From contig JACKAE010000005.1 in the NCBI GenBank assembly GCA_020635205.1, positions 258,361 to 322,360 on the forward strand: a stretch of DNA of 64,000 nucleotides. The letters are read 5' to 3'. This document shows, in pieces, positions 1 through 64,000 of the stretch. Under the pieces are notes generated by a model that was not told the origin of the DNA, did not search any database, and worked only from the letters and a program-made list of their open reading frames with translations. The stretch comes from Ignavibacteria bacterium. Lineage in GTDB: Bacteria; Bacteroidota; Ignavibacteria; OLB7. A program made the position numbers and the translations under genes. Every line of letters starts with the position of its first letter. Position 1 is the stretch's first letter.

Positions 1-795
1 CTGCGAATTACAATGAATCAGACCGAAGGTGATCGGCTGATCTACAACGGCGATGACCAGTGGTTGAGGAGAATCGGCCAGATGGACTTCCGACCGAAAA
101 TGCTCAGCTACAGTCTCCTCCACGATGTGGAAGCTGGGGCATTCGTTCGAGATGGAAATCTAATGGTTCAGACTGATGAATCTGAGGAGACAGTGGGGGT
201 GATTCCGGCTCAAGAGATTGGTATCCGTGGGCCACACAATCTGGCCAACAGTATGGGAGCCGCTTTGGCAGCCGTGAGTGTAGGTATTTCAGTTGAGAAG
301 ATACGGGAGGGTTTAGCCTCTTTTCGTCCCCTTCCTCACCGCTTAGAGGAAGTTGCTCAAATCAATGGAGTCCGGTACATCAACGATTCCAAGGGGACAA
401 ATACCGATGCGCTCCGCTACGCATTAGAAAGTTTTGATAGTCCAATCATCCTGATTGCAGGAGGTCGGGCAAAAAAGAATCGATACGACGCTCTGCTCCC
501 CTTAGTAGAAGAACGTGTAAAGGCTGCCATCCTTATCGGCGAAGCAGCAGAGGAGATGGAGCGTGAGTTTACAGGGTTAACCACAACTGTCATGGCTGGA
601 AAGAGTATGGAGAATGCTCTCCAGAAGGCATCGGAATTAGCTGAGTCAGGAGATGTTGTTCTTCTCTCTCCAGCCTGTGCCAGCTTCGACATGTTCAGAA
701 ACTTTGAAGAACGAGGAGAGGTGTTTAGAGAGCTTGTGGAATCGAGAGCCGAGAGTCAAGAGTTGGGAGTTGAGAGTCGGGAGGCTGGAGTATGA
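1..795 (+). CDS. murD: UDP-N-acetylmuramoylalanine--D-glutamate ligase MurD, C-terminal part (5' end outside window)
   Basis: ORF 13..795 is open to the window edge. Mur ligase C-terminal domain motifs are present (GxRYINDSKGTNxDA, LIAGGxxK, FDMF). It overlaps the ftsW start by 4 nt at the canonical dcw-cluster position. Confidence 0.85.
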   Translation: MRITMNQTEGDRLIYNGDDQWLRRIGQMDFRPKMLSYSLLHDVEAGAFVRDGNLMVQTDESEETVGVIPAQEIGIRGPHNLANSMGAALAAVSVGISVEKIREGLASFRPLPHRLEEVAQINGVRYINDSKGTNTDALRYALESFDSPIILIAGGRAKKNRYDALLPLVEERVKAAILIGEAAEEMEREFTGLTTTVMAGKSMENALQKASELAESGDVVLLSPACASFDMFRNFEERGEVFRELVESRAESQELGVESREAGV

Positions 796-1967
796 AAGGG
801 ATATTGAAGAGAGAAACGGTAGAAGGACGAGGCCACAGCGATTGGTTCATTCTGCTGAGCGTGCTCGGTATGATGTTCTTCTCCGTTGCCTTTGTCTACT
901 CAGCGTCGGCAGGTTTTGCCGATGCCCGGACAGGCTCTGCCGAAACGTTCTTCTGGAGTCACCTGATTCGTGTTGGGGCTGGTGTTGGCATTCTTCTCCT
1001 CTTTGCACGACTCGACTACCATTGGTTGGAACGCTGGAGCAAGCCACTGTTAGTGCTTGCTATCGGGATGCTCCTCTACGTTCTTTTCGAGGGGACGCGG
1101 ATCAAGGGGGCAACACGTTGGATTGATCTCGGGTTGATCTCCTTCCAACCATCTGAAGTGGCCAAGTTTGCCTTAGTGATGCACCTCGGTGTGATGTTGG
1201 CCGACAAACGAGACTATCTGAACGACTTCAAGTTTGCCGTTCTGCCGATGCTTGTCTGGATTGGTATTGTTGCCGCCTTGGTTGCCTTGCAGCCAAATTT
1301 ATCGACAGCACTGGTTATCTCTACACTCGGCTTTGGCGTTCTCTTTATGGGGAGAGTTAAGCTGTGGCACTTAGCTGCCGTGACGCTTCCGGCTCTTGCT
1401 GGAGCAGGTCTCTACGCAATATCTGCCGAGTATCGGATGCGTCGCATCATGGGATTTATCGGAATGCACTCTGGCGAGAGTAGTGGAATTGAAACGGCAG
1501 GATATCAGTTGAAGCAGGGACTGCTCGCGTTTGGTTCAGGGGGACTCTTTGGCGTTGGGCCGGGGCAGAGCCATCAGCGACTTTTTGTACCTGAGCCGTT
1601 TGGTGACTTTATCTACTCAATCATTGGTGAAGAATATGGGTTTGCTGGGACAACGTTTCTGATGCTTGTCTTCGGCGTTATCATCTGGCGTGGATTGTTG
1701 GTTGCACGGCAAGCTCCTGATGATCTGGGCAGAAACCTTGCTGCCGGTATCACGATGGCAGTCGGTCTCTACGCAATTGTCAATGCCGGAGTAACTACAG
1801 GGCTTCTCCCGACCACCGGTCTTCCGATGCCATTTGTTAGCTACGGCGGCAGCTCGGTACTCTTCAGTGCGGCAGCAGTCGGTGTTCTCTTGAATATCTC
1901 AAGGTATGCAAACGTGATGCCCTATCGCCGCGAGCAGCCGAAGGTTGTGGAAGGGGTAGTAGCATGA
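792..1967 (+). CDS. ftsW: SEDS-family cell division protein FtsW (peptidoglycan glycosyltransferase / lipid II flippase)
   Basis: 391 aa with about 10 TM segments and FtsW/RodA signature stretches (GxxxWIDLGxISFQPSE, PxTGLPMPFVSYGGSS). It sits between murD and murG with overlapping stop/start codons on both sides. Confidence 0.9.
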   Translation: MKGILKRETVEGRGHSDWFILLSVLGMMFFSVAFVYSASAGFADARTGSAETFFWSHLIRVGAGVGILLLFARLDYHWLERWSKPLLVLAIGMLLYVLFEGTRIKGATRWIDLGLISFQPSEVAKFALVMHLGVMLADKRDYLNDFKFAVLPMLVWIGIVAALVALQPNLSTALVISTLGFGVLFMGRVKLWHLAAVTLPALAGAGLYAISAEYRMRRIMGFIGMHSGESSGIETAGYQLKQGLLAFGSGGLFGVGPGQSHQRLFVPEPFGDFIYSIIGEEYGFAGTTFLMLVFGVIIWRGLLVARQAPDDLGRNLAAGITMAVGLYAIVNAGVTTGLLPTTGLPMPFVSYGGSSVLFSAAAVGVLLNISRYANVMPYRREQPKVVEGVVA

Positions 1968-3079
1968 GTAAGATAGGTTCACCAGAGAGGGGAGCACGTC
2001 TCCTGTTCGTGGCAGGGGGTACTGGAGGACATCTCTTCCCTGCACTGGCAGTTGCAGACCGCTGTCGCGAATTAGCACCCAACACAACAATCCGATTTGT
2101 TGGGGCGCGTGGAAGATTGGAAGAAGATGTTGTTCCTCGTGCAGGATATGAACTCGACCTCCTCTGGATCAGTGGCTTCAACCGGAGTCTTTCTCCGAAA
2201 AACGTAATGCTGCCGATCAAGATTATCAGGTCGTTAATGCAGTCCCGGAAGATTATCACTACCTTCCGCCCAGATGTTGTGATCTGCGCCGGAGCCTACG
2301 TCAGTTGGCCGGTTGGTTCGGTTGCCGGGTCGAAAAATATACCACTTGTGCTGATGGAATCGAACGCTCTTCCCGGCATGGTGGTGCGGAAGTTAGCACC
2401 GAAAGCCGAGGAAGTTCACGTTGCCTTCGAGGAGACGGCAGAGCGACTGCCGGGAGCAAATGTGGTTCTGAGTGGCAACCCGATTCGCCGGGTTTTCCAC
2501 CAAAAACTTGACAGAGGAGAGGCGCGTCGCCACTTCGGACTCGATCCGAATCGTCCGACCCTTTTCGCCTTCGGTGGGTCGCTCGGAGCGCGCTCTATCA
2601 ACAACGTGTTAGATGGAATGGTCGGTTCGCTCTTAGCCGATGGGATACAAATCATCTGGCAGACGGGAAAGAGTTATGAAGGGGAAGAACGGCGAGAGGA
2701 GAATCTCTACCGTGCTCGGTTTATTCACGAGATGGAGCAGGGGTATGCTGCTGCCGACCTTGTGCTGGCGCGGGCTGGCGCAACAACGATTGCAGAGCTG
2801 AAGGGGGTAAGCAAACCTTCGATTCTGGTTCCTCTCCCAACAGCCGCCGACGATCACCAGCGGGTGAATGCCGAGGCGATGGAACGGGAGGGAGCAGCCC
2901 GTACAATACTCGACCGCGACTTAACCGAGTCCCTTTACGGAACAGTGACAGAGTTATTAGCACAGCCCACGCTCCTGAGCGAGATGGGAGAGAAAGCCGA
3001 GGCGATGGCATTGTTAGATGCAGATGATAGAATTGCGAGAAGAGTGTTGGAGATAGTTCATAGAGTTAAGAGTTCATAG
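1964..3079 (+). CDS. murG: UDP-N-acetylglucosamine--N-acetylmuramyl-(pentapeptide) pyrophosphoryl-undecaprenol GlcNAc transferase MurG
   Basis: 371 aa with an N-terminal GGTGGHLFPALAV motif and GT28 architecture. It overlaps ftsW by 4 nt. Its 3' end runs into a heptamer repeat. Confidence 0.92.
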   Translation: MSKIGSPERGARLLFVAGGTGGHLFPALAVADRCRELAPNTTIRFVGARGRLEEDVVPRAGYELDLLWISGFNRSLSPKNVMLPIKIIRSLMQSRKIITTFRPDVVICAGAYVSWPVGSVAGSKNIPLVLMESNALPGMVVRKLAPKAEEVHVAFEETAERLPGANVVLSGNPIRRVFHQKLDRGEARRHFGLDPNRPTLFAFGGSLGARSINNVLDGMVGSLLADGIQIIWQTGKSYEGEERREENLYRARFIHEMEQGYAAADLVLARAGATTIAELKGVSKPSILVPLPTAADDHQRVNAEAMEREGAARTILDRDLTESLYGTVTELLAQPTLLSEMGEKAEAMALLDADDRIARRVLEIVHRVKSS

Positions 3080-3090
3080 AGTTGGGAGTG
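3035..3090 (+). repeat. heptamer-based dispersed repeat (KAGAGTT/TGAGTGT family), copy at murG 3' end
   Basis: GTTCATAGAGTTAAGAGTTCATAGAGTTGGGAGTG; supplies the last codons (..VHRVKSS*) of murG. Confidence 0.7.
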
Positions 3091-3169
3091 CCGTAGGGGG
3101 AAGAACATTTGCCCCTCTCTCATCACCGAACCCGAACGCTTCCAGCAGCTCCCAGCAAATGATAAGATC

Positions 3170-3688
3170 ATGGAAAAGAGATACGGACAGAAACTGGACA
3201 TCTATTACATGGCAGCAGTCGCTTACTTGGTGACGCTGATCGTGTATGCGGTGATCGCAGGGTCGCTGATCGGCGAGCACTTCCAGTTGCTCTGGAAAGA
3301 TCCAATTGTCTACCTGCTTGCTCTCTGTGCTGTTGTCTCGGTTGTTGCCCTAATTGTTGCGGCAGTCTTGAACAAGCAAGTGGTGATTAAAGAGGATGAG
3401 ATGTTGTTCATCACTCGATCCAAAACTCGAACTCTTCGTCCCGATGAGATTGAGTGGGTCAGCTTCAGGCGTGGAAGCCGTGGAAAAATTCGTGGTGACG
3501 GAACTGCCGAGCGAGCTGTCCGCATCAAGTTGAAAAGTCGACGCAGAAGGCTTTGGCTTCGTCCGGCACTCTTCAGCGAGAGTGAAGAGATGGTGGTCAA
3601 CCTCCGCAATTGGATGGAACGGAATAGTGTGCCGATCAGAGTACGGAAGGGAAGAAGAGGTTTTCAGGGGAAAGGAGGAACAAGATAG
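3170..3688 (+). CDS. hypothetical small membrane protein (2 TM helices + basic C-terminal domain) inserted between murG and murC
   Basis: 172-aa ORF. The N-terminus has two hydrophobic helices (AAVAYLVTLIVYAVIAGSLIG; VYLLALCAVVSVVALIVAAVL). The C-terminal half is very basic (KSRRRRLWLR..., RVRKGRRGFQGKGG). Its stop overlaps the murC GTG start by 1 nt, suggesting translational coupling. No family recognised. Confidence 0.6.
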   Translation: MEKRYGQKLDIYYMAAVAYLVTLIVYAVIAGSLIGEHFQLLWKDPIVYLLALCAVVSVVALIVAAVLNKQVVIKEDEMLFITRSKTRTLRPDEIEWVSFRRGSRGKIRGDGTAERAVRIKLKSRRRRLWLRPALFSESEEMVVNLRNWMERNSVPIRVRKGRRGFQGKGGTR

Positions 3689-5073
3689 TGTTTCGCAGCA
3701 TTAACAACATCCACTTTGTTGGTATTGGTGGCATCGGCATGTCCGGTATTGCTGAGCTACTCTTAGCCGAAGGCTTTAAGGTCTCTGGGAGTGATTTAGT
3801 GAAAGGGGAGGCGACTGCTCGACTTGAGAAGCTGGGAGCCAGGATTGTTCAGGGGCACGCACCAGAGAACATCGTAAATGCCGAGGTCGTTGTTTACTCA
3901 AGTGCAGTGAAACCGGAAGAAAACCCGGAGACACGTGAGGCCATGCGGCGCAAGATTCCGTTGATTCGGCGCGCTGAGATGTTGGCTGAAGTTACACGGC
4001 TCCACTACGGTGTTGCCGTTGCCGGAACACACGGCAAGACAACTACAACGTCGATGATTGGGCTTGTACTGATTGAAGGGGGAGTTGATCCAACCGTAAT
4101 CGTTGGTGGGAAGTTGGCTGATTTGGGGGGAACAAATGCTCGACGAGGTAAGGGAGAGTGGACTGTAGTAGAGGCAGACGAGTACGACCGTTCCTTCCTC
4201 TCGCTTCTCCCAACCGTTGCCGTGATAACGAACTTAGAATCGGAGCACCTTGACATCTACTCCGATCTCGACGACTTGAAAGGATCGTTCATTGAATTTG
4301 CAAACAAAGTCCCCTTCTACGGCTTCGTCGCTCTCTGCCTTGACGAGGAGAGCCTTGTCGACATCATGCCGAAGTTAACGCGACGAGTGGTGAGTTACGG
4401 GACTTCATCTCAGTGCGATGTTCGAGCTTCAGATTTGGAGTATACCGAGGGAACGTCCCGCTTTACTGTGTCGTTGCGGGGCAAGGAGTTGGGAACGATT
4501 ACGTTGGGAGTTCCCGGGCTTCACAACGTAAAAAATGCCTTAGCGGCAGTGACAGTTGGTTTGGCTCTCGACCTCCCCTTTAAAAAAATTGCTCGGGCAC
4601 TCGGGAAGTTCAGTGGTGTCTACCGTCGCTTCGAACTGAAGGGAGAGGAAAAGAAAGTGATGGTGATCGACGATTACGCTCACCACCCAACAGAAGTGAA
4701 GGCAACGCTCGAAGGGGTAAAGCGGGGATGGAACCGGCGCGTGGTGGCAATCTTTCAGCCCCACACCTACACGCGCACACGAGATTTTCACGACGAGTTT
4801 GGCAAATCGTTCCTCAATGCCGACCTCGTGGTAATCACAGATATCTATCCTGCACGCGAGCAGCCGATTGAAGGTGTGACAGGAGAGCTTGTAGCGCAGA
4901 GTGCCACTGACTTCGGACATCGTCACGTTAACTACGTTGCCAATAAAGATGACGTGCCGGAGCATCTCGTTTCGCTGTTAGAGCCGGGAGATATTGTGCT
5001 AACGATGGGGGCAGGAGATATATGGAAGATTGGGGAGAAGATTCTTCAAAGACTTAAGGAGATAAAGCTGTAG
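3688..5073 (+). CDS. murC: UDP-N-acetylmuramate--L-alanine ligase MurC (GTG start)
   Basis: 461 aa with MurC N-terminal HFVGIGGxGMSGIAE motif, P-loop GTHGKTTTTSM and Mur ligase C-terminal domain. Confidence 0.92.
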   Translation: MFRSINNIHFVGIGGIGMSGIAELLLAEGFKVSGSDLVKGEATARLEKLGARIVQGHAPENIVNAEVVVYSSAVKPEENPETREAMRRKIPLIRRAEMLAEVTRLHYGVAVAGTHGKTTTTSMIGLVLIEGGVDPTVIVGGKLADLGGTNARRGKGEWTVVEADEYDRSFLSLLPTVAVITNLESEHLDIYSDLDDLKGSFIEFANKVPFYGFVALCLDEESLVDIMPKLTRRVVSYGTSSQCDVRASDLEYTEGTSRFTVSLRGKELGTITLGVPGLHNVKNALAAVTVGLALDLPFKKIARALGKFSGVYRRFELKGEEKKVMVIDDYAHHPTEVKATLEGVKRGWNRRVVAIFQPHTYTRTRDFHDEFGKSFLNADLVVITDIYPAREQPIEGVTGELVAQSATDFGHRHVNYVANKDDVPEHLVSLLEPGDIVLTMGAGDIWKIGEKILQRLKEIKL

Positions 5074-5127
5074 AGAAGTGAAGCAGGATTTGTTCTGATG
5101 TTTCACTTTCAACTTCACGTATAAGAG

Positions 5128-6048
5128 ATGCTTTCATTCGAAGACATACGGAACAGCTTTCGAGGGCGTATTGAGCTTGGTGAGTCGATGGCTCGCCACA
5201 TGACCTTCCGAATCGGAGGGAGTGCGGACATCTATTTAGAGCCGAACGATAAGGAAGATGCCTTGGCACTCTTCACGTTCCTTGCCGAAGAGAAGATGCC
5301 CTACGTGTTGATCGGCAATGGAAGCAACGTATTGATAGCAGACGAGGGGATACGGGCTGCGGTTGTCAACTTAGAGGCGGGCTTCAATTACTTCCGTTTT
5401 GTTGATGGTGAGATTATTGCCGGTGCGGGAGTAAAGCTGGCAAAGTTCGTTGACTTCTGCATTAACAACAGGTGCGGCGGTGCGGAGATGCTCGCCGGAA
5501 TTCCCGGCACACTTGGCGGGGCAATCATTATGAATGCCGGAGCCTACGGTGGAGAAATTTCGGATTACATCACAAAAGTTGATCTGATTCGGGGTGGGAA
5601 ACTTCTCTCTATTAATAAAGAAGAGGGAGCCTTCGCTTACCGTACTTCCGGTCTGGTTAACGATATCGTGCTTGAGGCAACCTTCCGTTTTCCTGAAGGT
5701 CTGCCGGAGCCAATGAAGGTGAAGCGTCGAGAGCTTTTGATAAAGAGAAACGCATCACAACCAGTGAACTGGCCGAACGCGGGGAGCATCTTTAAGAATC
5801 CACCGGACGACTACGCGGCGAGGTTGATTGAAGAGTGTGGGTTGAAGGGGCGCAGAGTTGGAGGAGCACAGATTAGCGAGCTTCACGCAAACTTTATTAT
5901 CAACGTTGACAACGCTTCGGCAAACGATGTGGTAGAGCTGATGGTGATTGCGCGAGAAGCGGTGATCGAAAAATTTAATGTTCGCTTAGAACCAGAGATA
6001 AAACTGATTGGATTCTCCGAAGAGACTATCAGTTGGGTGAATAGGTAG
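5128..6048 (+). CDS. murB: UDP-N-acetylenolpyruvoylglucosamine reductase MurB
   Basis: 306 aa with FAD-binding MurB motifs (FRIGGxAD, VLIGNGSNVL, GAQISELHANFIIN). Confidence 0.9.
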   Translation: MLSFEDIRNSFRGRIELGESMARHMTFRIGGSADIYLEPNDKEDALALFTFLAEEKMPYVLIGNGSNVLIADEGIRAAVVNLEAGFNYFRFVDGEIIAGAGVKLAKFVDFCINNRCGGAEMLAGIPGTLGGAIIMNAGAYGGEISDYITKVDLIRGGKLLSINKEEGAFAYRTSGLVNDIVLEATFRFPEGLPEPMKVKRRELLIKRNASQPVNWPNAGSIFKNPPDDYAARLIEECGLKGRRVGGAQISELHANFIINVDNASANDVVELMVIAREAVIEKFNVRLEPEIKLIGFSEETISWVNR

Positions 6049-6063
6049 CGACCTGAAAGTGAT

Positions 6064-6885
6064 ATGAAGAAACGGAAGACCAGATCACGTAAGCTGACGA
6101 AAAAGGAGCGGATGGCTCGGGCAGAGTCTCGCCGCTTTGCTTCGAAAGTTTCGCTCGGCATCATCCTTATAGGTGCTGCTGTCGGTTTGGTTGCCGTAGC
6201 AAACAAGTGGATTGCACGCGAGCGGTTGGAGTCGATTATTGTGAAGGGGAACCTTGTGCTGGATACTGCCGAAATACTTAAGCAGGCAGCACTCCCCGAT
6301 TCGGTTCGGGTGAAGGCGGTCGATCTGGAAGAAGTAGAGGAACGGTTGAGTGCTCATCCATTCATCGCACATGCGAATGCTTGGGAAGGAGGCTCGGGAA
6401 GTTTAGTGCTTGAGGTGGAAGAACGTGCTCCGGTTGCCGTCACGATTATCAAGGGGGAGCCAATCTATTTAGATGCAGCAGCAACACCCCTTCCATTCCG
6501 GTTCGGGGTTGCTGCCCCAGATGTTCCAGTGCTCCAAGGAGTTGCCAGTGCAGATGGAATCGACAGCGTAAAAGTGATGGAAGCAATTGAGGTTGCCACG
6601 ATCGTGCGGGAGTACAGTGATCTCCTCTATCAACGAGTAGCCGAGGTGCATCGGGGAGGAGATGGTCTCTACAGCTTCACCTTAACAGAGAGTGGAGTGC
6701 CGGTGCTTGTCGGAACGAAAGATGAAATTCTTCCCCGACTTCCAAAGCTGGAAATCTTTCTCGCTGAGGTTCTCTCGCGACGAGGTTCTGGCCAACTGCG
6801 GCAGATTGATCTTCGCTGGAACGATCAGGTTGTGGTAAAGTGGAAAGGTGGTGGAAAACTCCCAGACGATACGAAAGAGTTGTAG
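6064..6885 (+). CDS. ftsQ: cell division protein FtsQ/DivIB
   Basis: 273 aa with a basic cytoplasmic N-terminus, one TM segment and POTRA-like/FtsQ region. Located between murB and ftsA. Confidence 0.75.
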   Translation: MKKRKTRSRKLTKKERMARAESRRFASKVSLGIILIGAAVGLVAVANKWIARERLESIIVKGNLVLDTAEILKQAALPDSVRVKAVDLEEVEERLSAHPFIAHANAWEGGSGSLVLEVEERAPVAVTIIKGEPIYLDAAATPLPFRFGVAAPDVPVLQGVASADGIDSVKVMEAIEVATIVREYSDLLYQRVAEVHRGGDGLYSFTLTESGVPVLVGTKDEILPRLPKLEIFLAEVLSRRGSGQLRQIDLRWNDQVVVKWKGGGKLPDDTKEL

Positions 6886-6973
6886 GGAGTAGGTTCGGAG
6901 AGAATCGATTGCATAGAGAAGAACAAAGACAGATTACACAGACAGTATATAGACTATAGATAGTGATAGTATC

Positions 6974-8299
6974 ATGAGTAAGGCAGAACAGAATTCTTTG
7001 AATAGCCAGAGCGAGATTCCAGGGAATGGGTCGGATGGTGGACAGGATGTTATTGTGGGACTCGACATTGGAACCAGTAAAGTCTGCGCAATTGTCGCCC
7101 GGCGTGATCTGGAGAATCCCGATCAGGTTCACATCCTCGGCGTGGGACATTCTCCATCCGATGGATTGAACCGTGGCGTAGTTGTCAACATTGAAAAGAC
7201 TGTTCGCTCAATCGAACGTGCGTTGGCTGGGGCAGAGGCGCAGTCGGGCGTGAAGATTCGGTCGGTGATCGTCGGCATTGCCGGTGATCACATTCAGTCC
7301 TTTCCGAGTCGTGGAGTTGTCACGATCAGCGATCCTGAACAAGTAGTCTCGCAAGCCGATGTCGACCGACTGTTGCAAGATGCGCAGCGGATTAGTCTGC
7401 CGTCGGATCGCCGAATCCTTCACGTGATTCCGCAAGAATATATCATTGACGGACAGGATGGGATCAGCGATCCGGTCGGTATGTCGGGATTGCGGATGGA
7501 GGCGAACGTTCACGTGATTACAGGACTTGTGACTGCAGCGCAGAATATCTACCGCTGTGTTGAGCGTGCCGGACTTCACGTGGCCGACATCGTGCTGGAG
7601 CCTCTCGGCAGCAGCTATGCAGTGTTGGAAGAGGATGAGCGTGAGGTTGGCGTCGGGTTGATCGACATTGGGGGGGGGACAACTGACATTGCGGTCTTCG
7701 AAGATGGGACGATTCGCCACACATCGGTGATTGGCATTGCCGGGCACATGGTGACAAACGACATTCGGAAGGGACTCGGCATCATCGGTGAGCAGGCGGA
7801 GAGAATCAAACAGGAGTATGGGTACGCTTACGGAGCGATGATTCTGAACGACGAGTCGTTCATGATCCCGGGTATCGGTGGTCGCAAGCCGATGGAAGTA
7901 ACCAAGTCGATGCTTGCCCGGATTATCCAGCCTCGCATGGAAGAGATTTTAGAGTTTGCCCTCGCGGAGATCAAGCGTTCCGGTTATCTGCGCCACCTCT
8001 CGGCTGGCGTTGTTCTCACGGGTGGAGGCGCGTTGCTTCGCGGCTCGGCAGAACTTGCACAGGAAGTGTTGGGAATGCCGGTGAAGATTGGCATCCCGGC
8101 AGGCTTCGGCGGAAGTGCACTGGCTCCGGAAGTAGAGTCTCCAATCTATGCAACCGGTGTTGGCCTCGTGATGCGAGCACTAAGGCAGACCTCCGACATC
8201 GACGTGATGGAAGATGAAGGAGAGGAGATTGAAGAGGGAGAAGAAGTGGTGAAGGAGTCAATGTTTTCACGCATGAAAAAGTTCTTTGAAGAACTGTAG
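6974..8299 (+). CDS. ftsA: cell division protein FtsA
   Basis: 441 aa with an actin-like ATPase fold (GLDIGTSKVCAIVA; DIGGGTTDIAVF; VVLTGGGALL) and a C-terminal amphipathic tail. Confidence 0.9.
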   Translation: MSKAEQNSLNSQSEIPGNGSDGGQDVIVGLDIGTSKVCAIVARRDLENPDQVHILGVGHSPSDGLNRGVVVNIEKTVRSIERALAGAEAQSGVKIRSVIVGIAGDHIQSFPSRGVVTISDPEQVVSQADVDRLLQDAQRISLPSDRRILHVIPQEYIIDGQDGISDPVGMSGLRMEANVHVITGLVTAAQNIYRCVERAGLHVADIVLEPLGSSYAVLEEDEREVGVGLIDIGGGTTDIAVFEDGTIRHTSVIGIAGHMVTNDIRKGLGIIGEQAERIKQEYGYAYGAMILNDESFMIPGIGGRKPMEVTKSMLARIIQPRMEEILEFALAEIKRSGYLRHLSAGVVLTGGGALLRGSAELAQEVLGMPVKIGIPAGFGGSALAPEVESPIYATGVGLVMRALRQTSDIDVMEDEGEEIEEGEEVVKESMFSRMKKFFEEL

Positions 8300-8463
8300 G
8301 AAAGAGAATTCAATTCAAGATTCAAAAGGCGAAATTCAAAAAAGTTGGCAGTGAATTTGTCCAAGGTTGACTTTTAAGAAGCGCGTAGTCCGGCTGTAAA
8401 TTTTTTAATGATTAATTTTAAAGTAATCGGCTCAACACATAAAACGAGGGAGGACCACACACC

Positions 8464-9792
8464 ATGATTGAGCTTGACCACAATGCCGAAATGTACAGTG
8501 CCAAACTGAAGGTTGTTGGCGTTGGTGGCGGCGGGGGGAACGCCATCAACAGTATGATCGAACGTGGCTTGGAGGGATGCGAATTTGTCGCGGTTAACAC
8601 CGACGCGCAGGCACTTTCAAAAAACCAGGCTCCACACAAGGTACAGATCGGGAAAGAATTAACGCGCGGCCTTGGTGCGGGGGCAAACCCCGAGATTGGC
8701 CGCGACGCGTCAGTAGAAGATCGGGAAGAACTGGCGCAGACCCTTACCGGCAGCGACATGGTTTTTGTGACTGCTGGAATGGGAGGTGGAACGGGAACCG
8801 GTAGCGCACCGGTTGTCGCAGAGGTTGCCCGCGAGCTTGGAGCACTCGTTGTCGGCATCGTCACACGTCCGTTTAATTGGGAAGGGAAACCGCGTCAGTC
8901 CAAAGCGGAGAGTGGTATCGAGGAATTGCGCAAGCAGGTTGATACGCTCATCGTTGTTCCCAATCAGCGTCTTCTCTCCATTATCGACAAGAACACAAGT
9001 CTGCAAGATGCCTTCCGCAAGGTTGACGACGTTCTCTACAATGCCACGAGTGGTATTGCCCGCATCATCACGGGGCAAGGCTATATCAACGTTGACTTTG
9101 CGGACGTGCGGACAATCATGCAGAGCATGGGTGAAGCCTTGATGGGAACGGGAATGGCTACTGGAGATGATCGGGCGGTAGAGGCGGCACAGAGTGCAAT
9201 CTCTTCTCCACTTCTTGAAGGAGTCTCGATTACCGGCTCGCAAGGTGTCCTTATCAACATCGCAGCTTCCAGCAGCTTGACGATGATGGAGATCGACGAA
9301 GCCGTAGACATCGTCTACAAGTCAGTCGGTCAGGATGCAAACATCATCTTCGGTGTGGTTATCGACGAAGCTCTCGAAGAGAAGATGATGGTGACAGTAA
9401 TCGCAACTGGTTTCAACAAGAAGGTGGCACAGAAGAGCGAGGCAGAGGAGAAGACCTCAGCCATGCCATTCAAGACTGCCGGTTTTGACTTGAAGCGGGA
9501 GGAGGTAACGCCGGAGGCAGAGCAGCAGAAAACTCCGGTGGTTCCAGCAGTTATACCTCCAACTCCCAAGGAGGAGCCAGACGAGTACGTCGCGAACAAT
9601 CCAGGAACCTACAAGAAGTACGACGTACCTGCCTACGAACGTCGCAATGTCAGCCACGAAGTATTGCGTGGAGGATTCGATATTCCGAAGGCAAACGACG
9701 GGAAAGAAGAAGAGGGGGAAAACCAAAATCAGGCAGAAGAGGCACGCCCACGCACGGAACGGGCAGCCTTCCTTCGGCGAATAATGGACTAA
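8464..9792 (+). CDS. ftsZ: cell division GTPase FtsZ
   Basis: 442 aa with tubulin signature GGGTGTG, VGVGGGGGNA, NTDAQAL, a long disordered linker and a conserved C-terminal peptide (DIPAYERR-like DVPAYERRN). Confidence 0.95.
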   Translation: MIELDHNAEMYSAKLKVVGVGGGGGNAINSMIERGLEGCEFVAVNTDAQALSKNQAPHKVQIGKELTRGLGAGANPEIGRDASVEDREELAQTLTGSDMVFVTAGMGGGTGTGSAPVVAEVARELGALVVGIVTRPFNWEGKPRQSKAESGIEELRKQVDTLIVVPNQRLLSIIDKNTSLQDAFRKVDDVLYNATSGIARIITGQGYINVDFADVRTIMQSMGEALMGTGMATGDDRAVEAAQSAISSPLLEGVSITGSQGVLINIAASSSLTMMEIDEAVDIVYKSVGQDANIIFGVVIDEALEEKMMVTVIATGFNKKVAQKSEAEEKTSAMPFKTAGFDLKREEVTPEAEQQKTPVVPAVIPPTPKEEPDEYVANNPGTYKKYDVPAYERRNVSHEVLRGGFDIPKANDGKEEEGENQNQAEEARPRTERAAFLRRIMD

Positions 9793-9840
9793 GGAAGCAG
9801 ACTACCCCCAACGTAGCCAGAAAGCCCAAAGAGTTACAGA

Positions 9841-9880
9841 AGCCGAACCAGTTGAGAGACTGGTTCGGCTTTTTTTCTTT
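9841..9880 (+). terminator. rho-independent terminator after ftsZ
   Basis: Perfect 11-bp stem AGCCGAACCAG ... CTGGTTCGGCT with an 8-nt loop, followed by TTTTTTTCTTTC. Confidence 0.8.
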
Positions 9881-9934
9881 CACCATTGCTTCAACAAATC
9901 GCTGTCTCCTCCGAAATTCGTATGATTATGGTCT

Positions 9935-10642
9935 ATGAGTTCAGATCGCTTACTATATCGCGACCCTGTGCAGTCCCGCTCGTTAGTTGGTGGGGTGCTT
10001 CTGTTGCTGACTCTCCTCTCTGGCTGCAGCGATGTGCCGGAGATTGTGGATGGTGGAGTCTCAATTCCTGGTGTCGGAAGTATGTTTACCACGCAAGTTG
10101 TGCAGCAAGTTGGAGCAGACTCCCCTCCTGTACAGACCTCGATGAAGTTCTCGGTTCAAGTAACCGATATGATTATGGAGGGGAAGGAACGGGTGGTACA
10201 GTTTGCTGCCGACACGCTTGTTACGCTGATTGCCTACGAGACAAATGGAGACCTTTCACTCTATATGGAGCCTGGAGCGTTTGGTCGCTGTCCAGTCTCC
10301 GCCGGGTGGCTCCGCGTTCCTTTCGGAGGAGAGGCTGATGTCAACGATACACTTCTAACAACGGAAGACTGTATCCTTGTGTGGAGTGCGCGACCTTTAG
10401 GAGTTGAATCGGTCATTATCAATGGCTTGTCGCTTAAGACCCAAAAAGTGGTGGCGGAATTGCGTGCCGATGAGTTAGGAGAGGAGGCGGGGTTCCGTTG
10501 TCGCAAGTATACGCTCTGGTATGCCCCAGAACTTGGATATGTTGTGCGAGAACACCTTATCGGTCTTGAAGGAGATAACGAACAGGTCGATACCATCGGC
10601 ACATCGCAAAGGGAACTGAGCGAGTACACCTTGAAGAAGTAG
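9935..10642 (+). CDS. hypothetical lipoprotein
   Basis: 235 aa with a signal peptide and lipobox (LLSGC). No recognised domain. Confidence 0.5.
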   Translation: MSSDRLLYRDPVQSRSLVGGVLLLLTLLSGCSDVPEIVDGGVSIPGVGSMFTTQVVQQVGADSPPVQTSMKFSVQVTDMIMEGKERVVQFAADTLVTLIAYETNGDLSLYMEPGAFGRCPVSAGWLRVPFGGEADVNDTLLTTEDCILVWSARPLGVESVIINGLSLKTQKVVAELRADELGEEAGFRCRKYTLWYAPELGYVVREHLIGLEGDNEQVDTIGTSQRELSEYTLKK

Positions 10643-10769
10643 CGGGAGAGGGTGTCGGACATCAAAATGATAATTCTGAATTAGCTATTGACGTTGAGTA
10701 GTGCAGTGCGTAGATAAGAACCTCATACACTCATATACTCACGAACTCACATACTGAACATAAACTCAA

Positions 10770-11195
10770 ATGCGCTACCATCTGATTCTACTTCTTATCC
10801 TTCCAATTCTTCTACTTGCTTGCAGTGAGGAGAACGATACTACCGAGAAGGCTCCAGAAATGGTTATCATCGAGCCTCCACCATTAGCTGATACGGCATA
10901 CAACCCAGAGAACGAGGTGGTATTCGAGTATACGATCTGGAAGGAGTATGCCCACCTTGCAACGCAGGTTCCAAAAGAGGCTGCCGACAGTGTGATGCGA
11001 GCAATTACGCAATCTTCTCCCGATCCTCGCCGTGTTCGCCAGCAGTTGAAAGATGGACTTGCTCGACTTAACGCACGGCAGGATACGCTCGCTCGCTATA
11101 CGATTGAGCAGAAGTACGGCATCTCCCAAGATTCCATTCAGGCAATTATCGTGGAAGTAGAGGCAAAGCTGAAGAGTGGGGAAATCGAGCGATAA
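10770..11195 (+). CDS. hypothetical lipoprotein
   Basis: 141 aa with signal peptide and lipobox LLAC-SEE. Confidence 0.5.
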   Translation: MRYHLILLLILPILLLACSEENDTTEKAPEMVIIEPPPLADTAYNPENEVVFEYTIWKEYAHLATQVPKEAADSVMRAITQSSPDPRRVRQQLKDGLARLNARQDTLARYTIEQKYGISQDSIQAIIVEVEAKLKSGEIER

Positions 11196-11326
11196 GTTTT
11201 GGGGAGTGGTGGGAGACTGCGGAGAGAACAAAGAACAGATGTGCGGAGGTAAACAGTAATCAAAATCCGTAGCGATCCGCACAATCCGCGTACGATTACA
11301 CTGAGTAGACAAACGAACCGCTCACA

Positions 11327-12784
11327 ATGATTCAAGGGAGAGGAGGCCGGATATTCCTGAGCGTACTGATTACGCTGCCAGTACTCTACTGGCTTGTGTT
11401 GCTGGTTGCACCCCGTGCCTTCGATCATCTCTGGTTCTGGTTTTGGTTTGCTAAGGAGACGCCGATACCCTTTTGGTGGCTCCTTCTTCTTCCGGCAGGG
11501 CTTCTATTTCTGTTGTTGCCGACTCTGCTGAGAAAAATTCCATCCTCCCTTCTTGCCATCACTCTTCTCGTCCTCTTCGGCTACATTACTCAGTGGACAT
11601 TTACGCTCATTGAAGGGCGTGGCATCGAACCGATGTCTGAGAAGATGACCTACCCGGAGATTGCCCACTCCTTCTTTGCAAGCAAAGCTGTTGGGGAGAT
11701 CAACGTTTCGGAGATGATTCGTACATACGACCAACTGATCGTTGTCGACTCTCTCCCTCGATTCCCATTTATCACAAAGCCTCCCGGACATTTCCTAACC
11801 TACATCGCAACGGAACGGCTTGGCCGCCTTATGCTCGGCACTCCAACCGCAACATCGGATCGTCTGCAACAACTTGCGAACTTCGCCTCGTTCCTCTGGC
11901 CATTGCTGACCTTTCTCGCTCTCTTCCCCCTCTACTTCCTCGGGCGTAGGTTCTTAAGTGAAGAAGAGAGCCGAATCATGCTTCTCCTCTATACACTTAC
12001 CCCGAATATCGTGTTGATGACGATGCACCTCGATCAGTGCCTTCTCCCCTCTCTCTTCCTATCTGTAGTTCTCCTCTTCTTGAAGAGTGTCGAGAAAGAG
12101 AGCGTAGTGCTTACACTCCTCTGTGGTTTCCTTCTTGGCGTCGCATCCTTTTTCTCTTTCTCTATGGTAACTCTCTTTCCGCTGTTAGGACTTTGGCACG
12201 GAGGCGCAGAATTGCTCCGTGCAAAGCGGGAGAATAACTCTTGGAAAACTATGTTGGTGGTAAGTCTCAGGCCGACACTCACGCCACTTACTCTTACTCT
12301 GGTTGGGTTTGCGCTCTTCCACATCATTCTTCTGATCGGCTTCGACTACAACTGGGTGAGAGAATATCAGGTAGCGCAGGAGGCACATGGAGTCTGGAAA
12401 ATTCAAGAGTGGGATATTATTAGAACAATCTGGGTTGGTTTCCTCGACCTCTTCGAGTATGCCGTCTGGATTGGCTTTCCGATAGCACTCTTCGCTTTGC
12501 TCCGTTCGGGAGTCACGATCAAACGTTTGCGCAAGCACTCTTTGCGGAGTGGGGATGCGATGATTCTCTCTCTTCTCTTTCTCTTGTTCCTTCTCTCTTT
12601 CTTCGGCAAGACAGTCGCCGAGACCGGGCGACTCTGGACATTCTTGCTTCCACTCGTGCTAATCGTTGCAGTGATGGGGTTGCGCCTTTTCCCAAAACGA
12701 TTCCGCTCAACACTTCTCATTCTGTTGATTCTCCTCCAATTCCTTCATACATTCTTCATGCGGTGGTTGCAGGATTTTGCGTAA
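11327..12784 (+). CDS. polytopic integral membrane protein (GT-C/ArnT-like fold suspected)
   Basis: 485 aa with at least 10 predicted TM helices. Its general organisation resembles the 50627..51910 membrane protein. Confidence 0.55.
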   Translation: MIQGRGGRIFLSVLITLPVLYWLVLLVAPRAFDHLWFWFWFAKETPIPFWWLLLLPAGLLFLLLPTLLRKIPSSLLAITLLVLFGYITQWTFTLIEGRGIEPMSEKMTYPEIAHSFFASKAVGEINVSEMIRTYDQLIVVDSLPRFPFITKPPGHFLTYIATERLGRLMLGTPTATSDRLQQLANFASFLWPLLTFLALFPLYFLGRRFLSEEESRIMLLLYTLTPNIVLMTMHLDQCLLPSLFLSVVLLFLKSVEKESVVLTLLCGFLLGVASFFSFSMVTLFPLLGLWHGGAELLRAKRENNSWKTMLVVSLRPTLTPLTLTLVGFALFHIILLIGFDYNWVREYQVAQEAHGVWKIQEWDIIRTIWVGFLDLFEYAVWIGFPIALFALLRSGVTIKRLRKHSLRSGDAMILSLLFLLFLLSFFGKTVAETGRLWTFLLPLVLIVAVMGLRLFPKRFRSTLLILLILLQFLHTFFMRWLQDFA

Positions 12785-12850
12785 GAGTGGGTGAGTGTAT
12801 AGAGTTCATAGAGAGGAGAGTTGATAGAGTGTATAGAATTGGTAGACGCA
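12781..12850 (+). repeat. heptamer-based dispersed repeat copy
   Basis: GAGTGGGTGAGTGTATAGAGTTCATAGAGAGGAGAGTTGATAGAGTGTATAGAATTGGTAGA. Confidence 0.7.
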
Positions 12851-12928
12851 GGTCTTCAGCCTGCGCGGGGATAGTAGAGCTGAGAAGATCACAGCATTAA
12901 CAACTGAAGCGTATAGAAGAAATCAATC

Positions 12929-13651
12929 ATGGATTATACACAAGAATCATATCGCGTGCGGTGCGAGTGGGGAGAGGGAGGGGTGAAAATCCTTGCGCCG
13001 ATGTGTGATGTTATCGTCATCGTCGATGTCCTCTCATTCTCTACCTGTGTTGACGTTGCACTCTCGCGTGAAGCCGAAGTCTATCCCTATGCTTGGAAGG
13101 ATGAGCGGGGACGAATGTATGCTGAGGAGATCGGCGGAGTTCTCGCCGAGAAACGAGGAACAAGCCATTTCTCTCTCTCCCCATTCTCCTTGCAGACTCT
13201 TCCGGCAAAAACAAAGTTGGTGCTCCCCTCGCCAAATGGTTCTACGCTGACGACGATTGCTGCGGAGCAGGTTGATCTGGTGATTACCTCTTGCTTGCGC
13301 AACGCTGAAGCAGTTGGTCAAATGCTCTCTACACATAGTGGAACGATTGGTGTGATTCCCGCCGGAGAACGCTGGCCCGACGGAAGTTTGCGTCCAGCAC
13401 TGGAAGACTGGCTTGGAGCTGGAGCGGTTCTTGCTGCGTTGTCAGGTGATCTCTCACCTGAAGCTGAAGTTGCCGCCAACCTCTTCGAATCTACTCGAAG
13501 CAACCTCGAAGAAACTCTCCTGAACTGCTCGTCGGGACGTGAACTGGTCGACCGTGGTTTTCGAGAGGATGTACAAATTGCAGCGGAACTGAACGTAAGC
13601 CGAAACGTCCCTACCCTGCGTGAAGGGAGATATGTGAGAGTTGAGGGTTAA
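12929..13651 (+). CDS. 2-phosphosulfolactate phosphatase (ComB)-family protein
   Basis: 240 aa. VIVIVDVLSFSTCV matches the ComB-family DVLRATST-type motif, and the size is typical for the family. Confidence 0.55.
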   Translation: MDYTQESYRVRCEWGEGGVKILAPMCDVIVIVDVLSFSTCVDVALSREAEVYPYAWKDERGRMYAEEIGGVLAEKRGTSHFSLSPFSLQTLPAKTKLVLPSPNGSTLTTIAAEQVDLVITSCLRNAEAVGQMLSTHSGTIGVIPAGERWPDGSLRPALEDWLGAGAVLAALSGDLSPEAEVAANLFESTRSNLEETLLNCSSGRELVDRGFREDVQIAAELNVSRNVPTLREGRYVRVEG

Positions 13652-13685
13652 GAGTCAGGAGTCTGAGAGTTGGCTCTATATGTGT
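13625..13685 (+). repeat. heptamer-based dispersed repeat copy
   Basis: GATATGTGAGAGTTGAGGGTTAAGAGTCAGGAGTCTGAGAGTTGG, spanning the ComB-like stop. Confidence 0.65.
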
Positions 13686-13796
13686 GAGGGGACAATTAGT
13701 TGTTTACACGAAAGCCATACTTGTGGCTTTCATGCTCGACTGCCACAAATTCTTAACTCTCAACACTATAAACTCTACGAACTCGAAGAACTAAAT

Positions 13797-14543
13797 ATGA
13801 CTCGAGAAACAATTCTTGAACGACTTCGCTCTACCCTTGAACCCTTAAGCTATGTTGATGCGATGTGGGAGGGGGGATCAGCGGCCTTCAATCGCGTAGA
13901 CGAGTGGTCAGATATTGACGTGCAGGTGATCTGCAATGACGAACGTGTGGAAGATGCCTTCACGGCTGTAGAGAATGCCTTTGCCGATCCCGGTATCGAG
14001 ACTCGCTACCGTCTCCCTGAGCCAACGTGGCACGGACACTCACAAGCCTTTTACTCTCTTGCCGATACAAGTCCGTTCCTGATGCTCGACTTCGTTGTGA
14101 TGAAGCGAAGCAATCCGCGACGGATGCGAGAGATAGAAATCCACGGCGAATCAGTTGTTCACTTTGATAAGGAGAATGTTCTGACCGAAGATCACGTGAA
14201 TCAAGAGGAACTCTCCGATCGATTGAAGAGACGCCTTGAAGAGATGGCGACGACGTTCGATCTTTTCCAACCCTTGGTGATAAAAGAAATCTATCGTGGC
14301 AATCGTGCCGAGGCACTACAGTTCTATCACGGGATGACGCTCCGTCCGTTAGTGGAAGTACTTCGAATCAAGCATTCTCCGGCTCGGCACAACTTTCACG
14401 TCCGTTACATCTACCACGATTTGCCACACGACATTGCCGAACGAATAGAATCCCTTTTCTTTGTGACTGGCCTCGATGATCTTGAAAAGAAATTCCGCGA
14501 AGCAGGTGAATGGTTTCGGGAGGAATTGAGAACGAAGAATTAA
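13797..14543 (+). CDS. nucleotidyltransferase-domain protein (ANT(6)/Adenyl_transf-like?)
   Basis: An MTRETILERL start is preferred over the 13641 ORF start, which runs through the heptamer repeat. The GGSAAFNRVDEWSDIDVQV motif is a Pol-beta-type NTase GS...D.D signature. Length and layout resemble aminoglycoside 6-adenylyltransferases. Confidence 0.55.
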   Translation: MTRETILERLRSTLEPLSYVDAMWEGGSAAFNRVDEWSDIDVQVICNDERVEDAFTAVENAFADPGIETRYRLPEPTWHGHSQAFYSLADTSPFLMLDFVVMKRSNPRRMREIEIHGESVVHFDKENVLTEDHVNQEELSDRLKRRLEEMATTFDLFQPLVIKEIYRGNRAEALQFYHGMTLRPLVEVLRIKHSPARHNFHVRYIYHDLPHDIAERIESLFFVTGLDDLEKKFREAGEWFREELRTKN

Positions 14544-14648
14544 GAGTCAAGAAAGGGATGGAAAACAAAAATTCCTTTACGTTCTTTGTCTCCTTCGCGT
14601 CTTTGCGCCTTTGCGTGACAGCATTGCCTGAGTTCCTCTACACATACA

Positions 14649-15152
14649 ATGAACGCCAACTACTGGATCAACAAACTCAACTTGATTGAACATCCCGAGG
14701 GGGGCTACTTCCGTGAAGTCTATCGTTCTACGCACTCTATGTCCCCGGATGCTCTCCCGGCAGGGTTGAGCGGAGAACACGATCTTGCCACCTCGATCTA
14801 CTTCCTGATTACAAGTGCAAAGCCTTCTCACTTCCACCGACTGAAGTCCGATGAACTTTGGTACTTCCACGAAGGCACTCCCATTACAATCCACACGATA
14901 GATGTGGAGGGAGAATATCGACCGTTGAAGTTGGGGAGAAACATTGAGGCTGGAGAAGACTTTCAGCATATCGTCCCCTCACATACCTGGTTCGGGGCAA
15001 CGGTAGAGGATGCGGGTGGATTCGGCTTGGTGAGTTGTACCGTAGTTCCCGGTTTCGAGTTCAGTGATTTTGAACTTGCGAGTCGTTCGGAACTGCTTCG
15101 GGAGTTCCCAGAACATCAACAGATTATTGAACGGCTTACTTCAGTAGAATAG
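14649..15152 (+). CDS. cupin (DUF985-like) protein
   Basis: 167 aa. The N-terminus LIEHPEGGYFREVYRS is typical of DUF985 cupins. Confidence 0.6.
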   Translation: MNANYWINKLNLIEHPEGGYFREVYRSTHSMSPDALPAGLSGEHDLATSIYFLITSAKPSHFHRLKSDELWYFHEGTPITIHTIDVEGEYRPLKLGRNIEAGEDFQHIVPSHTWFGATVEDAGGFGLVSCTVVPGFEFSDFELASRSELLREFPEHQQIIERLTSVE

Positions 15153-15154
15153 TT

Positions 15155-15694
15155 ATGGAAGATTCATTTAGTGCGGGATTCCTCGCGTTAGCACGCCACG
15201 AGTTTCGTCGGTTAAAATCTCTTGCCGATAAAGGAATTGCGCAGGTTGATCCGACAAACTTTTTTGCTCGTTCCGACGGTGAGTCGAACAGCATTGCAAT
15301 TCTCGTAAAGCACATGTCGGGCAACCTTCGCTCACGCTGGACCGATTTTTTAACGACCGACGGAGAGAAGCCAGATCGCAACCGTGATACTGAGTTTGAA
15401 GTGGAAAACTCGGAGAGAGCAGAGCACCTAATGTCTGAGTGGGAAGATTGCTGGAACGTTCTCTTTAATACTCTCGAGGAATTAACGCCGAGCGATCTGA
15501 CCCGGACAATCACAATTCGTGGCGAGGAGTTTTTGGTCTATCAAGCAATTACTCGGCAGATCAGCCACTACGCATATCACGTTGGACAGATTGTGATGTT
15601 AGCGAAGCGTTGGCGTTCGGGAGAGTGGCAGACGCTGAGTATTGCGCGAGGAAAATCGGAAGAGTTCAGAGCAAATCCAGAGAAATACTTGTAG
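15155..15694 (+). CDS. DinB_2/DUF1572-family protein
   Basis: 179 aa; helix-bundle DinB-like with a HYAYHVGQI motif. Separated from the preceding gene by 3 nt. Confidence 0.55.
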   Translation: MEDSFSAGFLALARHEFRRLKSLADKGIAQVDPTNFFARSDGESNSIAILVKHMSGNLRSRWTDFLTTDGEKPDRNRDTEFEVENSERAEHLMSEWEDCWNVLFNTLEELTPSDLTRTITIRGEEFLVYQAITRQISHYAYHVGQIVMLAKRWRSGEWQTLSIARGKSEEFRANPEKYL

Positions 15695-15770
15695 GATTTT
15701 ACTCTTCTCCCAACAAACATTTGTAGATTTAAGAGCCACATGATAATTCCTCACATAAACATGAAAGAAC

Positions 15771-16001
15771 ATGGATGATCTCATCAAAAAAGTAGCAGAC
15801 AAAGTTGGTATTACTACAGAACAAGCCAAAGATGCTGTAGAAACAGTAATGAACTTTATGAAGGATAAATTCCCTGATATTGGAGATAAAGTAAAAGGAC
15901 TCGTTTCTGGTCTGGATAAAGATGGTGACGGACTCGACATGGGAGATGTGAAGAGTGCCGTTACTGGTCTCTTCGGCAAGAAAGATGAAGAGGGTGATTA
16001 A
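15771..16001 (+). CDS. small acidic hypothetical protein
   Basis: 76-aa ORF in a locally AT-rich stretch. Lys/Asp-rich with a DKDGDGLDMGD (EF-hand-like?) loop. Weak hairpin downstream (16029..16061). Confidence 0.4.
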   Translation: MDDLIKKVADKVGITTEQAKDAVETVMNFMKDKFPDIGDKVKGLVSGLDKDGDGLDMGDVKSAVTGLFGKKDEEGD

Positions 16002-16092
16002 TCAACGGTAGAAGTTCCCAAGGTGTGCAAGGGTAGAGAGAGGTGCTATCCTTGCACATCATTTACGTAAAATAGACCAACGCCAGATCGCC

Positions 16093-16557
16093 ATGACAGC
16101 TGAAGAACGTGCAGAGCAGATTGAGGCCATTCGCTCGTTGCCAGAGTTGCTGGAAAATGCTGTGGCAGACCTGAGTGATCGCCGCCTCGACACCTCCTAC
16201 CGTGAAGGTGGGTGGACACGCCGCCAAGTTGTTCACCACATTGCCGACTCACACCTGAACGGCTACACGCGGATGAAGCTGATCTTGACAGAGAACCGAC
16301 CGACGTTGAAGCCCTACGATCAAGATGCGTGGGCTACCCTCTCTGATTCAACTCTTCCAGTTAAAGGAACGCTTGCGCTGCTGCGAGGACTTCACCAACG
16401 TTGGGGGGCTTTCCTCGACACGGTTAGGGATGATGAGTGGCATCGAGTTGCCGACCATCCAGAAGATGGGGAAGTGACGCTCGAAGAACTACTTAGAATT
16501 TACGCTTGGCACGGCATCCATCACCTGAACCAGATTATGTCGGAGAGTGCCTTTTAA
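16093..16557 (+). CDS. DinB/YfiT-family metal-dependent hydrolase (bacillithiol-transferase-like)
   Basis: 154 aa. Three conserved His positions (HHIADSH ... WHGIHHLNQI) are typical of DinB/YfiT. Confidence 0.7.
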   Translation: MTAEERAEQIEAIRSLPELLENAVADLSDRRLDTSYREGGWTRRQVVHHIADSHLNGYTRMKLILTENRPTLKPYDQDAWATLSDSTLPVKGTLALLRGLHQRWGAFLDTVRDDEWHRVADHPEDGEVTLEELLRIYAWHGIHHLNQIMSESAF

Positions 16558-16771
16558 AAAGCCCTCTTCGTGGTAGGTGAAGATTTAGCGAAGCCGAGAG
16601 TAGGTCTTCTGATCTGTCGTGGTGGATATCGAATATCCCCGAAGGGAATACCACGGGTTATTTTGCAGAATATCGGCAACAGGATAGTTCTTCTCTACAA
16701 GACCTGCGAGACTCTTCACTCCGCTACGCTTCATTCAGAGTGACCAGGATAGTATTGTAGAGTCATTCCAG

Positions 16772-18943
16772 TCATCTCAACCGCAACATCCGTCCTCGCA
16801 CCACCTTCAACTCTAACCAGGTCACGTTCTCTTCACCTATCGTATCCATCACTGGACGGAGATACTCCAGACCATGCTTCAGGAACGCACCTTGAATTTG
16901 CCTTGCCTTTTCGTTCGGGACAATCCGATCAATATCTTGAATCAATCCGTGGAGGACAGCATCGGAGATATGATCCTCGATTGTCCTCAACGTGATATCC
17001 CGTTCAGCCGCAATCTCTTCAGGTGAAAGGCCACGGTTGAAGAGTTCTCCCGTGATCTCCGCACTCTCCGAAAGCTCTCCAACTTCTACAGTTATTCTCG
17101 GTGATGGCGTCGTGATCTGCGTTCCCTTCACTCCCGGATTCTCTTCCACAAACCTACCGACCAATTCAAGGAACGCTCTGCCATACCGATTCGCCTTCAC
17201 ATCTCCTACGCCACTGATTTGCAAGAGATCATCATGGTTCAGTGGCATCCTCTGCGCCATCTCCTGCAATGTCTTATCTCCAAAAATCACGTAGGGAGGA
17301 ACGTTCTGCCGATCTGCGGTTCGCTTGCGAAGTGAGCGGAGTTGACCGAAGAGAATCTGTTCCGTTTCGGAGAGCACTTCCTTCCCCTTCGCTTTCTGAT
17401 TCCCCTTCTTCTCTGGTCGTCGTGTCCGCTGCAGCTCTACGCTCCGTTCATTTCGGAGCACTTCCCAACCCTTCTCCGTAACGCTCAGCGTGTTAAAGGC
17501 TTCTATCCGTTGGCGCAGATAACCTTCAGAAACCAGAGCAGTGGCAAGCCAACGCCACTCTGTTGTCGGCTGATCTTTTCCCACTCCCCACGTTGGAAGC
17601 AGGTGGTGGCGGTTGCCGATAATCTTTGTCGCCTCAGAACCGCGCAACACATCAATTGTGTAGGAGATGCCGAAGCTCTCCTTCAGCCGGACAACACAGG
17701 AGAGGAGTTTCTGTGCCATTGTTGTGGCGTCGAAGAATTCGGAGAGAGAAGGGTTCAGGCAATTGTCGCACGCGCCGCAGTTCTCCTCTGGGTAATCTTC
17801 GCCGAAGTGAGAGAGGAGCACTTTCCTTCGACATTTCCCCGACTCAGCGTAGGCGGTAATTTCATCTAAACTTGAGAGTGCAACAGCACGTTCTTGCGGG
17901 TCGACCATCTCCGTGATGAAGTGGAGAACCTTGCTTCGGTCACCACTACTGTAGAGGAGGAGACAGTCGGATGGGAGTCCATCCCGTCCTGCACGACCAA
18001 TCTCTTGGTAGTAGCTCATCATATTCTTCGGCAGGTTGTAGTGGATCACATACCGCACATTCGATTTGTCGATCCCCATGCCGAAGGCAATCGTTGCGCA
18101 AATCACATCTACCTCATCCCTCTCGAACATCTCCTGATGTTTTGTTCGACTCTCCCGATTCAATCCAGCGTGGTAGGGGAGTGCACGATAGCCTTGTCTC
18201 TCGAGCCGTTCTGCCAACTTCTCCGTGGCAGCCCGGCTCATGCAGTAGATAATACCCGACTCACCCGGAAAGCGATTCACCAAATCGAAAATCTGACTCA
18301 CCCCACTTTTATGCTGCACACTGATATTCAGGTTCGGTCGGTCGAAGCTCGCTACGTAGGTCTTCGCATTGTTCCCCAGCCGGAGTTGCTCCAGAATGTC
18401 GGCTCGCACTCGCTGGTTGGCAGTGGCGGTCATCGCAATCACCGGAACGTTCGGGTAACGATCCCGGAGCGTTGAGAGATTCCGGTAGTCAACCCGGAAG
18501 TCGTGTCCCCACTCGCTGATACAGTGGGCTTCATCGACCGCAATCAGTGAGAGCGTAGCACGATCCAGTAGGTCGAGCGTTGCCGGCAGCAATAGACGTT
18601 CTGGAGCCAAGTAGAGAAGTTTGATCTTCCCCTGAAGGGCATCACTCTTCCGCTGTTCAATCTCACTATAGTCGAGCGAACTGTTGATAAACGTCGCCGG
18701 AACCCCGGCAGCTTGCAGGGCATCTACCTGATCTTTCATCAGAGCGATAAGCGGGGAGACAACAACGGTAAGTCCGGGAAGCAGTAGAGCAGGCAACTGA
18801 TAGCAGAGAGACTTCCCCCCACCAGTCGGCATCAACACAAACGAGTTATCTCCGGCAACCACACCGGAGATAATCTCCTCCTGCAGAGGCCGAAACTCAG
18901 AATACCCAAAATAGTGCTGAAGCGTAGCGCGAAGATTATTCAT
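16772..18943 (-). CDS. recQ: ATP-dependent DNA helicase RecQ
   Basis: 723 aa with DEAH box (VDEAHCISEWGHDFR), Walker A (PTGGGKSLCYQLPAL), RecQ-Ct zinc cluster (CGACDNC), winged helix and C-terminal HRDC region. Confidence 0.93.
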   Translation of the reverse strand: MNNLRATLQHYFGYSEFRPLQEEIISGVVAGDNSFVLMPTGGGKSLCYQLPALLLPGLTVVVSPLIALMKDQVDALQAAGVPATFINSSLDYSEIEQRKSDALQGKIKLLYLAPERLLLPATLDLLDRATLSLIAVDEAHCISEWGHDFRVDYRNLSTLRDRYPNVPVIAMTATANQRVRADILEQLRLGNNAKTYVASFDRPNLNISVQHKSGVSQIFDLVNRFPGESGIIYCMSRAATEKLAERLERQGYRALPYHAGLNRESRTKHQEMFERDEVDVICATIAFGMGIDKSNVRYVIHYNLPKNMMSYYQEIGRAGRDGLPSDCLLLYSSGDRSKVLHFITEMVDPQERAVALSSLDEITAYAESGKCRRKVLLSHFGEDYPEENCGACDNCLNPSLSEFFDATTMAQKLLSCVVRLKESFGISYTIDVLRGSEATKIIGNRHHLLPTWGVGKDQPTTEWRWLATALVSEGYLRQRIEAFNTLSVTEKGWEVLRNERSVELQRTRRPEKKGNQKAKGKEVLSETEQILFGQLRSLRKRTADRQNVPPYVIFGDKTLQEMAQRMPLNHDDLLQISGVGDVKANRYGRAFLELVGRFVEENPGVKGTQITTPSPRITVEVGELSESAEITGELFNRGLSPEEIAAERDITLRTIEDHISDAVLHGLIQDIDRIVPNEKARQIQGAFLKHGLEYLRPVMDTIGEENVTWLELKVVRGRMLRLR

Positions 18944-19455
18944 GATCGTTTTGAGGTTTTGTGGGTGATGTTGCGATGGGGGAAGATACGGTTTCCTGAA
19001 ATCTGAAAGCCTTTGCTATTTTCTTAATACATCCCAATTAGCCAGTGGGAGGCGGATTCATAGTTGTCCTTCGTAATTCCGTTGGAATCGGGATGGTAGA
19101 TGTAGGGTATCGGGTGACATAGGGAGAGTAGAGGGGCGAGGTCTGTTGAAGAGGAAATGGGACGACGTGGTTCCGTTCTGTTTGTGCATACCCGACGCGG
19201 TTGCGGAAGATCGAGATGTGGGGGCTCGACAGAGATAGAAGGGAACGCTCGGAGTGTCTGACAGCTTGCCGCAGGCTGTCAGACACTCCGAGAACATCAG
19301 AAATGCCTGTGATGTGTGAAGATCATCTTCCGAAGGGGATTCATAACTGCTATAATGGAAGCATAGTCTTGCAAGTTGCGGATACGAATGTCTGGGTATC
19401 AGGGATAACGGTTCTATATCCCTTGCCGCAACCACATTGTTAGATTGTCTGCTAC

Positions 19456-19989
19456 CTAAAGAACAAAAGTAATGCCTGCTCCTCCCGATGCTATCACTGA
19501 GTTCCCTCCAAGTTCTAGATGAACCGCAATGTTATCGTTGAAGTAGTAGCGTCCACCGATTATAACGCCGATTCCAAAGCCACCAGCTCCGCTTCCACTA
19601 TAGATCTCTCCTGAGTTGGAGGTAGTCTTTGTATTCCATATGTAGTATCCGGCGGTTGCTCCAGCATACAGATCATATTCAGAAGGAATCTTGAGAACTC
19701 TGTCGAAATAGTACTTTCCTGCTCCGCTAAATCCTATAATTGTATGCTGCCAGCTTGATCTATAGGATGCCGTGTTATAGGATTCACCAATAGATTGATA
19801 GCTACCCCCTATGCCGATGTTGAAATCTCTGCTAGCGTTGAATTCTACAGATCCATATATCGGTACACCCCATCCGGACATGCCAACCCCGACGTTGATT
19901 CTGGTGTGGGATAGCTGAGTGGCATCTTGAGCAAGTGTAGATGAACCTGTAATCATCACAGAGTAAATAAAAATTAGAATCTTTTTCAT
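19456..19989 (-). CDS. small outer-membrane beta-barrel protein (porin-family fold)
   Basis: 177 aa with signal peptide (MKKILIFIYSVMITGSSTLAQ), alternating Gly/aromatic strands and a C-terminal F/L. AT-rich relative to flanking DNA. Confidence 0.5.
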   Translation of the reverse strand: MKKILIFIYSVMITGSSTLAQDATQLSHTRINVGVGMSGWGVPIYGSVEFNASRDFNIGIGGSYQSIGESYNTASYRSSWQHTIIGFSGAGKYYFDRVLKIPSEYDLYAGATAGYYIWNTKTTSNSGEIYSGSGAGGFGIGVIIGGRYYFNDNIAVHLELGGNSVIASGGAGITFVL

Positions 19990-20086
19990 GTGTGTTGTGT
20001 GGTATTAATAAATATGTTGATCTTTAGCAAACGTGTACCTTTATCAAGTGACATGTTGATCTGCTTCTGCTGAGATATTCATGATT

Positions 20087-21157
20087 CTACAATTCTATGT
20101 AGAGTGGGATTTGAAGCGTTAAACTCTTTGGGAGTGAGACTATAACAGAGGTTATTAGCGAAGTCCCAGGAGCAAATATTCCGTTAGAGCGTGAAACTGT
20201 CCATCGAATGCGATAGAAGTATGCTCTCCCTCGTAAGATGTTTCCAAGACTTCCGTAAAATGAGATAAGCTGTTGGGCATCACTGGTTTGCATGAACGCA
20301 CCACTAGTTTGGTGAGCTATCATCCCAAGTAATGTCCTATCTGTCCCGTCTCCGAGTCCGACAGTGAAAATTTTCACTCCCAAGAGATTCGCATGGTCAA
20401 TAACATCGTCAGGATTCAAATGTCCTTCTGTATCCTGACCGTCAGTAAAAAGGATCAATGCCTTATTGGGGGTCGGTGCACTGTCGGCAAGAAAAGATGT
20501 CATTGAGTACGCAGAGAGATAAAGGGGCGTGCCTCCACCAATCAAGTTTTTGAGCGATTGTGCTGCTTCGTAGAAACTAGAACCATCACTTGTAAAACTT
20601 CCCCAGTATGTAACCGGTTCGTGCTTTAGCCTTCCCCCCTGCGAGAATGCCGATAGAAGCACATAGTCCGTACTATCAACTGCTCCCAAGAACGTTGTTG
20701 CCGCATCAATACGGGCATTCCGAGGGTCTGTGCTGAGTATGCTTCCGCTTTGATCCAGAAGCAAAACAGCTGAATATGGTTGCTCTTCCTGCATGTAGTT
20801 GGTTGAAAACTCAGACTGGGCAAATCTCAAAAAGACGGAGTCGCGTGAAGTGACTCCATTCAAAATGTCGTGGCTCCACTTGCTCAGGATGTTAAAGTCT
20901 TTGGATTTTCGGGATGTAATAGAGTGGCTGCTTCCATCAAACAGAACGATGTCGGCTTCGAACTCTACAGTTGAACCTGTGTTCTTTACAACTGTTGTCT
21001 TGAGTACTGCTCCACTCGGAGGGTTGGTTGTGTAATCTTCAGCAGGTGCAACAGGAGACTCTTTAGAACATGCTCCAAGAAAGAGTGAAAGAACAATGGT
21101 GAAGTGCAATGTGTAGTGTCTTTTCATAGTTGTCATTCTTGTTATAGTAATTATCAT
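20087..21157 (-). CDS. VWA-domain lipoprotein
   Basis: 356 aa with lipobox LGAC and a von Willebrand A MIDAS motif (LLLDQSGSI ... TPLY ... LFTDGQDT). Confidence 0.7.
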   Translation of the reverse strand: MIITITRMTTMKRHYTLHFTIVLSLFLGACSKESPVAPAEDYTTNPPSGAVLKTTVVKNTGSTVEFEADIVLFDGSSHSITSRKSKDFNILSKWSHDILNGVTSRDSVFLRFAQSEFSTNYMQEEQPYSAVLLLDQSGSILSTDPRNARIDAATTFLGAVDSTDYVLLSAFSQGGRLKHEPVTYWGSFTSDGSSFYEAAQSLKNLIGGGTPLYLSAYSMTSFLADSAPTPNKALILFTDGQDTEGHLNPDDVIDHANLLGVKIFTVGLGDGTDRTLLGMIAHQTSGAFMQTSDAQQLISFYGSLGNILRGRAYFYRIRWTVSRSNGIFAPGTSLITSVIVSLPKSLTLQIPLYIEL

Positions 21158-21497
21158 TGAAGTATTGCTGCTACAACGAAGTTCTACCTTGACATTATCT
21201 TTGGCATAGAATTGATTAATCGATGAGATGTCTTACGATAAAAGTAGTGTCCCATCGATAGGCTGTCACTACTACATATCTACTACGAGTTCATCTTGCC
21301 TCGTTATTCTTGTATGGAAATAATCTCAAGAGAGATATGAAGGAGATTATGGGGATCATTTTTTTCTCTTCCTTCTATCTATTCTCCAATCAGCCGTATA
21401 TTCTTCAGTAAATCAGATGCTACCGAATACTATCACAGGCTCTCATGATTCGTTCTGATGAACTCTCACTCTTCTCCGAATCTTGGATTGAATTGAT

Positions 21498-22722
21498 TTG
21501 GTGGAATGCCTTCGCTATAAGGCTGAGCGTGACAGCGAGCTCCTCGCTGCTCTACAACGTTGGGACGAACGACGATTTCTGAAAGAAACCTCCGATGAGG
21601 TTGGCTTTATCGATCACTTCTTTAAACGACTTTGGAACTATCGAGCAAATGGCGAAGTGGAAAACGGGCAGCCCTTCTCCTTGTGGCCGAAGTTCCCCGT
21701 GATCGGTGCGGGAGAACGTGGTGGAACCGGACAGGCCGACCTCGCTCTCGGATATTTTGGTAGTGTGCCCGGAGGAACAGAAATACCTCAGGTACTCTGC
21801 GAGTTGAAGGATATTCGCTCTGGCCTCGATGCTCCCCAACATTGATAAGCAGGAAGTCCCGAAGCTTCTGATACCACGTTTGATTCAACGATTGTTTTGC
21901 ACTATCGATAGTGAAGGGGAATTCTATCTCGACAATGTGGATGTTGGAGGAATACTGCCGACTTCCGTGAGCGAACTTGCATATCTGGCCGGTATCTTGA
22001 ATTCACCTGTTCCGAACTTTGTCTGGAGATATATTTCCAAGCCATTCCAAAACGACTACCGTTCAGCCAACAAACAATTCATCGCTCCACTCCCCATTCC
22101 CGAGGCAACACCAAAGCAGATAACTGAAGTGGGAGATCGGGCAAAAGAGTTGCAGCAGCTTCACACAAGGTACAACGAGCACCTTCAAGAAGCAGCCAAT
22201 GCAAGCCTGACAAGCGAAACGAGTCGTGGATTTGGGCCGACCTCAGAAGAGATGCAAATGCTTGGAAAGGGGAGGCTCCAGAAGAACTCACGGCACGAGA
22301 AAAAACAGCCTGGGCCAAGCAACATCGTGAAGCACTTCTGGAATCGCACTACGCCAAAATCGACCCACGGCTCCGTCCGGGGGCAACCCTCACTGCTGAA
22401 TTCTCTCGTGGAGAACTTCAACTCTACGCCGACGGCATACCGGTAATCACCGGAATCTACCTCGATGCCGAAGAGGGAAAGTGGGTCAATGGCAACAGAT
22501 TGCTCGCCGCACAAACGTGACAGAAAAGTTCACAGCCAAGAAACTTCTTTCCTCTCTCCTCGCACTACCGAAAACACCGCACTAAAAGCTCAAATCGAGC
22601 ACTTACACACCAACATCGAACAACTGAAAGCAGAAATCGAAGAGAAAGAGAATCTCCTGAACGAGGTAATCTACCAACTATATGACTTGGATGAGGAGGA
22701 GAGGAGTGTAGTAGATGTGTAG
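21498..22722 (+). pseudogene. remnant of a type IIG (MmeI/Eco57I-like) restriction-modification enzyme: N-terminal PD-(D/E)xK nuclease fragment + C-terminal TRD/tail, methyltransferase core deleted
   Basis: Three successive ORFs in different frames (21498..21845, 21829..22446, 22465..22722). The first has D...ELK (ADLALGYF...VLCELKD) like the MmeI-family N-terminal nuclease. The second has LAYLAGILNSPVPNFVWRYISKP (TaqI_C/Eco57I C-terminal specificity-domain motif). The third ends ...LNEVIYQLYDLDEEERSVVDV, the hallmark C-terminal tail of Eco57I/PglX-type enzymes. Total length is about 1.2 kb versus about 2.8-3 kb for intact enzymes. Confidence 0.5.
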
Positions 22723-23003
22723 TAGGTAATAGGGAGTCGAATGTGGGTACTATTGTGGCTATGAGAATCGCACTTCACAATGTACTTGGTTATTGAAGCC
22801 AGTAAGTCGAGTGTGAAGGCACTCAGGAACAAGAACGCAATTGTTGTCAAATAATTAACAAGAGAGTGCGAGCAGCAAGTTCTTCTTTCCACAATCTAAT
22901 TCCCCAAGACGATAGTTGTTCGGAGTTGTTCCCTTGCTGAAGAATACAAGTAGAATGTATGCACTCAAAATGCTAATAGAAATTAAAATTCATTAGAGGT
23001 GAC

Positions 23004-24140
23004 ATGCCTATTCGAGGAAATCCTTTGATCTATAAGGGACAAGGAAAAGATTGGGGGCACTTAGATGCGAGTGAAATGCCAATTGACGTAAGCTCAGTTA
23101 ATATTAGTGCGTTCCCTACTCGTGCATACTTTTGGCCTGAATCAAATGAATATGCATTGACTGTTACTGAGGTTGACACCGACAATCGTTTAGATATTCA
23201 AAATTTACGATCAAGTATCCCACTTGATCTACATGTCATTATCCCATCAGAATCCTTTAAGTGCAAGGCCTGTGTGGATATATTAGCAACACAGAAAATA
23301 TTCGACTCTTTAGGGTGGGGAATCAGGTTGAGGAATGTGAATTTTGAGTATAATCCTGGCTTATGCAATACCCTTTGCGATTCCAGTGATTCGCGTTTGA
23401 AAGAAATTTCAAGACCCAATAGTAATACACTTAATGTCTTCTACTGCTCTAATGTTAAGGTAAACATCCGTGAAAAAGGTGAAAAACAAAGCTCTGCATA
23501 CGGCAATGCAGGGCAAGGCTTTGTTATGTTGGGATTTGCATCTTCCCCTCACCTTATGGCCCATGAGCTTTTACACACAATGGGCATGAAAGATATCACT
23601 GATGAGAACCTCTCTCATTATTTTTTGTCGCAGTTCTCGTTAAGCCGAACAACTATTACTGGTGGGCAAATAGCCTGTTCTCATTATTATCGATATTCGA
23701 TTGTAGCTAATGGATCGTGTGAATGTGACTTCCCAGGTTCTATCGATCCTTGTTTGCCGTCAGCAGTATCTATGCCTGAACGCTCTCTAACTACGGGAAG
23801 GGCTGAATTCTTGAGTTCTACTGATCAACTTCTTACTCTCGATTGTTCATACACTCCAATAGATACTACCTTTGCGAGTTGGGTTGATGAAGAGCAGGCT
23901 GATCGTCTCATCGGAATTTTAAGTGAAGCTTCAGAACGTGAAATGATAGAAGAACAAGATTTTATAGAGTCTTGGGTTTCTTTTATTAGAGATGCATACA
24001 ACGATTTATGGGACAACCTTTTTCCAAGAACCAACGGGGAAAATTGCCGATTGTATATACAAGAATCACTATATCGTGTTTTATGTAGAGGGCTAATAAT
24101 CTTAGTGGAAAGTAATAGAGAATTCTTCACTTCTGAATAA
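23004..24140 (+). CDS. hypothetical protein with HExxH zinc-metallopeptidase-like motif, AT-rich (foreign)
   Basis: 378 aa with HELLH in the context GFASSPHLMAHELLHTMGM, and several Cys. GC is clearly lower than surrounding genes. No signal peptide seen. Confidence 0.5.
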   Translation: MPIRGNPLIYKGQGKDWGHLDASEMPIDVSSVNISAFPTRAYFWPESNEYALTVTEVDTDNRLDIQNLRSSIPLDLHVIIPSESFKCKACVDILATQKIFDSLGWGIRLRNVNFEYNPGLCNTLCDSSDSRLKEISRPNSNTLNVFYCSNVKVNIREKGEKQSSAYGNAGQGFVMLGFASSPHLMAHELLHTMGMKDITDENLSHYFLSQFSLSRTTITGGQIACSHYYRYSIVANGSCECDFPGSIDPCLPSAVSMPERSLTTGRAEFLSSTDQLLTLDCSYTPIDTTFASWVDEEQADRLIGILSEASEREMIEEQDFIESWVSFIRDAYNDLWDNLFPRTNGENCRLYIQESLYRVLCRGLIILVESNREFFTSE

Positions 24141-24152
24141 AACAATAGAAAT

Positions 24153-24593
24153 ATGCCTGAAGTTGTATTTGATGCGGGAACGCATAGTCTGAAACTTGAA
24201 ATTCCCAGTGATTTATGGGGGTATATCTATATCCGATTTATAGATGTCAATCGGGTAAGAAGTATCAAGTTGTATGCTGTCTCGTCAGTTGGAGTTCAAT
24301 CACTTATACACGAGTGGATATCATGTGACTATCCTTATTTGAGTGATACAACACACTTGGTTTATAAGGAATTGCCTCCGGCGTATGATGGCTCATATTA
24401 TCGTATTGTACCAGAATACCATCCAACGTCTATCTGTTCTGCCCCATCTCCTACTAATACGCTATATGCTGCCCCAAGCAATTCAGTAATATTCCCAGCA
24501 TCCGATTATTATCATTCGGCATGGGATTTTGATTTTGATGGCACAAAAACACAAATTATTATTGTTATGGAGAAAGATCGTGGTGGTGGCTAA
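24153..24593 (+). CDS. hypothetical protein (AT-rich cassette partner)
   Basis: 146 aa, 12 nt downstream of the previous gene. Same low GC. No recognisable motif. Confidence 0.4.
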   Translation: MPEVVFDAGTHSLKLEIPSDLWGYIYIRFIDVNRVRSIKLYAVSSVGVQSLIHEWISCDYPYLSDTTHLVYKELPPAYDGSYYRIVPEYHPTSICSAPSPTNTLYAAPSNSVIFPASDYYHSAWDFDFDGTKTQIIIVMEKDRGGG

Positions 24594-24632
24594 TATTAAT
24601 TTCTGCCAATAACTGGCAGAATTTCTTCATAG

Positions 24633-27600
24633 TCAGTTTGTATGATATAGGTCTAATTGGACTTTGTTTAGTCCATCAATAAATGCTTGAGCGCTCGGAT
24701 GGTCTTTGCCATGCAGATCGATGAATTGTGGCAGATACGTCTCATATATTTTCAAAGCCTCTTCTCGTCGAGAATTGATTCTGCGTAAGGCTGCTGCAAT
24801 GTTAAGCTGACTGGCTATAACACGTGAATGTCCATCAGGGAGATGTTTAATTCGTATTGTCAGCGCACGTTTGTAGGCTTTAAGAGATATTGCGGGTTCC
24901 AAATCGAGTAATAGACCTCCCAAGTTTGTCAACTTTACTGCTATGGAAAGGTGATCCGTCCCAAGCTGTATTTCATCAATTTCGATGGCTTTACGTAATA
25001 CTTGCTCGGCCTCTTCAACGAGGCCGAGCAAATCTAACGGCAGACTGAGATTGGTGAGAACCAGTCCTGTATTCGGATGGTTCTCACCATATATCCCTTC
25101 ATATATCTTTAAGACCTGACGAAAGATAGTTGTAGCCTCTTCATACTTCTCGGCTTGCGTCAACAACGTTGCCATATTATTCATGCACGTAGCAACGCCA
25201 ATATCTACCTTTGTCACAGCATTCCGTTTTAACACTTCCAGCTCATATCGGAAACACTCTTCGGCCTCACTGTATCGTATTTGCCCATAGTAAACCGCTC
25301 CAAGCATTCCCATCGTCGAAGCTGTGTCCCGATGTCCTTTTCCTTGTAGGTGCTCACGTAGTTTCAATGCTCGCTTCAATACTTTTTCTGCTTCTTTGAA
25401 CTCTTTGACTTGGTAGCAGAAAGAGCCAAATTCTTCTAAAGATTGGGCATAATCCAACGAGTTCTTTCCACACGCTTTTCCCGTGAGTTCGACACTTTGC
25501 TTTAACGCTTTTTCTGCGTCACGATAGTTTCCTGCTTCAGTGAGTGATGTTCCGAGAAGTCCAAAGAGTTGAGCCAACGTTCGCTTTTCATTCGGGAGCT
25601 TTTCAGTGATTGTTGTCGCTTGAGCTGCAAACTTTGTAGCGTTAGAGTATTCGCCTGCTACTCTTAAGAACTGCGCTGCTTCTGATAAATGCAGTGCTCG
25701 TTCTTTTCCTTTAAGGTTACGAGGTATCAGGGCTTTTGGGAGATCGCTTCCGCTCGGTAGACTTCCTGCTTCTTTTGCTGTGCGCCAGAATCCTAAGAGA
25801 GTGAAGCGATTCTCTTCAGTGTTAAGTATAGAGAAGAGATTGGTGAGGGCGGAGGAGAGCTCTTCCATTGCACTTACTGCACTCCACCCCGAGAGTTCTT
25901 CCATTGCTCGCCGGAGTGTCGGAGGCTGTGTTGAAAACCATTCTGCAACAGTTCGGTGTGTACTCCGTTTCCCCCTCGCCGACTTCAAATACCGTCTCTC
26001 AACGGCTCCCCTCAAATAGTCGTGGTGGAAGCGGTGAAGTCCTTCTTGTCGGATCATGTGGAAATCAAATGCTGCCAAGAGTTTGGAGAGTTGAGGTGTT
26101 GGTTTGCCAATAATTCCGTGAAGTTCTTCTAAGCTCAACCCATTCCGCGATGCCCAAATCAGACTCATCACTTGGCGTGTCAGCCCTTTCCCAAAGTCAA
26201 CTTCCATCCGCTCGAGAATGCGTTGGTAGAGTTCTTCTAAACTCTCGGCGGCTAAGTAGTGGTTGATTCTATCGTCCAGCTTCTCATGCTGACCGAAGAT
26301 GCGCAGTTCTTCGAGACTTGTTCGGAGATAGAGGGGGTTTGTAGTGTTGCTATTGGAGGCAATGCGTGCAGTTTGCTTCGGTTCAAGCTGTTTGCCGAAG
26401 CGATCAAAGTAAGCGCGGACAGCCTGCTGTCTGGCTCTCGTTCCTAACAAGTGAACGTTTACAGTTGGCCACTTTCGGGCGGTACAGGCCTCCAGCAGAG
26501 AACCGGGGAGCGTGGAGAGAATAATTCTCACATTTGGGTGGAAGTCGAGCGGGAGCCAGTCCAGGTGATCTGTCCCAGCAAGTTGGTTGAGTGCGTCGAT
26601 GAGAATCACAAGGCGATCTTCCCCAAGGCGTGCAAGCCAAGCTGGAAATTCGTTGACGATGTCGGCTGGCTCAAGTGGTGGAGTCTCTTCGATGTCGTAC
26701 CGTTCCTTAATCTCCACCATCACTCGCCTAAGCAATCCGAACTGGTCGCTACTTCCGGGGGTTGCGCCGATATAGTGCTCAATGACGAATGTGTTGGGGT
26801 TTGCCTCGCAATAGCGTTTGCTCCACCAAGAGAGGAGAGAACTTTTTCCCGATCCCGATTCACCTGTAACGACAATCGGATAAACCCGCGAGTTCTCCCC
26901 CTTCTTTGATGAAGTTGTTGCTGTGGCAACGTATTCATCTAATTTCCGCAGAGTCGGCTCGTGCTCGATATATGCTCGCCTCCTTGATTCCGCAAAGGCG
27001 TTGTGTCCCCTGCGCTCCGCTTCAAGCCACGAATCGTGACTTCCACGTTCGGGAGTAATCGAGTCGAGGATTGATAGTAAATCTTTGCGTACCAGCTCCC
27101 CAAGCTGTTTCGGAGTTCGATAGCCTTCGCGATAGGGAAAATGGCTTTCTTGAACGCGCTCTCGAAATTGTTGTAGTCTTCTTCGTTCGCGTTCGTTCTC
27201 TTCAGAACCATTTGCTTTCTGTCCACCTGACTTCCGTTTGAAGTAGAAGAAGACGTGATCTCGCAATTCTGGATCGTTCATTGGAGCTACCAGACTCTCG
27301 AGTTCCGTCAGACTTCGTTGTTGTTGGATTGCCTCGGAGAGCCAGGGATATCGATCGTCGACATCTGTGATTGCCTTCAGGTCACGTTCATCCGGGCACC
27401 ATCCATAGCGGTCACCGATCAGCGAGATAATGTAGGGTTTGTGCCTCTTGATCTCATCCAAACAAAGTTCAACGATCTTATGTCTGCGCGCCTGCCGTTC
27501 CGTAATTCCCCAACGCAGGTCAACTTCAGTGAAGACTACGCCACGCTCGCGACAGATGCGGCGAATCTCTGGAAACACTTTCTTCACCAAATACTCCCGC

Positions 27601-27665
27601 TCCTCACCCATATCGGTAAATGTGCTGGAGAGGAAGATGCGCAAGTCAGTAGCGGAAGAGTTCAT
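24633..27665 (-). CDS. DUF4062-NACHT/STAND P-loop NTPase-TPR protein (NLR-like, candidate antiviral STAND ATPase)
   Basis: 1010 aa. The N-terminus LRIFLSSTFTDMGEEREYLVKKVFPEI matches DUF4062 (IFISSTFxDMxxERD). Walker A is VVTGESGSGKSSLLS and Walker B-like is LVILIDALNQ. The C-terminal ~400 aa is a run of TPR_10/12-type repeats (e.g. ...NMATLLTQAEKYEEATTIFRQVLKIYEG...). Confidence 0.8.
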   Translation of the reverse strand: MNSSATDLRIFLSSTFTDMGEEREYLVKKVFPEIRRICRERGVVFTEVDLRWGITERQARRHKIVELCLDEIKRHKPYIISLIGDRYGWCPDERDLKAITDVDDRYPWLSEAIQQQRSLTELESLVAPMNDPELRDHVFFYFKRKSGGQKANGSEENERERRRLQQFRERVQESHFPYREGYRTPKQLGELVRKDLLSILDSITPERGSHDSWLEAERRGHNAFAESRRRAYIEHEPTLRKLDEYVATATTSSKKGENSRVYPIVVTGESGSGKSSLLSWWSKRYCEANPNTFVIEHYIGATPGSSDQFGLLRRVMVEIKERYDIEETPPLEPADIVNEFPAWLARLGEDRLVILIDALNQLAGTDHLDWLPLDFHPNVRIILSTLPGSLLEACTARKWPTVNVHLLGTRARQQAVRAYFDRFGKQLEPKQTARIASNSNTTNPLYLRTSLEELRIFGQHEKLDDRINHYLAAESLEELYQRILERMEVDFGKGLTRQVMSLIWASRNGLSLEELHGIIGKPTPQLSKLLAAFDFHMIRQEGLHRFHHDYLRGAVERRYLKSARGKRSTHRTVAEWFSTQPPTLRRAMEELSGWSAVSAMEELSSALTNLFSILNTEENRFTLLGFWRTAKEAGSLPSGSDLPKALIPRNLKGKERALHLSEAAQFLRVAGEYSNATKFAAQATTITEKLPNEKRTLAQLFGLLGTSLTEAGNYRDAEKALKQSVELTGKACGKNSLDYAQSLEEFGSFCYQVKEFKEAEKVLKRALKLREHLQGKGHRDTASTMGMLGAVYYGQIRYSEAEECFRYELEVLKRNAVTKVDIGVATCMNNMATLLTQAEKYEEATTIFRQVLKIYEGIYGENHPNTGLVLTNLSLPLDLLGLVEEAEQVLRKAIEIDEIQLGTDHLSIAVKLTNLGGLLLDLEPAISLKAYKRALTIRIKHLPDGHSRVIASQLNIAAALRRINSRREEALKIYETYLPQFIDLHGKDHPSAQAFIDGLNKVQLDLYHTN

Positions 27666-27722
27666 AGAGTTGAGAGTTGGTAGAGTTTATAGAGTATGTG
27701 AGTGTATAAGATCTATGACTGA
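27656..27722 (+). repeat. heptamer-based dispersed repeat copy between STAND gene start and TPR-LuxR gene end
   Basis: TTCATAGAGTTGAGAGTTGGTAGAGTTTATAGAGTATGTGAGTGTATAAG. Confidence 0.7.
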
Positions 27723-27755
27723 AGGCTCATTTCTCATAGCTGAAAGCTCTCCCCC

Positions 27756-29486
27756 CTACAACCCCTGCAAAAATGTTCCTAACTCTACTTTCGAGTCGAT
27801 TTCAATCTTGCCTCGGATTCTGTAGCGTGTGGTTTCTACTGTTCGGGTGGTGACGTGGAGAAGTTCAGCAATCTCACCGGTGGAAAGTCCCGTGACAGCC
27901 AGCGCACAAAACTGCAAGTCTTTCTGTGTTAGGAGTGGCCAGCGGCGGGCGATGCGGTGGAGTAGTTCGGGGTTCGTTCGCTCGAATTGTTGTTGGAAAC
28001 TTTGCCAGTTCATGTTGTTAGAGAAGCTTCTCTTAATCTCCTGTATCATCTCTTCAGCCAACGGTTTTACGTCGTCTCGCGCTTCGGTTTTTATCTTCTC
28101 AAGTTTTTCTACCAGCGTCTCGATGAACTTCTGTTTCTCTATAAGTTGGAGCGAGAGGGCGTTCAGTTCTGCTTTGTCTGTCCGTATCTCTGCCTCCAAT
28201 CGCTCTGCCTTCAGTTGTAGTATCTCTCGTTCGTTCTCCGAACGCTCAAGGTCAAACCGTGTCTGGGTTTCGGCAGCTATCTTCCGCTGCTCCCGCATAT
28301 CTATTTCACGCTGCAATTCAATGTAGCGGCGCAGGTGATGAATACCCTTCGTCGAATCTCCAATCTGCTCTAATGTCTCAGCCAACAGTTCGTGGCAGCG
28401 GCAGAGAATGTTTGTCTCTTCAATCTCTTCTGCTAATAGCAATGTCTGCTCGAGTACGTAGCGTGCGTCGTTCAACTTGCCTGCTCGTGCGTAGAGTGAG
28501 CCGAGGCCGACCAGGGCAATTGCCTGGCCTCGTTGGTCGTTAAGATCTTCGAAAATGTCGAGTGCCTTCACTCGATAGTCGGCGGCACTTTGCAAGTCGC
28601 CACTCCCTTCGGAAATATTCGAGAGGTTTAAGAGGGTGGTGGCAATTCCTTTCTGGTCGTGTAGTGCGTCGTAGATTGCTAAGGCTCGGAGTCCACAGTG
28701 GAGTGCACTCTCAACCTGACCTATCGCTGTGTAGATGTTCGTCAGGTTCACCAACGTCATCACTTCCAGTGCGTGAGAACGTGAGTCGTGGAATTGGGTC
28801 AGCGCCGACTGCAAGTGTTCGAGTGCTCTCTTCGTCTCTCCAAGCTCTGCGTATGCAATTCCAATATCGCTCAGGGCGCGTCCCCTCTCTTCAGAGGGAG
28901 CACTCTTTTCGGCAATGCGGAGTAAGTCCAAGAAGAGGGGGAGTGCGCGGGCATGATCTCCGATCGTCGTGTAGAACTCCCCCAACTCCTTCAGAGCACT
29001 CTTCTGTTCCTCACGATTCTCCTCTTTTTTGGAGAGGTCAATTGCTTCCTTATAGAACTCTGTCGTCTCCGCAAAGCGTTTTAGTTCTCTGGAGGCACGT
29101 GCAGATTTTAGGTTAAGCCGAATGCGCTCTTCAGTTGCATCGACATCTTTAAAGATGCGGAGTGCTTTCCCCCACGACTTTAGTGCCTGCTTCCAATTAT
29201 TTCCCCGGGCGTGACAATCTCCCTCAAGTTCAAATCCTTCACCGATTGAAACTGAGCGATTTAAATCTTCAGCAAGAGTAATCATCTCTTGCAGCCAGTT
29301 GAAATGTTCCTCCGTAGGGGGAACGTGATGTTCTGAGAGAGTGCGCCCCAGCGACTGGAGTATCGACAGGCGGTCAGGAAGACTCGTCGTTGTGTCGAGA
29401 CGTTTGGCCAGAGAACGAAGCGTTGTCGAGTAAGTACTCATCAACCACACCTGATAAGTAAGTAGTACTGCGGGATATTCAAGCAA
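27756..29486 (-). CDS. TPR-repeat / coiled-coil / LuxR(GerE)-type HTH transcriptional regulator
   Basis: 576 aa with N-terminal TPR repeats, a central coiled coil (ERLEAEIRTDKAELNALSLQLIEKQKFIETLVEKLE) and a C-terminal LuxR HTH (LTQKDLQFCALAVTGLSTGEIAELLHVTTRTVETTRYRIRGKI). Confidence 0.8.
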   Translation of the reverse strand: MLEYPAVLLTYQVWLMSTYSTTLRSLAKRLDTTTSLPDRLSILQSLGRTLSEHHVPPTEEHFNWLQEMITLAEDLNRSVSIGEGFELEGDCHARGNNWKQALKSWGKALRIFKDVDATEERIRLNLKSARASRELKRFAETTEFYKEAIDLSKKEENREEQKSALKELGEFYTTIGDHARALPLFLDLLRIAEKSAPSEERGRALSDIGIAYAELGETKRALEHLQSALTQFHDSRSHALEVMTLVNLTNIYTAIGQVESALHCGLRALAIYDALHDQKGIATTLLNLSNISEGSGDLQSAADYRVKALDIFEDLNDQRGQAIALVGLGSLYARAGKLNDARYVLEQTLLLAEEIEETNILCRCHELLAETLEQIGDSTKGIHHLRRYIELQREIDMREQRKIAAETQTRFDLERSENEREILQLKAERLEAEIRTDKAELNALSLQLIEKQKFIETLVEKLEKIKTEARDDVKPLAEEMIQEIKRSFSNNMNWQSFQQQFERTNPELLHRIARRWPLLTQKDLQFCALAVTGLSTGEIAELLHVTTRTVETTRYRIRGKIEIDSKVELGTFLQGL

Positions 29487-29984
29487 TTCTTTCGGGGATG
29501 TAAATCAGTCAGGGAGGGAAGAAGTATTGAAGGGAATCTTCTTCTCCCGTTGTACCTCCGATGGTTTTCGATTTTTCGACTGATTCCGGCTGCAAAGATA
29601 TGCTCTTTGTAATTGTTAGCGCAAGGTCTCTGCTGTTTGAGGCCGGAAAGTATTTACTCTCAGTTGGGTGGTCCGTTCTCGCCCCGCGAAGTAGAGCCGG
29701 ATCACTATAGCTATATCGGGAAGACTCTTCATCGTCTTGAGAGGAAACTCCTCGCAGCGGGTGGAACATACGATCGATCATATCCATCTGCTCGTAAGCC
29801 TTCACCTGTCTACGTATACATTCGCGTGGAGATAGTAGGTGGCGTATCTCCCTGGACTGGCTTCCGGGAGTATGGGGTATCATCCACTTTCGGCAGATTT
29901 CTTGAGGGAGAATGTTGTATCGGGGTGTGGTGTCTTATCTTCCTATCTCTGATAGCTTTAAACAGTATGATGGAGGCAAGTTTT

Positions 29985-30743
29985 ATGAATCGACTTCTTA
30001 CACAGATTGGTGTGTTGTTGGCTACCAACGCTTTTGTTCTTTTTCAGGGATGCGATAGTGGTACAGACTGGGAGCCTCGCAGCACATTCCTTGTTACTGA
30101 ACCCAATGTCGGTAGCACCTACACCTACAATGACTACGAAACAGAAGAAGGCATGAAAATCGATTCAACTGAACAGACGGTGACAGTTGAAGTAGTTGAG
30201 AGAGGGATTCCCTTCAAGAGTAAATTGGATGTACTGCGTACTCAGGAGACCGGGACGCTCGATCTGACCGGTACAACTACCGATACAACTTATGGGTATA
30301 TCACGGTTGAGAATGATAACAACGTTTCACTCTGGCTTGACTTTGAAGGTAAATCTGACCTTCCGGGAGTAGACCAGGATTGGATGACATTGCCGTTCGC
30401 AACCAGAGTGGATCAGAACCTGACCCTGGTCAATACGATCGAAGATGATGGTAGTGGCGGAAAGGACACCCTCCAGTTGTTTGCAACAGCATCGTGGGTG
30501 CGAGAAGAGACCGTACAGTTTCAGGGGAATGATCTAAAGATTTCAGTCTGCAAGCTAAAGCTGAACGGAACCTTCCCTTTCCCTTTTGGTGGACAGATTG
30601 ATCTGGATGGAGAAACAGATTTCTACTTTGCTCCGGAGATCGGATATGTCTATAAAATCGAGGAGAACATAACGGCCCGCACAGATATTGCTGAGCAAAC
30701 TACCGGATCAGTCCGTCTGCTGACATCGTATACACTGAAATAA
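29985..30743 (+). CDS. hypothetical lipoprotein
   Basis: The MNRLLTQIGVLLATNAFVLFQGC lipobox start is preferred over the 29613 ORF start. Thr/Asp-rich beta-rich protein. Confidence 0.5.
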   Translation: MNRLLTQIGVLLATNAFVLFQGCDSGTDWEPRSTFLVTEPNVGSTYTYNDYETEEGMKIDSTEQTVTVEVVERGIPFKSKLDVLRTQETGTLDLTGTTTDTTYGYITVENDNNVSLWLDFEGKSDLPGVDQDWMTLPFATRVDQNLTLVNTIEDDGSGGKDTLQLFATASWVREETVQFQGNDLKISVCKLKLNGTFPFPFGGQIDLDGETDFYFAPEIGYVYKIEENITARTDIAEQTTGSVRLLTSYTLK

Positions 30744-31067
30744 CCAACTATCAATTTAGTTCGTGAACGTTCGGATGGAATTCAAGAATTGCTTTGATAT
30801 CCGTTAGTGGCATTCATACCCAGACAGTGATTGATGAGGTGCAGCCAGAATCAAACACATCACATTCATTGTACGCACCTTCTGGTTTGTACCTGAATTG
30901 AGGTATCTCTACAGAGTTGACTACAGGGTAAAATTCGGAGCCGCGACAAGTGCCGGGTAACTCAAACACACTCGCATTACATGCAGAAGCATAGGAAGGA
31001 AGAACAAGGGGTATACTGTGGTGTGCCCCTTGTTCTTTCCCCACCCCGTTTTCGTATCTTCCCGCCG

Positions 31068-31796
31068 ATGAACGCAAATCCACTTGTTGTCTCGCTTGAA
31101 CGGTTCGAGGGGCCGTTGGACCTGCTTCTCTTCTTCATCAAGAGAGACGAGATCGATATTTACGATATTCCGATTGCACGAATCACCGAGGAATTCCTCG
31201 AGTATACCCGCGCAATCCAAATGCTCAGCTTGGAGAAGGCTGGAGAGTTTATCGTTATGGCCGCTGAGTTAATGCGGATCAAGGCGAAGATGCTCCTGCC
31301 GAAGGATGAACGTCCGCAAGAGGAGGGGGAGGAGGAAGATCCGCGGACTGAACTTGTTCGCCGACTTCTCGAGTACAAACAGTATAAAGAAGTCGCCGAA
31401 TCGTTAAAGGAGCGAGAGGAAGAGTATCGCAATCTACGCTATCGGCAATTCTTCAAGGGGGATGAAAAAATCCTTGAAGAGCCGACAGTAGAGGAAATCC
31501 TCTCGAACGTTACGCTTTTCCGTCTGCTCGAAGCATATAAGAAAGCCTTCGACCGTGCTCCTAAGCGTGAGAATATGGTAATCGAACAGATTACGTGGAC
31601 AGTGGAGGAGCAGGCCGAATTTGTTCTGGGAGAACTGGGAAAGCGCTTTCAAGTCGGCATGATGGAACTCTTCGAGGGGAAAGGACGAATGTGGATTACC
31701 GTTACCTTCCTCGCACTTCTGGAGCTGATTAAGAACAGGCGGGTTGCGTTCCATCATGGTGAAGAAGATGATGATGTCGTCTTCTTCGAAGTATAA
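31068..31796 (+). CDS. scpA: segregation and condensation protein A (kleisin) ScpA
   Basis: The start MNANPLVVSLERFEGPLDLLLFFIKRDEIDIYDIPIA is the canonical ScpA N-terminus. Confidence 0.85.
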   Translation: MNANPLVVSLERFEGPLDLLLFFIKRDEIDIYDIPIARITEEFLEYTRAIQMLSLEKAGEFIVMAAELMRIKAKMLLPKDERPQEEGEEEDPRTELVRRLLEYKQYKEVAESLKEREEEYRNLRYRQFFKGDEKILEEPTVEEILSNVTLFRLLEAYKKAFDRAPKRENMVIEQITWTVEEQAEFVLGELGKRFQVGMMELFEGKGRMWITVTFLALLELIKNRRVAFHHGEEDDDVVFFEV

Positions 31797-31837
31797 TTTC
31801 TTGTCAACTCAATTTTGTAAGGCGAACGCTCTCGGAT

Positions 31838-32926
31838 ATGGCACGAGTATTAGTACCGACAGAACTACCACGATTGAAGCCGATTATTGAGGCGATGATC
31901 TTCGCGAGCGAAGATCCGGTAGCACCTCGCACACTGTTGCGACTGCTCTACGAGGATGAAAGCAAGGGAAAGAAAGGGGGAGAACTGCCGACCGAGCGGA
32001 CACTCTTTGATCTCGAGAGTGGTGAAGGTGTGGAAAGTTTGGGGGAGGGAGGAGAAGAAGAGGCCGAAGCTGAATCAGCGGACGTGAGGGGAGAGGAGAG
32101 TGAAGAAGAGCCAGAGAAGTCTGCTGAACAAATCGGACAGAAAGAACTCCGAACAATGATTGCTGAACTCAATGACGAATATGAGGCGGAGGGAAGACCG
32201 TTTCGAATCATGGAGCTTGCCGGTGGTTTCCAGTTTGCTACAACCAAGGAGTATGGGGAATTTGTTGGCCTTCTCTCAAAAGAACGTTCGCGCCGAAGGC
32301 TTTCCCCGGCAGCACTTGAAACTCTCGCCATCGTTGCCTACCGTCAGCCGGTGACAAAACCAGAGGTGGAGGCTATTCGTGGTGTGAACTGCGATCAAGT
32401 TCTCCTCTCCCTTTTGGAACGGAATTTGATTACGATTACTGGACGGAGTGAGGCAGTTGGCAAGCCTCTCCTCTATGGAACTACAGAAGATTTTCTCCGA
32501 GCATTTGGTCTGAACAGTTTGAGCGACCTTCCAAAGCTCCGTGAACTTGAAGAACTAATGGAAGATGATGCCTACTCTGCCACACGACCTGAAGGGGTGT
32601 CGGAGGAGGTAACACAGGAACTTCTTGAACTTGACGGAGGGGAAGATCATCCTGCAGCAGAGGCTCTCGTATCTGTTGAGGGTGAGCCGGTTGCTACAGC
32701 AGAAGAGGGGGAGCAAACGGAGATATCGCCACCCAATAAGGTGGAAGAAATCGTTGAGGAGACTGAAGTTGTCGGCGATGTTGAAGAGAAAGAAGTGGAG
32801 GGGCTTCTCCCCGACGAAATGATTTTGCAAGAGGATGTGGAAATTCAGGAAATGTCTATAGTAGAGGTAATAGAGCAGGAGTCGGACAATCTGAACCATG
32901 GTAATGTGGAGGGGGAACAGATATAG
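31838..32926 (+). CDS. scpB: segregation and condensation protein B ScpB with long poly-acidic insert and C-terminal extension
   Basis: IIEAMIFASEDPVAPRTL at the N-terminus and AALETLAIVAYRQPVTKPEVEAIRGV in the second winged helix are ScpB signatures. There is an about 80-aa E-rich insert and an about 120-aa acidic tail. Confidence 0.8.
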   Translation: MARVLVPTELPRLKPIIEAMIFASEDPVAPRTLLRLLYEDESKGKKGGELPTERTLFDLESGEGVESLGEGGEEEAEAESADVRGEESEEEPEKSAEQIGQKELRTMIAELNDEYEAEGRPFRIMELAGGFQFATTKEYGEFVGLLSKERSRRRLSPAALETLAIVAYRQPVTKPEVEAIRGVNCDQVLLSLLERNLITITGRSEAVGKPLLYGTTEDFLRAFGLNSLSDLPKLRELEELMEDDAYSATRPEGVSEEVTQELLELDGGEDHPAAEALVSVEGEPVATAEEGEQTEISPPNKVEEIVEETEVVGDVEEKEVEGLLPDEMILQEDVEIQEMSIVEVIEQESDNLNHGNVEGEQI

Positions 32927-32985
32927 TGGATCATCTGTTGTACGAAGTCACAGAAGTAGAAAGATCAATGAGACTAAGCAGAAAT

Positions 32986-33615
32986 ATGAAGAGATCGAGA
33001 AGGGGAATTTCTTCTCTGTTCCTACTAATGGTACTCTCTCTCTCCGTCGCGCTCACAGCCTGTGGTGGGGGAGAAGTTGACGAAGTCGATAAGGGAACGT
33101 TGACAACCGCTGGGTATGAGGAAGAGACAGCCGCAGAGCTAAGCCGACTTAACCTGAGCGAGGAAGAACTTGCTCAACTGGAGATTGCAAAGCGTGGTGG
33201 GCTTGACGGTACTGTTGCCGTGGAGATCGTGAAGATGATGCACGACGACGACTTGAAGTTCGACATCGGCATGGAAATGCAGACGTTGAGTGGGGCAGGG
33301 TTTTCAGGTACAGCACTTGTTGAGCTTGTAAAGATGGGAGCTGTGCGCCAGTGGGAGGCGGATCTGCGCGTAATGAAACATGCAGGAATCGGTGAGCCAA
33401 CGATTCTCCGCATTGCCGAGCGAAAGTTTGTCGATAAAAAGGAAGATGTCCTCGCCGGACGTGATTATCAGAGCTTGAAGGCTCTTGGGGTGTCAGACGC
33501 AGGGATCGAAGCCTTCGTAAAAGGGGGAGGAGATGTCCAAAAACTCCAAAAAGTGCAGCAGGCAATCCAATTCGGTAAGTCAGAGCAGGCAGCCTTGAAC
33601 GAGGCTGGTCTGTAA
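32986..33615 (+). CDS. hypothetical lipoprotein
   Basis: MKRSRRGISSLFLLMVLSLSVALTACGGG lipobox. Internal M start chosen over the 32926 ORF start. No domain recognised. Confidence 0.45.
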   Translation: MKRSRRGISSLFLLMVLSLSVALTACGGGEVDEVDKGTLTTAGYEEETAAELSRLNLSEEELAQLEIAKRGGLDGTVAVEIVKMMHDDDLKFDIGMEMQTLSGAGFSGTALVELVKMGAVRQWEADLRVMKHAGIGEPTILRIAERKFVDKKEDVLAGRDYQSLKALGVSDAGIEAFVKGGGDVQKLQKVQQAIQFGKSEQAALNEAGL

Positions 33616-33670
33616 CGCAGCCTCCGTATCTCTTCTTCCTACAGAACTAACCTTTAGTGAAAGGGGGACG

Positions 33671-33910
33671 TTACGGCATATAGCGAAACGGATAGGCTTC
33701 CGAGTGGTTGCCAATAGTAATGCGTAGGATATAAACGCCAGCTTCAAGCCCATCTTCCACAATCGATGGATCAAATTCTACCGAATGTGCTCCAGGTTGG
33801 CATTCCTGACGATAAATCTCTGCAATGATGTATTGTTGAGAGAGATCAAACAGCTCAATCAGACAGAGCTGGGGTTTCTCTTCAACGGAAAAAGGAATTG
33901 TATAGGTCAT
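33671..33910 (-). CDS. orphan T9SS C-terminal sorting domain (79-aa stand-alone CTD / gene remnant)
   Basis: ...LCLIELFDLSQQYIIAEIY...GAHSVEFDPSIVEDGLEAGVYILRITIGNHSEAY matches the Por/T9SS CTD pattern (LxIYDxxGrxV...GxHxxxFDas.LxsGvYfxRL). There is no room for a passenger domain, since the divergent OmpA gene starts about 100 bp upstream. Confidence 0.4.
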   Translation of the reverse strand: MTYTIPFSVEEKPQLCLIELFDLSQQYIIAEIYRQECQPGAHSVEFDPSIVEDGLEAGVYILRITIGNHSEAYPFRYMP

Positions 33911-34006
33911 AGTTTTGGTGTTTTAAATCAGTATTACCTTGTGCAAAGATAGGGATACGGGAACTGCCAAGTTTATCGAGACGTTCCCCTTGTCCTGAAT
34001 AATTCA

Positions 34007-36334
34007 TTGATAATTATAATGTGTGATGTGAAACCATCTGTGCTGTCTCTTCACAGTGCAGTTCTGCTCCCCTGCTTGCTTCTTCTGGTAGTTGTCGGGA
34101 AAGGCTATGCGCAACAAGATTCTACTGGAAGTGAGCCGGAACCACTCGGCTACATTGGTCTCTTCGGAGGAATTACTCTGAACTCCCATCTTGCCAGCAT
34201 GGATCCTCTCAGCCTGACAGGTGGTCCTCCCGGAACAACAGAACATATCTTTACGAAAGGATCAGGAACTGGGTGGACTGGAGGACTTCTGGTTGAGTTC
34301 CCTCTCAGTACTATCTTTGGTGTTGGTGGGCGTTTGGCAATGCAGCAGCGTGGGGGGGAGATGACTGGGGAGTATGAAAATCGTGTCGATGTCCTAACGC
34401 GAGGTGGGGTCGTTCGTCCAGCAACTGTTGAGGGAACTATCACAAGTTCGCTCAACTATCTTTCCCTGACACCTCACTTCCGGGTAATGCCCGAATCACT
34501 CCCTCTCTACCTCTTTGCAGGCCCTTCCATTATGGTTCCGCTGACAACAACCTACGACTATACCGAAGAGATTACCTCTGAAGAGGGATTAGTTTTTCCG
34601 AATGTCAACGGTCCCAAGCGAACCCGTGTGACGCAGGGAGCTATACCAAAGCCAGATACGAAACTCGGGGCTACTGTCGGTATCGGTGTCGAGATTGCAG
34701 TCAGCGATCGATTGGCTCTTCTGCTGGATGCCCAGTATGCCCCGATGATCGGAGATATTACCGCAGCATACGGAAGTGATCGGGATTGGAAAGCCGACAT
34801 TATTTCCTTTACTCTCGGGTTGAAAACAGGTTTCGGTCAACGGAAGGTGGCACTTCCACCACCGCCACCACCGCCAGATACAACAGTTGTGGAAGAGGAT
34901 AGCGTTACCTCAGTACAAGCCAAAGGGGTAACCGATGCCGGGCTTGTAGACACATTGGTGGCTGGCTCACAGCAGGTGCAGCAGACTGAAGTGCACGCTC
35001 TGCTCCCCTACATTTTCTTCGACCAAGACTCCGCTACTATTCCAGATCGCTACGTCCGAATTGATCGGCGAGATGTGCGGACGTGGCAAGAGGAGAGAAT
35101 CGAGCGGGGTTCCAGCATGAACGTCTACTACCAGATTCTCAACATTATCGGCTATCGAATGCGGAATGCTCGCAATGCCGACGTTACGATCACCGGATGC
35201 GTAGGACAGTTCGAGTCACCCGACAGCACCCTTGCGCTACGCCGTGCCGAGGCCGCACGCGATTATTTGCGCGATGTCTGGAGAATTCGTGAAGATCGTA
35301 TGAAAGTGGTTGCCCGCGGGTTGCCAGCAAACCCATCTCTCAGTGAAGTTGATACGCTTGAGGGGGACACGGAGAATCGTCGTGTTGAGTTCCACTCCTC
35401 GATGCTCTCGCTGATCGGCCCTGTCCGTCTTCCCGACACCCTTCTCCTCGCTCCAGCCGGAGTTATCCGTCTTCTCCCCCCCGCTGCCGATGTTCCTGAC
35501 TCAATTGCACAGCTTGAGTCGTGGCAGGTGAACGTTACTGTTGGCGATTCAGTGATTCAGCGGGCTGCCGCCGGATTTGGTCCTCCACCTGAGAAGATCG
35601 ACTTAGAATTGAAGTCTCGTCCTGACCTAAACCGTCGCGGCCCAATCGAGATTACCTCGGAGTTAATTATTCTCGATTCGCTCTACGTCCGCCGTCGGTC
35701 GTTGCCGAGTACTTCGGTCTGGTTTGTCGAAGAAGGAGGTTTTGAAGTAGATAGGAATATCGAGGGGGGCATGTATGTGGATCGATATAACCTGCTTCTC
35801 TACAGCTTCGACTCAGCAGGAATCTTTGATTTCTCGCAGCAGGCAGCAATTATTATGGATGAGCGAATCAACCCGGAATCTGATGTGACAATTACCGGCT
35901 ACACCGACCGCATTGGACTTCCCTACTACAACAAGCGGCTCGCTAAAGGACGTGCCGAACGAGCTGCCCAGATTATGGGATTGGAAAACGCAAAGATTGT
36001 CGGTGTGGGTGAGCGGGATACGATCTACAATAATGATTTTCCTGAAGGACGATATTACTCTCGGACGGTAGTTGTGGAGATAAAAACACCGATCGTGAAG
36101 GAGGTCGAGAAGGTGGAGAAGAAATCGGATTCCACAGAGGTTGCTCCTAAAAAGGCCGAGGGGGGTGATGAAGAGACTGTGCCGTTTTCAGGAAGTGTAG
36201 AGGAAGAGGGAGCATCAAGCAAACCGGCAAATACGGAAACTCCTGAAAAAGCCACCTCTACCACGCCCAACTCGCGCAGACGAGAATCTGAAGAGGTTCC
36301 TACCAGTGTTACCTTGCCAGCAGAAGATGATTAA
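34007..36334 (+). CDS. OmpA-family outer membrane protein with tandem OmpA-like domains
   Basis: 775 aa with signal peptide, beta-rich N-terminal region and a Pro-rich linker (PPPPPPPDTT). Two OmpA_C-like peptidoglycan-binding segments (ITGCVGQFESPDSTLALRRAEAARDYL; ITGYTDRIGLPYYNKRLAKGRAERAAQIM). Acidic C-terminal tail. Confidence 0.7.
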   Translation: MIIIMCDVKPSVLSLHSAVLLPCLLLLVVVGKGYAQQDSTGSEPEPLGYIGLFGGITLNSHLASMDPLSLTGGPPGTTEHIFTKGSGTGWTGGLLVEFPLSTIFGVGGRLAMQQRGGEMTGEYENRVDVLTRGGVVRPATVEGTITSSLNYLSLTPHFRVMPESLPLYLFAGPSIMVPLTTTYDYTEEITSEEGLVFPNVNGPKRTRVTQGAIPKPDTKLGATVGIGVEIAVSDRLALLLDAQYAPMIGDITAAYGSDRDWKADIISFTLGLKTGFGQRKVALPPPPPPPDTTVVEEDSVTSVQAKGVTDAGLVDTLVAGSQQVQQTEVHALLPYIFFDQDSATIPDRYVRIDRRDVRTWQEERIERGSSMNVYYQILNIIGYRMRNARNADVTITGCVGQFESPDSTLALRRAEAARDYLRDVWRIREDRMKVVARGLPANPSLSEVDTLEGDTENRRVEFHSSMLSLIGPVRLPDTLLLAPAGVIRLLPPAADVPDSIAQLESWQVNVTVGDSVIQRAAAGFGPPPEKIDLELKSRPDLNRRGPIEITSELIILDSLYVRRRSLPSTSVWFVEEGGFEVDRNIEGGMYVDRYNLLLYSFDSAGIFDFSQQAAIIMDERINPESDVTITGYTDRIGLPYYNKRLAKGRAERAAQIMGLENAKIVGVGERDTIYNNDFPEGRYYSRTVVVEIKTPIVKEVEKVEKKSDSTEVAPKKAEGGDEETVPFSGSVEEEGASSKPANTETPEKATSTTPNSRRRESEEVPTSVTLPAEDD

Positions 36335-36427
36335 GGGGGAGATGTAACGTTCAAAGTGAAAATTCGAGAGTAAATAGCCCTCTCTCCGATCCTTTTTTTA
36401 AATTTTGTCCGCCGTGGCGGATTCATT

Positions 36428-37897
36428 TTGAATTCTCTCCCCCTGTTCTCTCCACGTTCCGTAAATTTCTCACCTTATATGGTTAGAAAATCAGAAACGA
36501 TCGATCCATTTGTAGAATCGGTTCGTCGCTTTATGCGCTTACATGAAATGTCTCACGGAGGTGAGTCAATTCTGGTTGCGGTGAGCGGGGGAATCGACTC
36601 TGTGGTGATGCTTGATGTTATCGCCCGCCTCTCTGTGCCCCTGCGGTTTTCATTCGGAGTTGCTCACTTCGATCATGGATTGCGTGAGTCTTCCACTGTT
36701 GATGCAGACTTTGTCCGCGAACTTGCTACACGCTATCGCGTGAAGGCGTTTGTGGCTTCCGGAGACGTTCGGCGCATTGCCGATGAAGAAGGGCGCTCTG
36801 TTGAGGAGACTGCTCGCCGTGAACGCTATGCCTTCTTAGAACGGATTGCTCGTCGCCATCGCTACGATACCGTGATGACAGGGCATACCGCCGACGATAA
36901 TGCAGAGACTCTCATGATGAATCTCTTGCGTGGAAGTGGCGTAACCGGCCTCGCTGGTATTCCACCAACCCGTCGACTTGCTGGAGGGGGAACGGTGATT
37001 GTTGCTCGTCCACTATTGGGGCAGAGTAGGCATCAGATTGAGGAGTATGCAAGTGCAAGCGAGTTGAAGTGGCGTGAAGATGAATCAAATCAGTCGGGAG
37101 AATTTACCCGAAACCGGGTTCGGCACGAGTTAATGGCGCTTCTCCGGACGTTCAACCCGAATGTTGTGGAGACGCTGAATACGACAGCCGGACTGATGCG
37201 TGATTTCGACCGCTATCTTTCAAGTGCGGTAGAGGCTGCCTTGCGGGGAACAACGGTTGAGGAACCTGTTCACGGAGAACGGATATTGCTCGACGTTCGG
37301 CAACTGCGCCACTTGCAGCCAGCGCTTCGGGGTGAGGTTGTGCAGCGGGCAATGTGTGAAACATTCGATATTCCACCAATCTCTCACGTAGCTGTGGAGC
37401 GTGGGCTTAACCTAATCTGGAAGGAGACCGGAGCGCGAGCCAGTCTCGGCGGACGGTTCGAAGCACTGCGTGACCGCGATACGATTGTGCTGCTGAAAAA
37501 TCCTCCGGTGGTTCGGGATGTTGATCGGCTGTTTGATATAGGTGATTCGGTAGAGATTGCCGGTCTAACACTGAAGACATCATTCTTCGATAATGGCAAA
37601 CCGAAGTTTGTCTCGAACGGCAAGGTGGAATATGTCGATGCGGATCGATTGCCCGAGAAATTGACGATCCGCTCGTGGCGTGAGGGAGACCGATTCCATC
37701 CGCTCGGCATGAAAGGGGAAAAGAAGTTGAGTGATTTTCTGATCGACCAGAAAATCCCACTCGACAGGAAGCGGCAAGTGATGGTAATCACCGATGGAGA
37801 TAAAATTATCTGGGTCTGTGGTATGCGAATCGACGAACGGTTCAAGGTAAACCCGAAGACACAACGAATTCTGAAGATGGAATTGCAGACAATATGA
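36428..37897 (+). CDS. tilS: tRNA(Ile)-lysidine synthetase TilS
   Basis: PP-loop SGGxDS (ILVAVSGGIDSVVMLD). Conserved position upstream of hpt-ftsH. Exact start uncertain; alternatives are at 36479 or 36542. Confidence 0.8.
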   Translation: MNSLPLFSPRSVNFSPYMVRKSETIDPFVESVRRFMRLHEMSHGGESILVAVSGGIDSVVMLDVIARLSVPLRFSFGVAHFDHGLRESSTVDADFVRELATRYRVKAFVASGDVRRIADEEGRSVEETARRERYAFLERIARRHRYDTVMTGHTADDNAETLMMNLLRGSGVTGLAGIPPTRRLAGGGTVIVARPLLGQSRHQIEEYASASELKWREDESNQSGEFTRNRVRHELMALLRTFNPNVVETLNTTAGLMRDFDRYLSSAVEAALRGTTVEEPVHGERILLDVRQLRHLQPALRGEVVQRAMCETFDIPPISHVAVERGLNLIWKETGARASLGGRFEALRDRDTIVLLKNPPVVRDVDRLFDIGDSVEIAGLTLKTSFFDNGKPKFVSNGKVEYVDADRLPEKLTIRSWREGDRFHPLGMKGEKKLSDFLIDQKIPLDRKRQVMVITDGDKIIWVCGMRIDERFKVNPKTQRILKMELQTI

Positions 37898-38463
37898 GTC
37901 GATTCTATTCTCCAGAGGATATCCTCCTGAAAGGGAAACGATTTGTCCTCTCCTTTTCGTTGTCGGAAATAGAGAACGCCGTTGATCGTATTGCGTCTCG
38001 ATTAGATCGGGACTTTGAACCAGAAGAAGGAGAGGCTTCGCCACTCTTGGTTTGCGTTTTGAAAGGAGCCACTCCCTTCTTTTCTGATCTGATTCGCCGC
38101 CTTTGCCAACCGGTACAGCTCGACTTTGTTCGGGCTTCAAGTTATGGCGGGGAGATGGTCTCATCCGGCTCACTTACTTTTACGGCAGAGCCGGGCACTG
38201 AAATCCGGGGGCGGAACGTCATCGTCGTCGAAGATATTATCGATACCGGCAGAACTGCCTCGGCTCTTCGCCGGTATTTTCATCAAAAAGGGGCTGCATC
38301 GGTAACCGTTGCTGCCCTTCTCTACAAACCAGAAGCGGGAGACTTGAGTGAGAAGCCAGATTATGTCGGCTTCGAAATTCCAGACCGCTTTGTTGTTGGC
38401 TACGGACTTGACTATGCTGAGGAGGGGAGGAATTTGGCGGGAATCTATGTCTTGGATGAATAG
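37894..38463 (+). CDS. hpt: hypoxanthine phosphoribosyltransferase
   Basis: 189 aa with PRPP-binding motif VIVVEDIIDTGRTA. Overlaps the tilS stop. Confidence 0.9.
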   Translation: MSRFYSPEDILLKGKRFVLSFSLSEIENAVDRIASRLDRDFEPEEGEASPLLVCVLKGATPFFSDLIRRLCQPVQLDFVRASSYGGEMVSSGSLTFTAEPGTEIRGRNVIVVEDIIDTGRTASALRRYFHQKGAASVTVAALLYKPEAGDLSEKPDYVGFEIPDRFVVGYGLDYAEEGRNLAGIYVLDE

Positions 38464-38520
38464 CTGAGTTTGTAGAGTAGAGTTAAGGGGTGGTAGAGTT
38501 CATAGAGTGGGAACTGTTTC
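38461..38520 (+). repeat. heptamer-based dispersed repeat copy after hpt
   Basis: GAGTTTGTAGAGTAGAGTTAAGGGGTGGTAGAGTTCATAGAGTGGGAACTG. Confidence 0.7.
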
Positions 38521-38611
38521 ATGCAGTGCGAAGGGGAGAGGGAGATTATCAATCTCCTTAAATCCACGATCAAAAGTAAAGTGATACTAACATACATTAC
38601 GATCAAGTTTC

Positions 38612-40618
38612 ATGAGTAACGAAATCAATCCGGGGGGGCCTGATCGTCGTCCCGGGAAGCGATCCGGTGATGAGGAACCGGGTGTTAGCCGTATGATGCG
38701 AACAGTGGTGGCCTGGCTGGTAATTATCGCAGGTTTTCTGCTGATCCTGATGCTCGTTGGCCAACGTTCTTCCCAGACTGTGCAGGTCAGCTACGACGAA
38801 TTCCAACGTCTGCTAAATGCCGAAGTCATCAAGGATGCAAAACTTATTAAGTCCCAAGATAACAGTTGGGAGTTCCAAGGGAAACTGACGGAAGCCATGG
38901 ATGTAAAGGTTGCCGGAAGAGGGGGGGAGACGCAGAAGACAGAATATATCTTCACTGAACTTGCTCCTGTTTCAGACGAGACGTTGGCGGCTTGGGATCC
39001 GAAGATTAAGGGAGAAGTGATAATTGACGAGGGGGACGGTTTTATGTGGGGCTTCCTTCTCACATTCTTTCCTTGGCTAATTCTGATTGCGGTGATGATC
39101 TTCTTCTTCCGCCGAATGCAGGGGGGGGCTACTCGGGGCATCTTTAGTTTCGGTAAATCCCGTGCAAAAACCTTGAGCGAAACCTCGCCCCGCATTACGT
39201 TCGCTGATGTGGCCGGAGCCGAAGAGGCGAAGGAAGAGTTGCAAGAGGTTGTAGAGTTCCTCCGCGATCCAGGACGCTTCCAGCGGTTGGGGGCAAAGAT
39301 TCCACGTGGTGTGCTGTTGCTCGGTAGGCCCGGTACAGGCAAAACCCTTCTGGCCAGAGCTGTAGCAGGAGAGGCTGGCGTCCAGTTTATGTCAATTTCG
39401 GGTGCAGACTTTGTGGAGATGTTCGTTGGTGTTGGGGCAAGTCGTGTGCGAGACCTCTTTGAGCAGGCAAAGAAAGTTGCCCCAGCAATTGTCTTTATCG
39501 ACGAGATTGATGCCGTCGGTCGGCAACGAGGAGCCGGACTTGGAGGGGGACACGACGAGCGGGAGCAGACGCTGAACGCGCTTCTTGTGGAGATGGATGG
39601 CTTCGAGCCGAACACGGGCGTTATTATTATCGCCGCAACCAACCGTCCGGACGTACTTGATCCAGCACTTCTCAGGCCGGGACGCTTCGACCGTCAGGTG
39701 ATTGTGGATCTTCCCGATCGCCGTGGTCGCGAGGGTATCTTGAAAGTTCACACACGCAAACTTCCGCTGGCCGAGAATGTTGATCTGGAATCCTTAGCGA
39801 AGGCAACGCCTGGCTTCAGCGGAGCAGACATTGCCAACCTCTGCAACGAGGCGGCTATCTTCGCTGCACGTCGCAACGGTGAGCGGGTGACGATGTACGA
39901 CTTCGAAATGGCGAAAGACAAACTGATGTTAGGGCTTGAACGCCGTACAATGGTAATGAGCGAAGAAGAAAAGAAGATGACTGCCTACCACGAGTGTGGG
40001 CACGTTATTGTCGGGAAGTTTGTCCCACACAGCGATCCTCTCCACAAGGTGACAATTATTCCGCGTGGTCGTGCTCTCGGGGTTACGCACTTCTTGCCAC
40101 AGGATGATAAGCACTCACGTTCCAGAGAGTGGTTCGAGGCAAAAATTGCGATGGCTCTCGGTGGACGTGCAGCGGAACTTCTTGTCTTTGGGAACTATAC
40201 AAGTGGCGCGCAGGGAGATATTAAGATGGTAACGCAGATGGCGCGCCAGATGGTTTGCGAACTCGGAATGTCCGAGAAGCTCGGTCCGGTAAACTACTCG
40301 TCGGGAGATGGGGAAGTATTTCTCGGACGTGATTTTGCCGTTCACAAAGATATTAGTGAGGCAACGGCTGAAATTATCGACAAAGAAGTGAGGCAGATTA
40401 TTGATGAGGGAATGGAACTTGCTCAGGAAGTTCTGAAACAACACGAAGAGTTGCTCCACACGATGTCGGCATTGCTGATAGAGCGAGAGACGCTCGACGC
40501 TGAAGAGATTGAGATGGTGATTAAGGGGGAGGAACTGCCGCCAATGGAAGTGAAGCAGATGTTGCACGCACGCCTTGCTTCCGGTGAGAGTGTTTCGGTT
40601 GAATCGAAGAGTTCATAG
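38612..40618 (+). CDS. ftsH: ATP-dependent zinc metalloprotease FtsH
   Basis: 668 aa with two TM helices, AAA Walker A ([18 protein letters not shown]), SRH and HEcGH zinc motif ([10 protein letters not shown]). Confidence 0.95.
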
Positions 40619-40880
40619 AGTTGAGAGTGTATAGAGAGAAGAGTGTATGAGTTGGTGAGTGTCTGAGAACTGATGTCTCACTGTCAACGCTCTGTTCCTC
40701 TCTCCTGAAAGGAGAACTGAAAAGTGGCCGGGTGGCGTAAGCCCCCGGATGCCAGCAGCATAGAGAAGAGTTCGTAACGAGTTCATAGAGTTGGGAGAGA
40801 AGAGTTCATAGAGTTGGTGAGTGTCTGAGATTTATTGCTGATATCTGAGAACTGATGTCTCAACGCTCACTGCTCAACGC
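40608..40880 (+). repeat. compound repeat region after ftsH: two heptamer-repeat blocks plus an ~80-bp direct duplication
   Basis: Block 1 is GAGTTCATAGAGTTGAGAGTGTATAGAGAGAAGAGTGTATGAGTTGGTGAGTGTCTGAGAACTGATGTCTCA... Block 2 is GAGTTCATAGAGTTGGGAGAGAAGAGTTCATAGAGTTGGTGAGTGTCTGAGA...CTGAGAACTGATGTCTCAACGCTC. TTGGTGAGTGTCTGAGA and CTGAGAACTGATGTCTCA..AACGCTC recur. Confidence 0.75.
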
Positions 40881-40970
40881 TCCATATTATGATTCTGTAA
40901 TTCCGTACTTTGCGCCCACCTTCGAGAGAGACATATCCGAAGGTGGGCGTTCTCATTTTGCGGAGACTGA

Positions 40971-41669
40971 ATGGCAGTTGTTAAGGGACAAGCGAGGAGA
41001 GAAACAGAAGTTCGGCAGAGACCGAATCAGATTTCAATGCGGAACGAAGTAAAGCGTAAACTGATTCACCTCAGTTCGCTCGGTATTCCGCTTCTCTATT
41101 GGCTCCTCCCAAAGTTGACTTTCCTCTGGTTGCTATTGCCCGCAACTGGGATTGCGATTGTTATCGAAGTTCTCCGTCGATTCTTCCCAAATTTTGATGT
41201 CTGGTTTCGCCAAGTTTTTGGATCCTTGCTTCGCCCTCACGAATCGGGTTCCCGTCCAGAAATCAACGGGGCCACCTTCGTTCTCATTTCAGCCTGCCTC
41301 TGTGTGCTTCTCTTTCCAAAAATTATCGGAATTACTTCCTTTACGGTACTTATTGTTAGCGATACGGCTTCAGCCCTCTATGGTAGAAGGTTCGGTAAGC
41401 GGAAATTCTTGCGGAAAAGTGTGGAAGGTTCTTCTGCTTTTTTTGTGACGGCAATGATGGTTGTTGTGTTCTTTGCGTTTCTTACGGGCGCTACGTGGGA
41501 GTTCCTCCTAATTGGAGTGGTTGCCTCAATTGTTGGGATGGTGGTGGAGGCTTTAAGTGAAGGGGGGAGTTCAATCGACGACAATCTTACAATTCCTACA
41601 ACATTCGGTGGAGTTCTCTGGCTTGGCTTAGTTTTGATAGATCGATCCGATCTTCTTAAACTGTTGTAG
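40971..41669 (+). CDS. CTP-dependent polyprenol/diacylglycerol kinase-like membrane protein (DGK1/SEC59/CdsA superfamily)
   Basis: Polytopic protein with KLIHLSS motif and a conserved acidic C-terminal region, typical of cytidylyltransferase-family lipid kinases. Start may be the internal MRNEVKRK. Confidence 0.45.
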   Translation: MAVVKGQARRETEVRQRPNQISMRNEVKRKLIHLSSLGIPLLYWLLPKLTFLWLLLPATGIAIVIEVLRRFFPNFDVWFRQVFGSLLRPHESGSRPEINGATFVLISACLCVLLFPKIIGITSFTVLIVSDTASALYGRRFGKRKFLRKSVEGSSAFFVTAMMVVVFFAFLTGATWEFLLIGVVASIVGMVVEALSEGGSSIDDNLTIPTTFGGVLWLGLVLIDRSDLLKLL

Positions 41670-41996
41670 CAAGCGTTACAGGTGTTGTCGTCCCCACGAA
41701 ATTCAAGACTTGTGACAGAAGTACCGCTCTATTCTCAGCAAATTGCAGTTCTGTTAAGAATCAGATAGATTGTCGCTGTTGATAATCTAACATCGTATTA
41801 ACAAGTTGCGACAATGCCTTGCTAACTTCATTCCCCTTTACTCCGTTGCGTCCAAGATTGTGTGTGTGATCGTGGCTTACGTAACTCTCCACGTTTTGGC
41901 ATACCAATTGCGGTCAAGCGAGCTTCTAATGTGAGTATATACTGAGAAACCATACAACGAGTACATTTAGGTTCATTAATTATCAAGAGGTCTGTT

Positions 41997-43658
41997 ATGC
42001 TACTTTTACGACGACTTTTCATCTCAGCTCTGCTCTGCAGCGCGACATCATTATCAGTTTTTGCTCAGGAGTACCGGTGGGGTGCTGGACTTCATGGAGG
42101 AGCTACGATTGCAGTTACCGAGGGAAGTGAAGTAAATCCATCTTGGGGGGTACGAGGATTCCTGCGTTACGCATTGCTTGAGCAATTGCACGCGGAGATC
42201 GGTGCTGGCTTTATGAGCTACGTCGATAAGCAGGAAGACTTGAACCTTCTCAACGTTCAGGGAACGGCGATTCCTATCGACCTTCGATTTAACATCACTC
42301 CTTGGGCAAACAATACGTTTAGCCCATATGCTGTGGTTGGTGCTGGCCTTGTTCTCTACAATGCTGATACTGCCGATGGAAAGACCACGTTCCCTCCATT
42401 AGCTCCACGTGAGGAGCTTTCTGGATCCTACGTTGCAATCCCTGTTGGTGTGGGAGCCAATTTTAAGCTCTCGAAAAACTTTGCGATTGAGTTGCAAGGT
42501 GTTGACTACCTCGGGTTGAACGATGCTCTCAACCCAAATCTCGACGATAAGAATGATGGTCTCTGGAATATCATGGCTGGCTTTGTTTACGCCTTTGGTG
42601 ATGGTGGTGAAAAGGATACCGATGGTGATTTGCTCACCGATAAGTATGAGCAGTCAATCGGTACTGACCCGAACAACCCAGATACAGATGGGGATGGACT
42701 CACCGACGGTGCGGAGGTGAACAGCCATCGTACCGATCCGCTGAAGCGCGATACCGACGGCGATAGCTTGAGCGACGGAGCCGAAGTGAACACGCACGGT
42801 ACAAATCCTCTCGAAAAGGATACTGATGGTGATGATTTGACCGACGGCGCGGAAATCAATCAGTACAAGACAAACCCGTTGAACAAGGATACCGATGGTG
42901 AAGGACTTTCCGATGGAGATGAGGTGAACCGTTATCGCACCGATCCAACGAAAGCTGACACCGACGGCGACACATTGAACGATGCAGAGGAGCTTGACCG
43001 CTACAAGACCGACCCGCTGAAGGTAGATACCGATGGTGATGGCCTGACTGATGGTGCGGAAGTGACGACACACTCGACTAATCCGAACGACAAGGATAGT
43101 GATAAGGATGGTCTTACCGATGGTGATGAAGTAAACAAGTATCGCACAAACCCGAATAAGACGGATACGGACGATGGTGGCATTTCCGACGGAGCAGAAG
43201 TAAATCAGAAGAAGACAAACCCACTTGATGGCAGCGACGACGTGTTGGTTGAGCGTACCGAGACTCGCACTGTTGTTGAGCGTGAAGTTGTCACAAACAA
43301 CGTCTTCGATACCGACAAACCACTTGTTCTGAAGGGGATTGTGTTCGAGACTGGTAAGTGGGAGATCAAGCCAGAGTCAGAGCGAGTACTGAACGAGGTA
43401 CTGGGAAGTTTGAGAGATGATAATCCAGACGTTCGTGTGGAGATTGGTGGACATACCGACAACGTCGGTTCTGACCAGAACAACCAGACGCTCTCGCTGA
43501 ACCGTGCAAACTCTGTGAAGCAGTGGCTTGTCGATCACGGCATCGCCGCAAACCGTATCGAGACGAAGGGATATGGTGAGGCACAGCCAACTGCAACGAA
43601 CGACACACCGGAAGGTCGCCAAGAGAATCGCCGTATCGAGATGCGGAAGATCAACTAA
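41997..43658 (+). CDS. OmpA-family protein with N-terminal beta-barrel, 9 thrombospondin type-3 Ca-binding repeats and C-terminal OmpA domain
   Basis: Signal peptide, then repeated DTDGDGLTDGAEVNxxxTNPLxKDTDGD units in about 22-aa periodicity. C-terminal OmpA_C (GHTDNVGSDQNNQTLSLNRANSVKQWL). Terminator downstream. Confidence 0.85.
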   Translation: MLLLRRLFISALLCSATSLSVFAQEYRWGAGLHGGATIAVTEGSEVNPSWGVRGFLRYALLEQLHAEIGAGFMSYVDKQEDLNLLNVQGTAIPIDLRFNITPWANNTFSPYAVVGAGLVLYNADTADGKTTFPPLAPREELSGSYVAIPVGVGANFKLSKNFAIELQGVDYLGLNDALNPNLDDKNDGLWNIMAGFVYAFGDGGEKDTDGDLLTDKYEQSIGTDPNNPDTDGDGLTDGAEVNSHRTDPLKRDTDGDSLSDGAEVNTHGTNPLEKDTDGDDLTDGAEINQYKTNPLNKDTDGEGLSDGDEVNRYRTDPTKADTDGDTLNDAEELDRYKTDPLKVDTDGDGLTDGAEVTTHSTNPNDKDSDKDGLTDGDEVNKYRTNPNKTDTDDGGISDGAEVNQKKTNPLDGSDDVLVERTETRTVVEREVVTNNVFDTDKPLVLKGIVFETGKWEIKPESERVLNEVLGSLRDDNPDVRVEIGGHTDNVGSDQNNQTLSLNRANSVKQWLVDHGIAANRIETKGYGEAQPTATNDTPEGRQENRRIEMRKIN

Positions 43659-43700
43659 GCGATCAGATTGGAATAACTCCGAAGATTCGGGGAATAGAAC

Positions 43701-43738
43701 GGCGAGGTACGGAAGAACGTACCTCGCCGTTTTTCTTT
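43701..43738 (+). terminator. rho-independent terminator
   Basis: GGCGAGGTACG-GAAGAA-CGTACCTCGCC stem-loop followed by GTTTTTCTTT. Confidence 0.75.
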
Positions 43739-43754
43739 AGGTTCTGTCCTTCCG

Positions 43755-44591
43755 TTGCGAAGGTCAAGTTGTTATCGGAAAAAGAGTATGCGAGTTCTAA
43801 TAGTTCTAAGCACGATGGTGATAGTGGCAGTGGGGGCAGTCATCTTCTTTGGGGGGACTGTTCCCCACAATTCAAATTCAGAGAAGTTGGGTCAGGAGGA
43901 GGATACCCCTGACACTGCAACTGTCGGCTTTGCCCTTGTCGAGTTGTTTACTTCCGAAGGATGTTCCAGTTGTCCACCAGCCGAGAAGTTCTTAAACAGG
44001 CTTGCGGGGGAGGCGGAAGAGAAAGGGATCGCACTCTTCCCCGTTGCATTTCACGTTGACTATTGGGATCGTCTCGGCTGGAAAGATCGCTTTAGCAGCT
44101 CTATGTGGTCAGATAGACAACGTGCCTATGCGGAAGCCTTCCGGTCGGAGTCGATCTACACACCACAGATGATCGTGAACGGAAGTGTAGAGTTCACTGG
44201 TTCTAACGAGTCGCGAGGACGAAATGAAATCGCGAAAGCACTAACGATGCCTGTTAGTCTGAAGATTGGAATCAGTGCCGGAATAGATAGTGTTGATGTT
44301 GTCCGCTATGCCTGTACACTCGACACTCTCCCTTCAAATGCCGACCTTATTCTCCTACTCGTTGAAAGCAATTTGACTTCCGATGTATCGCGTGGGGAGA
44401 ATAAAGGAAAGAAGCTCGACCACGCCAACGTTGTTCGCCTGCTTGAACGTACTTCGTTAGGGGAAGCAAATCGTGTAGAAGGACGTTTGGTGATTCCAGA
44501 TGATGTCAATCAGGAAGAGCTTGCGCTGATTGCCTTCGTGCAAGATCAGAAGACAATGAAGATTATCGGAGCTGTGCGGAGCGAGTTGTGA
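43755..44591 (+). CDS. DUF1223 (thioredoxin-like) family protein
   Basis: ELFTSEGCSSCPPAE and HVDYWDRLGWKD are the DUF1223 hallmarks. Signal/anchor N-terminus. Confidence 0.7.
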   Translation: MRRSSCYRKKSMRVLIVLSTMVIVAVGAVIFFGGTVPHNSNSEKLGQEEDTPDTATVGFALVELFTSEGCSSCPPAEKFLNRLAGEAEEKGIALFPVAFHVDYWDRLGWKDRFSSSMWSDRQRAYAEAFRSESIYTPQMIVNGSVEFTGSNESRGRNEIAKALTMPVSLKIGISAGIDSVDVVRYACTLDTLPSNADLILLLVESNLTSDVSRGENKGKKLDHANVVRLLERTSLGEANRVEGRLVIPDDVNQEELALIAFVQDQKTMKIIGAVRSEL

Positions 44592-44650
44592 TAGAGAAAA
44601 TCGACAACAACTGATACTCTACCAACTCTCAGCTCTATACACTCTGAACT
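44588..44650 (-). repeat. heptamer-based dispersed repeat copy (reverse orientation) between DUF1223 and E1 genes
   Basis: Plus strand reads ...CTACCAACTCTCAGCTCTATACACTCTGAACTCTAATAC, the reverse complement of the TAGAGTT/GAGAGTT motif run. Confidence 0.65.
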
Positions 44651-46693
44651 CTAATACTTCATCATCTTCTCCACTACATTCCTCAGTCTGCTCTTCGCCA
44701 TGAACTGATCTTCCAGTCCTTTGTTGAATGGAACTGGCGTGTCGAGTGAGGCGCACCGCAATACGGGGGCATCGAGTTCGCCAAACAGTTCTTCGCCGAT
44801 TACCGCAGCGATCTCACCACCGAATCCTCCAGTGAGCGTTGCCTCGTGCAAGATCAACGCCCGCCCAGTTTTGCGAATCGAAGTGAAAACCGTCTCACGA
44901 TCCCACGGCAAGATGCTCCGCAGATCGATAACTTCCAGATCGTAGTCGGGTAAACTCTCCGCTACTTCCAATCCCCAACTAACGCCAGTTCCCCAAGTGA
45001 TGATGGTTCCTCCCGATCCACTTCGCACTACTCGAGCTGAACCGATTGGGAGTGTGTAGTATTCCTCCGGGACAGGACCCCGAGCGCTTCTGTAGAGATA
45101 TTTGTGCTCAAAGAACATTACGGGATTGGGTTCCCGTAGAGCGGCGGCAATTAGCCCTTTTGCGTCGTAAGGATTGGAGGGGAAGAGCACCTTCAATCCC
45201 GGAACGTGGCTGAACCAGGCTTCGTCGCTTTGCGAGTGAAATGGACCTGCAGCTACGCCACCTCCGGTTGGCATTCGTACTGTGACGTTGACAGGTGTTC
45301 CCCAGCGGTAGTGAGTTTTCGCTAAGTTGTTGACGATCTGGTTGAATCCTTCGGAGACGAAGTCGGCAAACTGCATCTCAATAACTGACGGAATCCCTCG
45401 CACGGCTAAGCCAAGTCCTGCGCCGAGGACTGCCGCCTCGCAGAGTGGGGTGTTCCGGACTCGTTCGGTTCCAAACCGCTCAACGAACCCTTCGGTAACC
45501 TTAAAGACTCCGCCGTAGGCCGCCACGTCCTGACCCATAATCACGAGGGAAGAGTCTTGCTCCATCCCTTGCCGCAAGCCTTCAGAAATAGCATCAACAA
45601 GTCGAAGCTCTGGGCCACTTTCGGTCGGAAGTGTGTTCCAAATAGGTGGAGATGGAGCGTAGACATCTTGCATCTCAGTGGCAACCTGCGGGGTAGGATC
45701 GGGAGCAGACATCATATGCTCTACTCCCTCCTCAATATCTTTTTTGTGTACCTCACGCATTGTGGCAATCAAGGTCTGATCGAGAACCCCTTCCTTGAGG
45801 AGCCACGATTCGAAAGTTGCCACTGGATCTGTCTTCTCCCACTCTTCAATCAACTCCTTTGGTACGTAGGCAACACCTGAGGCTTCCTCATGACCGCGCC
45901 GCCTGAACGTCATTGCCTCCACAATGATTGGTCGCTTTTCTGCCCGAGCAACTGCGGCGGCGCGGCGGATTGTCTCGTAGACTTCAAGCACGTTGTTTCC
46001 ATCAATCGTCACGCCCTCGATACCGTAGCCGATTGCCCTATCGGCAAGTTGAGCGCAGCGGAACTGTTCGCGGACGGGGGTGGAGAGTGCGTAGCCGTTA
46101 TTCTCGATCATGAAGATCACTGGCAGATCCCAGCAGGCGGCAAGGTTTACTGCCTCATGAAAATCTCCTTGACTTGTTCCACCATCACCGATAAATGCCA
46201 GAGCAATTGCACCATCTCCAATCAGCTTACCGGCCAAAGAGATACCGTCGGCAACTCCCAACATCGAGCCGAGGTGGGAGATCATCCCAATCACTCGATG
46301 TTCTGGCGCACCAAAGTGAAAGGAGCGATCCCGTCCTTTTGTGTAGCCATCAGCTTTTCCCTGCCACTGCGCGAAGAGTTTCCCCAGAGGGAAATCACGT
46401 GTAGTGAAGACGCCAAGATTGCGGTGAAGTGGAAGTATCCAATCATTCTCCCCGAGGGCGAGCGTTGCACCAACCGAAATTCCTTCCTGACCAATGCCAG
46501 AAAACCACTTGCTAATTCTTCCCTGCCTTAGTAGCAGAAGCATTTTCTCTTCGATCATGCGGGGGAGGAGAAGACGGCGGTAGATTTCCTGTAAGGAGAA
46601 TCCATCGAAGTTCTCTCGATTGAACTGCAAAGATGTTGTCAGTTGTTGGAGCATAGTATTGTCGTCGGAGATATCAAGAAACTTGAGGGGCAA
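44651..46693 (-). CDS. fused E1 alpha/beta subunits of a thiamine-diphosphate-dependent 2-oxoacid dehydrogenase
   Basis: 680 aa. The N-terminal half has the E1-alpha TPP motif (GDGGTSQGDFHEAVNLAA ... NNGYALSTP). The C-terminal half is a transketolase-like E1-beta (EGFVERFGTERVRNTPLCEAA...). Confidence 0.8.
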   Translation of the reverse strand: MPLKFLDISDDNTMLQQLTTSLQFNRENFDGFSLQEIYRRLLLPRMIEEKMLLLLRQGRISKWFSGIGQEGISVGATLALGENDWILPLHRNLGVFTTRDFPLGKLFAQWQGKADGYTKGRDRSFHFGAPEHRVIGMISHLGSMLGVADGISLAGKLIGDGAIALAFIGDGGTSQGDFHEAVNLAACWDLPVIFMIENNGYALSTPVREQFRCAQLADRAIGYGIEGVTIDGNNVLEVYETIRRAAAVARAEKRPIIVEAMTFRRRGHEEASGVAYVPKELIEEWEKTDPVATFESWLLKEGVLDQTLIATMREVHKKDIEEGVEHMMSAPDPTPQVATEMQDVYAPSPPIWNTLPTESGPELRLVDAISEGLRQGMEQDSSLVIMGQDVAAYGGVFKVTEGFVERFGTERVRNTPLCEAAVLGAGLGLAVRGIPSVIEMQFADFVSEGFNQIVNNLAKTHYRWGTPVNVTVRMPTGGGVAAGPFHSQSDEAWFSHVPGLKVLFPSNPYDAKGLIAAALREPNPVMFFEHKYLYRSARGPVPEEYYTLPIGSARVVRSGSGGTIITWGTGVSWGLEVAESLPDYDLEVIDLRSILPWDRETVFTSIRKTGRALILHEATLTGGFGGEIAAVIGEELFGELDAPVLRCASLDTPVPFNKGLEDQFMAKSRLRNVVEKMMKY

Positions 46694-46890
46694 AATGCAC
46701 TGTAGAGAGAAAAGGGAGATCGGTTACGAGGGAAAATCTTTGTTCGTCTTTGTGTGTTCAGTTCGATCCTTTCAGCAGAGGGAGGAGAGGGGAAGCGTAG
46801 AGGATTGTGTTAGATAGAACAACCCCTCGACCCATATTAAGTCGAGGGGTTGTCTACATCTCTTGTCGATTAGTTAGAAGGCAATTCGCT

Positions 46891-47223
46891 TTAGGCAGTT
46901 GGGCCAGCAATGGAGTTCAGTTTCTCTGCTAACGAAGCCTTCCGCACATTTCCACCAACCATCTGCTCAACAACTTCTCCGTTGTCGAAAATCATCAGTG
47001 TTGGGATTGCGCGGATGCCATACTTGGCGGCAATACCCGGGTTGTTGTCAATGTCAACTTTGCCAACCCTCGCTGTTCCCTCCATATCGTTTGCCAGTTC
47101 CTCGATCATCGGCGCAATTGCCAGACATGGACCGCACCAGGCTGCCCAAAAATCGAGAAGTATCGGCTTATCCGACTGAAGAACTTCTTGCTCGAAGTTT
47201 GCGTCAGTGATTTCTAATGCCAT
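46891..47223 (-). CDS. trxA: thioredoxin
   Basis: 110 aa with WCGPC active site. A possible hairpin (46829..46866) lies downstream. Confidence 0.9.
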   Translation of the reverse strand: MALEITDANFEQEVLQSDKPILLDFWAAWCGPCLAIAPMIEELANDMEGTARVGKVDIDNNPGIAAKYGIRAIPTLMIFDNGEVVEQMVGGNVRKASLAEKLNSIAGPTA

Positions 47224-47299
47224 GGTTCTTTCTCCGTATAAATTGAGTTGATACTGTAGTTCCGTAATTCAAATTTGAGGTGGCAAAGATAACGAACAA

Positions 47300-47565
47300 G
47301 CGAGAGGAGAATTATGTAAAGAGAATTCAAAAGTAAAAATGCAAAATTCAAAAGGGGGATGTTGATTTGGGATGCTGAACTGTGTAGAGAGAATTCAAAA
47401 GTAAAAATGCAAAATTCAAAAGGGGATGTTGGTTTGAGATGCTTGAATAGAGGTGTCTCTTACAATCTATCGGAAGTCCCTTACACTCCATTGCATCCGT
47501 CCACCTTCAGGCTTCCCTGAGTCTTACTTTTTGAATTTTTAATTTTGCCTTTTGAATTCAAATCG
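47300..47565 (+). repeat. AT-rich palindromic element A (tandem GAGAATTCAAAAGTAAAAATGCAAAATTCAAAAGGG units + inverted copy)
   Basis: Two direct ~70-bp copies (47327..47397 and 47397..47465), then the inverted partner CTTACTTTTTGAATTTTTAATTTTGCCTTTTGAATTC at 47523..47560. Can fold into a long imperfect hairpin. Confidence 0.7.
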
Positions 47566-48322
47566 TCTCTCCACCATTTACCCGCAACACATGTCCGTTG
47601 ATGAACCCGGCTTGTCGTGAAGCTAAAAAGAGAACGGCGGCGGCAACCTCTTCCGGTGTTCCGATTCTTCTGAGAGGAATCCGTCCCAAAATCTTCTCTC
47701 GATTTCCTTCTGTGTCGAGGTAGTCACCGGTCATTTCTGTCTCGATCCAACCAGGAGCTACGGCGTTTACGGTAACTCCTTGCGGGGCAAGCTCTACAGC
47801 TAATGATTTCATCATTGCAATCAGGCCCCCTTTGCTTGCAGCGTAGTGGGCATGTTCGGCTTCACCACGGATACCGGCGGAAGATGCGATAAAGATAATG
47901 CGTTTTGGTGCGGATGGCTTCTCTTCAAAGAGAAGGCGAAGAGTCTCGTTGATTACGATAAACGGGGCTGTGAGGTTGGTGTTAATCGTATCCTTCCAGT
48001 CGGCAAGGTTCATCTCTCCTATCGCCCCCCGCTCCCAGATGCCATGGTTAACAACCAAGAGATCTAATCCTCCCCACGACTCGTCAATGCGCTTCACCAT
48101 TGTCCCAACTGCTCGCTCCTGCGTGAGATCGGCGCGGAGCATCATGTGCTCGAAGTGGCGTTCTCCTAACAGGCGGCTCAACTCATCTGCTGGTCCCGAC
48201 TTGCTTTTATAGTTTACTGCGACGCGAGCACCACCGGCAGCAAGCATTTGTGTGATAGCCTTGCCAATGCCTCGCGTACCGCCAGTAACCAAAGCACGAA
48301 TTCCAGTGAGGTCAAGAATCAT
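47558..48322 (-). CDS. SDR-family oxidoreductase (3-oxoacyl-ACP reductase FabG-like)
   Basis: 254 aa with TGGTRGIGKA, NAG and YxxxK (YAASKGG) motifs. Flanked on both sides by AT-rich palindromic repeat elements. Confidence 0.85.
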   Translation of the reverse strand: MILDLTGIRALVTGGTRGIGKAITQMLAAGGARVAVNYKSKSGPADELSRLLGERHFEHMMLRADLTQERAVGTMVKRIDESWGGLDLLVVNHGIWERGAIGEMNLADWKDTINTNLTAPFIVINETLRLLFEEKPSAPKRIIFIASSAGIRGEAEHAHYAASKGGLIAMMKSLAVELAPQGVTVNAVAPGWIETEMTGDYLDTEGNREKILGRIPLRRIGTPEEVAAAVLFLASRQAGFINGHVLRVNGGETI

Positions 48323-48478
48323 GAGAGAGAATTCAAAAGTAAAAATTCAAAATTCAAAAGTAAGAATTCAAAAAGAAGAATTTAACTGTGAGTGCTGGTT
48401 CTGTCTGAAGGCTCTCCCTTTTGTTCCTCTCCTCCTTTTGAATTTTTAATTTTGCCCTTTGAATTTGTAGTCGTTCTG
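48323..48478 (+). repeat. AT-rich palindromic element B (same family as element A)
   Basis: GAGAGAATTCAAAAGTAAAAATTCAAAATTCAAAAGTAAGAATTCAAAAAG at the left end. Inverted partner CCTTTTGAATTTTTAATTTTGCCCTTTGAATTTG at 48436..48470. A related AATTCAAAAG run also occurs at 8305..8345 between ftsA and ftsZ. Confidence 0.7.
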
Positions 48479-48874
48479 CACACGCTTGGCTACGTTTAGG
48501 TCGTGTGCTAAGTCAATTAAATTTCGCAGACTTCCTTGAGTCATTGCATAGTACGTTATCTCGAAACGCTCAACTTGTTCTTTTTCGGCCTCGAGTAGTG
48601 CTTGCGCAATTAAGTCTCGCAGCCGTTCAGTTGCTTCTAAGAATTCTTTCTCAAGGTTTTTGAAACCCTCGGAGTTTGCCTCAGCTCGGCGTAGAGTTTG
48701 GTAGAGATTGTGGAAGTGTGTGCCGTGGAAGAGGAGGTTGTTCATCTCTTCATCGGCTTCCCGCAATGCCGTTAACTCAAAGAGGGTTCCCACGTCGTTC
48801 CGCTTGCGAAGTCCGGTTTCACTGAACGATTCGAGAAAATCGAGAACGTTGATTGTGTCGGGAGAGAGTTCCAT
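48446..48874 (-). CDS. hypothetical protein co-transcribed downstream of dnaB
   Basis: 142 aa, helical. Its start overlaps the dnaB stop. Confidence 0.45.
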   Translation of the reverse strand: MELSPDTINVLDFLESFSETGLRKRNDVGTLFELTALREADEEMNNLLFHGTHFHNLYQTLRRAEANSEGFKNLEKEFLEATERLRDLIAQALLEAEKEQVERFEITYYAMTQGSLRNLIDLAHDLNVAKRVQNDYKFKGQN

Positions 48875-50367
48875 TAAAACGGATCCTCGTCACTTGCTGG
48901 AGGAAGATATTCGTCGGCTTCAGCGTGGAATTCGTCGAGGTTCTCGAAGCGAGCAAACTCCTTGATGAAAGCTAAGCGGACATCACCAGTTGGTCCGTTT
49001 CGTTGCTTGCCAACGATTACTTCGGCAACGCCTTCAGTCGACCGGTTCTCTTCATCAACCGAGAAGCCGTAGTACTCAGGACGGTGGACAAACATCACAA
49101 CGTCGGCATCCTGTTCGATAGAACCAGATTCACGAAGATCGCTCAGCATTGGGCGTTTGTCGCTGCGAGATTCAACCGAGCGGTTCAACTGCGATAGGGC
49201 AATAATTGGAATCTGTAATTCCTTTGCCAACTGCTTCAGTCCGCGCGAGATTGTCGAGATTTCTCGCTCGCGACTTTCTGACTTCGGGGAGTGCATCAAC
49301 TGAAGGTAGTCAACAATCAGAAGCTCGATATTATGCTCACGCTTCAGCAGACGTGCGCGGGCGCGTAAGTCCATGATGCTGAGAGCCGGCGTGTCGTCGA
49401 TATAGATTGGAGCTGCGGCTAAGCGGTGAATTGTCGAGACGATCTGCTGCCAGTGCTCTTGCCGTAAATCTCCTGTCCGAAGTCTGTGGGCGTTAACTTT
49501 TGCTTCGGCGGAGATCAGGCGGAGCATCAACTGCTGAGCCGACATTTCAAGCGAGAAGAATGCCGCTGGCTTCTTGTAGTCAACCGCTGCGTTTCGCAGC
49601 ATCGACATGGCGATGGCTGTTTTTCCCATTGAGGGTCTTGCCGCCAGAATAATTAAGTCAGATTTCTGGAAGCCACCCGTTAGGCGGTCGAGTTGCATCA
49701 AACCAGTTGGCGTTCCTACAACCCCTCCTCCATCTGCACGCCGCTCAGAAATCTCCTGCAGCATGTCGATTGTCTCCTTTGCCAACCGTTCCATTGAACT
49801 GGAACTCGTTCGATTTCTGCTCTCGGAGATCTCAAAAATTGTTTGCTCAGCTTTATCCAACTCCTCGAATGCGTCGGTAGAATCGGAGTAGCAAGAGCCG
49901 ATTATCCCCATTGCCGCACCAATCATCTTCCGCTTCAACGCTTTTTCGAAGACAATGCGGGAGTGGTACTCGATATTTGCTGTTGTCGGAGTCTTGCGGT
50001 TCAGTTCGGCTAAATAGTGAGAGCCACCTACATCCGCCAGCTTTTCGCGACGGCGAAGCTCCTCGTTCAGGGTAATGATATCAATCGGTTGGTTTCGCTC
50101 TGAGAGGGAGAGCATTGCCTCGTAGATGATTCGGTGTGCTTCACGGTAGAACGCCTCTGCTGAGAGAATGCGGATTGCCTCGTTGGCGGCATCCTTGTCG
50201 AGCATCATAGCACCCAGAACGGCCATCTCAGCATCGTTGCTGTGGGGTGGAACACGATCGCCAGAAGTCTCCATCGGCACTACATTGCGCCGAGGTCGCC
50301 CAATCATCTTCTCGAGAGGGTATTGTCCCCCCCCTTCGTTCAGAATATTTCCCTCACTGATTGGCAC
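48874..50367 (-). CDS. dnaB: replicative DNA helicase DnaB
   Basis: 497 aa with N-terminal DnaB domain and RecA-like Walker A (ARPSMGKTAIAMS) and Walker B (LIVDYLQLM). Confidence 0.93.
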   Translation of the reverse strand: MPISEGNILNEGGGQYPLEKMIGRPRRNVVPMETSGDRVPPHSNDAEMAVLGAMMLDKDAANEAIRILSAEAFYREAHRIIYEAMLSLSERNQPIDIITLNEELRRREKLADVGGSHYLAELNRKTPTTANIEYHSRIVFEKALKRKMIGAAMGIIGSCYSDSTDAFEELDKAEQTIFEISESRNRTSSSSMERLAKETIDMLQEISERRADGGGVVGTPTGLMQLDRLTGGFQKSDLIILAARPSMGKTAIAMSMLRNAAVDYKKPAAFFSLEMSAQQLMLRLISAEAKVNAHRLRTGDLRQEHWQQIVSTIHRLAAAPIYIDDTPALSIMDLRARARLLKREHNIELLIVDYLQLMHSPKSESREREISTISRGLKQLAKELQIPIIALSQLNRSVESRSDKRPMLSDLRESGSIEQDADVVMFVHRPEYYGFSVDEENRSTEGVAEVIVGKQRNGPTGDVRLAFIKEFARFENLDEFHAEADEYLPPASDEDPF

Positions 50368-50626
50368 TGGTGCTGACTGTCCTTAATATGTTTGTAGTTC
50401 CAAAACCGATAAAACCGAGGTGAGGATAACCGGAAAACTATGAGTTTGTAGCGTGTCCTCAAAACGTTGTGTGGATAATTCTTTCCACGCCTTATCCACA
50501 GGGACTCGTGGGAACACCTGAATCTATTCTTTCATTGCCAGATCGTTCGTCTGGGTCTATCTTCGCGCAGTTTTCCCAGGCTCTTGTTTGTGGGGCGAGA
50601 CATTGATTGAAGTGAATTTTTAGAGG

Positions 50627-51910
50627 ATGATTTCTTCCAAACAGCTTGATACCGGCTCACTGTTCGCGAGATTGCAAACGATTTCATCGAAACGTTTGAT
50701 GAGATACATTCTCCTGTTCGGTTTTCTCCTTCGGCTTGCCTTTCTCGGTATCTACGGCGACCTGAAGAACGATTACTACTGGGAGTATGGTGAGATCAGC
50801 AAGAACCTTGTTCACGGAAAGGGATATTCTTTCTTCTCGATTGATGGAGATAGCACCATAGATCGATATCGGCCTAACGCAGAAGCCTTCAAGTCTGCCT
50901 TTATGCCCCCCGGCTACGTTCTGTTTCTGGCTCCCTATCTGACGGTCGAGAATCTAACGTTGCGGAACATCCTCTTGCTCCTGACGCACTTGCTTTTCTC
51001 GACTGCGACGATATGGCTTCTCTACCGAGTTTGCACAACGTTCTTTTCAGAAACGGTTGGTTTGGTAGCTGCCGGAATTGGGGCAGTTTTGCCGGAGTTC
51101 CTCTACGCGAATCTCTCCTTCACCCCGACAGTTCTCTACCACTTTTTGATTCTCTACCTTTTCTTGTTGATTGCAAAGATGGGGGAGGGAGGCTGGCGGA
51201 TTCCAATGATCGGTTTGGTCTTAGGAGTACTGATGTATCTCCGAGCGGAGTTTGTTCTCTTTACGGCACTCTTTCTCCCTATCCTCCTCTTCCGCAAAGA
51301 GATTGGGCGTGCTCTTTTAATCGGAGCTATTGCCTTCGGAGCCATTCTCCCGTGGTCAGTGCGGAATATCAACACCTTCAACGCATTTGTTCCCCTCACT
51401 ACTGGGTTTGGTCTCAACCTCTACCGTGGGCACAACCCCCACTACGTTGGGAACTTTGGGTTCGATGAGGTGGCCGGGGCGTTGAAAGATGTGAGAGACG
51501 ACCAGTACGAAGTGGTGATGAGCAAAGAATATCAGAAGCTGGCAGTTAGCTACATCAAAGAACATCCGGGGGAAGTGGCGAGCAACTCTATTCTGAAGTT
51601 CTTCTGGTTCTTCAGCTACATTCCCTTCTATCCAGAGAGTGGGAATCTTCTCTACCTTCTGCCGACGATTGGACTTTTTCTGTTGAGCCTCTACGGAGTT
51701 ATCCGAACATTTTCGTGGAGGCGATATTGGCACTTCTATCTCTTCTTCTTCACCTCAACCGTTGTTGTCGTGCTCTTCTTCCCTCTGCCACGCTACCAGA
51801 CGATGATGAAAATTTTGCAGTTGCCTTTTGCAGCATACGGGTTGCTTCTTCTCCTATCAATCTGGCGAAAAAAAGAACGCCCGGAGTTGGCTAACAACCC
51901 CGAGCGTTGA
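50627..51910 (+). CDS. polytopic membrane protein, glycosyltransferase family 39 / ArnT-like
   Basis: 427 aa with at least 10 TM helices. First periplasmic loop with ...KNDYYWEYGEIS.. as in PMT/ArnT-like GT-C enzymes. Confidence 0.5.
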   Translation: MISSKQLDTGSLFARLQTISSKRLMRYILLFGFLLRLAFLGIYGDLKNDYYWEYGEISKNLVHGKGYSFFSIDGDSTIDRYRPNAEAFKSAFMPPGYVLFLAPYLTVENLTLRNILLLLTHLLFSTATIWLLYRVCTTFFSETVGLVAAGIGAVLPEFLYANLSFTPTVLYHFLILYLFLLIAKMGEGGWRIPMIGLVLGVLMYLRAEFVLFTALFLPILLFRKEIGRALLIGAIAFGAILPWSVRNINTFNAFVPLTTGFGLNLYRGHNPHYVGNFGFDEVAGALKDVRDDQYEVVMSKEYQKLAVSYIKEHPGEVASNSILKFFWFFSYIPFYPESGNLLYLLPTIGLFLLSLYGVIRTFSWRRYWHFYLFFFTSTVVVVLFFPLPRYQTMMKILQLPFAAYGLLLLLSIWRKKERPELANNPER

Positions 51911-51974
51911 ATACGGATAGTCAGTCGATTTTCTGCGAAGCAAGTAGGAATCAACCTCCACACTCTACAAACTC

Positions 51975-52958
51975 TTATCCTAATAAATCTTTCACTGCAT
52001 CCTGTTCCCACTGAAGCTCTTCGATTGATGCGGTGATTTTTTCTTTCGCCCAATCGTTGTGCTCCACTCCCTCTACAACTTCCCACGATCCATCAGCGTT
52101 GGTTCTGATTGGGAAGCCGACAATCAATCCCTCTGGAGTTCCATACTCTCCGGTAGAGCAGACGGCTACGGAATGCCAGTCACCTTCCGGCGTTGGGTTG
52201 ATGAGGGAGACTACAGTATCAAGTGCTGCGTTTGCTGCTGAAGCTGCCGAGCTTGCGCCCCGTGCGTCGATAATTGCCGCGCCACGTTTCTGTACTGTCG
52301 AGAGAAAATCCCCTTTCAGCCAGTCGTGATCTTCGATCACCTCAGTTGCAGGTTTTCCACCAATCTTTGTGTTGAAGAAATCTGGGTATTGGGTTGATGA
52401 GTGGTTCCCCCAGATTGCCATGTTTGTCACATCGCCGACACGACTTCCCGACTTCTGGGCAAGCTGCGACATTGCACGGTTTTGATCGAGGCGAGTCATG
52501 GCGAAGAATCGGTCGTTCGGGATGTCCGGCGCGTTGTTCATGGTGATGAGTGCGTTGGTGTTGCAAGGATTGCCAACAACTAAAACGCGCACATCGGATG
52601 CAGCATTGTCGTTAATTGCTTTCCCCTGCACGGTGAAGATGCCTCCGTTCATCATCAGCAAATCGTTCCGTTCCATGCCCGCCTTGCGAGGTGCTGCGCC
52701 AACCAGAAGTGCCCAGTTGACATCTTTAAATCCAACGTTCGGATCGTCTGTGGCAACAATCTCCCGCACGAGGGGAAACGCGCAGTCGTCAAGCTCCATC
52801 ACAACGCCACTGAGTGCATTCATTGCTGGAGTAATCTCCAGAAGATTCAGGGAGACCTCGGTATCTGGACCAAACATTTCACCCGAGGCAATGCGGAAGA
52901 GAAGGGAATAGCCAATCTGTCCTGCCGCCCCAGTGACGGCCACGCGTACATGATTCAT
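51975..52958 (-). CDS. mdh: NAD-dependent malate dehydrogenase
   Basis: 327 aa. N-terminus [21 protein letters not shown] and catalytic region ([16 protein letters not shown]) typical of type-2 (cytoplasmic-like) MDH. Confidence 0.92.
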
Positions 52959-53045
52959 AACGGATTCTGAGTTTAATAGAGTTCGTAGAGTTTGTAGAGT
53001 TCATAGAGTAGAGAGTGTAGTCACCGTACCCAATAAACTGGGGGA
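52958..53045 (+). repeat. heptamer-based dispersed repeat copy between mdh start and phosphoesterase gene end
   Basis: GAGTTTAATAGAGTTCGTAGAGTTTGTAGAGTTCATAGAGTAGAGAGTGTAGTC. Confidence 0.7.
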
Positions 53046-53139
53046 CAAGATAGAAGAATGGGATGAGAAGGGGGGTTGCATTGTGTAGGGGGGACTGTGT
53101 GGGTAACCGTAGGGGACAAAAGGGGTAAAGATTTTGCCC

Positions 53140-54429
53140 CTACGCCAGGTTTCCCCGCCCTCTCCTCAAGGTATAGACCGGAACTTCTCGGGGAACTCCA
53201 AGCCTAAATGGTAGCCAATGTCCAGCCCCAGCCGAGGTGTAGAGTTTCGACCTTCCCCCGTTCTTTTCATAATATCCCCAGAGGTATTTCCCAACGCCGA
53301 GCCAGGTTTCAAAGAAGCTCCTGCCATTCCACCCAAGTTGGCCTCCGGCGTGGGTGTGCCCGGCAATTGTCATATCGATTCCCATTGCCGAGGCATGGTC
53401 GAACCCTTCGGGACGGTGGCTCATCAGCAAGTGGAATGCGTTGGAGGGAGTGCTGTCGAAGGCTTTTTCAACTGAGCGTATCAGGAAGTTCTCCTTTCCG
53501 ACTCCTTCCTCACTGGCGGCAGCCGGATCATCTGCCGCAGCAATTACCAGTTCGCTTCTACCAACCTTCAGCGTCGTATTCTTCTCAACGAAGAGGGGAA
53601 CCGGTCCACGGTCAAAAATTCTGAGCACGTCACTAATACCTCGGTAATATTCGTGGTTTCCGAGAGATGCAAATGTTCCGTGGCGGGGCTGAAGTTGAGA
53701 AATCATGGTGAGAGCTTCCGGGAGAACTGTCAGGTCGTCCGAAGTATCCCCCGTAATCAACACCAAGTCTGGACGCTGAGCTTCAGCGCCGATAAGGAGT
53801 TCTTCCAAGTGTTCCAGACGGATATAGTAGCCGAGGTGAAGGTCGGAGATGTGGAGAATTCGTAACCCGTCCAGATCAGGGGGAAGATTGTTGAAGGTCA
53901 TCTCGACATTCGGGAAAACTACCGACGCAGTGGAGCGTGCCAACCCGAACGTACCGGTGCTAACTGCGATTAGGGGGAAAGCGGCGGCTCCACGCGTTAT
54001 CAAAGAGCGACGAGCTACATCTACCTTTTCTACTGGAGCCGTTTCGGAAATATCCCTTTGGGTCTTTACCTCGGCAGATAGATCAGCCTGATTTCTTCCC
54101 TTCCACTTCTTCCATCCCCACCTAACAATTCTTTCCAGAGTTAGTGTGATTCCGCTGAAGGGGAGCAAGAGAATCAGGCCGATAAAGGAGACGAAGAAGA
54201 ACGAAGTCAAGAAGGCGAAGAGGCGTTCGGTAGGGGCTACTCCGAGAAGTTTTGAAAGTGCCCAAAGCCCCGCAAGGAGAACTCCAGAGAGTGGAACCAT
54301 CCAAGTCGCTCGACGAACTCCTTGAATTTTCCACCACTGCCGATGAAGAGTCCAGATTAGCAGAGCATTCACTCCACCAAGCAGAATTAGCACAATTGCA
54401 CTGAAGATCTGACTGAAGTATTCGTTCAT
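53140..54429 (-). CDS. membrane-anchored metallophosphoesterase (calcineurin-like)
   Basis: N-terminal 4 TM helices followed by a phosphoesterase domain (ILHISDLHLG, GDTSDD, GNHEY, GHTHAG). Confidence 0.75.
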   Translation of the reverse strand: MNEYFSQIFSAIVLILLGGVNALLIWTLHRQWWKIQGVRRATWMVPLSGVLLAGLWALSKLLGVAPTERLFAFLTSFFFVSFIGLILLLPFSGITLTLERIVRWGWKKWKGRNQADLSAEVKTQRDISETAPVEKVDVARRSLITRGAAAFPLIAVSTGTFGLARSTASVVFPNVEMTFNNLPPDLDGLRILHISDLHLGYYIRLEHLEELLIGAEAQRPDLVLITGDTSDDLTVLPEALTMISQLQPRHGTFASLGNHEYYRGISDVLRIFDRGPVPLFVEKNTTLKVGRSELVIAAADDPAAASEEGVGKENFLIRSVEKAFDSTPSNAFHLLMSHRPEGFDHASAMGIDMTIAGHTHAGGQLGWNGRSFFETWLGVGKYLWGYYEKNGGRSKLYTSAGAGHWLPFRLGVPREVPVYTLRRGRGNLA

Positions 54430-54623
54430 GGGCGAAGAACGACTTACTGAGGCAGAAAGTTCATCAACTACTTTTCGTTGCAGAAGAGTGGAATAATTCT
54501 TCCTGACTGTGGAATGTGGAGGGGCAATCTACAGCGTGGGTTGCCTTGGCCACGATTCACCTATAGGATTGTGGCTCCGTATGGAATCATTCAATTGTTT
54601 AACAATTCAGGGAGCAAAACGAG

Positions 54624-55343
54624 ATGAAGAAATCATTGGTGTTACAGGTTCTGCCATTACTCACAGCCGGACTTCTCGTTGCCGGATGTAGTGAAGACGA
54701 GGTAACCGAGCCGACGGCAACAACCTTCACAGTTACTGTAGAGAATGTCTCTCAAGACGGAACGTTAGCCACAACCCGGGCAAATGGCGCTGTTCCACTT
54801 TCGCCCGGAGCCTACGCAGTCTATCAGGGAGCAAACCCAATGTTTACGGTCGGGCAGGCATCGGATGCTGGGCTTGAGGCGATTGCAGAAGATGGTGAGA
54901 CTGCGATGACAGTTGCCACACTCCAGGCGAACTCTGCAGTGAAGGGGAGTGGTGCTTTTATGGCAACTGGAGGTCCAATTCTTCCGGGTGTACCGGCAAC
55001 CTTTACTGTCAGTGCTGTGCCGGGTGATCGTTTGCAAATTGCCTTGATGTTCGTTCAATCGAACGACTGGTTCTACGCATTTAGTGGAGAAGGACTTGAT
55101 CTGTTCAACGGAAGTACCCCAGTGAGTGGAGACGTAACATCCTCTATTGCCCTCTACGACGCTGGAACCGAGGAAGATACTGCGCCGGGAACCGGACCAG
55201 ACCAGAAGCCAGCGCAGGACCCTAATGCGATCAATGTTGGTTCAGCAGATGATAACACGGCCATTCGTCCGGCAAGTGACGATGGCTTTTCGATTCCTGC
55301 AAACAACAGTGTGATTCGTGTAACAATCACACCAGCATCTTAA
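54624..55343 (+). CDS. spondin_N-domain lipoprotein
   Basis: Lipobox LLVAGC. The FTVTVENVS...LSPGAYAVY... pattern is typical of spondin-N domains. Gly/Thr-rich C-terminus. Confidence 0.55.
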   Translation: MKKSLVLQVLPLLTAGLLVAGCSEDEVTEPTATTFTVTVENVSQDGTLATTRANGAVPLSPGAYAVYQGANPMFTVGQASDAGLEAIAEDGETAMTVATLQANSAVKGSGAFMATGGPILPGVPATFTVSAVPGDRLQIALMFVQSNDWFYAFSGEGLDLFNGSTPVSGDVTSSIALYDAGTEEDTAPGTGPDQKPAQDPNAINVGSADDNTAIRPASDDGFSIPANNSVIRVTITPAS

Positions 55344-55506
55344 GACTTTTGCTTTGTATGATCTGAATGATAGAGTGAACAGGGTATGGTGAGATGTGAA
55401 CAGAGCCGGGATCGATACGGGTATCTCTTAGTATCGATCCCGGAATGATTCTTTGGGAAGGATTGCGAAGAACAGAATAGGGAGGTAATTTCGGGCAAGT
55501 GAAATC

Positions 55507-56103
55507 TTGTTGAAGAGAAGCTCTACCTTATTGTTGTTTCGCAAAGACCATACAAAACGGGAGTTTGAAGCTGAGGTGCTCCCTCATCTTGACGAGCTGT
55601 ACCGAACTGCGGTTCGGTTGCTGAAGGGGAATCGTGATGAGGCGAATGACTTAGTTCAAGATACCTTCGTACAGGCGTGGAAATCGTTCGACCGTTACGA
55701 GCGGGGAACAAATGCGCGGGCTTGGCTCTACGCGATTCTGATGAATAAAGCGCGGCACTATCACCGGCGAATAACAACGCGCAAGGTGGTTCCGCTAAGC
55801 GACCACGGGGATGAGACGTTGTTGGATAGAGTGGAGGGGAGTGCTCCTCTCACGGCTGAGACCATCAGTGATGAAAACATTCTTGCTGCTCTGGAGAGAC
55901 TTTCGGAGGAACATCGAGAGGTGGTGTTACTTGCTGACGTTCAGGAATTCTCCTACAAGGAAGTAGCGGAGATTCTCGAGATTCCGATTGGAACAGTGAT
56001 GTCCCGCCTGAGTAGAGCGCGGGCTGGTTTGCGGTCTCACCTGCATACGTATGCTGGAGAATTTGGAATTGGAATGTCGAAGCCGGGAGGGGGAAGTGAA
56101 TAG
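55507..56103 (+). CDS. ECF (RpoE-like) RNA polymerase sigma factor (TTG start as drawn; start uncertain)
   Basis: Sigma-70 region 2 (DLVQDTFVQAWKSFDRYE) and region 4 (EVAEILEIPIGTVMSRLSRAR). Confidence 0.8.
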   Translation: MLKRSSTLLLFRKDHTKREFEAEVLPHLDELYRTAVRLLKGNRDEANDLVQDTFVQAWKSFDRYERGTNARAWLYAILMNKARHYHRRITTRKVVPLSDHGDETLLDRVEGSAPLTAETISDENILAALERLSEEHREVVLLADVQEFSYKEVAEILEIPIGTVMSRLSRARAGLRSHLHTYAGEFGIGMSKPGGGSE

Positions 56104-56125
56104 GAACGGATACGATAGTGAAGCT

Positions 56126-56995
56126 ATGAACGAGTTGATCCACAAATATCTCAGCGGAGAGACAACTCCTGAGGAGTCTCGGGAAGTTGAAACGTGGCTC
56201 TCCGAACATCCCGAAGAGGAGGTCAAGCTCCAGGAAATGGAGGGGGTACGTTCTGCACTTCGTCGATCTGTTGAGAACCAGCCGATACCTTCTGAGCTTC
56301 GCGAAGCTGTACTAAAAAAGACAATCGGATCAAATTTAATTCCGCTTGAGAAGAGTGGAGGGAGAGCCTTCCGACCATCGTATCTCTACGGGGCTGTGGC
56401 GGTTGTGCTGCTGTTGGTGATTGGTTGGTTTGCTTTACAATCTCCGAAGGTTGATCCAAGCGTAGATACTCCGGTGATCGCGCAAGAGTTGAAGTCGGTC
56501 ACAGAAGTACTCCGCGTTGGGGTGAACGATCACCTGCGCTGCGCAGTCACCTTCTACAAAGGGGACATTAAAGAGTATGGGATCGAAAAGATGAAGGCGA
56601 AGCTCGCTCAGAAGAAAGAGACCTTAGAGGAAGATTTCTCTGCACTGATTCCGATTGTTCAACAGCAAGTAGATGAAGGGAAGCTCGTGGTAGCTCACAA
56701 GTGTTCGTTTGGCGGACGGAACTACGTCCACATGATTCTGCAAAGTGAGAAAGGAAAGATTTCGGTGGTAATTACGAGAAAGCAGGATCGGGAGTCGTTA
56801 TCTGATCGCGAGGGGGCTGTGGCAACAGTTGAGGGTATCCCAATCTATCAAGCAAATCTGGAAGGATACAAGGTTGCCGGTTTCGACGCCGACCGCTTTC
56901 TCGTCTACGTTGCCTCCGATTTGCCAGACGAGGCAAACCTTGCGATGATCTCCGCGATTGCTATGCCGGTAAAGAATGTTCTGAAGACGATCTGA
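56126..56995 (+). CDS. putative anti-sigma factor (zinc-finger-less, single TM)
   Basis: Immediately follows the ECF sigma gene. N-terminus MNELIHKYLSGETTPEESREVETWLSEHPE matches the anti-sigma N-terminal helix pattern. One TM segment (LYGAVAVVLLLVIGWFAL) and a periplasmic domain. Confidence 0.55.
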   Translation: MNELIHKYLSGETTPEESREVETWLSEHPEEEVKLQEMEGVRSALRRSVENQPIPSELREAVLKKTIGSNLIPLEKSGGRAFRPSYLYGAVAVVLLLVIGWFALQSPKVDPSVDTPVIAQELKSVTEVLRVGVNDHLRCAVTFYKGDIKEYGIEKMKAKLAQKKETLEEDFSALIPIVQQQVDEGKLVVAHKCSFGGRNYVHMILQSEKGKISVVITRKQDRESLSDREGAVATVEGIPIYQANLEGYKVAGFDADRFLVYVASDLPDEANLAMISAIAMPVKNVLKTI

Positions 56996-57216
56996 GAAGC
57001 TGTTTGGAAATACAATGCTGGGTAGCAATGGAGCATGATCGCGCAGAAACCAAACTGTCACTCTGAGCATAGCCGTAGGCGAAGCGAAGAGTCTCGCAGA
57101 AAGAGTGGAGGGAATGGCAAGGATAAGCAGAGGCGCAGTAGTGCTTCACCGGTGAGATGCTTCGGCAGACCTCAGCATGACTGTCTGAACGTACAGGAAG
57201 CTCGCCGTTCGGTAAT

Positions 57217-57879
57217 CTACCTTCGCGATAAAACGAACTGTTCGATCTCCTCTACTACCAAACCGATCTGCCGAATCGACTCAACCAGCTTCCCCGCTAT
57301 TTCTAAACTGTGGTTTGCCCCCTCAATAACGAACGATTTTCCTTCTGTTGCATTCACTACTTCTTCTACAAGGCTTGGCTCGTAGTGTTCATCGGCTGAA
57401 CCAAAGATGAAGAGTGAGCGAGGTTCCTTCTCTACAATTATCTCTCTCAACTTCTCACCTTTAACCAGTGGTGTCAGCCAGATGCAAGTTGCGTCGGAGA
57501 GTCGAGGTTCTATCTTTAGCAGTCGAGCCATTGTCAACGTGCCGATAGATTTCCCAACGAGTGTAATCTGCCGATATGGTCGCTCGTTCAACCCGGCATT
57601 GCAGAGAGCAAGTCCGTCGGTAACGATGGTGCGCGCCCTCTCAGCTTCGGAGAGTGAGCGGAATCCTTCGAGGTTGCTGTAAAGTCTGTCGAGCATCAGA
57701 ACTTCTGCGCCGAGGTCGCCGAGGAGACGGGCAGGGTAGTAGAGCGCCGGACTGTCTGACCCATAAGAGAAGCCGGGAAAGATAATGGCAAGGTGATCGG
57801 ATCCGCTCTCTTGCCGAACAAAACGGTGGGGAAGAGGAAGATTGTCGTGGCCAATTATGGAAAGCTTGTCAAGGTGCAT
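57217..57879 (-). CDS. alpha/beta-hydrolase fold protein
   Basis: 220 aa with GKSIG nucleophile elbow (GxSxG) and a downstream His. Confidence 0.6.
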   Translation of the reverse strand: MHLDKLSIIGHDNLPLPHRFVRQESGSDHLAIIFPGFSYGSDSPALYYPARLLGDLGAEVLMLDRLYSNLEGFRSLSEAERARTIVTDGLALCNAGLNERPYRQITLVGKSIGTLTMARLLKIEPRLSDATCIWLTPLVKGEKLREIIVEKEPRSLFIFGSADEHYEPSLVEEVVNATEGKSFVIEGANHSLEIAGKLVESIRQIGLVVEEIEQFVLSRR

Positions 57880-57972
57880 ACCTGTGCTCTGATACTCATT
57901 AATATCTGTTCAAATAACTGAAAAAGGTACGCATTCTATTTGCGTCTTTGCGTGACTCTCTTCAACAGTCCT

Positions 57973-59679
57973 CTACCGTTGCGGCAGCTTCTCCATATCG
58001 AACGGCTTCAACCCCTCGCTTCCGTCGATAACGGAAGCCTGTTCAATATTCTTCCCTAACTTTTCGAGTAGTGCCGTCTCCTCTTTCAGGCCAGCGTCGA
58101 AGAGTGTGATGTTCTCCAGATCAACTAATGCCTGAGCGCGAGCAATTGCCTCGAGAGCTTCCTCTTTCTTCCCTTCGGTGAAGAGCGTACAACCGTCGCG
58201 AAGACCGAAGTAGACGTTGGTTAGGGCAACCGCGATCCGCATTCCCTCGTGCGTGTAGAATTGCACACCTGGTTTCAGCGACATCTTTGCCTCGTGCCGA
58301 AGTTCTGCGTGAGTCTTGCGGCTTTTGCCGTTAACATCGGTGTAGCTCAGCGAGCCATCGGCCAGCAGGTCGCCACGTTTGAAGGCGAGGGGGGAGTCGT
58401 CGTCACGTTCGTAGCGGAGGATGATTGCGCCTCGATTCGATGAGAAGAAGACGGTTGGCACATGTAGCTCTGCGTCTCGGTCTCCCGGCTTCCAGGTCGG
58501 TAATCCGTAGACGGCAACGAGTTTCATCCCTTCTGGAGTCTTGACATTCACTCGTAAGTCGTAGACAACGGGAGTGACGAGGTAATCGAACTCTTTCTCG
58601 AAGACTCTCGCAATTTTGTCGGGCGTCTCCAAGAAGAAGAAGTTTCCTCCACGAAGCTGCGAGATGTGATAGATCAACTCCTGTCCAAAATCTAAGCCAA
58701 CACCGAAGGCAGTCAGGCCAATTCCTTGATTTGCATACTTCTCGGTGATTGTCCGAAAGCTACCGGAGTCGGTTCGCCCAATATTCGGTCGGGCGTCGGT
58801 GAAGAGCATCACTCTCTTCTGGTAGCCTTTCCGCTCTGAAAGGTTGATAAGCTGAGAGAATCCACTAATCAACCCTGTTTCGATGTTTGTTCCTCCGTCC
58901 GCGTCGAGACTTTCGATTGCTGCAATGATCGCTTTCTTATCCTTTACTTCTGTCGGCTTCAACAGCAGTTCTGGATTATCGTTGAAGGCGATGAGGGTGA
59001 GAACATCTTCCGGATCAAGTTTTTCCACGAGAGAGCGTAGTGCCTGCTTCACGGCATTCATGCTCGCCCCCTTCATCGAACCGCTTTTATCGATTACTAC
59101 AGCAAGCTGAAGGTTCGGACGGCGAAAATCTTCTGGCTTAATACCGGAGGTCATGCCGAGGTGGATGAAGAGTGCTGGCTGTTTTGTGTCGGCTGCCGGG
59201 GCAAAACCGTAGCCAAGTGAGAGGCAAAGTTTCTCGTCGCAGTCAGTTGCTGGTGTTGGGATGTCGTGCTCGCTGTAGAGACCTTCGGGGGAGAAGTCGA
59301 TGAAGTTCGGAATGCGTCCCGATTCGATAAGTTGGCGGGCGTAGCCGATATCTTGCGCGCCACCGACAGTTGCTCCGAGAGTGGTGGGGGCAGCCATTGT
59401 ACCGGGTGCTATGAGCTTCATTCCTCCAGCCTGTAGGTTTCCAGTTCGGAACCCATTGGCATTGAATGCATCTTCGCGTATCGAAGTCGTATCCATTGTC
59501 GGAGCTTCCTGCTCTATAGCTTGTGCCAGTCCGTTCTCTACAGTGAAAAGCGAAGTGAAGAGAACAATAAGTCCGACAACTCGTCTGAAGCCAATATTTA
59601 CGTAGGTCATGGTTATCCGTTCTATCATTAATGCGTAGTTGTCACTATCGTGAATCTTTCTCGACTGACATTGTTGCAA
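57973..59679 (-). CDS. secreted VWA-domain protein
   Basis: 568 aa with signal peptide and MIDAS VIDKSGSMKG ... TNIETGL ... LFTDARPN. Long C-terminal extension. Confidence 0.75.
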   Translation of the reverse strand: MQQCQSRKIHDSDNYALMIERITMTYVNIGFRRVVGLIVLFTSLFTVENGLAQAIEQEAPTMDTTSIREDAFNANGFRTGNLQAGGMKLIAPGTMAAPTTLGATVGGAQDIGYARQLIESGRIPNFIDFSPEGLYSEHDIPTPATDCDEKLCLSLGYGFAPAADTKQPALFIHLGMTSGIKPEDFRRPNLQLAVVIDKSGSMKGASMNAVKQALRSLVEKLDPEDVLTLIAFNDNPELLLKPTEVKDKKAIIAAIESLDADGGTNIETGLISGFSQLINLSERKGYQKRVMLFTDARPNIGRTDSGSFRTITEKYANQGIGLTAFGVGLDFGQELIYHISQLRGGNFFFLETPDKIARVFEKEFDYLVTPVVYDLRVNVKTPEGMKLVAVYGLPTWKPGDRDAELHVPTVFFSSNRGAIILRYERDDDSPLAFKRGDLLADGSLSYTDVNGKSRKTHAELRHEAKMSLKPGVQFYTHEGMRIAVALTNVYFGLRDGCTLFTEGKKEEALEAIARAQALVDLENITLFDAGLKEETALLEKLGKNIEQASVIDGSEGLKPFDMEKLPQR

Positions 59680-59923
59680 CTCACGTGGGGGAAGATTGCA
59701 AAAGGTTCAAGCTATTCCAAACATTGTCACACTCCAAGCCCACTGTCACAAATCGGAGCCGAGTTCGTCGCCTAACTGTTCTTCAAGTTTGTTCTGTGTC
59801 AGCCGACCGGGTAACGACGGGAAGTGTCCACCTTGTAACGCAAAATAGGATTGCACTAATAGGGAGGGAAACGTACTTTTCCGGTTTGCAGGACTTTATC
59901 TCCACATAATAGATCAAAAGAGT

Positions 59924-60745
59924 ATGCCTGTTCATCGCCACATCATTACCCTCTTCCTCCTCTTCGGGGTAGGATTATTGATTCAAAGTGGTTGTAAAAG
60001 TAGCGAAGCGACTGTAGATGGTGAAGCCGTAGGGGCGTTGAAGGGAGTTGGTTCAGATACCTCACAAAAGGAATCTGCCTCTGCAATGGCTGCAATGATA
60101 ACGCGAGAGGGAGAAATCATTCAAGACTATTGGTCAGAGTCAAGAACGTCCCAACGGGTAACACAGATTTCTCCGAGAACTCTTTACTCAGGACCGAACG
60201 CTCTGACAATTAAGAACGTGAACGGTATTTCGAGCATCTCCGTTCGTTCTGGAGCGGAAGATGTTAGTTGGTCGGTTGAAGGGGCTGGTTTTTTTCCCGA
60301 TTGTCCTGAAGAACAGGAAATTCTTATCAGCATTGAGACTGTCAGCAAATCGGCGCAGATTCTTGTGGAGGTAGTGGATTGCAACCAGAACGAAAGTGCG
60401 GAGTGGGTGCAGGTGCAGAACAAAATTTGGACTCTGGATGAGGTGATCTTTCCAGATGTACGGGTTGGCCAGACAGTTTGCCGACCATTTAGAGTTTCAA
60501 CTGCTCAGCGGGAAATTCTCGATTCAGTCACGTTCCCCTCAAATTTTCCTCTGACATTTGAAAGCGAGCCGGAGTTTCCGGTCGAGGTCTTTGGAACAAT
60601 CTTCTGGTACAACGTCTGCTTTACAGGAAAGAAGCCGGGTGTCTACGTCTTCCCAGTAATAACGTGGATGCGCCGGGAAGAACCGGCTGGGGGGTATAAG
60701 ACCTATGCAGTTGCCGATACAGGTAGAATACGAGTGATTCGATGA
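59924..60745 (+). CDS. lipoprotein, member 1 of tandem paralogous family (N-domain only)
   Basis: Lipobox LIQSGC. Shares with the next two genes the blocks GPNALTIKN, CP(E/D/N)...(I/V), W(T/N)LDEV.FPD..VG..VCRPF.V and (Y/F)WYNVCF.GKKPGVYVFPVITWMRREEPAGGYKTYAVADTGRIRV. Confidence 0.6.
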   Translation: MPVHRHIITLFLLFGVGLLIQSGCKSSEATVDGEAVGALKGVGSDTSQKESASAMAAMITREGEIIQDYWSESRTSQRVTQISPRTLYSGPNALTIKNVNGISSISVRSGAEDVSWSVEGAGFFPDCPEEQEILISIETVSKSAQILVEVVDCNQNESAEWVQVQNKIWTLDEVIFPDVRVGQTVCRPFRVSTAQREILDSVTFPSNFPLTFESEPEFPVEVFGTIFWYNVCFTGKKPGVYVFPVITWMRREEPAGGYKTYAVADTGRIRVIR

Positions 60746-60774
60746 GATTGAGAGAAAGAACAAACGAAGAACGT

Positions 60775-62208
60775 ATGCACATTACTAAACAACTCCTTGT
60801 ACTATCACTACTTCTCCTCAGCTTCCACTCAATTTCTCTTTACTCCCAGCCATTTGTGGTCTATCCCACTCATATCTATCCCGGCGAAAACGTTCTGACA
60901 ATTAAAAGTTCTTCTAAGGGGATTAGGAGAATCACGACAAACATCAGCCCTGTTCAATTTGCTCCGTTTATAGAAGTAGGAGGAGATGGCTCGGTTGGGG
61001 GGTGTCCTAATGAACACGATCTTCGCGTATCCCTGCATAAAGCGGATCGGAATATCGCCCTTACAATCAACGTGGAGTTCTGTGATGGTTCGACGCAGGC
61101 TCGGAATATCGGCATTAACAAGACGTGGACACTTGATGAGGTTCCATTAGAGGATGTTTACGTTGGGGATACTGCCTGCACCGAGTTCCGGATCGGTGCA
61201 ACCGCACCGGAGTATCTTGATTCTGTCACGATTGATGCTCCAAACGCCTACACCCGGTTCTCGTTTCCTCCTCCAATACAATTGGGGGGAGTAGAGTATC
61301 GATACGAAGTCTGTTTCGTTGCCGATAGGCCCGGCTTGTACCGCTTCCCTGTCATTACTTGGATGCGCCGAGATGAAGTGTCAGGGGGGTACTCGAACTA
61401 CCCAGTTGCCGATACCGGAGTTATTCGTGTAAAGCCAAGACCGGGCAACGTGATCCTCGAAGAGATTCCGATAGATACGTCGCAGTGGTTGCCCCCAAAG
61501 GAAGTTACTGATCCAACAACGTTCCGCTCTGTTGCTGTGCCGAATGCAATTATCCCCCCAAAGGGAAGAGCGTTTGTTGGAAGCTACGACGTTCTGGGGC
61601 TTACTGCTGGCTACGCACTAACCGATAATCTATTACTCTTTGCCGGCGGAGCAGTTCCAACGCCAGATGACTGGGGGGGGGTAAATGGGGACATGTTCGG
61701 TGCGTGGTCGCTCGGGGGGAAGGGGGGGACGGAACTCTTTGAGAAGTTCAACGTTGCCGGAGGGTATCATTTCGGGCAGAGTACGCTCGACAAGGAGTTT
61801 ACCCCGGACGAAGTCGACTCCCGCATTACGCTTCACGTTCCCTACGCCGCAGTCAGTTATGGTACAGATGACTCTCGAGTTTCGCTGACGGGAGGCTACG
61901 CATTCAAACGCCACTCTACGTGGATCACCACGGATCCGGTTCTCCCTCCGCTCCGAGACGAGTACAACGACGATGCGGCCTTTGCTGTTCTCGGCGGTGA
62001 TTACCGACTTGGCAGACATTGGAAAGTTGCCGGGGAGGCACTTTGGATGGGGAGTGTCGATGTCCTACCGATTGTTGCTACTGGGCGCTACTTTACTGAG
62101 AAGTTTGCACTTGACTTTGGTGTGACCTATGCTGGCATTGCGTTGAATGGTGCTGAAGTACCTCCGATTCCTCTTGTTCCAATCATTTCTGCCATTTTTG
62201 TTTTTTGA
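60775..62208 (+). CDS. secreted protein, member 2 of paralogous family (N-domain + C-terminal putative beta-barrel ending FVF)
   Basis: Signal peptide (MHITKQLLVLSLLLLSFHSISLYSQ). N-domain homologous to member 1. The C-terminal ~250 aa is rich in Gly/aromatic alternation and ends ...PIISAIFVF. Confidence 0.6.
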   Translation: MHITKQLLVLSLLLLSFHSISLYSQPFVVYPTHIYPGENVLTIKSSSKGIRRITTNISPVQFAPFIEVGGDGSVGGCPNEHDLRVSLHKADRNIALTINVEFCDGSTQARNIGINKTWTLDEVPLEDVYVGDTACTEFRIGATAPEYLDSVTIDAPNAYTRFSFPPPIQLGGVEYRYEVCFVADRPGLYRFPVITWMRRDEVSGGYSNYPVADTGVIRVKPRPGNVILEEIPIDTSQWLPPKEVTDPTTFRSVAVPNAIIPPKGRAFVGSYDVLGLTAGYALTDNLLLFAGGAVPTPDDWGGVNGDMFGAWSLGGKGGTELFEKFNVAGGYHFGQSTLDKEFTPDEVDSRITLHVPYAAVSYGTDDSRVSLTGGYAFKRHSTWITTDPVLPPLRDEYNDDAAFAVLGGDYRLGRHWKVAGEALWMGSVDVLPIVATGRYFTEKFALDFGVTYAGIALNGAEVPPIPLVPIISAIFVF

Positions 62209-62281
62209 TGCAGGTGGGATATGCCTACATTAGAGGATGAATGGCAAGATTGCGTACACACGAAAACGGCAACTATTTTCT

Positions 62282-63757
62282 ATGCGATTCCTTGGTGCTC
62301 TGGTTCTGATATTTTTTGCGGCTGGAACGGCTTCTCTCATGGCGCAGCGCATTTCAATTACTCCTACAGAAATCTATCCGGGTGAAAACGTTCTGACGAT
62401 CAACGCTCCCGGAGGCATTCGGAGTGTGCGAGTTGTTCTCTCCCCAAGGATCGAATCGATGGCGGAGGTGCGGAAGACTGGGATTATCGGTGGTTGTCCT
62501 GATAGCAGAGATATTGAGATGAGAGTGGACTTCGCAACCACGATTACTCCTCTGCTGGGTTTGGTCTATATAGAGCGGTGTAATGGGGTGGTGGATTCAC
62601 TGCCACTACCGACACTGAGAAGTTGGAATCTCGACGAGGTTCCCTTTCCCGATGCTGAGGTGGGCGAAGAAGTTTGTCGCCCATTTCAGGTAACTCTCTC
62701 TGGAGGGATATCAGGTCTGGAAGGTTCGGGGTTTGTCGTTACTGGGGGGGACGACCTCTACCTCGACTCAGTCTCAATTCCTGAGCCGCAGGCTCGACTC
62801 CGCTACTCCCTCCCTCCTCCTCTCACAATTAAAGCAGGTTCTGTCTACCGTTACAACGTCTGCTTCAAAGCAGAGAAGCCGGGCATTTACAAGTTCCCAG
62901 TGATTACCTGGATTCGTCGCGAACAGCCTGCCGGAGGCTATACAAATTATCCAGTTGCCGATACTGGAATAATTCGAGTACTGCCGAAGCGGAGTAATGT
63001 CAGTCTTTCTGAGATTCCACTCGACACAATGAGTAGGGATAATCCAACACCGGTTACGGACCCAACAATTTTCCGATCTGTTGCCGTTCCAAATGCGGTG
63101 ATCCCTCCCAAAGGGAAGTTCTTCGTTGGGAGCTACGACCTGCTGGGGCTCACGGCTGGCTATTCTGTGGCCGATGAACTCCTAATTTTTGCCGGTGGGG
63201 CTGTGCCAACGCCGGACGATTGGGCTGGCGTAAACGGCGATATGTTCGGCGCGTGGTCGGTCGGGGCAAAGCTCGGAACGCAACTTTTCGGTCTGCTGAA
63301 TATCGCAGTTGGATACCACTACGGGCAGAGTATTCTGGACAAAGAGTTTACAACAGATGAACTCGATTCGCGAATCACCGTCAGCGTCCCCTACGGTGCA
63401 ATCAGCTTCGGTACAGATGACCGGCGCGTATCTGTTACTGCTGGGTATGCCTTTAAGCGTCACTCCACTTGGATTACTACCGATCCCGTTCTTCTCCCCT
63501 TCCGCGATGACTACCGCAAAGATGCTGCCTTCGGTGCGCTTGGTGGGGACTACCGCTTTGCGAAACATTGGAAAGTGGCCACGGAGTTTGCAATGATGCA
63601 GACTGTAGATGTTGCTCCGATCATCTTCACGGCTCGCTATTTCACAAACACGTTTGCGATTGATTTCGGCGCTGCCTACGCTGGCCTTACGTTGAACAAT
63701 GCCGAGGCTCCTCCCTTCCCAGTATTGCCGATGTTGTCGGCAATTTTTGTGTTTTAG
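62282..63757 (+). CDS. secreted protein, member 3 of paralogous family (N-domain + C-terminal putative beta-barrel ending FVF)
   Basis: Signal peptide MRFLGALVLIFFAAGTASLMAQ. About 55-60% identical to member 2 across full length by eye; ends ...PMLSAIFVF. Confidence 0.6.
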   Translation: MRFLGALVLIFFAAGTASLMAQRISITPTEIYPGENVLTINAPGGIRSVRVVLSPRIESMAEVRKTGIIGGCPDSRDIEMRVDFATTITPLLGLVYIERCNGVVDSLPLPTLRSWNLDEVPFPDAEVGEEVCRPFQVTLSGGISGLEGSGFVVTGGDDLYLDSVSIPEPQARLRYSLPPPLTIKAGSVYRYNVCFKAEKPGIYKFPVITWIRREQPAGGYTNYPVADTGIIRVLPKRSNVSLSEIPLDTMSRDNPTPVTDPTIFRSVAVPNAVIPPKGKFFVGSYDLLGLTAGYSVADELLIFAGGAVPTPDDWAGVNGDMFGAWSVGAKLGTQLFGLLNIAVGYHYGQSILDKEFTTDELDSRITVSVPYGAISFGTDDRRVSVTAGYAFKRHSTWITTDPVLLPFRDDYRKDAAFGALGGDYRFAKHWKVATEFAMMQTVDVAPIIFTARYFTNTFAIDFGAAYAGLTLNNAEAPPFPVLPMLSAIFVF

Positions 63758-63800
63758 AGTTTGTAAAGTATATGAGTTCGTGAGTGTATGAGTGAAGGGT
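63757..63800 (+). repeat. heptamer-based dispersed repeat copy after paralog 3
   Basis: GAGTTTGTAAAGTATATGAGTTCGTGAGTGTATGAGTGAAGGG. A reverse-complement copy of the same string lies at 10700..10760. Confidence 0.65.
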
Positions 63801-64000
63801 GTTACCAGATTCAATAGCAGAAGACGTAGTTCTGTTCAGGCTTCTCTCAATTGTTCAGCGCATAACGAAGTGACTCACTCAGGTTCGGATCTCCAATACT
63901 GTCGCCCCACAAAGTGGGGCTTACTTAGGAGAGGTAACCCAGTAACACCAAGCTCACGCATGGTGCTATCCGCTTTTGCCCCGCAAAGCGGGGCGTCAGT

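Follow-up and report, generated by a model that had tools for sequence, protein, structure and literature searches.

A low-GC peptidase-like gene and its small partner as a candidate accessory cassette of an NLR-like defence locus in an Ignavibacteria bacterium

Within a 64,000-nucleotide stretch of DNA from an Ignavibacteria bacterium (the window), two low-GC genes run head-on into the gene of an NLR-like STAND ATPase. What are these genes, and does their position beside the STAND gene mean anything? A preliminary description, made from the sequence alone, had seen in them a recently acquired pair, perhaps a toxin/immunity or abortive-infection module, with a protease-type or anti-defence protein as its larger member. 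We compared the locus with related loci, and the comparison indicates that the two genes, ORF A and ORF B, probably form an accessory module, so far undescribed, that belongs to an immune system; a stray toxin pair is the less likely reading.

The positions previously given for ORF A and ORF B, the gap between them and their convergence on the STAND gene all proved correct (Table 1). ORF B and the STAND gene are separated by a spacer of 39 nt that holds a bidirectional terminator-like hairpin. Both ORFs have a GC content of 0.395, compared with a mean of 0.512 (sd 0.019) in the 42 other ORFs of the window (z -6.3), and the difference extends to third codon positions, where GC3 is 0.325 for ORF A and 0.293 for ORF B against 0.529 (z -5.0 and -5.8). 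The low GC that had been noted by eye is thus strong on calculation. The tract does not end at 24640, as had been described, but covers the 3' end of the STAND gene as well, up to ~24985, with GC of 0.35-0.43 inside the block defined in Table 1 and 0.47-0.56 outside it. Both ORFs show the gradient GC1>GC2>GC3 of coding DNA. The length of ORF A was reached in none of 2000 shuffles, with an analytic P of 6e-12 for such an open frame in DNA of 39% GC, so ORF A is not a chance open frame in AT-rich DNA; ORF B was matched in 18 of 2000 shuffles, which is weaker taken alone, but homologues exist. Inspection by eye agrees that neither N-terminus resembles a signal peptide. Upstream of the cassette lie fragments of a Type IIG system (PADLOC), and a search for mobile-element boundaries around it found no tRNA, integrase or meaningful flanking repeats.

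Table 1. Features of the cassette and its surroundings, in window coordinates.
Feature	Position	Strand	Description
Left flank, conserved	22465-22722	+	coiled-coil tail ORF of decayed Type IIG RM gene
Replaced low-GC block	22726-24984		promoter region, ORF A, ORF B, terminator, last ~117 codons of STAND gene
ORF A	23004-24140	+	378 aa
Zinc-binding motif of ORF A	23562-23594	+	HELLHTMGMKD, aa 187-197
Met-turn-equivalent segment of ORF A	23616-23669	+	HYFLSQFS, then conserved R...GQ
ORF B	24153-24593	+	146 aa, start 12 nt past ORF A
Conserved terminal strand and Gly tail of ORF B	24555-24590	+	IIIVMEKDRGGG-COOH
Terminator-like hairpin	24601-24621		bidirectional, between the convergent ORF B and STAND gene
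STAND gene	24633-27665	-	1010 aa; DUF4062 (TIR-like NADase) + NACHT/AAA + TPR
Divergent C-terminal TPR end of STAND	24633-24984	-	aa ~894-1010, inside replaced block
TPR-LuxR (GerE HTH) regulator	27756-29486	-	constant module member, outside replaced block

Searches of up to 15 billion proteins returned only ORF A and ORF B themselves; two apparent matches left the motif uncovered and were artefacts of tandem repeats. Whether submitted whole or as fragments, and up to E 10, the two proteins had no match in Pfam, NCBIfam, PADLOC, PHROGs or PDB sequences, and tblastn against phages and plasmids found nothing. For scans of viral and metagenome contigs, the partner and peptidase alignments either yielded no pattern that could be used or gave unspecific matches only, and RecQ-based synteny in species-representative genomes gave, among the matches listed, a best match of 55% identity and no shared neighbours. 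Essentially identical sequence is carried by nine contigs from several independent samples. Because the sequence searches gave back only the query proteins, relatives could be reached only through gene context, that is, by comparing genes at the same position in related STAND loci.

This positional comparison bears out the earlier suggestion that ORF A is zincin-like, through its relatives rather than through ORF A alone. HELLH (residues 187-191) is part of a segment with the pattern HExxHxxGxxD. Of the 408 ORF segments of the window, 4 contain plain HExxH and only ORF A has the extended HExxHxxGxx(H/D). The proteins encoded at this position in related loci carry canonical metzincin signatures (HEIGHxLGLxH/D, NIM and R..GQ), their sub-threshold Pfam and NCBIfam matches are all to metzincins, and the family profile run against the PDB matches almost only metzincins (best E 0.006). 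An HMM of the relatives, with the window proteins left out, retrieves ORF A at E 1.3e-8, the next best of the 408 segments being at 1.9. ORF A keeps every residue that is invariant in the family alignment: the H, E, H and G of the motif, the R and the GQ (R245, G251 and Q252, numbered by the first sequence of the alignment). As third-ligand residue it has Asp, in common with two relatives (L093 and L096). Snapalysin-type metzincins likewise use Asp as third ligand, in the same HExxHxxGxxD pattern, and other members of the present family combine HExxHxxGxxH with the Met-turn candidate N[IVA]M. In the column where relatives have N[IVA]M, ORF A reads YFL, and because Leu replaces the Met-turn Met we class it as metzincin-like, or metzincin-derived, rather than as a canonical metzincin. 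The family also differs from that type: no match to a curated metzincin family is significant, and the proteins are cytoplasmic, without a signal peptide. ORF A is its most divergent member, and its single-sequence AF2 model (pLDDT 33.6) is too low in confidence to use. Judged from sequence, then, ORF A is a predicted peptidase that belongs, though strongly diverged, to the cytoplasmic metzincin-like family found at this position.

ORF B was placed in the same way: an HMM of its relatives, again with the window proteins left out, finds it at E 4e-5 among the 408 segments, and it aligns end to end with the partners in L095 and L093. The partners are 13-39% identical overall, yet have in common a terminal strand and tail, with the C-terminal motif hhIVhE(N/D)xGGG across the STAND orthologue group; I135, E140 and G145 are invariant. 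ORF B stops exactly at GGG, and some partners have short extensions beyond it. A GG or GGG tail is present in 7/7 loci with a peptidase gene and in 0/4 without, the peptidase-less side of this correlation comprising two independent lineages only. The AF2 model of ORF B, of modest confidence (pLDDT 61.5, pTM 0.57), is all-beta with eight strands; it has no significant fold match in BFVD or the PDB, and no enzymatic or pore-forming family was recognised in the sequence. The lack of a significant match in those two collections led us to reject the idea that ORF B mimics a phage protein. The GGG tail raised the thought of a ubiquitin-like protein, which we also rejected: the modest-confidence model is all-beta, with no beta-grasp helix, and no locus contains E1, E2 or JAB genes.

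The STAND protein matches Pfam DUF4062 with 44.6 bits (cutoff 24.7), as well as NACHT, AAA_16 and TPR_12. Its Walker A (residues 268-275) and the segment SLTELE (residues 118-123), including E121 and E123, are invariant in 11 orthologues; the catalytic Glu of DUF4062 would lie within this conserved SLxELE, the choice between the glutamates following literature reports. The PADLOC Avs models do not recognise the protein, and NCBIfam FxSxx_TPR scores 101 bits against a cutoff of 300, covering the TPR part only. Across the orthologue group, a DUF4062-NACHT-TPR STAND gene is present in 12/12 loci, and in 12/12 the partner is present and convergent to it, so the link to an NLR-like ATPase is stronger than first described. 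A peptidase gene precedes the partner in seven loci, with gaps of 2-76 nt: six are metzincin-like, and in the seventh (L097) the peptidase is a papain-like Pfam Peptidase_C1 while the partner family stays. In four loci (L092, L099, L100 and L181) the partner has no peptidase gene and still lies beside the STAND gene. Eighty more distant DUF4062-STAND-TPR loci contain no match to the A or B family, nor the TPR-LuxR regulator. The module is confined to a single STAND orthologue group, whose members come from bacteria of the Kapaibacteria/Ignavibacteria type. The homologues do have conserved synteny, which the preliminary description would have counted against its own reading if they were core genes; they are not, and the synteny is with the defence locus.

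How did the cassette come to differ so much from its surroundings? Comparison with an 86%-identical relative (L090) shows DNA identity of 86-90% in both flanks (89.7% between window 22509-22725 and L090 6596-6819) and none across the low-GC block. The STAND proteins, ~92% identical, drop to 20-44% at residues ~894-1010. A second, independent pair of loci has the same block replaced between conserved flanks. Both replacements take in the STAND TPR end but not TPR-LuxR, which stays 86-97% identical while partner and peptidase are replaced. The low GC of the cassette is therefore a consequence of block replacement. Horizontal acquisition, as first proposed, is supported in a refined form: one allele of the block took the place of another at a conserved site, and foreign genes were not inserted into a naive one. 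The STAND tail is 52% identical to that of L091 and 40% to that of L090, and in this small sample tail and partner disagree on their nearest relative; with neighbours that differ and few loci, we rejected a single shared donor for the two.

The homologies, the gene order, the restriction to one STAND group and the block replacement between conserved flanks are observations in which we have high confidence. On the best reading of them, peptidase and partner form a hypervariable cassette, which diversifies in step with the TPR end of the sensor. To the whole statement, that an NLR-like defence locus specific to this lineage has in ORF A and ORF B its variable accessory cassette and works as outlined here, we give a probability of roughly 0.5. 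The locus comprises the TPR-LuxR regulator, the STAND protein and, convergent to the latter, a small partner that is predicted to be all-beta and has a conserved last strand and Gly-Gly(-Gly) tail, with the gene of a cytoplasmic peptidase usually 5' of that of the partner. The peptidase would act on, or dock to, the C-terminal tail; the partner, intact or processed, would be read by the terminal TPR repeats of STAND; and this reading would gate STAND oligomerisation and NAD+ depletion by DUF4062. The block would then be a unit of ligand, processing enzyme and receptor tip that co-evolves and diversifies under phage pressure. Taken by itself, this gating of the NADase through peptidase, partner tail and TPR repeats is a tentative model, and we would sooner doubt it than rely on it. 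Against it, the cassette is convergent to STAND, so the two are not co-transcribed; the divergence of the TPR end may be ordinary sensor diversification, with the cassette hitch-hiking; and a STAND protein with its own effector has no obvious need of a peptidase. It is also conceivable, though unlikely, that the partner is a self-encoded bait, whose strand and Gly tail fill the terminal TPR repeats and hold the NADase-STAND off until proteolysis of the bait, by its own peptidase or by a phage factor, frees the sensor.

It is instructive to compare the cassette with described systems. Closest to it are systems for peptide processing, linked to STAND(AP-ATPase)-TPR proteins and comprising FxSxx-COOH and related types, that Kaur, Burroughs, Iyer and Aravind predicted in 2020 (PMC7159879, section 24). 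There too, a zincin-like metallopeptidase gene adjoins that of a small, fast-diverging protein with a conserved C-terminal stretch, an obligatory link ties the pair to a STAND ATPase whose C-terminus carries TPRs and whose N-terminus carries a TIR-type effector, and a transcription factor is sometimes linked. The tails that they described (FxSxx, RxD, acidic and FtsH-associated), however, do not include hhIVhE(N/D)xGGG; our peptidase and partner have no NCBIfam FxSxx-system matches, and there is no radical SAM protein and no vWA-MoxR or FtsH core. The partner here, of ~146 aa, is predicted to fold into an all-beta protein; the peptidase is papain-like in one locus and missing from others, the orientation is convergent and the phylum is another. 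As for the sensor, DUF4062 (NIR / Swarozyc) has been reported as a NADase defence effector, including in PsAvs2, a DUF4062-STAND-TPR protein (bioRxiv 10.64898/2026.09.04.749371, 10.64898/2026.05.01.722283). The present protein has the same layout, invariant SLxELE glutamates and an intact Walker A, and by this likeness we ascribe to it a putative NADase activity and anti-phage role; the NIR / Swarozyc systems are described as single-gene or phosphatase-paired, none with a conserved small partner or a peptidase.

Could the pair instead be a peptidase and its inhibitor? The ORF B tail would then block the active site of a dangerous cytoplasmic peptidase, and the pair would serve the defence locus as an effector, either downstream or in parallel. 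The genes of serralysin-type metzincins adjoin those of small beta-barrel inhibitors, and here too a small beta-rich protein is encoded directly after a metzincin-like peptidase, at the short distances given above, with a conserved tail that co-varies with peptidase presence. Unlike an operon of that kind, however, the cassette offers one partner family alongside metzincin-like and papain-like C1 peptidases, which differ in catalytic mechanism, and keeps the partner in four loci with no peptidase gene at all. We consider the inhibitor explanation rather improbable.

Alternatively, ORF B might be a latent toxin, a pro-effector that ORF A cuts into activity once STAND senses infection. The precedent is of the Avs type, with separately encoded pro-effectors switched on by a partner protease: Avs, Hachiman and other systems have repeatedly acquired pairs of protease and pro-nuclease (Tuck et al. 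2025, PMC12799240). Those pairs, like ours, are portable two-gene accessories of a STAND sensor in which a protease meets a separately encoded partner, but theirs join a trypsin-like protease fused to the sensor with an MBL nuclease, whereas here the peptidase is stand-alone and metzincin-like or C1, and the partner belongs to no recognisable enzymatic or pore-forming family. The short extensions of some partners past GGG could be removed by a peptidase; the window partner ends at GGG, so there is nothing beyond it to cut off. With the partner also present in the four peptidase-less loci and a NADase effector already in STAND, we judge activation of a pro-effector to be improbable.

The preliminary description pointed to a toxin-antitoxin or abortive-infection pair, which would be independent of the STAND gene and just happen to share a defence island with it. 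In favour of this are the tight two-gene operon, its low GC and a region that holds RM debris alongside an NLR-like gene. Across the loci, however, the partner goes with STAND (12/12) and not with a peptidase, and it occurs with two unrelated peptidase classes; because it persists where the peptidase is absent, toxin-immunity is not supported. The STAND C-terminus, moreover, belongs to the replaced block, and neither protein matches a PADLOC or PHROG family. An independent pair is thus very improbable, and we found no evidence for ORF A as an anti-defence factor, which had also been suggested.

A constant neighbour with TPR and HTH regions invites comparison with RRNPP signalling, since TPR regulators can bind peptides cut from the C-termini of small adjacent precursors: a peptide from the ORF B C-terminus would be sensed by TPR-LuxR and control transcription, and STAND would not be involved. 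Yet TPR-LuxR is nearly constant while partner and peptidase change, so there is no co-variation, and ORF B has no signal peptide, its 146 residues being predicted to form a folded protein; this, too, we hold to be very improbable. Finally, that the genes are decaying, functionless remnants with a chance HExxH, as the divergence of ORF A, its missing Met-turn Met and its lack of any database match of its own might suggest, is scarcely credible given its 378-codon open frame (P 6e-12 at 39% GC), the coding GC gradient, the retention of every family-invariant residue and the identical sequence in contigs from several independent samples.

The reading that we prefer, a variable accessory cassette of the STAND locus, bears on how bacterial NLR-like (Avs/STAND) sensors are understood: in most descriptions these are single proteins, to which a phage protein binds directly. 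In this orthologue group the sensor always has a partner and usually a swappable peptidase, and both are replaced together with its last TPR repeats. The case also carries a lesson, in that two apparent orphans among 15 billion sequences belong to families visible only by positional comparison. If the bait reading were true, the locus would amount to a guard-decoy NLR of bacteria, whose bait, processing enzyme and receptor tip are swapped between strains together, in a single recombination cassette. Should the partner prove to be a ligand or bait of the TPR end, the group would provide a tractable bacterial case of sensing by an indirect (guard-type) route, or of a NADase NLR gated by proteolysis, and an experimental handle on peptide-processing systems that have so far been computational predictions only.

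Two adjacent AT-rich genes, encoding a protein with an HExxH motif (ORF A) and a small partner (ORF B) and separated by 12 nt, converge on STAND, an NLR-like gene with a TPR-LuxR regulator gene behind it. The product of STAND carries DUF4062 (44.6 bits; cutoff 24.7) together with NACHT/AAA and TPR repeats. GC content is 0.395 in both ORF A and ORF B (z about -6.3), whereas 42 other window ORFs average 0.512 (sd 0.019), and GC3 is likewise low (0.325 and 0.293, respectively, vs 0.529; z -5.0 and -5.8), confirming the two-gene cassette of the preliminary description. The low-GC tract is real, but it runs on past the end first assigned to it and reaches into the 3' part of STAND, as far as about 24985. 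The GC1>GC2>GC3 gradient seen in both ORFs is as expected for genuine coding sequence of AT-rich origin, and the 378-codon frame of ORF A is not a chance product, since none of 2000 shuffles gave one as long (analytic P 6e-12 at the composition of ORF A). Its HELLH lies within HELLHTMGMKD, which fits HExxHxxGxxD: among 408 ORF segments of the window, plain HExxH occurs in four and the extended pattern only in ORF A.

Features of the locus and its surroundings (window positions unless a locus is named)
Feature	Position	Strand	Remarks
ORF A	23004-24140	+	378 aa
ORF B	24153-24593	+	146 aa
Terminator-like hairpin	24601-24621		bidirectional; in the 39-nt spacer between ORF B and STAND
STAND gene	24633-27665	-	1010 aa
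Replaced block	22726-24984		promoter region, ORF A, ORF B, terminator, last ~117 STAND codons
CKAC in ORF A	23262-23273		aa 87-90
CNTLC in ORF A	23364-23378		aa 121-125
Other long ORFs with plain HExxH	36374-37894; 38591-40615		
Inverted repeat	19248-19292		22 nt, 95% complementary, 1 nt between arms; just upstream of RecQ
Low-GC segment	19456-21157		177-aa ORF without family match (z -3.9); VWA-domain lipoprotein (z -3.4)
Type IIG restriction-modification debris	21498-22722		three frame-broken pieces: profile positions 2-37, 879-996, coiled-coil tail ending VVDV
L093 partner gene	9069-9634	-	146 aa; ends IIIVLEDDGGGGDGDD
HTH gene (sigma70_r4/GerE-type)	L093 11494-11925; L097 10737-11168; L098 10304-10735		143 aa; divergent from peptidase gene

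By sequence alone, ORF A and ORF B resemble orphans. Neither has a match in Pfam, NCBIfam, PADLOC, PHROGs or PDB sequences, even as fragments at E 10, or by tblastn in phage and plasmid collections, and among 5.8 billion clusters a word-indexed search recovered nothing beyond the two proteins themselves, from an Ignavibacteriae-labelled MAG. Exhaustive phmmer against 1.84 billion representatives gave ORF A itself and two tandem-repeat proteins, P0003 (E 1.8e-11) and P0004 (E 2.1e-6), which we reject as artefacts because one match of ~30 bits is summed over 8-13 repeats and the zinc motif is not covered. The single-sequence AlphaFold model of ORF A (pLDDT 33.6) is too poor to use, and nine contigs bearing ORF A, from several independent samples, show essentially 100% identity with the window, which leaves population variation uninformative.

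The relatives were exposed by genomic context. Homologues of STAND (an 86%-identical protein in a Candidatus Kapaibacterium MAG, others 60-39% identical) were traced to their contigs, giving 12 loci with the window counted. In all 12, a gene of 130-157 aa (207 aa in L092) lies directly downstream of STAND and convergent with it, and in seven the small gene is preceded, at a distance of 2-76 nt, by one of 300-475 aa. The L093 partner gene was overlooked by the source gene caller, and the same gap occurs in L094; this family is thus easily overlooked. Across 11 aligned STAND orthologues, neither the Walker A motif nor the SLxELE glutamates vary. Locus L091 (contig_18, 115 kb) keeps the window's frame of ScpA, TPR-LuxR-STAND and RecQ; between ScpA and RecQ it additionally contains another NACHT-TPR gene (885 aa) and genes for an esterase and a DDE transposase, so that the ScpA-RecQ interval behaves as a variable island. 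The HTH gene found divergent from the peptidase in three loci has no counterpart in the window, except for a weak similarity to the HTH of TPR-LuxR.

To gauge specificity, we scanned with the STAND alignment and collected 80 more distant DUF4062-STAND-TPR loci (29-42% identity); genes of the A and B families, the tail motif and complete TPR-LuxR genes are absent from all 80, whereas the positive controls scored 349 and 132 bits. Thus the module is confined to one STAND orthologue group, and its partner gene is not simply a small ORF of a kind that accompanies any STAND gene.

Six of the seven upstream genes are mutually homologous, with metzincin signatures; the L097 gene at this position instead encodes a member of Pfam Peptidase_C1, in which the Cys, His and Asn motifs of papain type look intact. 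An HMM built from the relatives only ranked ORF A first among the 408 window ORF segments (E 1.3e-8; next best 1.9). In the PDB, 84 chains match the family profile with E no higher than 10, and nearly all are metzincins (adamalysins, serralysins, ADAM/ADAMTS, archaemetzincin, MMPs, fragilysin), the best at E 0.006 over about 125 positions, and the relatives' matches in Pfam and NCBIfam, all sub-threshold, are to metzincin families. None of the residues invariant in the family (H, E, H, G, R, GQ) is lost from ORF A, which has Asp at the third-ligand position, as in L093 and L096, but Leu at the Met-turn, where the other members have Met. The zincin proposed at the outset is therefore best described as metzincin-like, and we do not claim strict membership. 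The 12 cysteines of ORF A include those of CKAC and CNTLC, which precede the catalytic motif; in a cytoplasmic protein, this suggests a structural metal site. Conservation of the cysteines in relatives is not obvious. On inspection, no peptidase or partner has a signal-peptide-like N-terminus, as had been noted for the window pair, so both are presumably cytoplasmic.

Zinc motifs and partner C-termini by locus (the last four lack GG)
Locus	Zinc motif	Downstream	Partner tail
Window	LMAHELLHTMGMKD	YFL, then R...GQ	IIIVMEKDRGGG
L090	LLAHEIGHCLGLDH	NAM, then R...GQ	ILIVMENNGGGS
L091	LLCHEMGHCFGLDH	NIM, then R...GQ	ILIIMEQSGGGG
L093	LLAHEIGHTLGLTD	NIM, then R...GQ	IIIVLEDDGGGGDGDD
L095			IIIVLEDNGGGGGCQI
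L096	LLAHEIGHVLGLSD	NIM, then R...GQ	IIVVIENHNGGQSGPV
L097			ITVVIENNTGGGLGS
L098	LLCHELGHMHNLAH	NVM, then R...GQ	IIIELVNDGGG
L092	no peptidase gene		ENDGDRD + 45-aa extension
L099	no peptidase gene		VEDSIWGET
L100	no peptidase gene		VQDEGFLGEI
L181	no peptidase gene		LEDEGFIQG

ORF B was recovered in the same way (relatives-only HMM, E 4e-5; next best among the 408 segments 1.1). Its alignment to the L095 and L093 partners spans the full length, at 26-39% identity, with MP, RF, W.SC, RI.PE[YF] and IIIV.E...GGG in common; in an exact look-up, each relative is a singleton cluster. Partners end in a hydrophobic strand, then E(N/D)x, then glycines. The GG tail is present in 7/7 loci with a peptidase gene vs 0/4 without, a correlation that is only suggestive, since these four represent just two independent lineages. 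An AlphaFold model of ORF B from a seven-sequence alignment (pLDDT 61.5, pTM 0.57; modest) has eight strands and no helix, with the conserved IIIVME as the last strand and GGG as a free tail. Foldseek found no significant match to it in PDB or BFVD, the slightly better ones being jelly-roll-type sandwiches, so a ubiquitin-like reading is unlikely.

Replacement of a whole block, at a site that is itself conserved, accounts for the low GC of the cassette. DNA of the window and L090 is 89.7% identical over 22509-22725 and 85.8% over 24985-29343, with no detectable similarity across the block between. The STAND proteins of these two loci are about 92% identical to residue ~860, then 20-44%. The last 120 residues of window STAND are closer to L091 (52%) than to L090 (40%), while the cores show 65% and 91%, respectively; this incongruence indicates recombination. 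L093 and L098 provide a second, independent replacement: their DNA is 97% identical over 6.9 kb (TPR-LuxR and STAND codons 1-625) and 92% past the cassette, with no similarity across about 3.2 kb (STAND TPR region, partner, peptidase), where GC falls from about 0.63 to 0.43-0.50. Cassette GC is below that of its surroundings in every locus with a peptidase gene, and TPR-LuxR lies outside the replaced block in both cases. The proposal of horizontal acquisition is thus supported, refined to a replacement that includes the TPR end of STAND. Nearby, the Type IIG tail ORF shows 90% conservation in L090, and in L092 a version of 185 aa adjoins the partner gene, indicating that the restriction-modification gene is an old neighbour of the module, since decayed. 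The low-GC segment between RecQ and this debris may be a separate acquisition.

Three preprints of 2026 (among them bioRxiv 10.64898/2026.09.04.749371 and 10.64898/2026.05.01.722283) describe DUF4062 as a TIR-like NADase defence effector, one case being a phage terminase sensor of Avs2 type with DUF4062-STAND-TPR architecture. Kaur et al. 2020 (PMC7159879) predicted computationally "peptide-processing systems" in which a zincin-like metallopeptidase occurs with a small protein that diverges rapidly except in its C-terminal peptide, with a TIR-domain STAND-TPR protein and sometimes with a transcription factor; in their proposal, the peptide serves after processing as a toxin or signal. The present module follows the same logic but falls outside those systems: it has no homology to FxSxx-system models, a different tail motif and no radical SAM or vWA-MoxR core; its partner is predicted to be folded, and its peptidase is papain-like or absent in some loci. 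Protease and pro-effector pairs are also portable accessories of Avs and other sensors (Tuck et al. 2025, PMC12799240). We found no published account of the present module in the literature searched.

The observed properties are the family relationships of both genes, a conserved four-part layout, restriction to one lineage and block replacement together with the sensor's TPR end. As to mechanism, we infer that the peptidase would act on, or dock to, the partner tail, and that the partner, intact or processed, would be recognised at the terminal TPR repeats of STAND, gating NADase activation. Binding of C-terminal peptides is common among TPR domains and lends this reading plausibility. The cassette would then be a co-evolving unit of ligand, enzyme and receptor tip. 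Alternatively, the partner could be a signal for TPR-LuxR, a latent effector activated by cleavage, or an inhibitor of a dangerous cytoplasmic peptidase, or the pair could be a toxin-antitoxin system unrelated to STAND. Each of these conflicts with at least one of four observations: the partner occurs without the peptidase, it is found with peptidases of two catalytic classes, its window version has no residue beyond GGG, and TPR-LuxR does not co-vary with the cassette. The toxin-immunity pair initially suggested is not supported, given the partner without peptidase in four loci and the two peptidase classes as companions.

Our confidence is high as to the identity of the genes and low to moderate as to their mode of action. 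We rate the module as a variant of a type of system predicted computationally, here associated with a class of NADase-STAND proteins that has been newly characterised.

Follow-up and report, generated by a model that had tools for sequence, protein, structure and literature searches.

The locus studied here raises the question of whether a bacterial protein with the plan of a eukaryotic NLR is a phage-defence receptor and, if so, through which effector it might act. It lies in a 64,000-nucleotide stretch of DNA from an Ignavibacteria bacterium (the window), in which a gene for a TPR-LuxR protein precedes that of a 1010-aa STAND protein. Our best explanation, to which we assign a probability of about 60%, is that the latter is an NLR-like STAND receptor made of one chain, with a TIR-like NAD+ hydrolase domain of the NIR/DUF4062 type as its predicted effector.

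Architecture of the STAND protein

Both ORFs of the initial annotation were recovered on the minus strand (Table 1), together with the motifs quoted in it, among them IFLSSTFTDMGEEREYL, which covers residues 10-26 of the 1010-aa protein. Pfam searches placed DUF4062 (PF13271) at residues 9-94 (44.6 bits, gathering threshold 24.7) and gave 134.8 bits for TPR_12 and 110.4 bits for TPR_10. NACHT scored under its threshold of 26.7 in the window protein (20.6-22.9 bits) and was found at E<=0.01 in 16 of 16 family members (best 1e-10). NB-ARC, the other half of the earlier label "NACHT/NB-ARC type", matched none of these 16. HTH_NWD1, NPHP3_hel and NPHP3_N were matched by 16, 12 and 11 of the same members, respectively, and the window protein itself has sub-threshold matches to HTH_NWD1, NPHP3_hel and TPR_NPHP3; as judged from such profiles, the NACHT probably belongs to the NWD1/NPHP3/TEP1 type, which bears out the analogy with NLRs. 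More than 1000 homologues of the protein were found, and K274 of Walker A and D357 of Walker B are invariant in the alignment and present in 83 of 83 relatives.

The full-length AF2 model (pLDDT 88.7, pTM 0.81) contains helices and a beta-hairpin past the NTPase (residues 429-600) and all-helical repeats in the TPR region. Foldseek matched it to the STAND-TPR protein 6mfv, to Avs3 (8dgc) and to the TPR structures of KLC1/2 and LGN, and for the NACHT/helical region no solved sequence homologue was found. Pfam domains and family-level matches thus agree on the tripartite effector-STAND-TPR plan proposed earlier: a NIR domain is followed by a STAND NTPase of the NACHT type and this in turn by KLC/NPHP3-like TPRs. 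A PADLOC comparison, suggested as a check, returned no model matching the protein, the best being mad8 at 18.7 bits; membership in Avs types 1-4 was rejected, as no profile exceeded that score and the likeness to Avs3 is structural only.

Table 1. Features of the locus, with positions counted from the first nucleotide of the window
Feature	Position	Strand	Basis or remark
Type IIG RM remnant ORFs	21498-21845 + 21829-22446		Positions 2-37 + 879-996 of 1182-position REase-MTase model
378-aa ORFan with HELLHTMGMKD (metzincin-like motif), membership uncertain	23004..24140	+	Counterparts in L001, L002
146-aa protein ending IIIVMEKDRGGG, membership in system uncertain	24153..24593	+	Counterparts in L001, L002
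Bidirectional terminator-like hairpin	24601..24621	.	Between convergent STAND and 146-aa genes
Variable 3' tip of STAND gene, last ~117 codons, GC 0.42	24633..24984	-	Identity drop against P0001, L001
NIR(DUF4062)-NACHT-TPR STAND protein, 1010 aa	24633..27665	-	ORF, translation, Pfam, homologues, AF2, Foldseek
C-terminal TPR array, KLC/NPHP3-like, residues ~653-1010	24636..25709	-	Presumed sensor
NACHT-type NTPase, winged-helix and helical modules, residues ~236-650	25716..26960	-	Pfam, 16 family members
Walker B Asp D357 codon	26595-26597	-	Motif LVILID, residues 352-357
Walker A GESGSGKS	26841-26864	-	Residues 268-275
NIR/DUF4062 TIR-like domain, residues ~6-205	27051..27650	-	TEP1-type BB loop DLRWGITE
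E123 codon, predicted catalytic glutamate	27297..27299	-	Motif RSLTELE; codon checked
AGAGTT array, 9-nt period	27657..27695	+	Overlaps STAND start codon; part of 90-nt spacer
TPR, coiled-coil, LuxR(GerE)-HTH partner, 561 aa	27756..29441	-	Pfam; identical protein P0121
Partner HTH	27780-27932	-	GerE, Pfam

The N-terminal domain as a predicted NAD+ hydrolase

The NIR domain, with five parallel strands and five helices, has a Rossmannoid fold of the TIR-like/deoxyribosyltransferase-like kind. Its best solved homologue is the DUF4062 chain of TEP1 (PDB 11gz, E=5.6e-18), and this alignment shows it to be homologous to an enzymatically proven NADase domain. Both proteins keep DLRWG(I/V)TE and RS(L/V)TE(L/M)E and, with the TEP1 numbering offset set by fitting the published R908, R954 and R976 onto the PDB chain, E123 aligns with E1008. 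The latter is catalytic in TEP1, where an Ala mutant of R908 is impaired (bioRxiv 10.64898/2026.05.01.722283), and the equivalent catalytic Glu is E97 in KpSwz and E108 in PsAvs2. The match between the KpSwz sequence and the NIR domain of the window protein is marginal (E=3.2). A conserved candidate for the catalytic Glu sought in this domain is therefore at hand: all members of a 50-sequence alignment carry E123, as do 82 of 83 locus-encoded relatives. R86, the counterpart of TEP1 R976, is found in 77 of the 83, and the position of R954 is occupied by K63 in the window protein. That of R908 holds Arg in 62 of the 83 relatives and Thr17 in the window protein and the closest relatives inspected (L001 and L002).

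Three preprints of 2026 show that DUF4062/NIR domains turn NAD+ into ADPR and nicotinamide in phage defence. They confirm the TIR-like/NLR reading given before, and they overtake the statement that the effector chemistry is uncharacterised. PsAvs2 protects E. coli with depletion of NAD+, needs E108 and is triggered by the phage terminase (bioRxiv 10.64898/2026.09.04.749371); Swarozyc, Vulcan and Vesta need the equivalent Glu as well, and 20% of NIR genes have defence genes nearby, where 3.9% would be expected (2026 preprints). Under the conditions tested, NADase activity was detected for TEP1 and, in vitro, not for NPHP3, NWD1 and NWD2, the human proteins nearest to the window protein in architecture.

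A rival explanation is that the NIR domain might make a signal derived from NAD+, as in Thoeris and plant TIRs, or recruit a protein, sparing the NAD+ pool and leaving the killing to a separate effector, possibly the HExxH protease-like protein encoded nearby. TIR-family enzymes do include signal producers, the authors of the NIR work raise this idea for the inactive eukaryotic NIRs, and T17 stands in place of an activity-relevant Arg; however, ADPR and nicotinamide are the sole products of the characterised NIRs, with no additional ADP-ribose derivatives from TEP1, and we regard such an output as distinctly unlikely.

The LuxR-TPR partner

The partner scores 108 bits for TPR_12 and 33 bits for the GerE/LuxR HTH (PF00196, threshold 23.5), located at residues 519-569 of its 576-aa ORF and kept across nine partner homologues (family alignment A3). 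Translation probably starts at the ATG at 29441 rather than at the TTG at 29486, given the record of a protein (P0121) identical to the 561-aa product of that ATG. The gene ends 90 nt upstream of the STAND gene, and the dispersed repeat described between the two is the AGAGTT array of this spacer; five more arrays of this type occur in the window, whereas shuffles lead one to expect 0.02. The 60 nt ahead of the STAND ATG are nearly identical in L001, a scan of the spacer gave no terminator-like and no sigma-70-like site, and the two genes are probably co-transcribed.

Control of the STAND gene by this partner had been suggested, with co-conservation as a check. Co-conservation holds among the closest relatives and a few distant ones. 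Of 80 related genome loci, 7 have a partner homologue adjoining the STAND gene, as does the metagenome relative L002, but the partner is missing at the other 73, and one partner homologue is unlinked, with thiC as its neighbour. The linkage recurs in at least four separate groups and several sublineages, with the partner upstream and co-oriented (L001/L004, L002, L075 and L049) or downstream (L048, L080 and L015); co-oriented gaps are short, 37-112 nt, in four loci that cover 30-86% STAND identity. The partner is a lineage-restricted accessory and not a core part, and is most likely a transcription factor that would set the expression of the pair.

This association also fits a non-immune switch, a split regulator of the MalT/LAL/AfsR type in which the NACHT-TPR protein would sense an endogenous or environmental ligand and the TPR-LuxR protein change transcription, the NIR domain being an interaction module or a weak metabolic enzyme. 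Regulators with STAND, TPR and HTH occur as single chains, weak TPR_MalT and AfsR-type matches were obtained with partner and STAND protein alike, and two NACHT-TPR paralogues lacking the NIR domain (L048 and L080) adjoin partner homologues, so that the NADase head is not required for the pairing; the lack of detectable NADase activity in NPHP3, NWD1 and NWD2 can be read in the same way. Yet the near-universal catalytic Glu and TEP1-like active-site motif are difficult to reconcile with a pure scaffold, and a LuxR-TPR neighbour is wanting at 73 of 80 loci. We hold such a switch to be unlikely.

Genomic context and distribution

The housekeeping context of the window would suit that switch too, most of its genes being of this kind (dcw cluster, DnaB, FtsH, RecQ, ScpAB). 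The RM remnants mentioned in the initial annotation were verified as two ORFs matching a type IIG REase-MTase model, and this degraded gene is the only defence-type neighbour in the window. Other PADLOC matches there were discarded as defence genes, being RecQ, FtsH and DnaB look-alikes. A defence island would hold several known systems within about 10 genes; the window offers one decayed RM gene amid housekeeping genes, and the island argument made earlier is weak here. The lower-GC island of the initial annotation is right only in part: low GC (0.40-0.45) is limited to the STAND gene's 3' end and to the genes that follow it downstream, and does not extend to the NIR and NACHT part or to the partner (0.51 each), which lie at the window mean of 0.50. 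At 15 related loci, neighbouring genes include type II MTase/REase, mad2/mad3, SAVED-TIR and PDC candidates, and several of the PADLOC "defence" matches for neighbouring genes are of a generic AAA or helicase kind.

The family spans more than 12 phyla, with a minimum of 576 loci and as many as four copies in one MAG, and hardly occurs in phages, viral contigs and plasmids. Its distribution is patchy and multi-phylum with paralogue expansions. Such a pattern, along with the swapping of sensor tips described below, suits conflict genes better than a signalling switch.

The decay of the neighbouring RM gene may suggest that the pair itself is an evolutionary leftover, still expressed and now functionless, its linkages reflecting local synteny among close Kapaibacteria/Ignavibacteria genomes. 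The closest relatives are indeed all of one lineage, and the synteny between the window and L002 reaches the flanking lipoprotein gene. The 1010-codon ORF is, however, intact with every catalytic motif kept, the five-gene block sits in differing outer contexts in the window and L002, and the partner linkages of the separate groups involve proteins of 30-40% identity in different arrangements; we consider this explanation very improbable.

A variable sensor tip and a convergent cassette

Relative to the 86%-identical P0001, identity runs at 90-98% and then drops to some 40% in the final ~120 residues, and the DNA homology of the window with L001 stops at 24985. A low-GC block, made up of the final ~117 codons of the STAND gene together with the convergent two-gene cassette, is exchanged whole between close relatives. 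Counterparts of the 146-aa protein are placed and oriented alike in L001 (ending LIVMENNGGGS) and L002 (ending LIIMEQSGGGG), with sequences otherwise unrelated; those of the 378-aa protein carry HExxHxxGLDH and weak reprolysin/matrixin matches. A search of 5.8 billion clusters and of 1.84 billion representatives for relatives of the 378-aa ORFan yielded two weak repeat-type matches and nothing else. Allele swapping at the sensor end is as expected of an immune receptor, and the two cassette proteins may be linked to the STAND system.

The protease-like gene and the small protein co-vary with the C-terminal tip of the receptor, as a separate killer effector might; only 3 of the 84 loci examined have the cassette, however, so that it cannot serve the whole family as a general effector. 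A further thought, rather improbable in our opinion, is that TPR tip and cassette are one exchangeable specificity unit, the NLR-like protein guarding, or being restrained by, a cassette product. TPRs of Hop and CHIP clamp EEVD-COOH, and the tip might clamp the GGG tail of the small protein (a conserved C-terminal hhhhME..GGG) in that style; the 378-aa protein would be a cytosolic metzincin-like protease ORFan. Alteration of the cassette product by phage would then fire the NADase, with the LuxR-TPR protein tuning expression. If true, the locus would encode a bacterial NLR of the guard/decoy type, whose guardee alleles can be swapped.

Proposed model

In the NIR-effector receptor that we favour, the KLC/NPHP3-like TPR array and the NACHT module would keep the resting protein monomeric and ADP-bound. 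Binding of a foreign protein, most probably from phage, to the TPRs would lead to nucleotide exchange and NACHT-driven oligomerisation, whereupon the N-terminal NIR domains would meet, their BB loops open and NAD+ be hydrolysed; loss of NAD+ would arrest the infected cell (abortive infection). The homologies described above thus suggest a defence function for the gene, with predicted NADase activity, a presumed phage trigger and putative regulation by the partner. Several observations point the other way: T17 at the position of TEP1 R908, the failure of NPHP3, NWD1 and NWD2 to show NADase activity under the conditions tested, the lack of a PADLOC match, the housekeeping context, the generic nature of several PADLOC neighbour matches, and a partner that is missing at most loci and once unlinked.

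Comparison with known systems

Regulators of the MalT/LAL/AfsR type combine a STAND NTPase, a TPR-like sensor and a LuxR- or SARP-type HTH, whereas here the HTH is on a separate, NTPase-less protein, the STAND protein has an enzyme head and the similarity at the TPR level is weak. The bNACHT proteins, reportedly described by Kibby et al. in 2023, are said to be single-gene systems joining a bacterial NACHT to an N-terminal effector and a C-terminal sensor, as the window protein does; NIR is not known to be among the effector types listed for them. Swarozyc, Vulcan, Vesta and Evangelion share the NIR effector with its required Glu, NAD+ depletion and abortive infection, but have no STAND module or NTPase switch, their sensors being a helical stalk that binds the phage portal, HEAT repeats, a small ligand domain or an AUX region.

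Among eukaryotic NIR-NACHT proteins, NPHP3 shares its domain order with the window protein, from NIR through NACHT and a helical domain to KLC-like TPRs, and "nephrocystin-3" is the JGI name on many homologues of the latter, whereas the NPHP3/NWD1 Pfam models stay sub-threshold in the window protein and NPHP3, like NWD1 and NWD2, showed no NADase activity in vitro. NPHP3 further differs in a coiled coil added at its N terminus and in its ciliary role. Human TEP1 (PDB 11gz; bioRxiv 10.64898/2026.05.01.722283) shares DLRWG(V/I)TE, R976 (R86), E1008 (E123) and a NACHT directly after the NIR domain; it differs in R908 and R954 (T17 and K63), in the TROVE/vWA modules before NIR and the WD40 repeats past NACHT, and in residing in vault particles.

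PsAvs2 of Pseudomonas chlororaphis (bioRxiv 10.64898/2026.09.04.749371) resembles the window protein in its N-terminal NIR domain with catalytic Glu, STAND NTPase and C-terminal TPR-type sensor, and the same logic is proposed for both, from sensor binding through oligomerisation to NAD+ depletion. Its NTPase is of the Avs2 type and its sensor binds terminase, in contrast to the NWD1/NPHP3/TEP1-type NACHT and KLC-like TPRs of the window protein, which has a LuxR-TPR neighbour in its lineage. As NIR-bearing NLR-like proteins were first described as a class in 2026, the window protein is predicted to be a new member of a known phage-defence class and not a new class.

Domain architecture of the two genes

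The initial annotation had described two co-oriented genes on the minus strand, and an ORF and translation check found both, with exact coordinates. The start of the shorter gene (the partner) is probably the ATG at 29441, since an identical protein of 561 aa is on record. The longer gene had been read as encoding a tripartite DUF4062-NACHT-TPR protein of the STAND class, and in Pfam searches DUF4062, now named NIR, matched residues 9-94 (44.6 bits; threshold 24.7) and TPR_12 and TPR_10 matched strongly, while NACHT remained below threshold (20.6 versus 26.7 bits), as did HTH_NWD1, NPHP3_hel and TPR_NPHP3. Among 16 family members, NACHT (best value 1e-10) and HTH_NWD1 were matched by all 16, NPHP3_hel by 12, NPHP3_N by 11 and NB-ARC by none. 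All 83 relatives retain the Walker A lysine (K274) and the Walker B aspartate (D357). When the PDB was searched with the NACHT module, by sequence and by profile, only the P-loop matched and no solved sequence homologue emerged. An AF2 model of the full-length protein (pLDDT 88.7, pTM 0.81) matched in Foldseek the archaeal STAND-TPR protein 6mfv (E=2e-12), and also terminase-bound Avs3 (8dgc) and the TPR domains of kinesin light chain and LGN. From the Pfam family matches and the AF2/Foldseek results, therefore, the protein most probably consists of NIR, a NACHT of NWD1/NPHP3/TEP1 type and KLC-like TPRs, in this order. PADLOC, which had been proposed as a check, was run but holds no matching model for the long protein (top score mad8, 18.7 bits).

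Coordinates of features in the window and in related loci
Feature	Locus	Position	Strand	Description
RecQ	window	16772-18943		RQC and HRDC domains
Inverted repeat arms	window	21269-21286, 22708-22725		18 nt
Type IIG RM remnant	window	21498-22446		internally deleted
Variable block	window	22726-24984		low GC (0.40); last ~117 STAND codons (24633-24984) and two convergent genes
Larger gene	window	23004-24140	+	378-aa protein with HELLHTMGMKD
Small gene	window	24153-24593	+	146-aa protein, C-terminal end IIIVMEKDRGGG
Long protein (STAND)	window	24633-27665	-	1010 aa
Short protein (partner)	window	27756-29486	-	576 aa counted from TTG
Predicted lipoprotein	window	29613-30743	+	MNRLLTQIGVLLATNAFVLFQGC...; start probably near 29949; divergent from partner
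AGAGTT arrays	window	752-777, 3062-3082, 27657-27695, 40608-40628, 40787-40814, 52978-53016	+	~9-nt period
Partner-linked relative	L049	5983-9099		NIR SSTFxD replaced by TCDGRE
Partner-linked relative	L075	5911-9171		NIR SSTFxD replaced by SCDDR
NIR-less NACHT-TPR paralogue	L048	5850-8360		836 aa; partner homologue downstream
NIR-less NACHT-TPR paralogue	L080	5890-8322		810 aa; partner homologue downstream
Second NACHT-TPR gene	L002	15129-17786		4 kb from the first

The NIR head and its active site

PDB 11gz, a crystal-structure chain of the DUF4062 domain from human TEP1, aligned with residues 1-237 of the window protein (E=5.6e-18), with the near-identical stretches DLRWG(I/V)TE and RS(L/V)TE(L/M)E. 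The TEP1 residues R908, R954, R976 and catalytic E1008 (bioRxiv 10.64898/2026.05.01.722283) fall on R15, R61, R83 and E115 of this chain, which sets the numbering offset at 893; they map to T17, K63, R86 and E123 of the window protein, respectively. E123 is invariant in an alignment of 50 sequences, and of the 83 relatives whose proteins were translated from fetched loci, 82 keep it, the sole exception having no NIR domain. T17 occupies the site of an arginine that matters in TEP1 and that is arginine in 62 of the 83 relatives. The AF2 model of residues 1-240 (pLDDT 84) contains five parallel strands and five helices and gave no significant Foldseek match; these elements, together with the alignment of E123 to E1008, agree with the TIR-like fold with a catalytic glutamate that structure prediction had been proposed to reveal. 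A first guess, by analogy to the TIR motif WxxxE, had placed the catalytic residue at E93 in GWCPDE and was rejected, as the TEP1 alignment puts E1008 on E123. In two partner-linked relatives (L049 and L075) the canonical SSTFxD motif is gone, yet the catalytic glutamate and the NTPase motifs are retained.

In three 2026 preprints DUF4062 is identified as a NADase of TIR-like type that works in phage defence, and it is given the new name NIR. The initial annotation, which grouped DUF4062 with TIR-like domains and drew an analogy to NLRs, was therefore correct on both points; its view of the effector chemistry as uncharacterised is out of date, the NADase function having been published in 2026. 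An essential glutamate has been reported for PsAvs2 (E108), Vulcan (E98) and Vesta (E103) (2026 preprints) and for Swarozyc (E97), whose activator is the phage portal (2026 preprint), and Evangelion is a DUF4062 defence family carried on a plasmid. Defence genes lie near 20% of NIR genes versus 3.9% expected (2026 preprint).

The LuxR-TPR partner

In the partner, TPR_12 matches five stretches, and a GerE/LuxR HTH (33 bits; threshold 23.5) lies at the C-terminus. Its full-length homologues stand directly upstream of and co-oriented with a STAND gene in four places, with gaps of 37-112 nt: in L001/L004 (90% partner and 86% STAND identity), in the metagenome relative L002 (52% and 60%), and in L075 and L049 (28-29% and 30-32%). 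At L048, L080 and L015 a partner homologue lies 0.7-2.2 kb downstream of the NACHT-TPR gene; at the first two, where this distance is 0.7-1.2 kb, the paralogues are NIR-less, so that the pairing is independent of the NADase head. The co-conservation raised in the initial annotation is seen at some loci: partner-linked loci form at least four separate groups within one 41-member clade (largely Kapaibacteria, Ignavibacteriota, Chlorobiota and Bacteroidota), but no partner homologue was found within 6 kb at 73 of 80 genome loci. The linkage thus appears real but accessory.

The partner family is small, with four full-length relatives among 5.8 billion clusters, one of which adjoins thiC on a 5.2-kb contig that has no STAND gene. 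Run against metagenomes, the partner alignment, whose patterns are unspecific, returned at least 13 weak partial relatives, with none STAND-adjacent among the matches listed. A scan of the 90-nt spacer for terminator-like and sigma-70-like sites gave no match, and a bidirectional hairpin lies 3' of the STAND stop codon; upstream of the partner, the alignment of the window with L002 contained nothing alignable as a shared operator. Judged from sequence, a regulatory role for the partner is plausible.

The dispersed repeat noted between the two genes is an AGAGTT array. This repeat is short, dispersed and intergenic, and its six arrays all lie in the same orientation regardless of neighbouring gene direction, with variants near 12801 and 38478, and shuffled sequence gives 0.02 arrays; the copy overlapping the STAND start codon is kept in L001. 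A homologue of the lipoprotein (50% identical) keeps its place in L002, so the conserved block comprises five genes, and the outer contexts of this block differ between the window and L002.

A variable sensor-tip and cassette block

The window protein and its 86%-identical relative share 90-98% identity up to about residue 890 and about 40% thereafter. DNA homology between the window and L001 extends from 29343 to 24985 at 86% and resumes at 22725-22509 at 90%, and the 2.26 kb between these flanks did not align with the equivalent 2.23 kb of L001. In L001 and L002 the block positions hold different proteins, as very different alleles. All three small proteins end in a conserved hhhhME..GGG tail (LIVMENNGGGS in L001, LIIMEQSGGGG in L002), and the larger proteins of L001 and L002 carry the metzincin motif HExxHxxGLDH with weak reprolysin/matrixin matches. 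For the 378-aa protein, an HExxH protease-like ORFan, a word-indexed search and full HMMER over 1.84 billion representatives returned the gene itself and two weak repeat-type matches only. Block GC is 0.38-0.40 in all three loci versus 0.46-0.51 for the remaining STAND gene and the partner; of 84 loci examined, the window, L001/L004 and L002 alone carry the GGG-tail and HExxH cassette, a possible part of the system. A shufflon or inversion as the source of the variable segment was rejected, as no convincing flanking inverted repeats were seen.

Genomic context and distribution

The initial annotation placed the locus in a lower-GC island beside RM remnants, taken as a defence island. GC is low only at 19.4-25 kb; NIR plus NACHT and the partner, both at 0.51, are near the window value of 0.50. 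A decayed type IIG restriction-methyltransferase gene (model positions 2-37 and 879-996 of 1182 retained) is the sole defence-type neighbour; the window is otherwise mainly housekeeping (Mur ligases, FtsW, FtsA, FtsZ, DnaB, FtsH, RecQ, ScpA/ScpB) and the context is weak. An 18-nt inverted repeat (94% complementary) brackets the RM remnant, and its right arm ends precisely at the breakpoint on the left side of the variable block. PADLOC calls of DpdF, PsyrT, IetA and BrxH were rejected as helicase/AAA look-alikes: RecQ gave very strong DpdF and PsyrT scores, and the IetA and BrxH calls most likely stem from the FtsH-type AAA protease and the DnaB helicase. Taken at face value, such calls would inflate defence-island counts. 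Among 108 neighbours of 15 related loci, unspecific matches included, were type II MTase/REase, mad2/mad3, SAVED-TIR and PDC candidates.

The bacterial clade is large, its function being predicted. A protein search returned more than 1000 relatives, many labelled 'nephrocystin-3' by JGI, the closest (86% identity) in a Candidatus Kapaibacterium MAG, and a genome scan at least 576 confirmed loci, those listed including Kapaibacteria, Ignavibacteriota, Chlorobiota, Bacteroidota, Planctomycetota, Acidobacteriota, Armatimonadota, Thermodesulfobacteriota, Methylococcaceae and others. Mobility of the family is unsupported, with no phage, one IMG/VR contig and two plasmids among mobile-element records and no tRNA gene found in the window. 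One neighbouring gene product is on record as KDD67_15095, an 'Ignavibacteriae bacterium' MAG protein. Single MAGs among the loci listed carry up to four copies, and these multiple paralogues resemble NLR family expansions. One Ignavibacteriae MAG holds four NIR-NACHT-TPR or NACHT-TPR paralogues (L019, L055, L063, L065) and one Methylococcaceae MAG three (L011, L023, L031). The architecture, fold, active-site conservation and distribution are documented here.

Discussion

Taken together, these results are best explained by a single-chain NLR-like receptor with a predicted NAD+-hydrolysing effector, a new member of the class described in 2026. By analogy, ligand binding by the TPRs would license NACHT oligomerisation, which would switch on NIR-catalysed NAD+ hydrolysis and thereby lead to abortive infection. 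We infer this enzymatic activity, trigger and defence role from PsAvs2, a NIR-STAND-TPR protein triggered by the phage terminase (bioRxiv 10.64898/2026.09.04.749371), and from TEP1. Four caveats apply: (i) of the human NIR-NACHT proteins TEP1 alone is active, NPHP3, NWD1 and NWD2 being inactive under the conditions tested, (ii) T17 replaces an arginine, (iii) PADLOC has no matching model and (iv) the genes nearby lend little support. Follow-up is warranted for the LuxR-TPR partner, which recurs, and for the sensor-tip/cassette block, which is swappable, as testable handles on the regulation and diversification of such receptors.

Experimental tests of NIR-STAND fusions comprise to date one Avs2-type protein. 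Whereas PsAvs2 is of this type, the window protein falls outside the PADLOC models and has NIR and NACHT modules of the type seen in human TEP1 and NWD1/2 and in NPHP3, a ciliopathy protein. Knowledge of what triggers this clade, and of whether it cleaves NAD+, would bear on the apparent enzymatic silence of NPHP3 and NWD1/2, and on how these NLR-like proteins of eukaryotes descend from bacterial ones.

Follow-up and report, generated by a model that had tools for sequence, protein, structure and literature searches.

The locus examined here raises the question of what three adjoining genes for secreted proteins of an unrecognised family do beside a gene for a secreted VWA protein. It lies in a 64,000-nucleotide stretch of DNA (the window) from an Ignavibacteria bacterium (GCA_020635205.1, JACKAE010000005.1:258361-322360), in which an ORF check placed M1 (59924-60745, 273 aa), M2 (60742-62208, 488 aa; P0017) and M3 (62237-63757, 506 aa) next to one another on the plus strand, together spanning 59924-63757. 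Signal peptides could be read from the sequences of all three products. The ATG of M2 overlaps the stop codon of M1 (ATGA) if Met1 is used; the NCBI starts of M2 and M3 are Met12 (60775) and Met16 (62282), respectively. P0001, which is 100% identical to M3, is annotated as hypothetical.

An earlier, sequence-only reading of the window described three co-oriented genes that share a domain of ∼230 aa. The ORFs and a three-way alignment reproduced the conserved blocks that it quoted, namely IYPGENVLTI, GGCP(D/N), W(T/N)LDEVP and YRYNVCF..KPG.Y.FPVITW.RR...GGY.NYPVADTG.IRV, but the common module proved to be smaller, at ∼200 aa (199-216) with 61 invariant columns. It occupies aa 79-272 of M1 (60158-60739), aa 36-234 of M2 (60847-61443) and positions 62345-62992 of M3. 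A profile of the module matched each protein with E values of roughly 1e-70 to 1e-76 (2e-69 for M1 and 1.6e-72 for M2), which excludes chance similarity. For M1, M2 and M3, neither Pfam nor NCBIfam contains a family that accounts for the module (no Pfam match at E ≤ 1), and ten homologues that lack a C-terminal barrel were likewise without a Pfam match for it.

AlphaFold modelled the module as a rigid pair of Ig-like sandwiches (pLDDT 87-92), with pLDDT 91.5 and pTM 0.83 for the N-module alone and pLDDT 87.2 for full-length M3, in which sandwich 1 (aa ∼40-125) and sandwich 2, of ASH type (aa ∼130-250), are followed by a low-confidence linker (aa 255-266). Foldseek searches with the N-module matched ASH/Hydin/CFAP Ig domains and intimin D00-D0, the leading matches being ASH-type Ig domains from central-pair proteins of cilia and from CEP192 (SPD-2 domain; E 3e-9 to 1e-6, probability 1.0); TM scores against ASH structures were low (∼0.4) because the inter-domain angle differs. 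Sandwich 2 aligned over 103 columns with 24 ASH-type repeats in hhalign (probability 97.4%, P 1.1e-11), these repeats having been drawn from matches of the module's own profile in parent proteins that Pfam calls HYDIN-Ig, ASH or DUF1573. The module profile scored only 8-19 bits against single ASH repeats, and no sequence relatives of sandwich 1 were detectable. As judged from profile comparison and predicted structure, sandwich 2 is a distant, diverged ASH/HYDIN-type Ig domain, with the fold of the ASH, HYDIN_VesB_CFA65-like Ig and DUF1573 families (PF15780, PF22544, PF07610) and profile-profile support. Unlike those domains, however, the module falls under every Pfam threshold, contains a conserved internal disulfide and a long terminal hairpin (15-17-residue strands), and has sandwich 2 locked to a preceding Ig-like sandwich.

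Inspection of 109 homologues revealed that 103 contain all four cysteines of the module, four lack the first pair and two lack the second, and in none is a single cysteine missing. This perfect pairwise covariation supports two disulfides, one per sandwich, in keeping with the Cys pairs noted earlier. The disulfides are likely, and the loops that they would close comprise 28 and 62 residues.

M1 comprises a signal peptide, a low-complexity tether of ∼50 aa and the double-Ig module at its extreme C terminus. Orthologues of M1 are present in loci L001 and L006, P0067 shares its layout, and about one third of the family lacks a barrel. M1 had been read as a lipoprotein containing the module only; its signal peptide (aa 1-24) ends in a lipobox-like LLIQSG followed by a Cys that closes the hydrophobic core. 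Position −3 of this site is non-canonical, and “probable lipoprotein” is therefore the appropriate wording. Among the 31 further barrel-less homologues, reading of the N termini by eye showed a similar Cys in ∼10.

M2 and M3 extend beyond the module. Their C-terminal part had been taken as a single domain of ∼250 aa ending in AIFVF, of which the barrel prediction and the AIFVF terminus (common to both proteins) were upheld, whereas the size and make-up were revised to a variable linker plus ∼232 aa that comprise an invariant segment and the barrel. In M2, the signal peptide, double-Ig module and linker are followed by a DPTTFRS segment (from aa 257; 61510) and a barrel (profile match E 5e-114). 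In M3, the signal peptide is read as being cleaved after LMA and before Gln, a residue that is nearly invariant at the mature N terminus among homologues; the invariant segment DPTIFRSVAVPNAVIPPKG occupies aa 275-293 (63059-63115) and the barrel aa 295-506 (63119-63754). No other part of the protein is as well conserved as this 20-residue segment (DPTxFR..P.A..G), which was modelled before strand 1 at pLDDT ∼82 as coil with isolated bridges.

DSSP analysis of M3 aa 295-505 revealed 13 beta-segments, mostly at pLDDT > 90, in which turns of 2-3 residues alternate with loops of 7-16 residues. Foldseek matched the C-terminal domain to porins, FadL and VhGalP at probability 1.0, the best structural match being the 12-stranded KdgM-family porin VhGalP (TM 0.57). 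The domain is thus predicted to be a beta-barrel of ∼12 strands and not a globular or periplasmic domain, and 14 of the 16 barrel sequences aligned end in F or W, in line with the earlier proposal of a BAM-type barrel with a terminal Phe. Matches to OMP_b-brl (PF13505) reached 25.8 bits for M2 and 20.5 bits for M3, both under the gathering cut-off of 28.7, although a precomputed PF13505 match exists for five homologues; no sequence relative of the barrel was found in the PDB. With nothing in Pfam or NCBIfam for the N-module and only this sub-threshold match for the C-terminal domain, the description of the family as unrecognised stands. Small outer-membrane barrels (OMP_b-brl; KdgM/NanC porins) resemble the modelled domain in being all-beta with short turns, long loops and a terminal aromatic; the predicted barrels differ in the invariant segment, in a long P.PDDWGG loop that is strongly conserved in most members, and in always being preceded by an N-terminal extension. 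The same DPTTFR-barrel and linker also end giant proteins of 1250-1470 aa with VWA_2, ASH, WD40 propeller and two ASH/HYDIN Ig domains, the latter being bona fide and lying immediately before the shared barrel.

Surface exposure, which the sequence-only reading took as its working interpretation, was not supported. No T9SS C-terminal sorting domain (Por_Secre_tail or type B) was found in M1-M3, in the VWA protein or in barrel-less homologues with C-terminal tails; such domains are used in the same lineage by surface ASH-repeat proteins (L030), and Por_Secre_tail neighbours are present. The barrel-less and VWA homologues have no acidic lipoprotein export motif after the lipid Cys, which is weak evidence because the signals that send some lipoproteins of Bacteroidota to the surface are poorly defined. 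An even-stranded barrel places its N terminus in the periplasm, and since none of the components has a recognisable signal for passage across the outer membrane, we infer that the Ig pair is likely to lie on the periplasmic face. This arrangement would resemble that of the TonB-dependent transporters of Bacteroidetes, outer-membrane barrels from the same superphylum with periplasmic Ig-like N-terminal extensions (PMC12204202), although those have 22 strands and a plug as opposed to ∼12 strands, belong to another Ig family and have no VWA link. Nothing supported a suggested role as phage receptor or decoy.

An unlikely alternative to a periplasmic location is that the barrel exports its own Ig pair in the manner of a type V secretion system, with the DPTxFR segment threaded through the pore, and that the proteins are surface adhesins or receptors. 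The order of signal peptide, passenger, linker and C-terminal barrel of ∼12 strands ending in an aromatic is that of a classical (type Va) autotransporter, one barrel type follows N-terminal regions that differ widely and can be very large, the stretch ahead of strand 1 stands out in its conservation and is modelled at pLDDT ∼82, and the Ig pair resembles intimin D00-D0. However, M1-M3 have no match to Pfam Autotransporter (PF03797) at E ≤ 1, autotransporters are absent from the top 50 Foldseek matches, and the M3 model contains no alpha-helical linker filling the barrel pore, the only helix between Ig pair and barrel being of three residues (aa 257-259). Type Va translocation copes poorly with long-range disulfides such as the two conserved here. 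In addition, the barrel-less third of the family would occupy a different compartment from its paralogues, and the VWA partner lacks a signal for export. Threading of aa 275-293 through the barrel would place the Ig pair outside, plugging from below being the alternative; were the autotransporter-like route true, the VWA-WD40-Ig passengers of the giant paralogues would be exported too.

The gene for the VWA protein lies on the minus strand (57973-59610) and encodes 545 aa from Met24 within a 568-aa ORF that runs to 59679. Its product begins with a signal peptide that ends in GLAQA and an N-terminal spacer of ∼55 aa; these are followed by a von Willebrand A (VWA) domain that retains the metal-binding MIDAS motif (DKSGSM; Pfam VWA E 1.5e-20) and by a beta-rich/helical C-terminal part. 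Only VWA models matched at E ≤ 1 in Pfam, which leaves the regions flanking the domain unclassified. Of its 168 homologues, some bear the name “Ca-activated chloride channel family protein” in JGI and NCBI annotation. The window's protein has a plain Sec signal and is not a lipoprotein, whereas shorter homologues carry a lipobox; the Kapabacteria forms have an N-terminal extension of 60-80 aa with a D[ST]T[RK] motif, which is missing from the short lipoprotein forms. The D[ST]T[RK] peptide resembles the DPTTFR segment of the barrel. E. coli YfbK, described as a free periplasmic VWA protein (PMC12204202), has a similar MIDAS VWA core and length and similarly annotated homologues, but differs from the Kapabacteria forms in that these possess the extension and pair with an Ig-barrel gene.

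In 17 of the 18 loci that were informative, the neighbour of the Ig-barrel gene encodes a full-length YfbK-like VWA homologue (E 1e-156 to 0) in which the MIDAS motif is intact, in agreement with the VWA link proposed earlier. The pairing is retained down to ∼40% N-module identity while surroundings, orientation and copy number vary, and the pair was also present in L032, which was reached from the VWA side. In L017, the Ig-barrel gene has no VWA gene within 10 kb, and in the loci inspected the VWA homologues of Myxococcota and of L033 have no Ig-barrel neighbour. The fusion of the same barrel to VWA-containing giants points to a functional link of VWA to this anchor. By contrast, the alpha/beta hydrolase once considered a partner is found beside the module in the closest relatives only; it and the ECF sigma pair are merely local synteny.

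Directly 5′ of M1, within the divergent VWA/M1 intergenic region, lies the non-coding block 59745-59915 (plus strand), in which the window and L006 hardly differ even though dS of the flanking genes is 0.3-0.56; the block is kept in part in L008. It contains a direct repeat, GTAACG-N18-GTAACG (59811-59840), which occurs once in the window, where 0.05 occurrences are expected, and is found in the same position in L001, L006 and L008. No RNA structure signal was found in the block (z = 0.12), which is a candidate promoter/operator.

Members of the family are found only in Kapabacteria-like MAGs, which carry Chlorobiota or Ignavibacteria labels. Within the sequence compared, tandem arrays occur in 6 of 20 distinct loci and a single copy in 14, some loci carrying two or three paralogous barrels. 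Comparison of M1-M3 with their L006 orthologues gave dN/dS values of 0.07-0.18; by region, these were 0.18 for M1, 0.14 and 0.06 for the N-module and barrel of M2, and 0.09 and 0.02 for those of M3, and the VWA gene gave 0.09. Values of 0.02-0.18 signify purifying selection with no sign of diversifying selection and, together with the prevalence of single copies, argue against the tandem diversification proposed earlier.

The VWA pairing invites comparison with Myxococcus, in which the barrels GltA/B/H, of which GltA/B bear N-terminal extensions, retain and shield the VWA outer-membrane lipoprotein CglB (PMC9946355). A corresponding adhesion platform here, in which Ig-extended barrels recruit, shield and present a surface VWA adhesin, possibly coupled to an inner-membrane motor, is doubtful to a still greater degree than autotransporter-like display. 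A VWA protein is paired with N-terminally extended barrels in both cases; here it contains a MIDAS motif and sometimes has two or three paralogous barrels at one locus, the short VWA homologues are lipoproteins, and the nearest relatives outside Kapabacteria are from Myxococcota. The analogy is one of composition only: the VWA protein of the window is soluble and not lipidated, folded Ig domains replace unstructured extensions, the gene tables of four loci contain no motor or other glt-like genes, and the inspected Myxococcota VWA homologue has an unrelated neighbourhood. We regard as comparably doubtful a further reading, in which the DPTxFR segment and ∼12-strand barrel would form an undescribed Kapabacteria export/anchoring module, type V-like or Glt-like, that holds Ig pairs and giant VWA-WD40-Ig arrays at the surface, with the soluble VWA protein docking via its D[ST]T[RK] peptide. 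Least probable is that unrelated neighbours are kept by inherited synteny and the Ig-barrel proteins are ordinary structural or porin-like outer-membrane proteins, since, although all loci belong to one lineage in which shared ancestry could preserve gene order, the hydrolase and ECF sigma pair are indeed syntenic and one locus has no VWA gene, the pair outlasts its changing surroundings and the independent barrel-VWA fusion points to function.

We consider the chances about even that the outer-membrane-anchored Ig pair instead serves the VWA protein as a docking platform, probably on the periplasmic side. In M1, the Ig pair would be held to the outer membrane probably by an N-terminal lipid and the ∼50-aa tether; in M2 and M3, it would be anchored by the flexible linker, the DPTxFR..PNA segment and the BAM-type barrel of ∼12 strands, with the invariant segment perhaps acting as a plug or clamp. 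The Ig pair would thereby keep at the outer membrane a metal-binding VWA protein that is soluble by itself, a physical interaction to which adjacency and fusion point circumstantially. The sequence comparisons as a whole suggest that this unnamed, lineage-restricted family and its conserved VWA neighbour form a two-part module of the cell envelope, which could serve as an envelope scaffold or in adhesion or signalling.

Three consecutive, co-oriented genes, M1 (59924-60745, 273 aa), M2 (60742-62208, 488 aa) and M3 (62237-63757, 506 aa), were aligned at the protein level, which recovered every conserved block quoted for this triplet in the sequence-only reading and yielded 61 invariant columns. 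The N-terminal domain described there as shared by all three was present, its length being ∼200 aa and not 230. Pairwise identity across this module was 40-45%, the C-terminal parts of M2 and M3 were 71% identical, and a module profile matched each of the three proteins at E 1e-70 or better. Comparison with L006, a related MAG that has an orthologous triplet, gave dN/dS values of 0.18, 0.12 and 0.07 for M1, M2 and M3, respectively; relative to these orthologues, the three genes are under purifying selection. M1-M3 are real expressed-type genes and true paralogues. The same comparison ruled out diversifying selection on the triplet, and this result, together with the copy number per locus of the family, which includes Ig-barrel genes (module, linker, invariant DPTxFR segment and C-terminal barrel, as in M2 and M3), speaks against the tandem diversification proposed earlier. 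Counting only the sequence examined around each locus, a single copy was present in 14 of 20 distinct loci, at least two in one, three in two (the window and L006) and four in three (L002, L005 and L018).

A second assembly of the same locus and organism (L001, GCA_041391565.1) contains an M2 orthologue at 8462-9927 that is split into ORFs of 381 and 167 aa, reflecting either a frameshift (pseudogene) or an error of assembly; the genes for M1, M3 and the VWA protein are unbroken there. A hairpin with a 9-bp stem, followed by TTTTGTGTTT, lies at 63724-63744 within the last codons of M3 and may be an operon terminator. The hairpin scan overall revealed no enrichment over shuffles.

Scans of M1-M3 and their neighbours with Pfam and NCBIfam found no model that covers the module, in agreement with the earlier statement that the family is unrecognized, and a PDB sequence search with the module profile returned chance antibody matches only. 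M2 and M3 were identical to “hypothetical proteins” of one Ignavibacteriae-labelled MAG. A search of 5.8 billion proteins revealed 60 relatives, none of them named; their sources were exclusively metagenomes and MAGs with an Ignavibacteriae, Chlorobi or Kapabacteria label. When 1.84 billion cluster representatives were searched by profile, ∼60 clusters with the whole module were obtained, the other ∼250 matches being giant repeat proteins that aligned only to the second half of the profile. Scanning one genome per GTDB species gave 25 loci, 17 of which matched essentially the whole protein and came from 16 MAGs. Nine of these MAGs are labelled Kapaibacteria, Chlorobiota or Ignavibacteria, and seven carry another label or no phylum label; such deviating labels, where given, are probably binning or labelling errors. 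Among the loci collected (L009, L012, L018, L019, L020, L022 and L027), several MAGs are labelled Armatimonadota, Bacteroidota/Bacteroidetes or “uncultured Alphaproteobacteria” despite a Kapabacteria-type locus.

AlphaFold modelling of M3 predicted two Ig-like sandwiches, at aa ∼40-125 and ∼130-250, with the final two strands of the module spanning 15-17 residues each. The full-length model (53-sequence alignment) had a pLDDT of 87.2 and was bettered by a model of the module alone (30 sequences; pLDDT 91.5, pTM 0.83), the high pTM indicating that the two halves are rigidly packed. Foldseek comparison of the module with the PDB retrieved ASH-type Ig domains of ciliary central-pair proteins, the SPD-2 domain of CEP192 and the tandem D00-D0 Ig domains of intimin. 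The giant proteins matched by the module profile proved to consist of HYDIN_VesB_CFA65-like Ig, ASH and DUF1573 repeats. Individual repeats scored only 8-19 bits against the profile; hhalign matched the second sandwich to them over 103 columns with a probability of 97.4%, which indicates that this sandwich is a remote ASH-type Ig domain. No sequence relatives of the first sandwich were detectable, and no sequence signal was found for an internal duplication of one sandwich from the other. Four cysteines are conserved in the module, and among 109 homologues all four were present in 103, exactly the first two were absent in four and exactly the last two in two, with no case of single loss. This pattern is the one expected of two intradomain disulfides and puts the module outside the cytoplasm.

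The linker behind the module measures 1-137 residues (median 20), long linkers being rich in Pro, and leads to the most conserved stretch of the protein, DPT(T/I)FRS..(V/I)PNA..P.KG, which precedes the barrel. DSSP analysis of the M3 model assigned 13 β-segments over aa 295-505, in which tight turns of 2-3 residues alternate with loops of 7-16 residues; the model is consistent with a barrel of ∼12 transmembrane strands having both ends in the periplasm. The top structural match by TM score in Foldseek was the 12-stranded KdgM-family porin VhGalP (TM 0.57), followed by porins and FadL. The match to Pfam OMP_b-brl was sub-threshold only, and the barrel profile found no relative among PDB sequences. 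The last residue is Phe or Trp in 14/16 aligned barrels, and one long loop (P.PDDWGG) is strongly conserved in most members. When the set of 5.8 billion proteins was searched with the barrel profile, most matches were gene fragments, and none revealed a new type of passenger. Two OmpA-family proteins encoded in the window (34007-36334 and 41997-43658, the latter also with bacterial TSP3 repeats) each combine an N-terminal barrel with a C-terminal OmpA domain; these are ordinary barrel-plus-periplasmic-domain proteins of the genome, with a domain order opposite to that of M2 and M3.

A barrel follows 77 of the 109 full modules and is absent after 32. One barrel-less group resembles M1: the signal-peptide core ends in a Cys, and a tether leads to the module, which occupies the extreme C terminus. 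In a second group, the signal peptide is cleavable and the module is followed by an acidic or Pro-rich tail. These tails contain no recognizable domain and no T9SS sorting domain.

The divergent neighbour of M1 is a secreted VWA protein (57973-59610, minus strand) with a signal peptide, strong VWA matches and an intact DxSxS MIDAS motif (DKSGSM). ORFs were called in every fetched locus and scored with the module profile, the barrel profile and this protein. In 17 of the 18 independent loci found via the Ig-barrel protein with enough upstream sequence, a full-length VWA homologue (E 1e-156 to 0) adjoined the Ig-barrel gene and was usually divergently transcribed from it; L017 was the sole exception. 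The pairing is kept down to ∼40% module identity, with the surrounding genes otherwise entirely different from locus to locus, and L032, a locus retrieved with the VWA protein, likewise contains the Ig-barrel partner. L010 (4449-9656) carries three tandem VWA paralogues next to a single Ig-barrel gene, one with a long extension and cleavable signal, one a lipoprotein with a spacer and one short. The α/β hydrolase, also put forward earlier as a partner, is conserved only in the closest relatives of the window; it was rejected as a part of the system along with the ECF sigma factor, anti-sigma factor, spondin-like lipoprotein and metallophosphatase, all conserved only in the three closest genomes.

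The VWA family is broader than the Ig-barrel family. Homologues of ∼470-490 aa occur in Myxococcota and on unlabelled metagenome contigs, several of them with the source annotation “Ca-activated chloride channel family protein”, the YfbK type; outside the lineage, no Ig-barrel neighbour was present at the Archangium homologue or at L033. Most of these ∼470-490-aa forms are lipoproteins (lipobox in 56/120 sequences), and Kapabacteria forms have a cleavable signal and a 60-80-aa extension instead. Near the start of this extension, 4-10 residues past the cleavage site and ahead of a ∼54-aa disordered spacer, a D[ST]T[RK] motif was found in 21 (strict) or 30 (relaxed) of 51 long forms (homologues P0210-P0272). 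None of the 62 short or lipoprotein forms contains it, nor does it occur anywhere else in the 50,172 residues examined. The motif resembles the invariant DPTTFR segment before the barrel, and the window copy, DTTSI (59479-59493, minus strand), fits only its first three positions (DTT). The first residue past the predicted signal-peptide cleavage is Gln in at least 90% of the Ig-module family (Gln37 of M3; family alignment A2) and likewise in long VWA forms (..AQ); such a mature N terminus fits the Bacteroidetes “Q-rule” of N-terminal pyroglutamate.

The same MAGs encode proteins of 1250-1470 aa whose C-terminal part is the DPTTFR segment and barrel of M2 and M3 (E 1e-90 to 1e-99). In these, Pfam assigns VWA_2, ASH and a WD40 propeller, in this order, and then a pair of ASH/HYDIN Ig domains that immediately precede the barrel. 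They occur as a tandem pair in L022 (6725-10771 and 10961-15364), in L025 (6737-10675), L028 (6350-10678) and L030 (4138-8160), and also in L023, L026 and L029. VWA, ASH-type Ig and barrel thus form one polypeptide in the giants and are spread over neighbouring genes at the window locus, and the fusion of VWA and barrel provides independent evidence of a functional link. The adjacent VWA protein, named earlier as a candidate partner, is supported in that role by both the gene pairing and this fusion context. The presence of the barrel on the giants also shows that its use as an anchoring module is general.

The non-coding block upstream of M1 (59745-59915) is almost identical in L006, though the flanking genes have a dS of 0.3-0.56, and is partly kept in L008. 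It contains a direct repeat, GTAACG-N18-GTAACG (59811-59840), and could serve as a promoter or operator, conceivably for the ECF sigma factor close by. A structured RNA was rejected (z = 0.12; no Rfam match), as was a wider regulon motif, the only other match to the repeat being inside a coding region. Elsewhere in the window, a stretch of low GC (20000-27700; 0.43-0.45 vs about 0.50) contains a second VWA protein (20087-21157, minus strand), two ORFs without a Pfam match (21829-22446 and 23004-24140) and a 1010-aa DUF4062-AAA-TPR protein (24633-27665, minus strand), and is followed by a TPR-LuxR regulator (27756-29486, minus strand). This stretch could be an acquired island or a STAND-type defence/signalling locus.

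In the proposed mechanism, to which we give an even chance of being correct, the outer-membrane-anchored double-Ig module would serve as a docking platform for the VWA protein, probably in the periplasm. The evidence, although indirect, favours a periplasmic location of the Ig pair, and the surface-exposed, tandem-diversifying module envisaged earlier was not supported. A barrel with an even number of strands has both of its termini in the periplasm. The signals on the VWA protein and barrel-less paralogues are of the Sec or lipoprotein kind only, and these proteins lack a T9SS domain, whereas the same lineage does use T9SS domains for its surface ASH-repeat proteins. No acidic export motif was found after the lipid Cys. 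The two conserved disulfides, enclosing loops of 28 and 62 residues, fit type V translocation poorly. A periplasmic site would also place the lipid-anchored, barrel-anchored and soluble forms and their VWA partner in one compartment. Furthermore, YfbK is described as periplasmic, and Bacteroidetes TonB-dependent transporters have periplasmic Ig-like N-terminal extensions (PMC12204202).

The main rival is surface display of the Ig pair, either autotransporter-like or Glt-like. Residues 275-293 of M3 would plug the barrel from the periplasmic side if the Ig pair is periplasmic, and would pass through the barrel if the pair is outside. The domain order of M2 and M3 is that of autotransporters, and Myxococcus provides a precedent in CglB, a VWA adhesin held and presented at the surface by outer-membrane barrels with N-terminal extensions (PMC9946355). 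No autotransporter was among the top 50 Foldseek matches. The phage-receptor role suggested in the sequence-only reading was not supported.

The family to which M1-M3 belong is undescribed. Each component is familiar in kind, be it the Ig-like domains, the small outer-membrane barrel or the VWA protein; new are this module, the invariant pre-barrel segment, the reuse of the barrel on giant proteins and the near-obligate pairing with a YfbK-like VWA protein. Bacterial envelopes widely contain VWA proteins of the YfbK type, about whose binding partners hardly anything is known. The locus offers a testable candidate partner in an uncultured lineage, a folded, outer-membrane-anchored double-Ig module with no phenotype attached, which is kept beside the VWA gene and recurs in a fused polypeptide context. 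In addition, it brings to light an unannotated barrel module whose N-terminal segment is invariant and by which a little-studied lineage anchors both small and very large multidomain proteins. Should the module prove to act at the cell surface, it would represent a new surface-display route or platform in the Bacteroidota superphylum, in which the T9SS is regarded as the dominant one.
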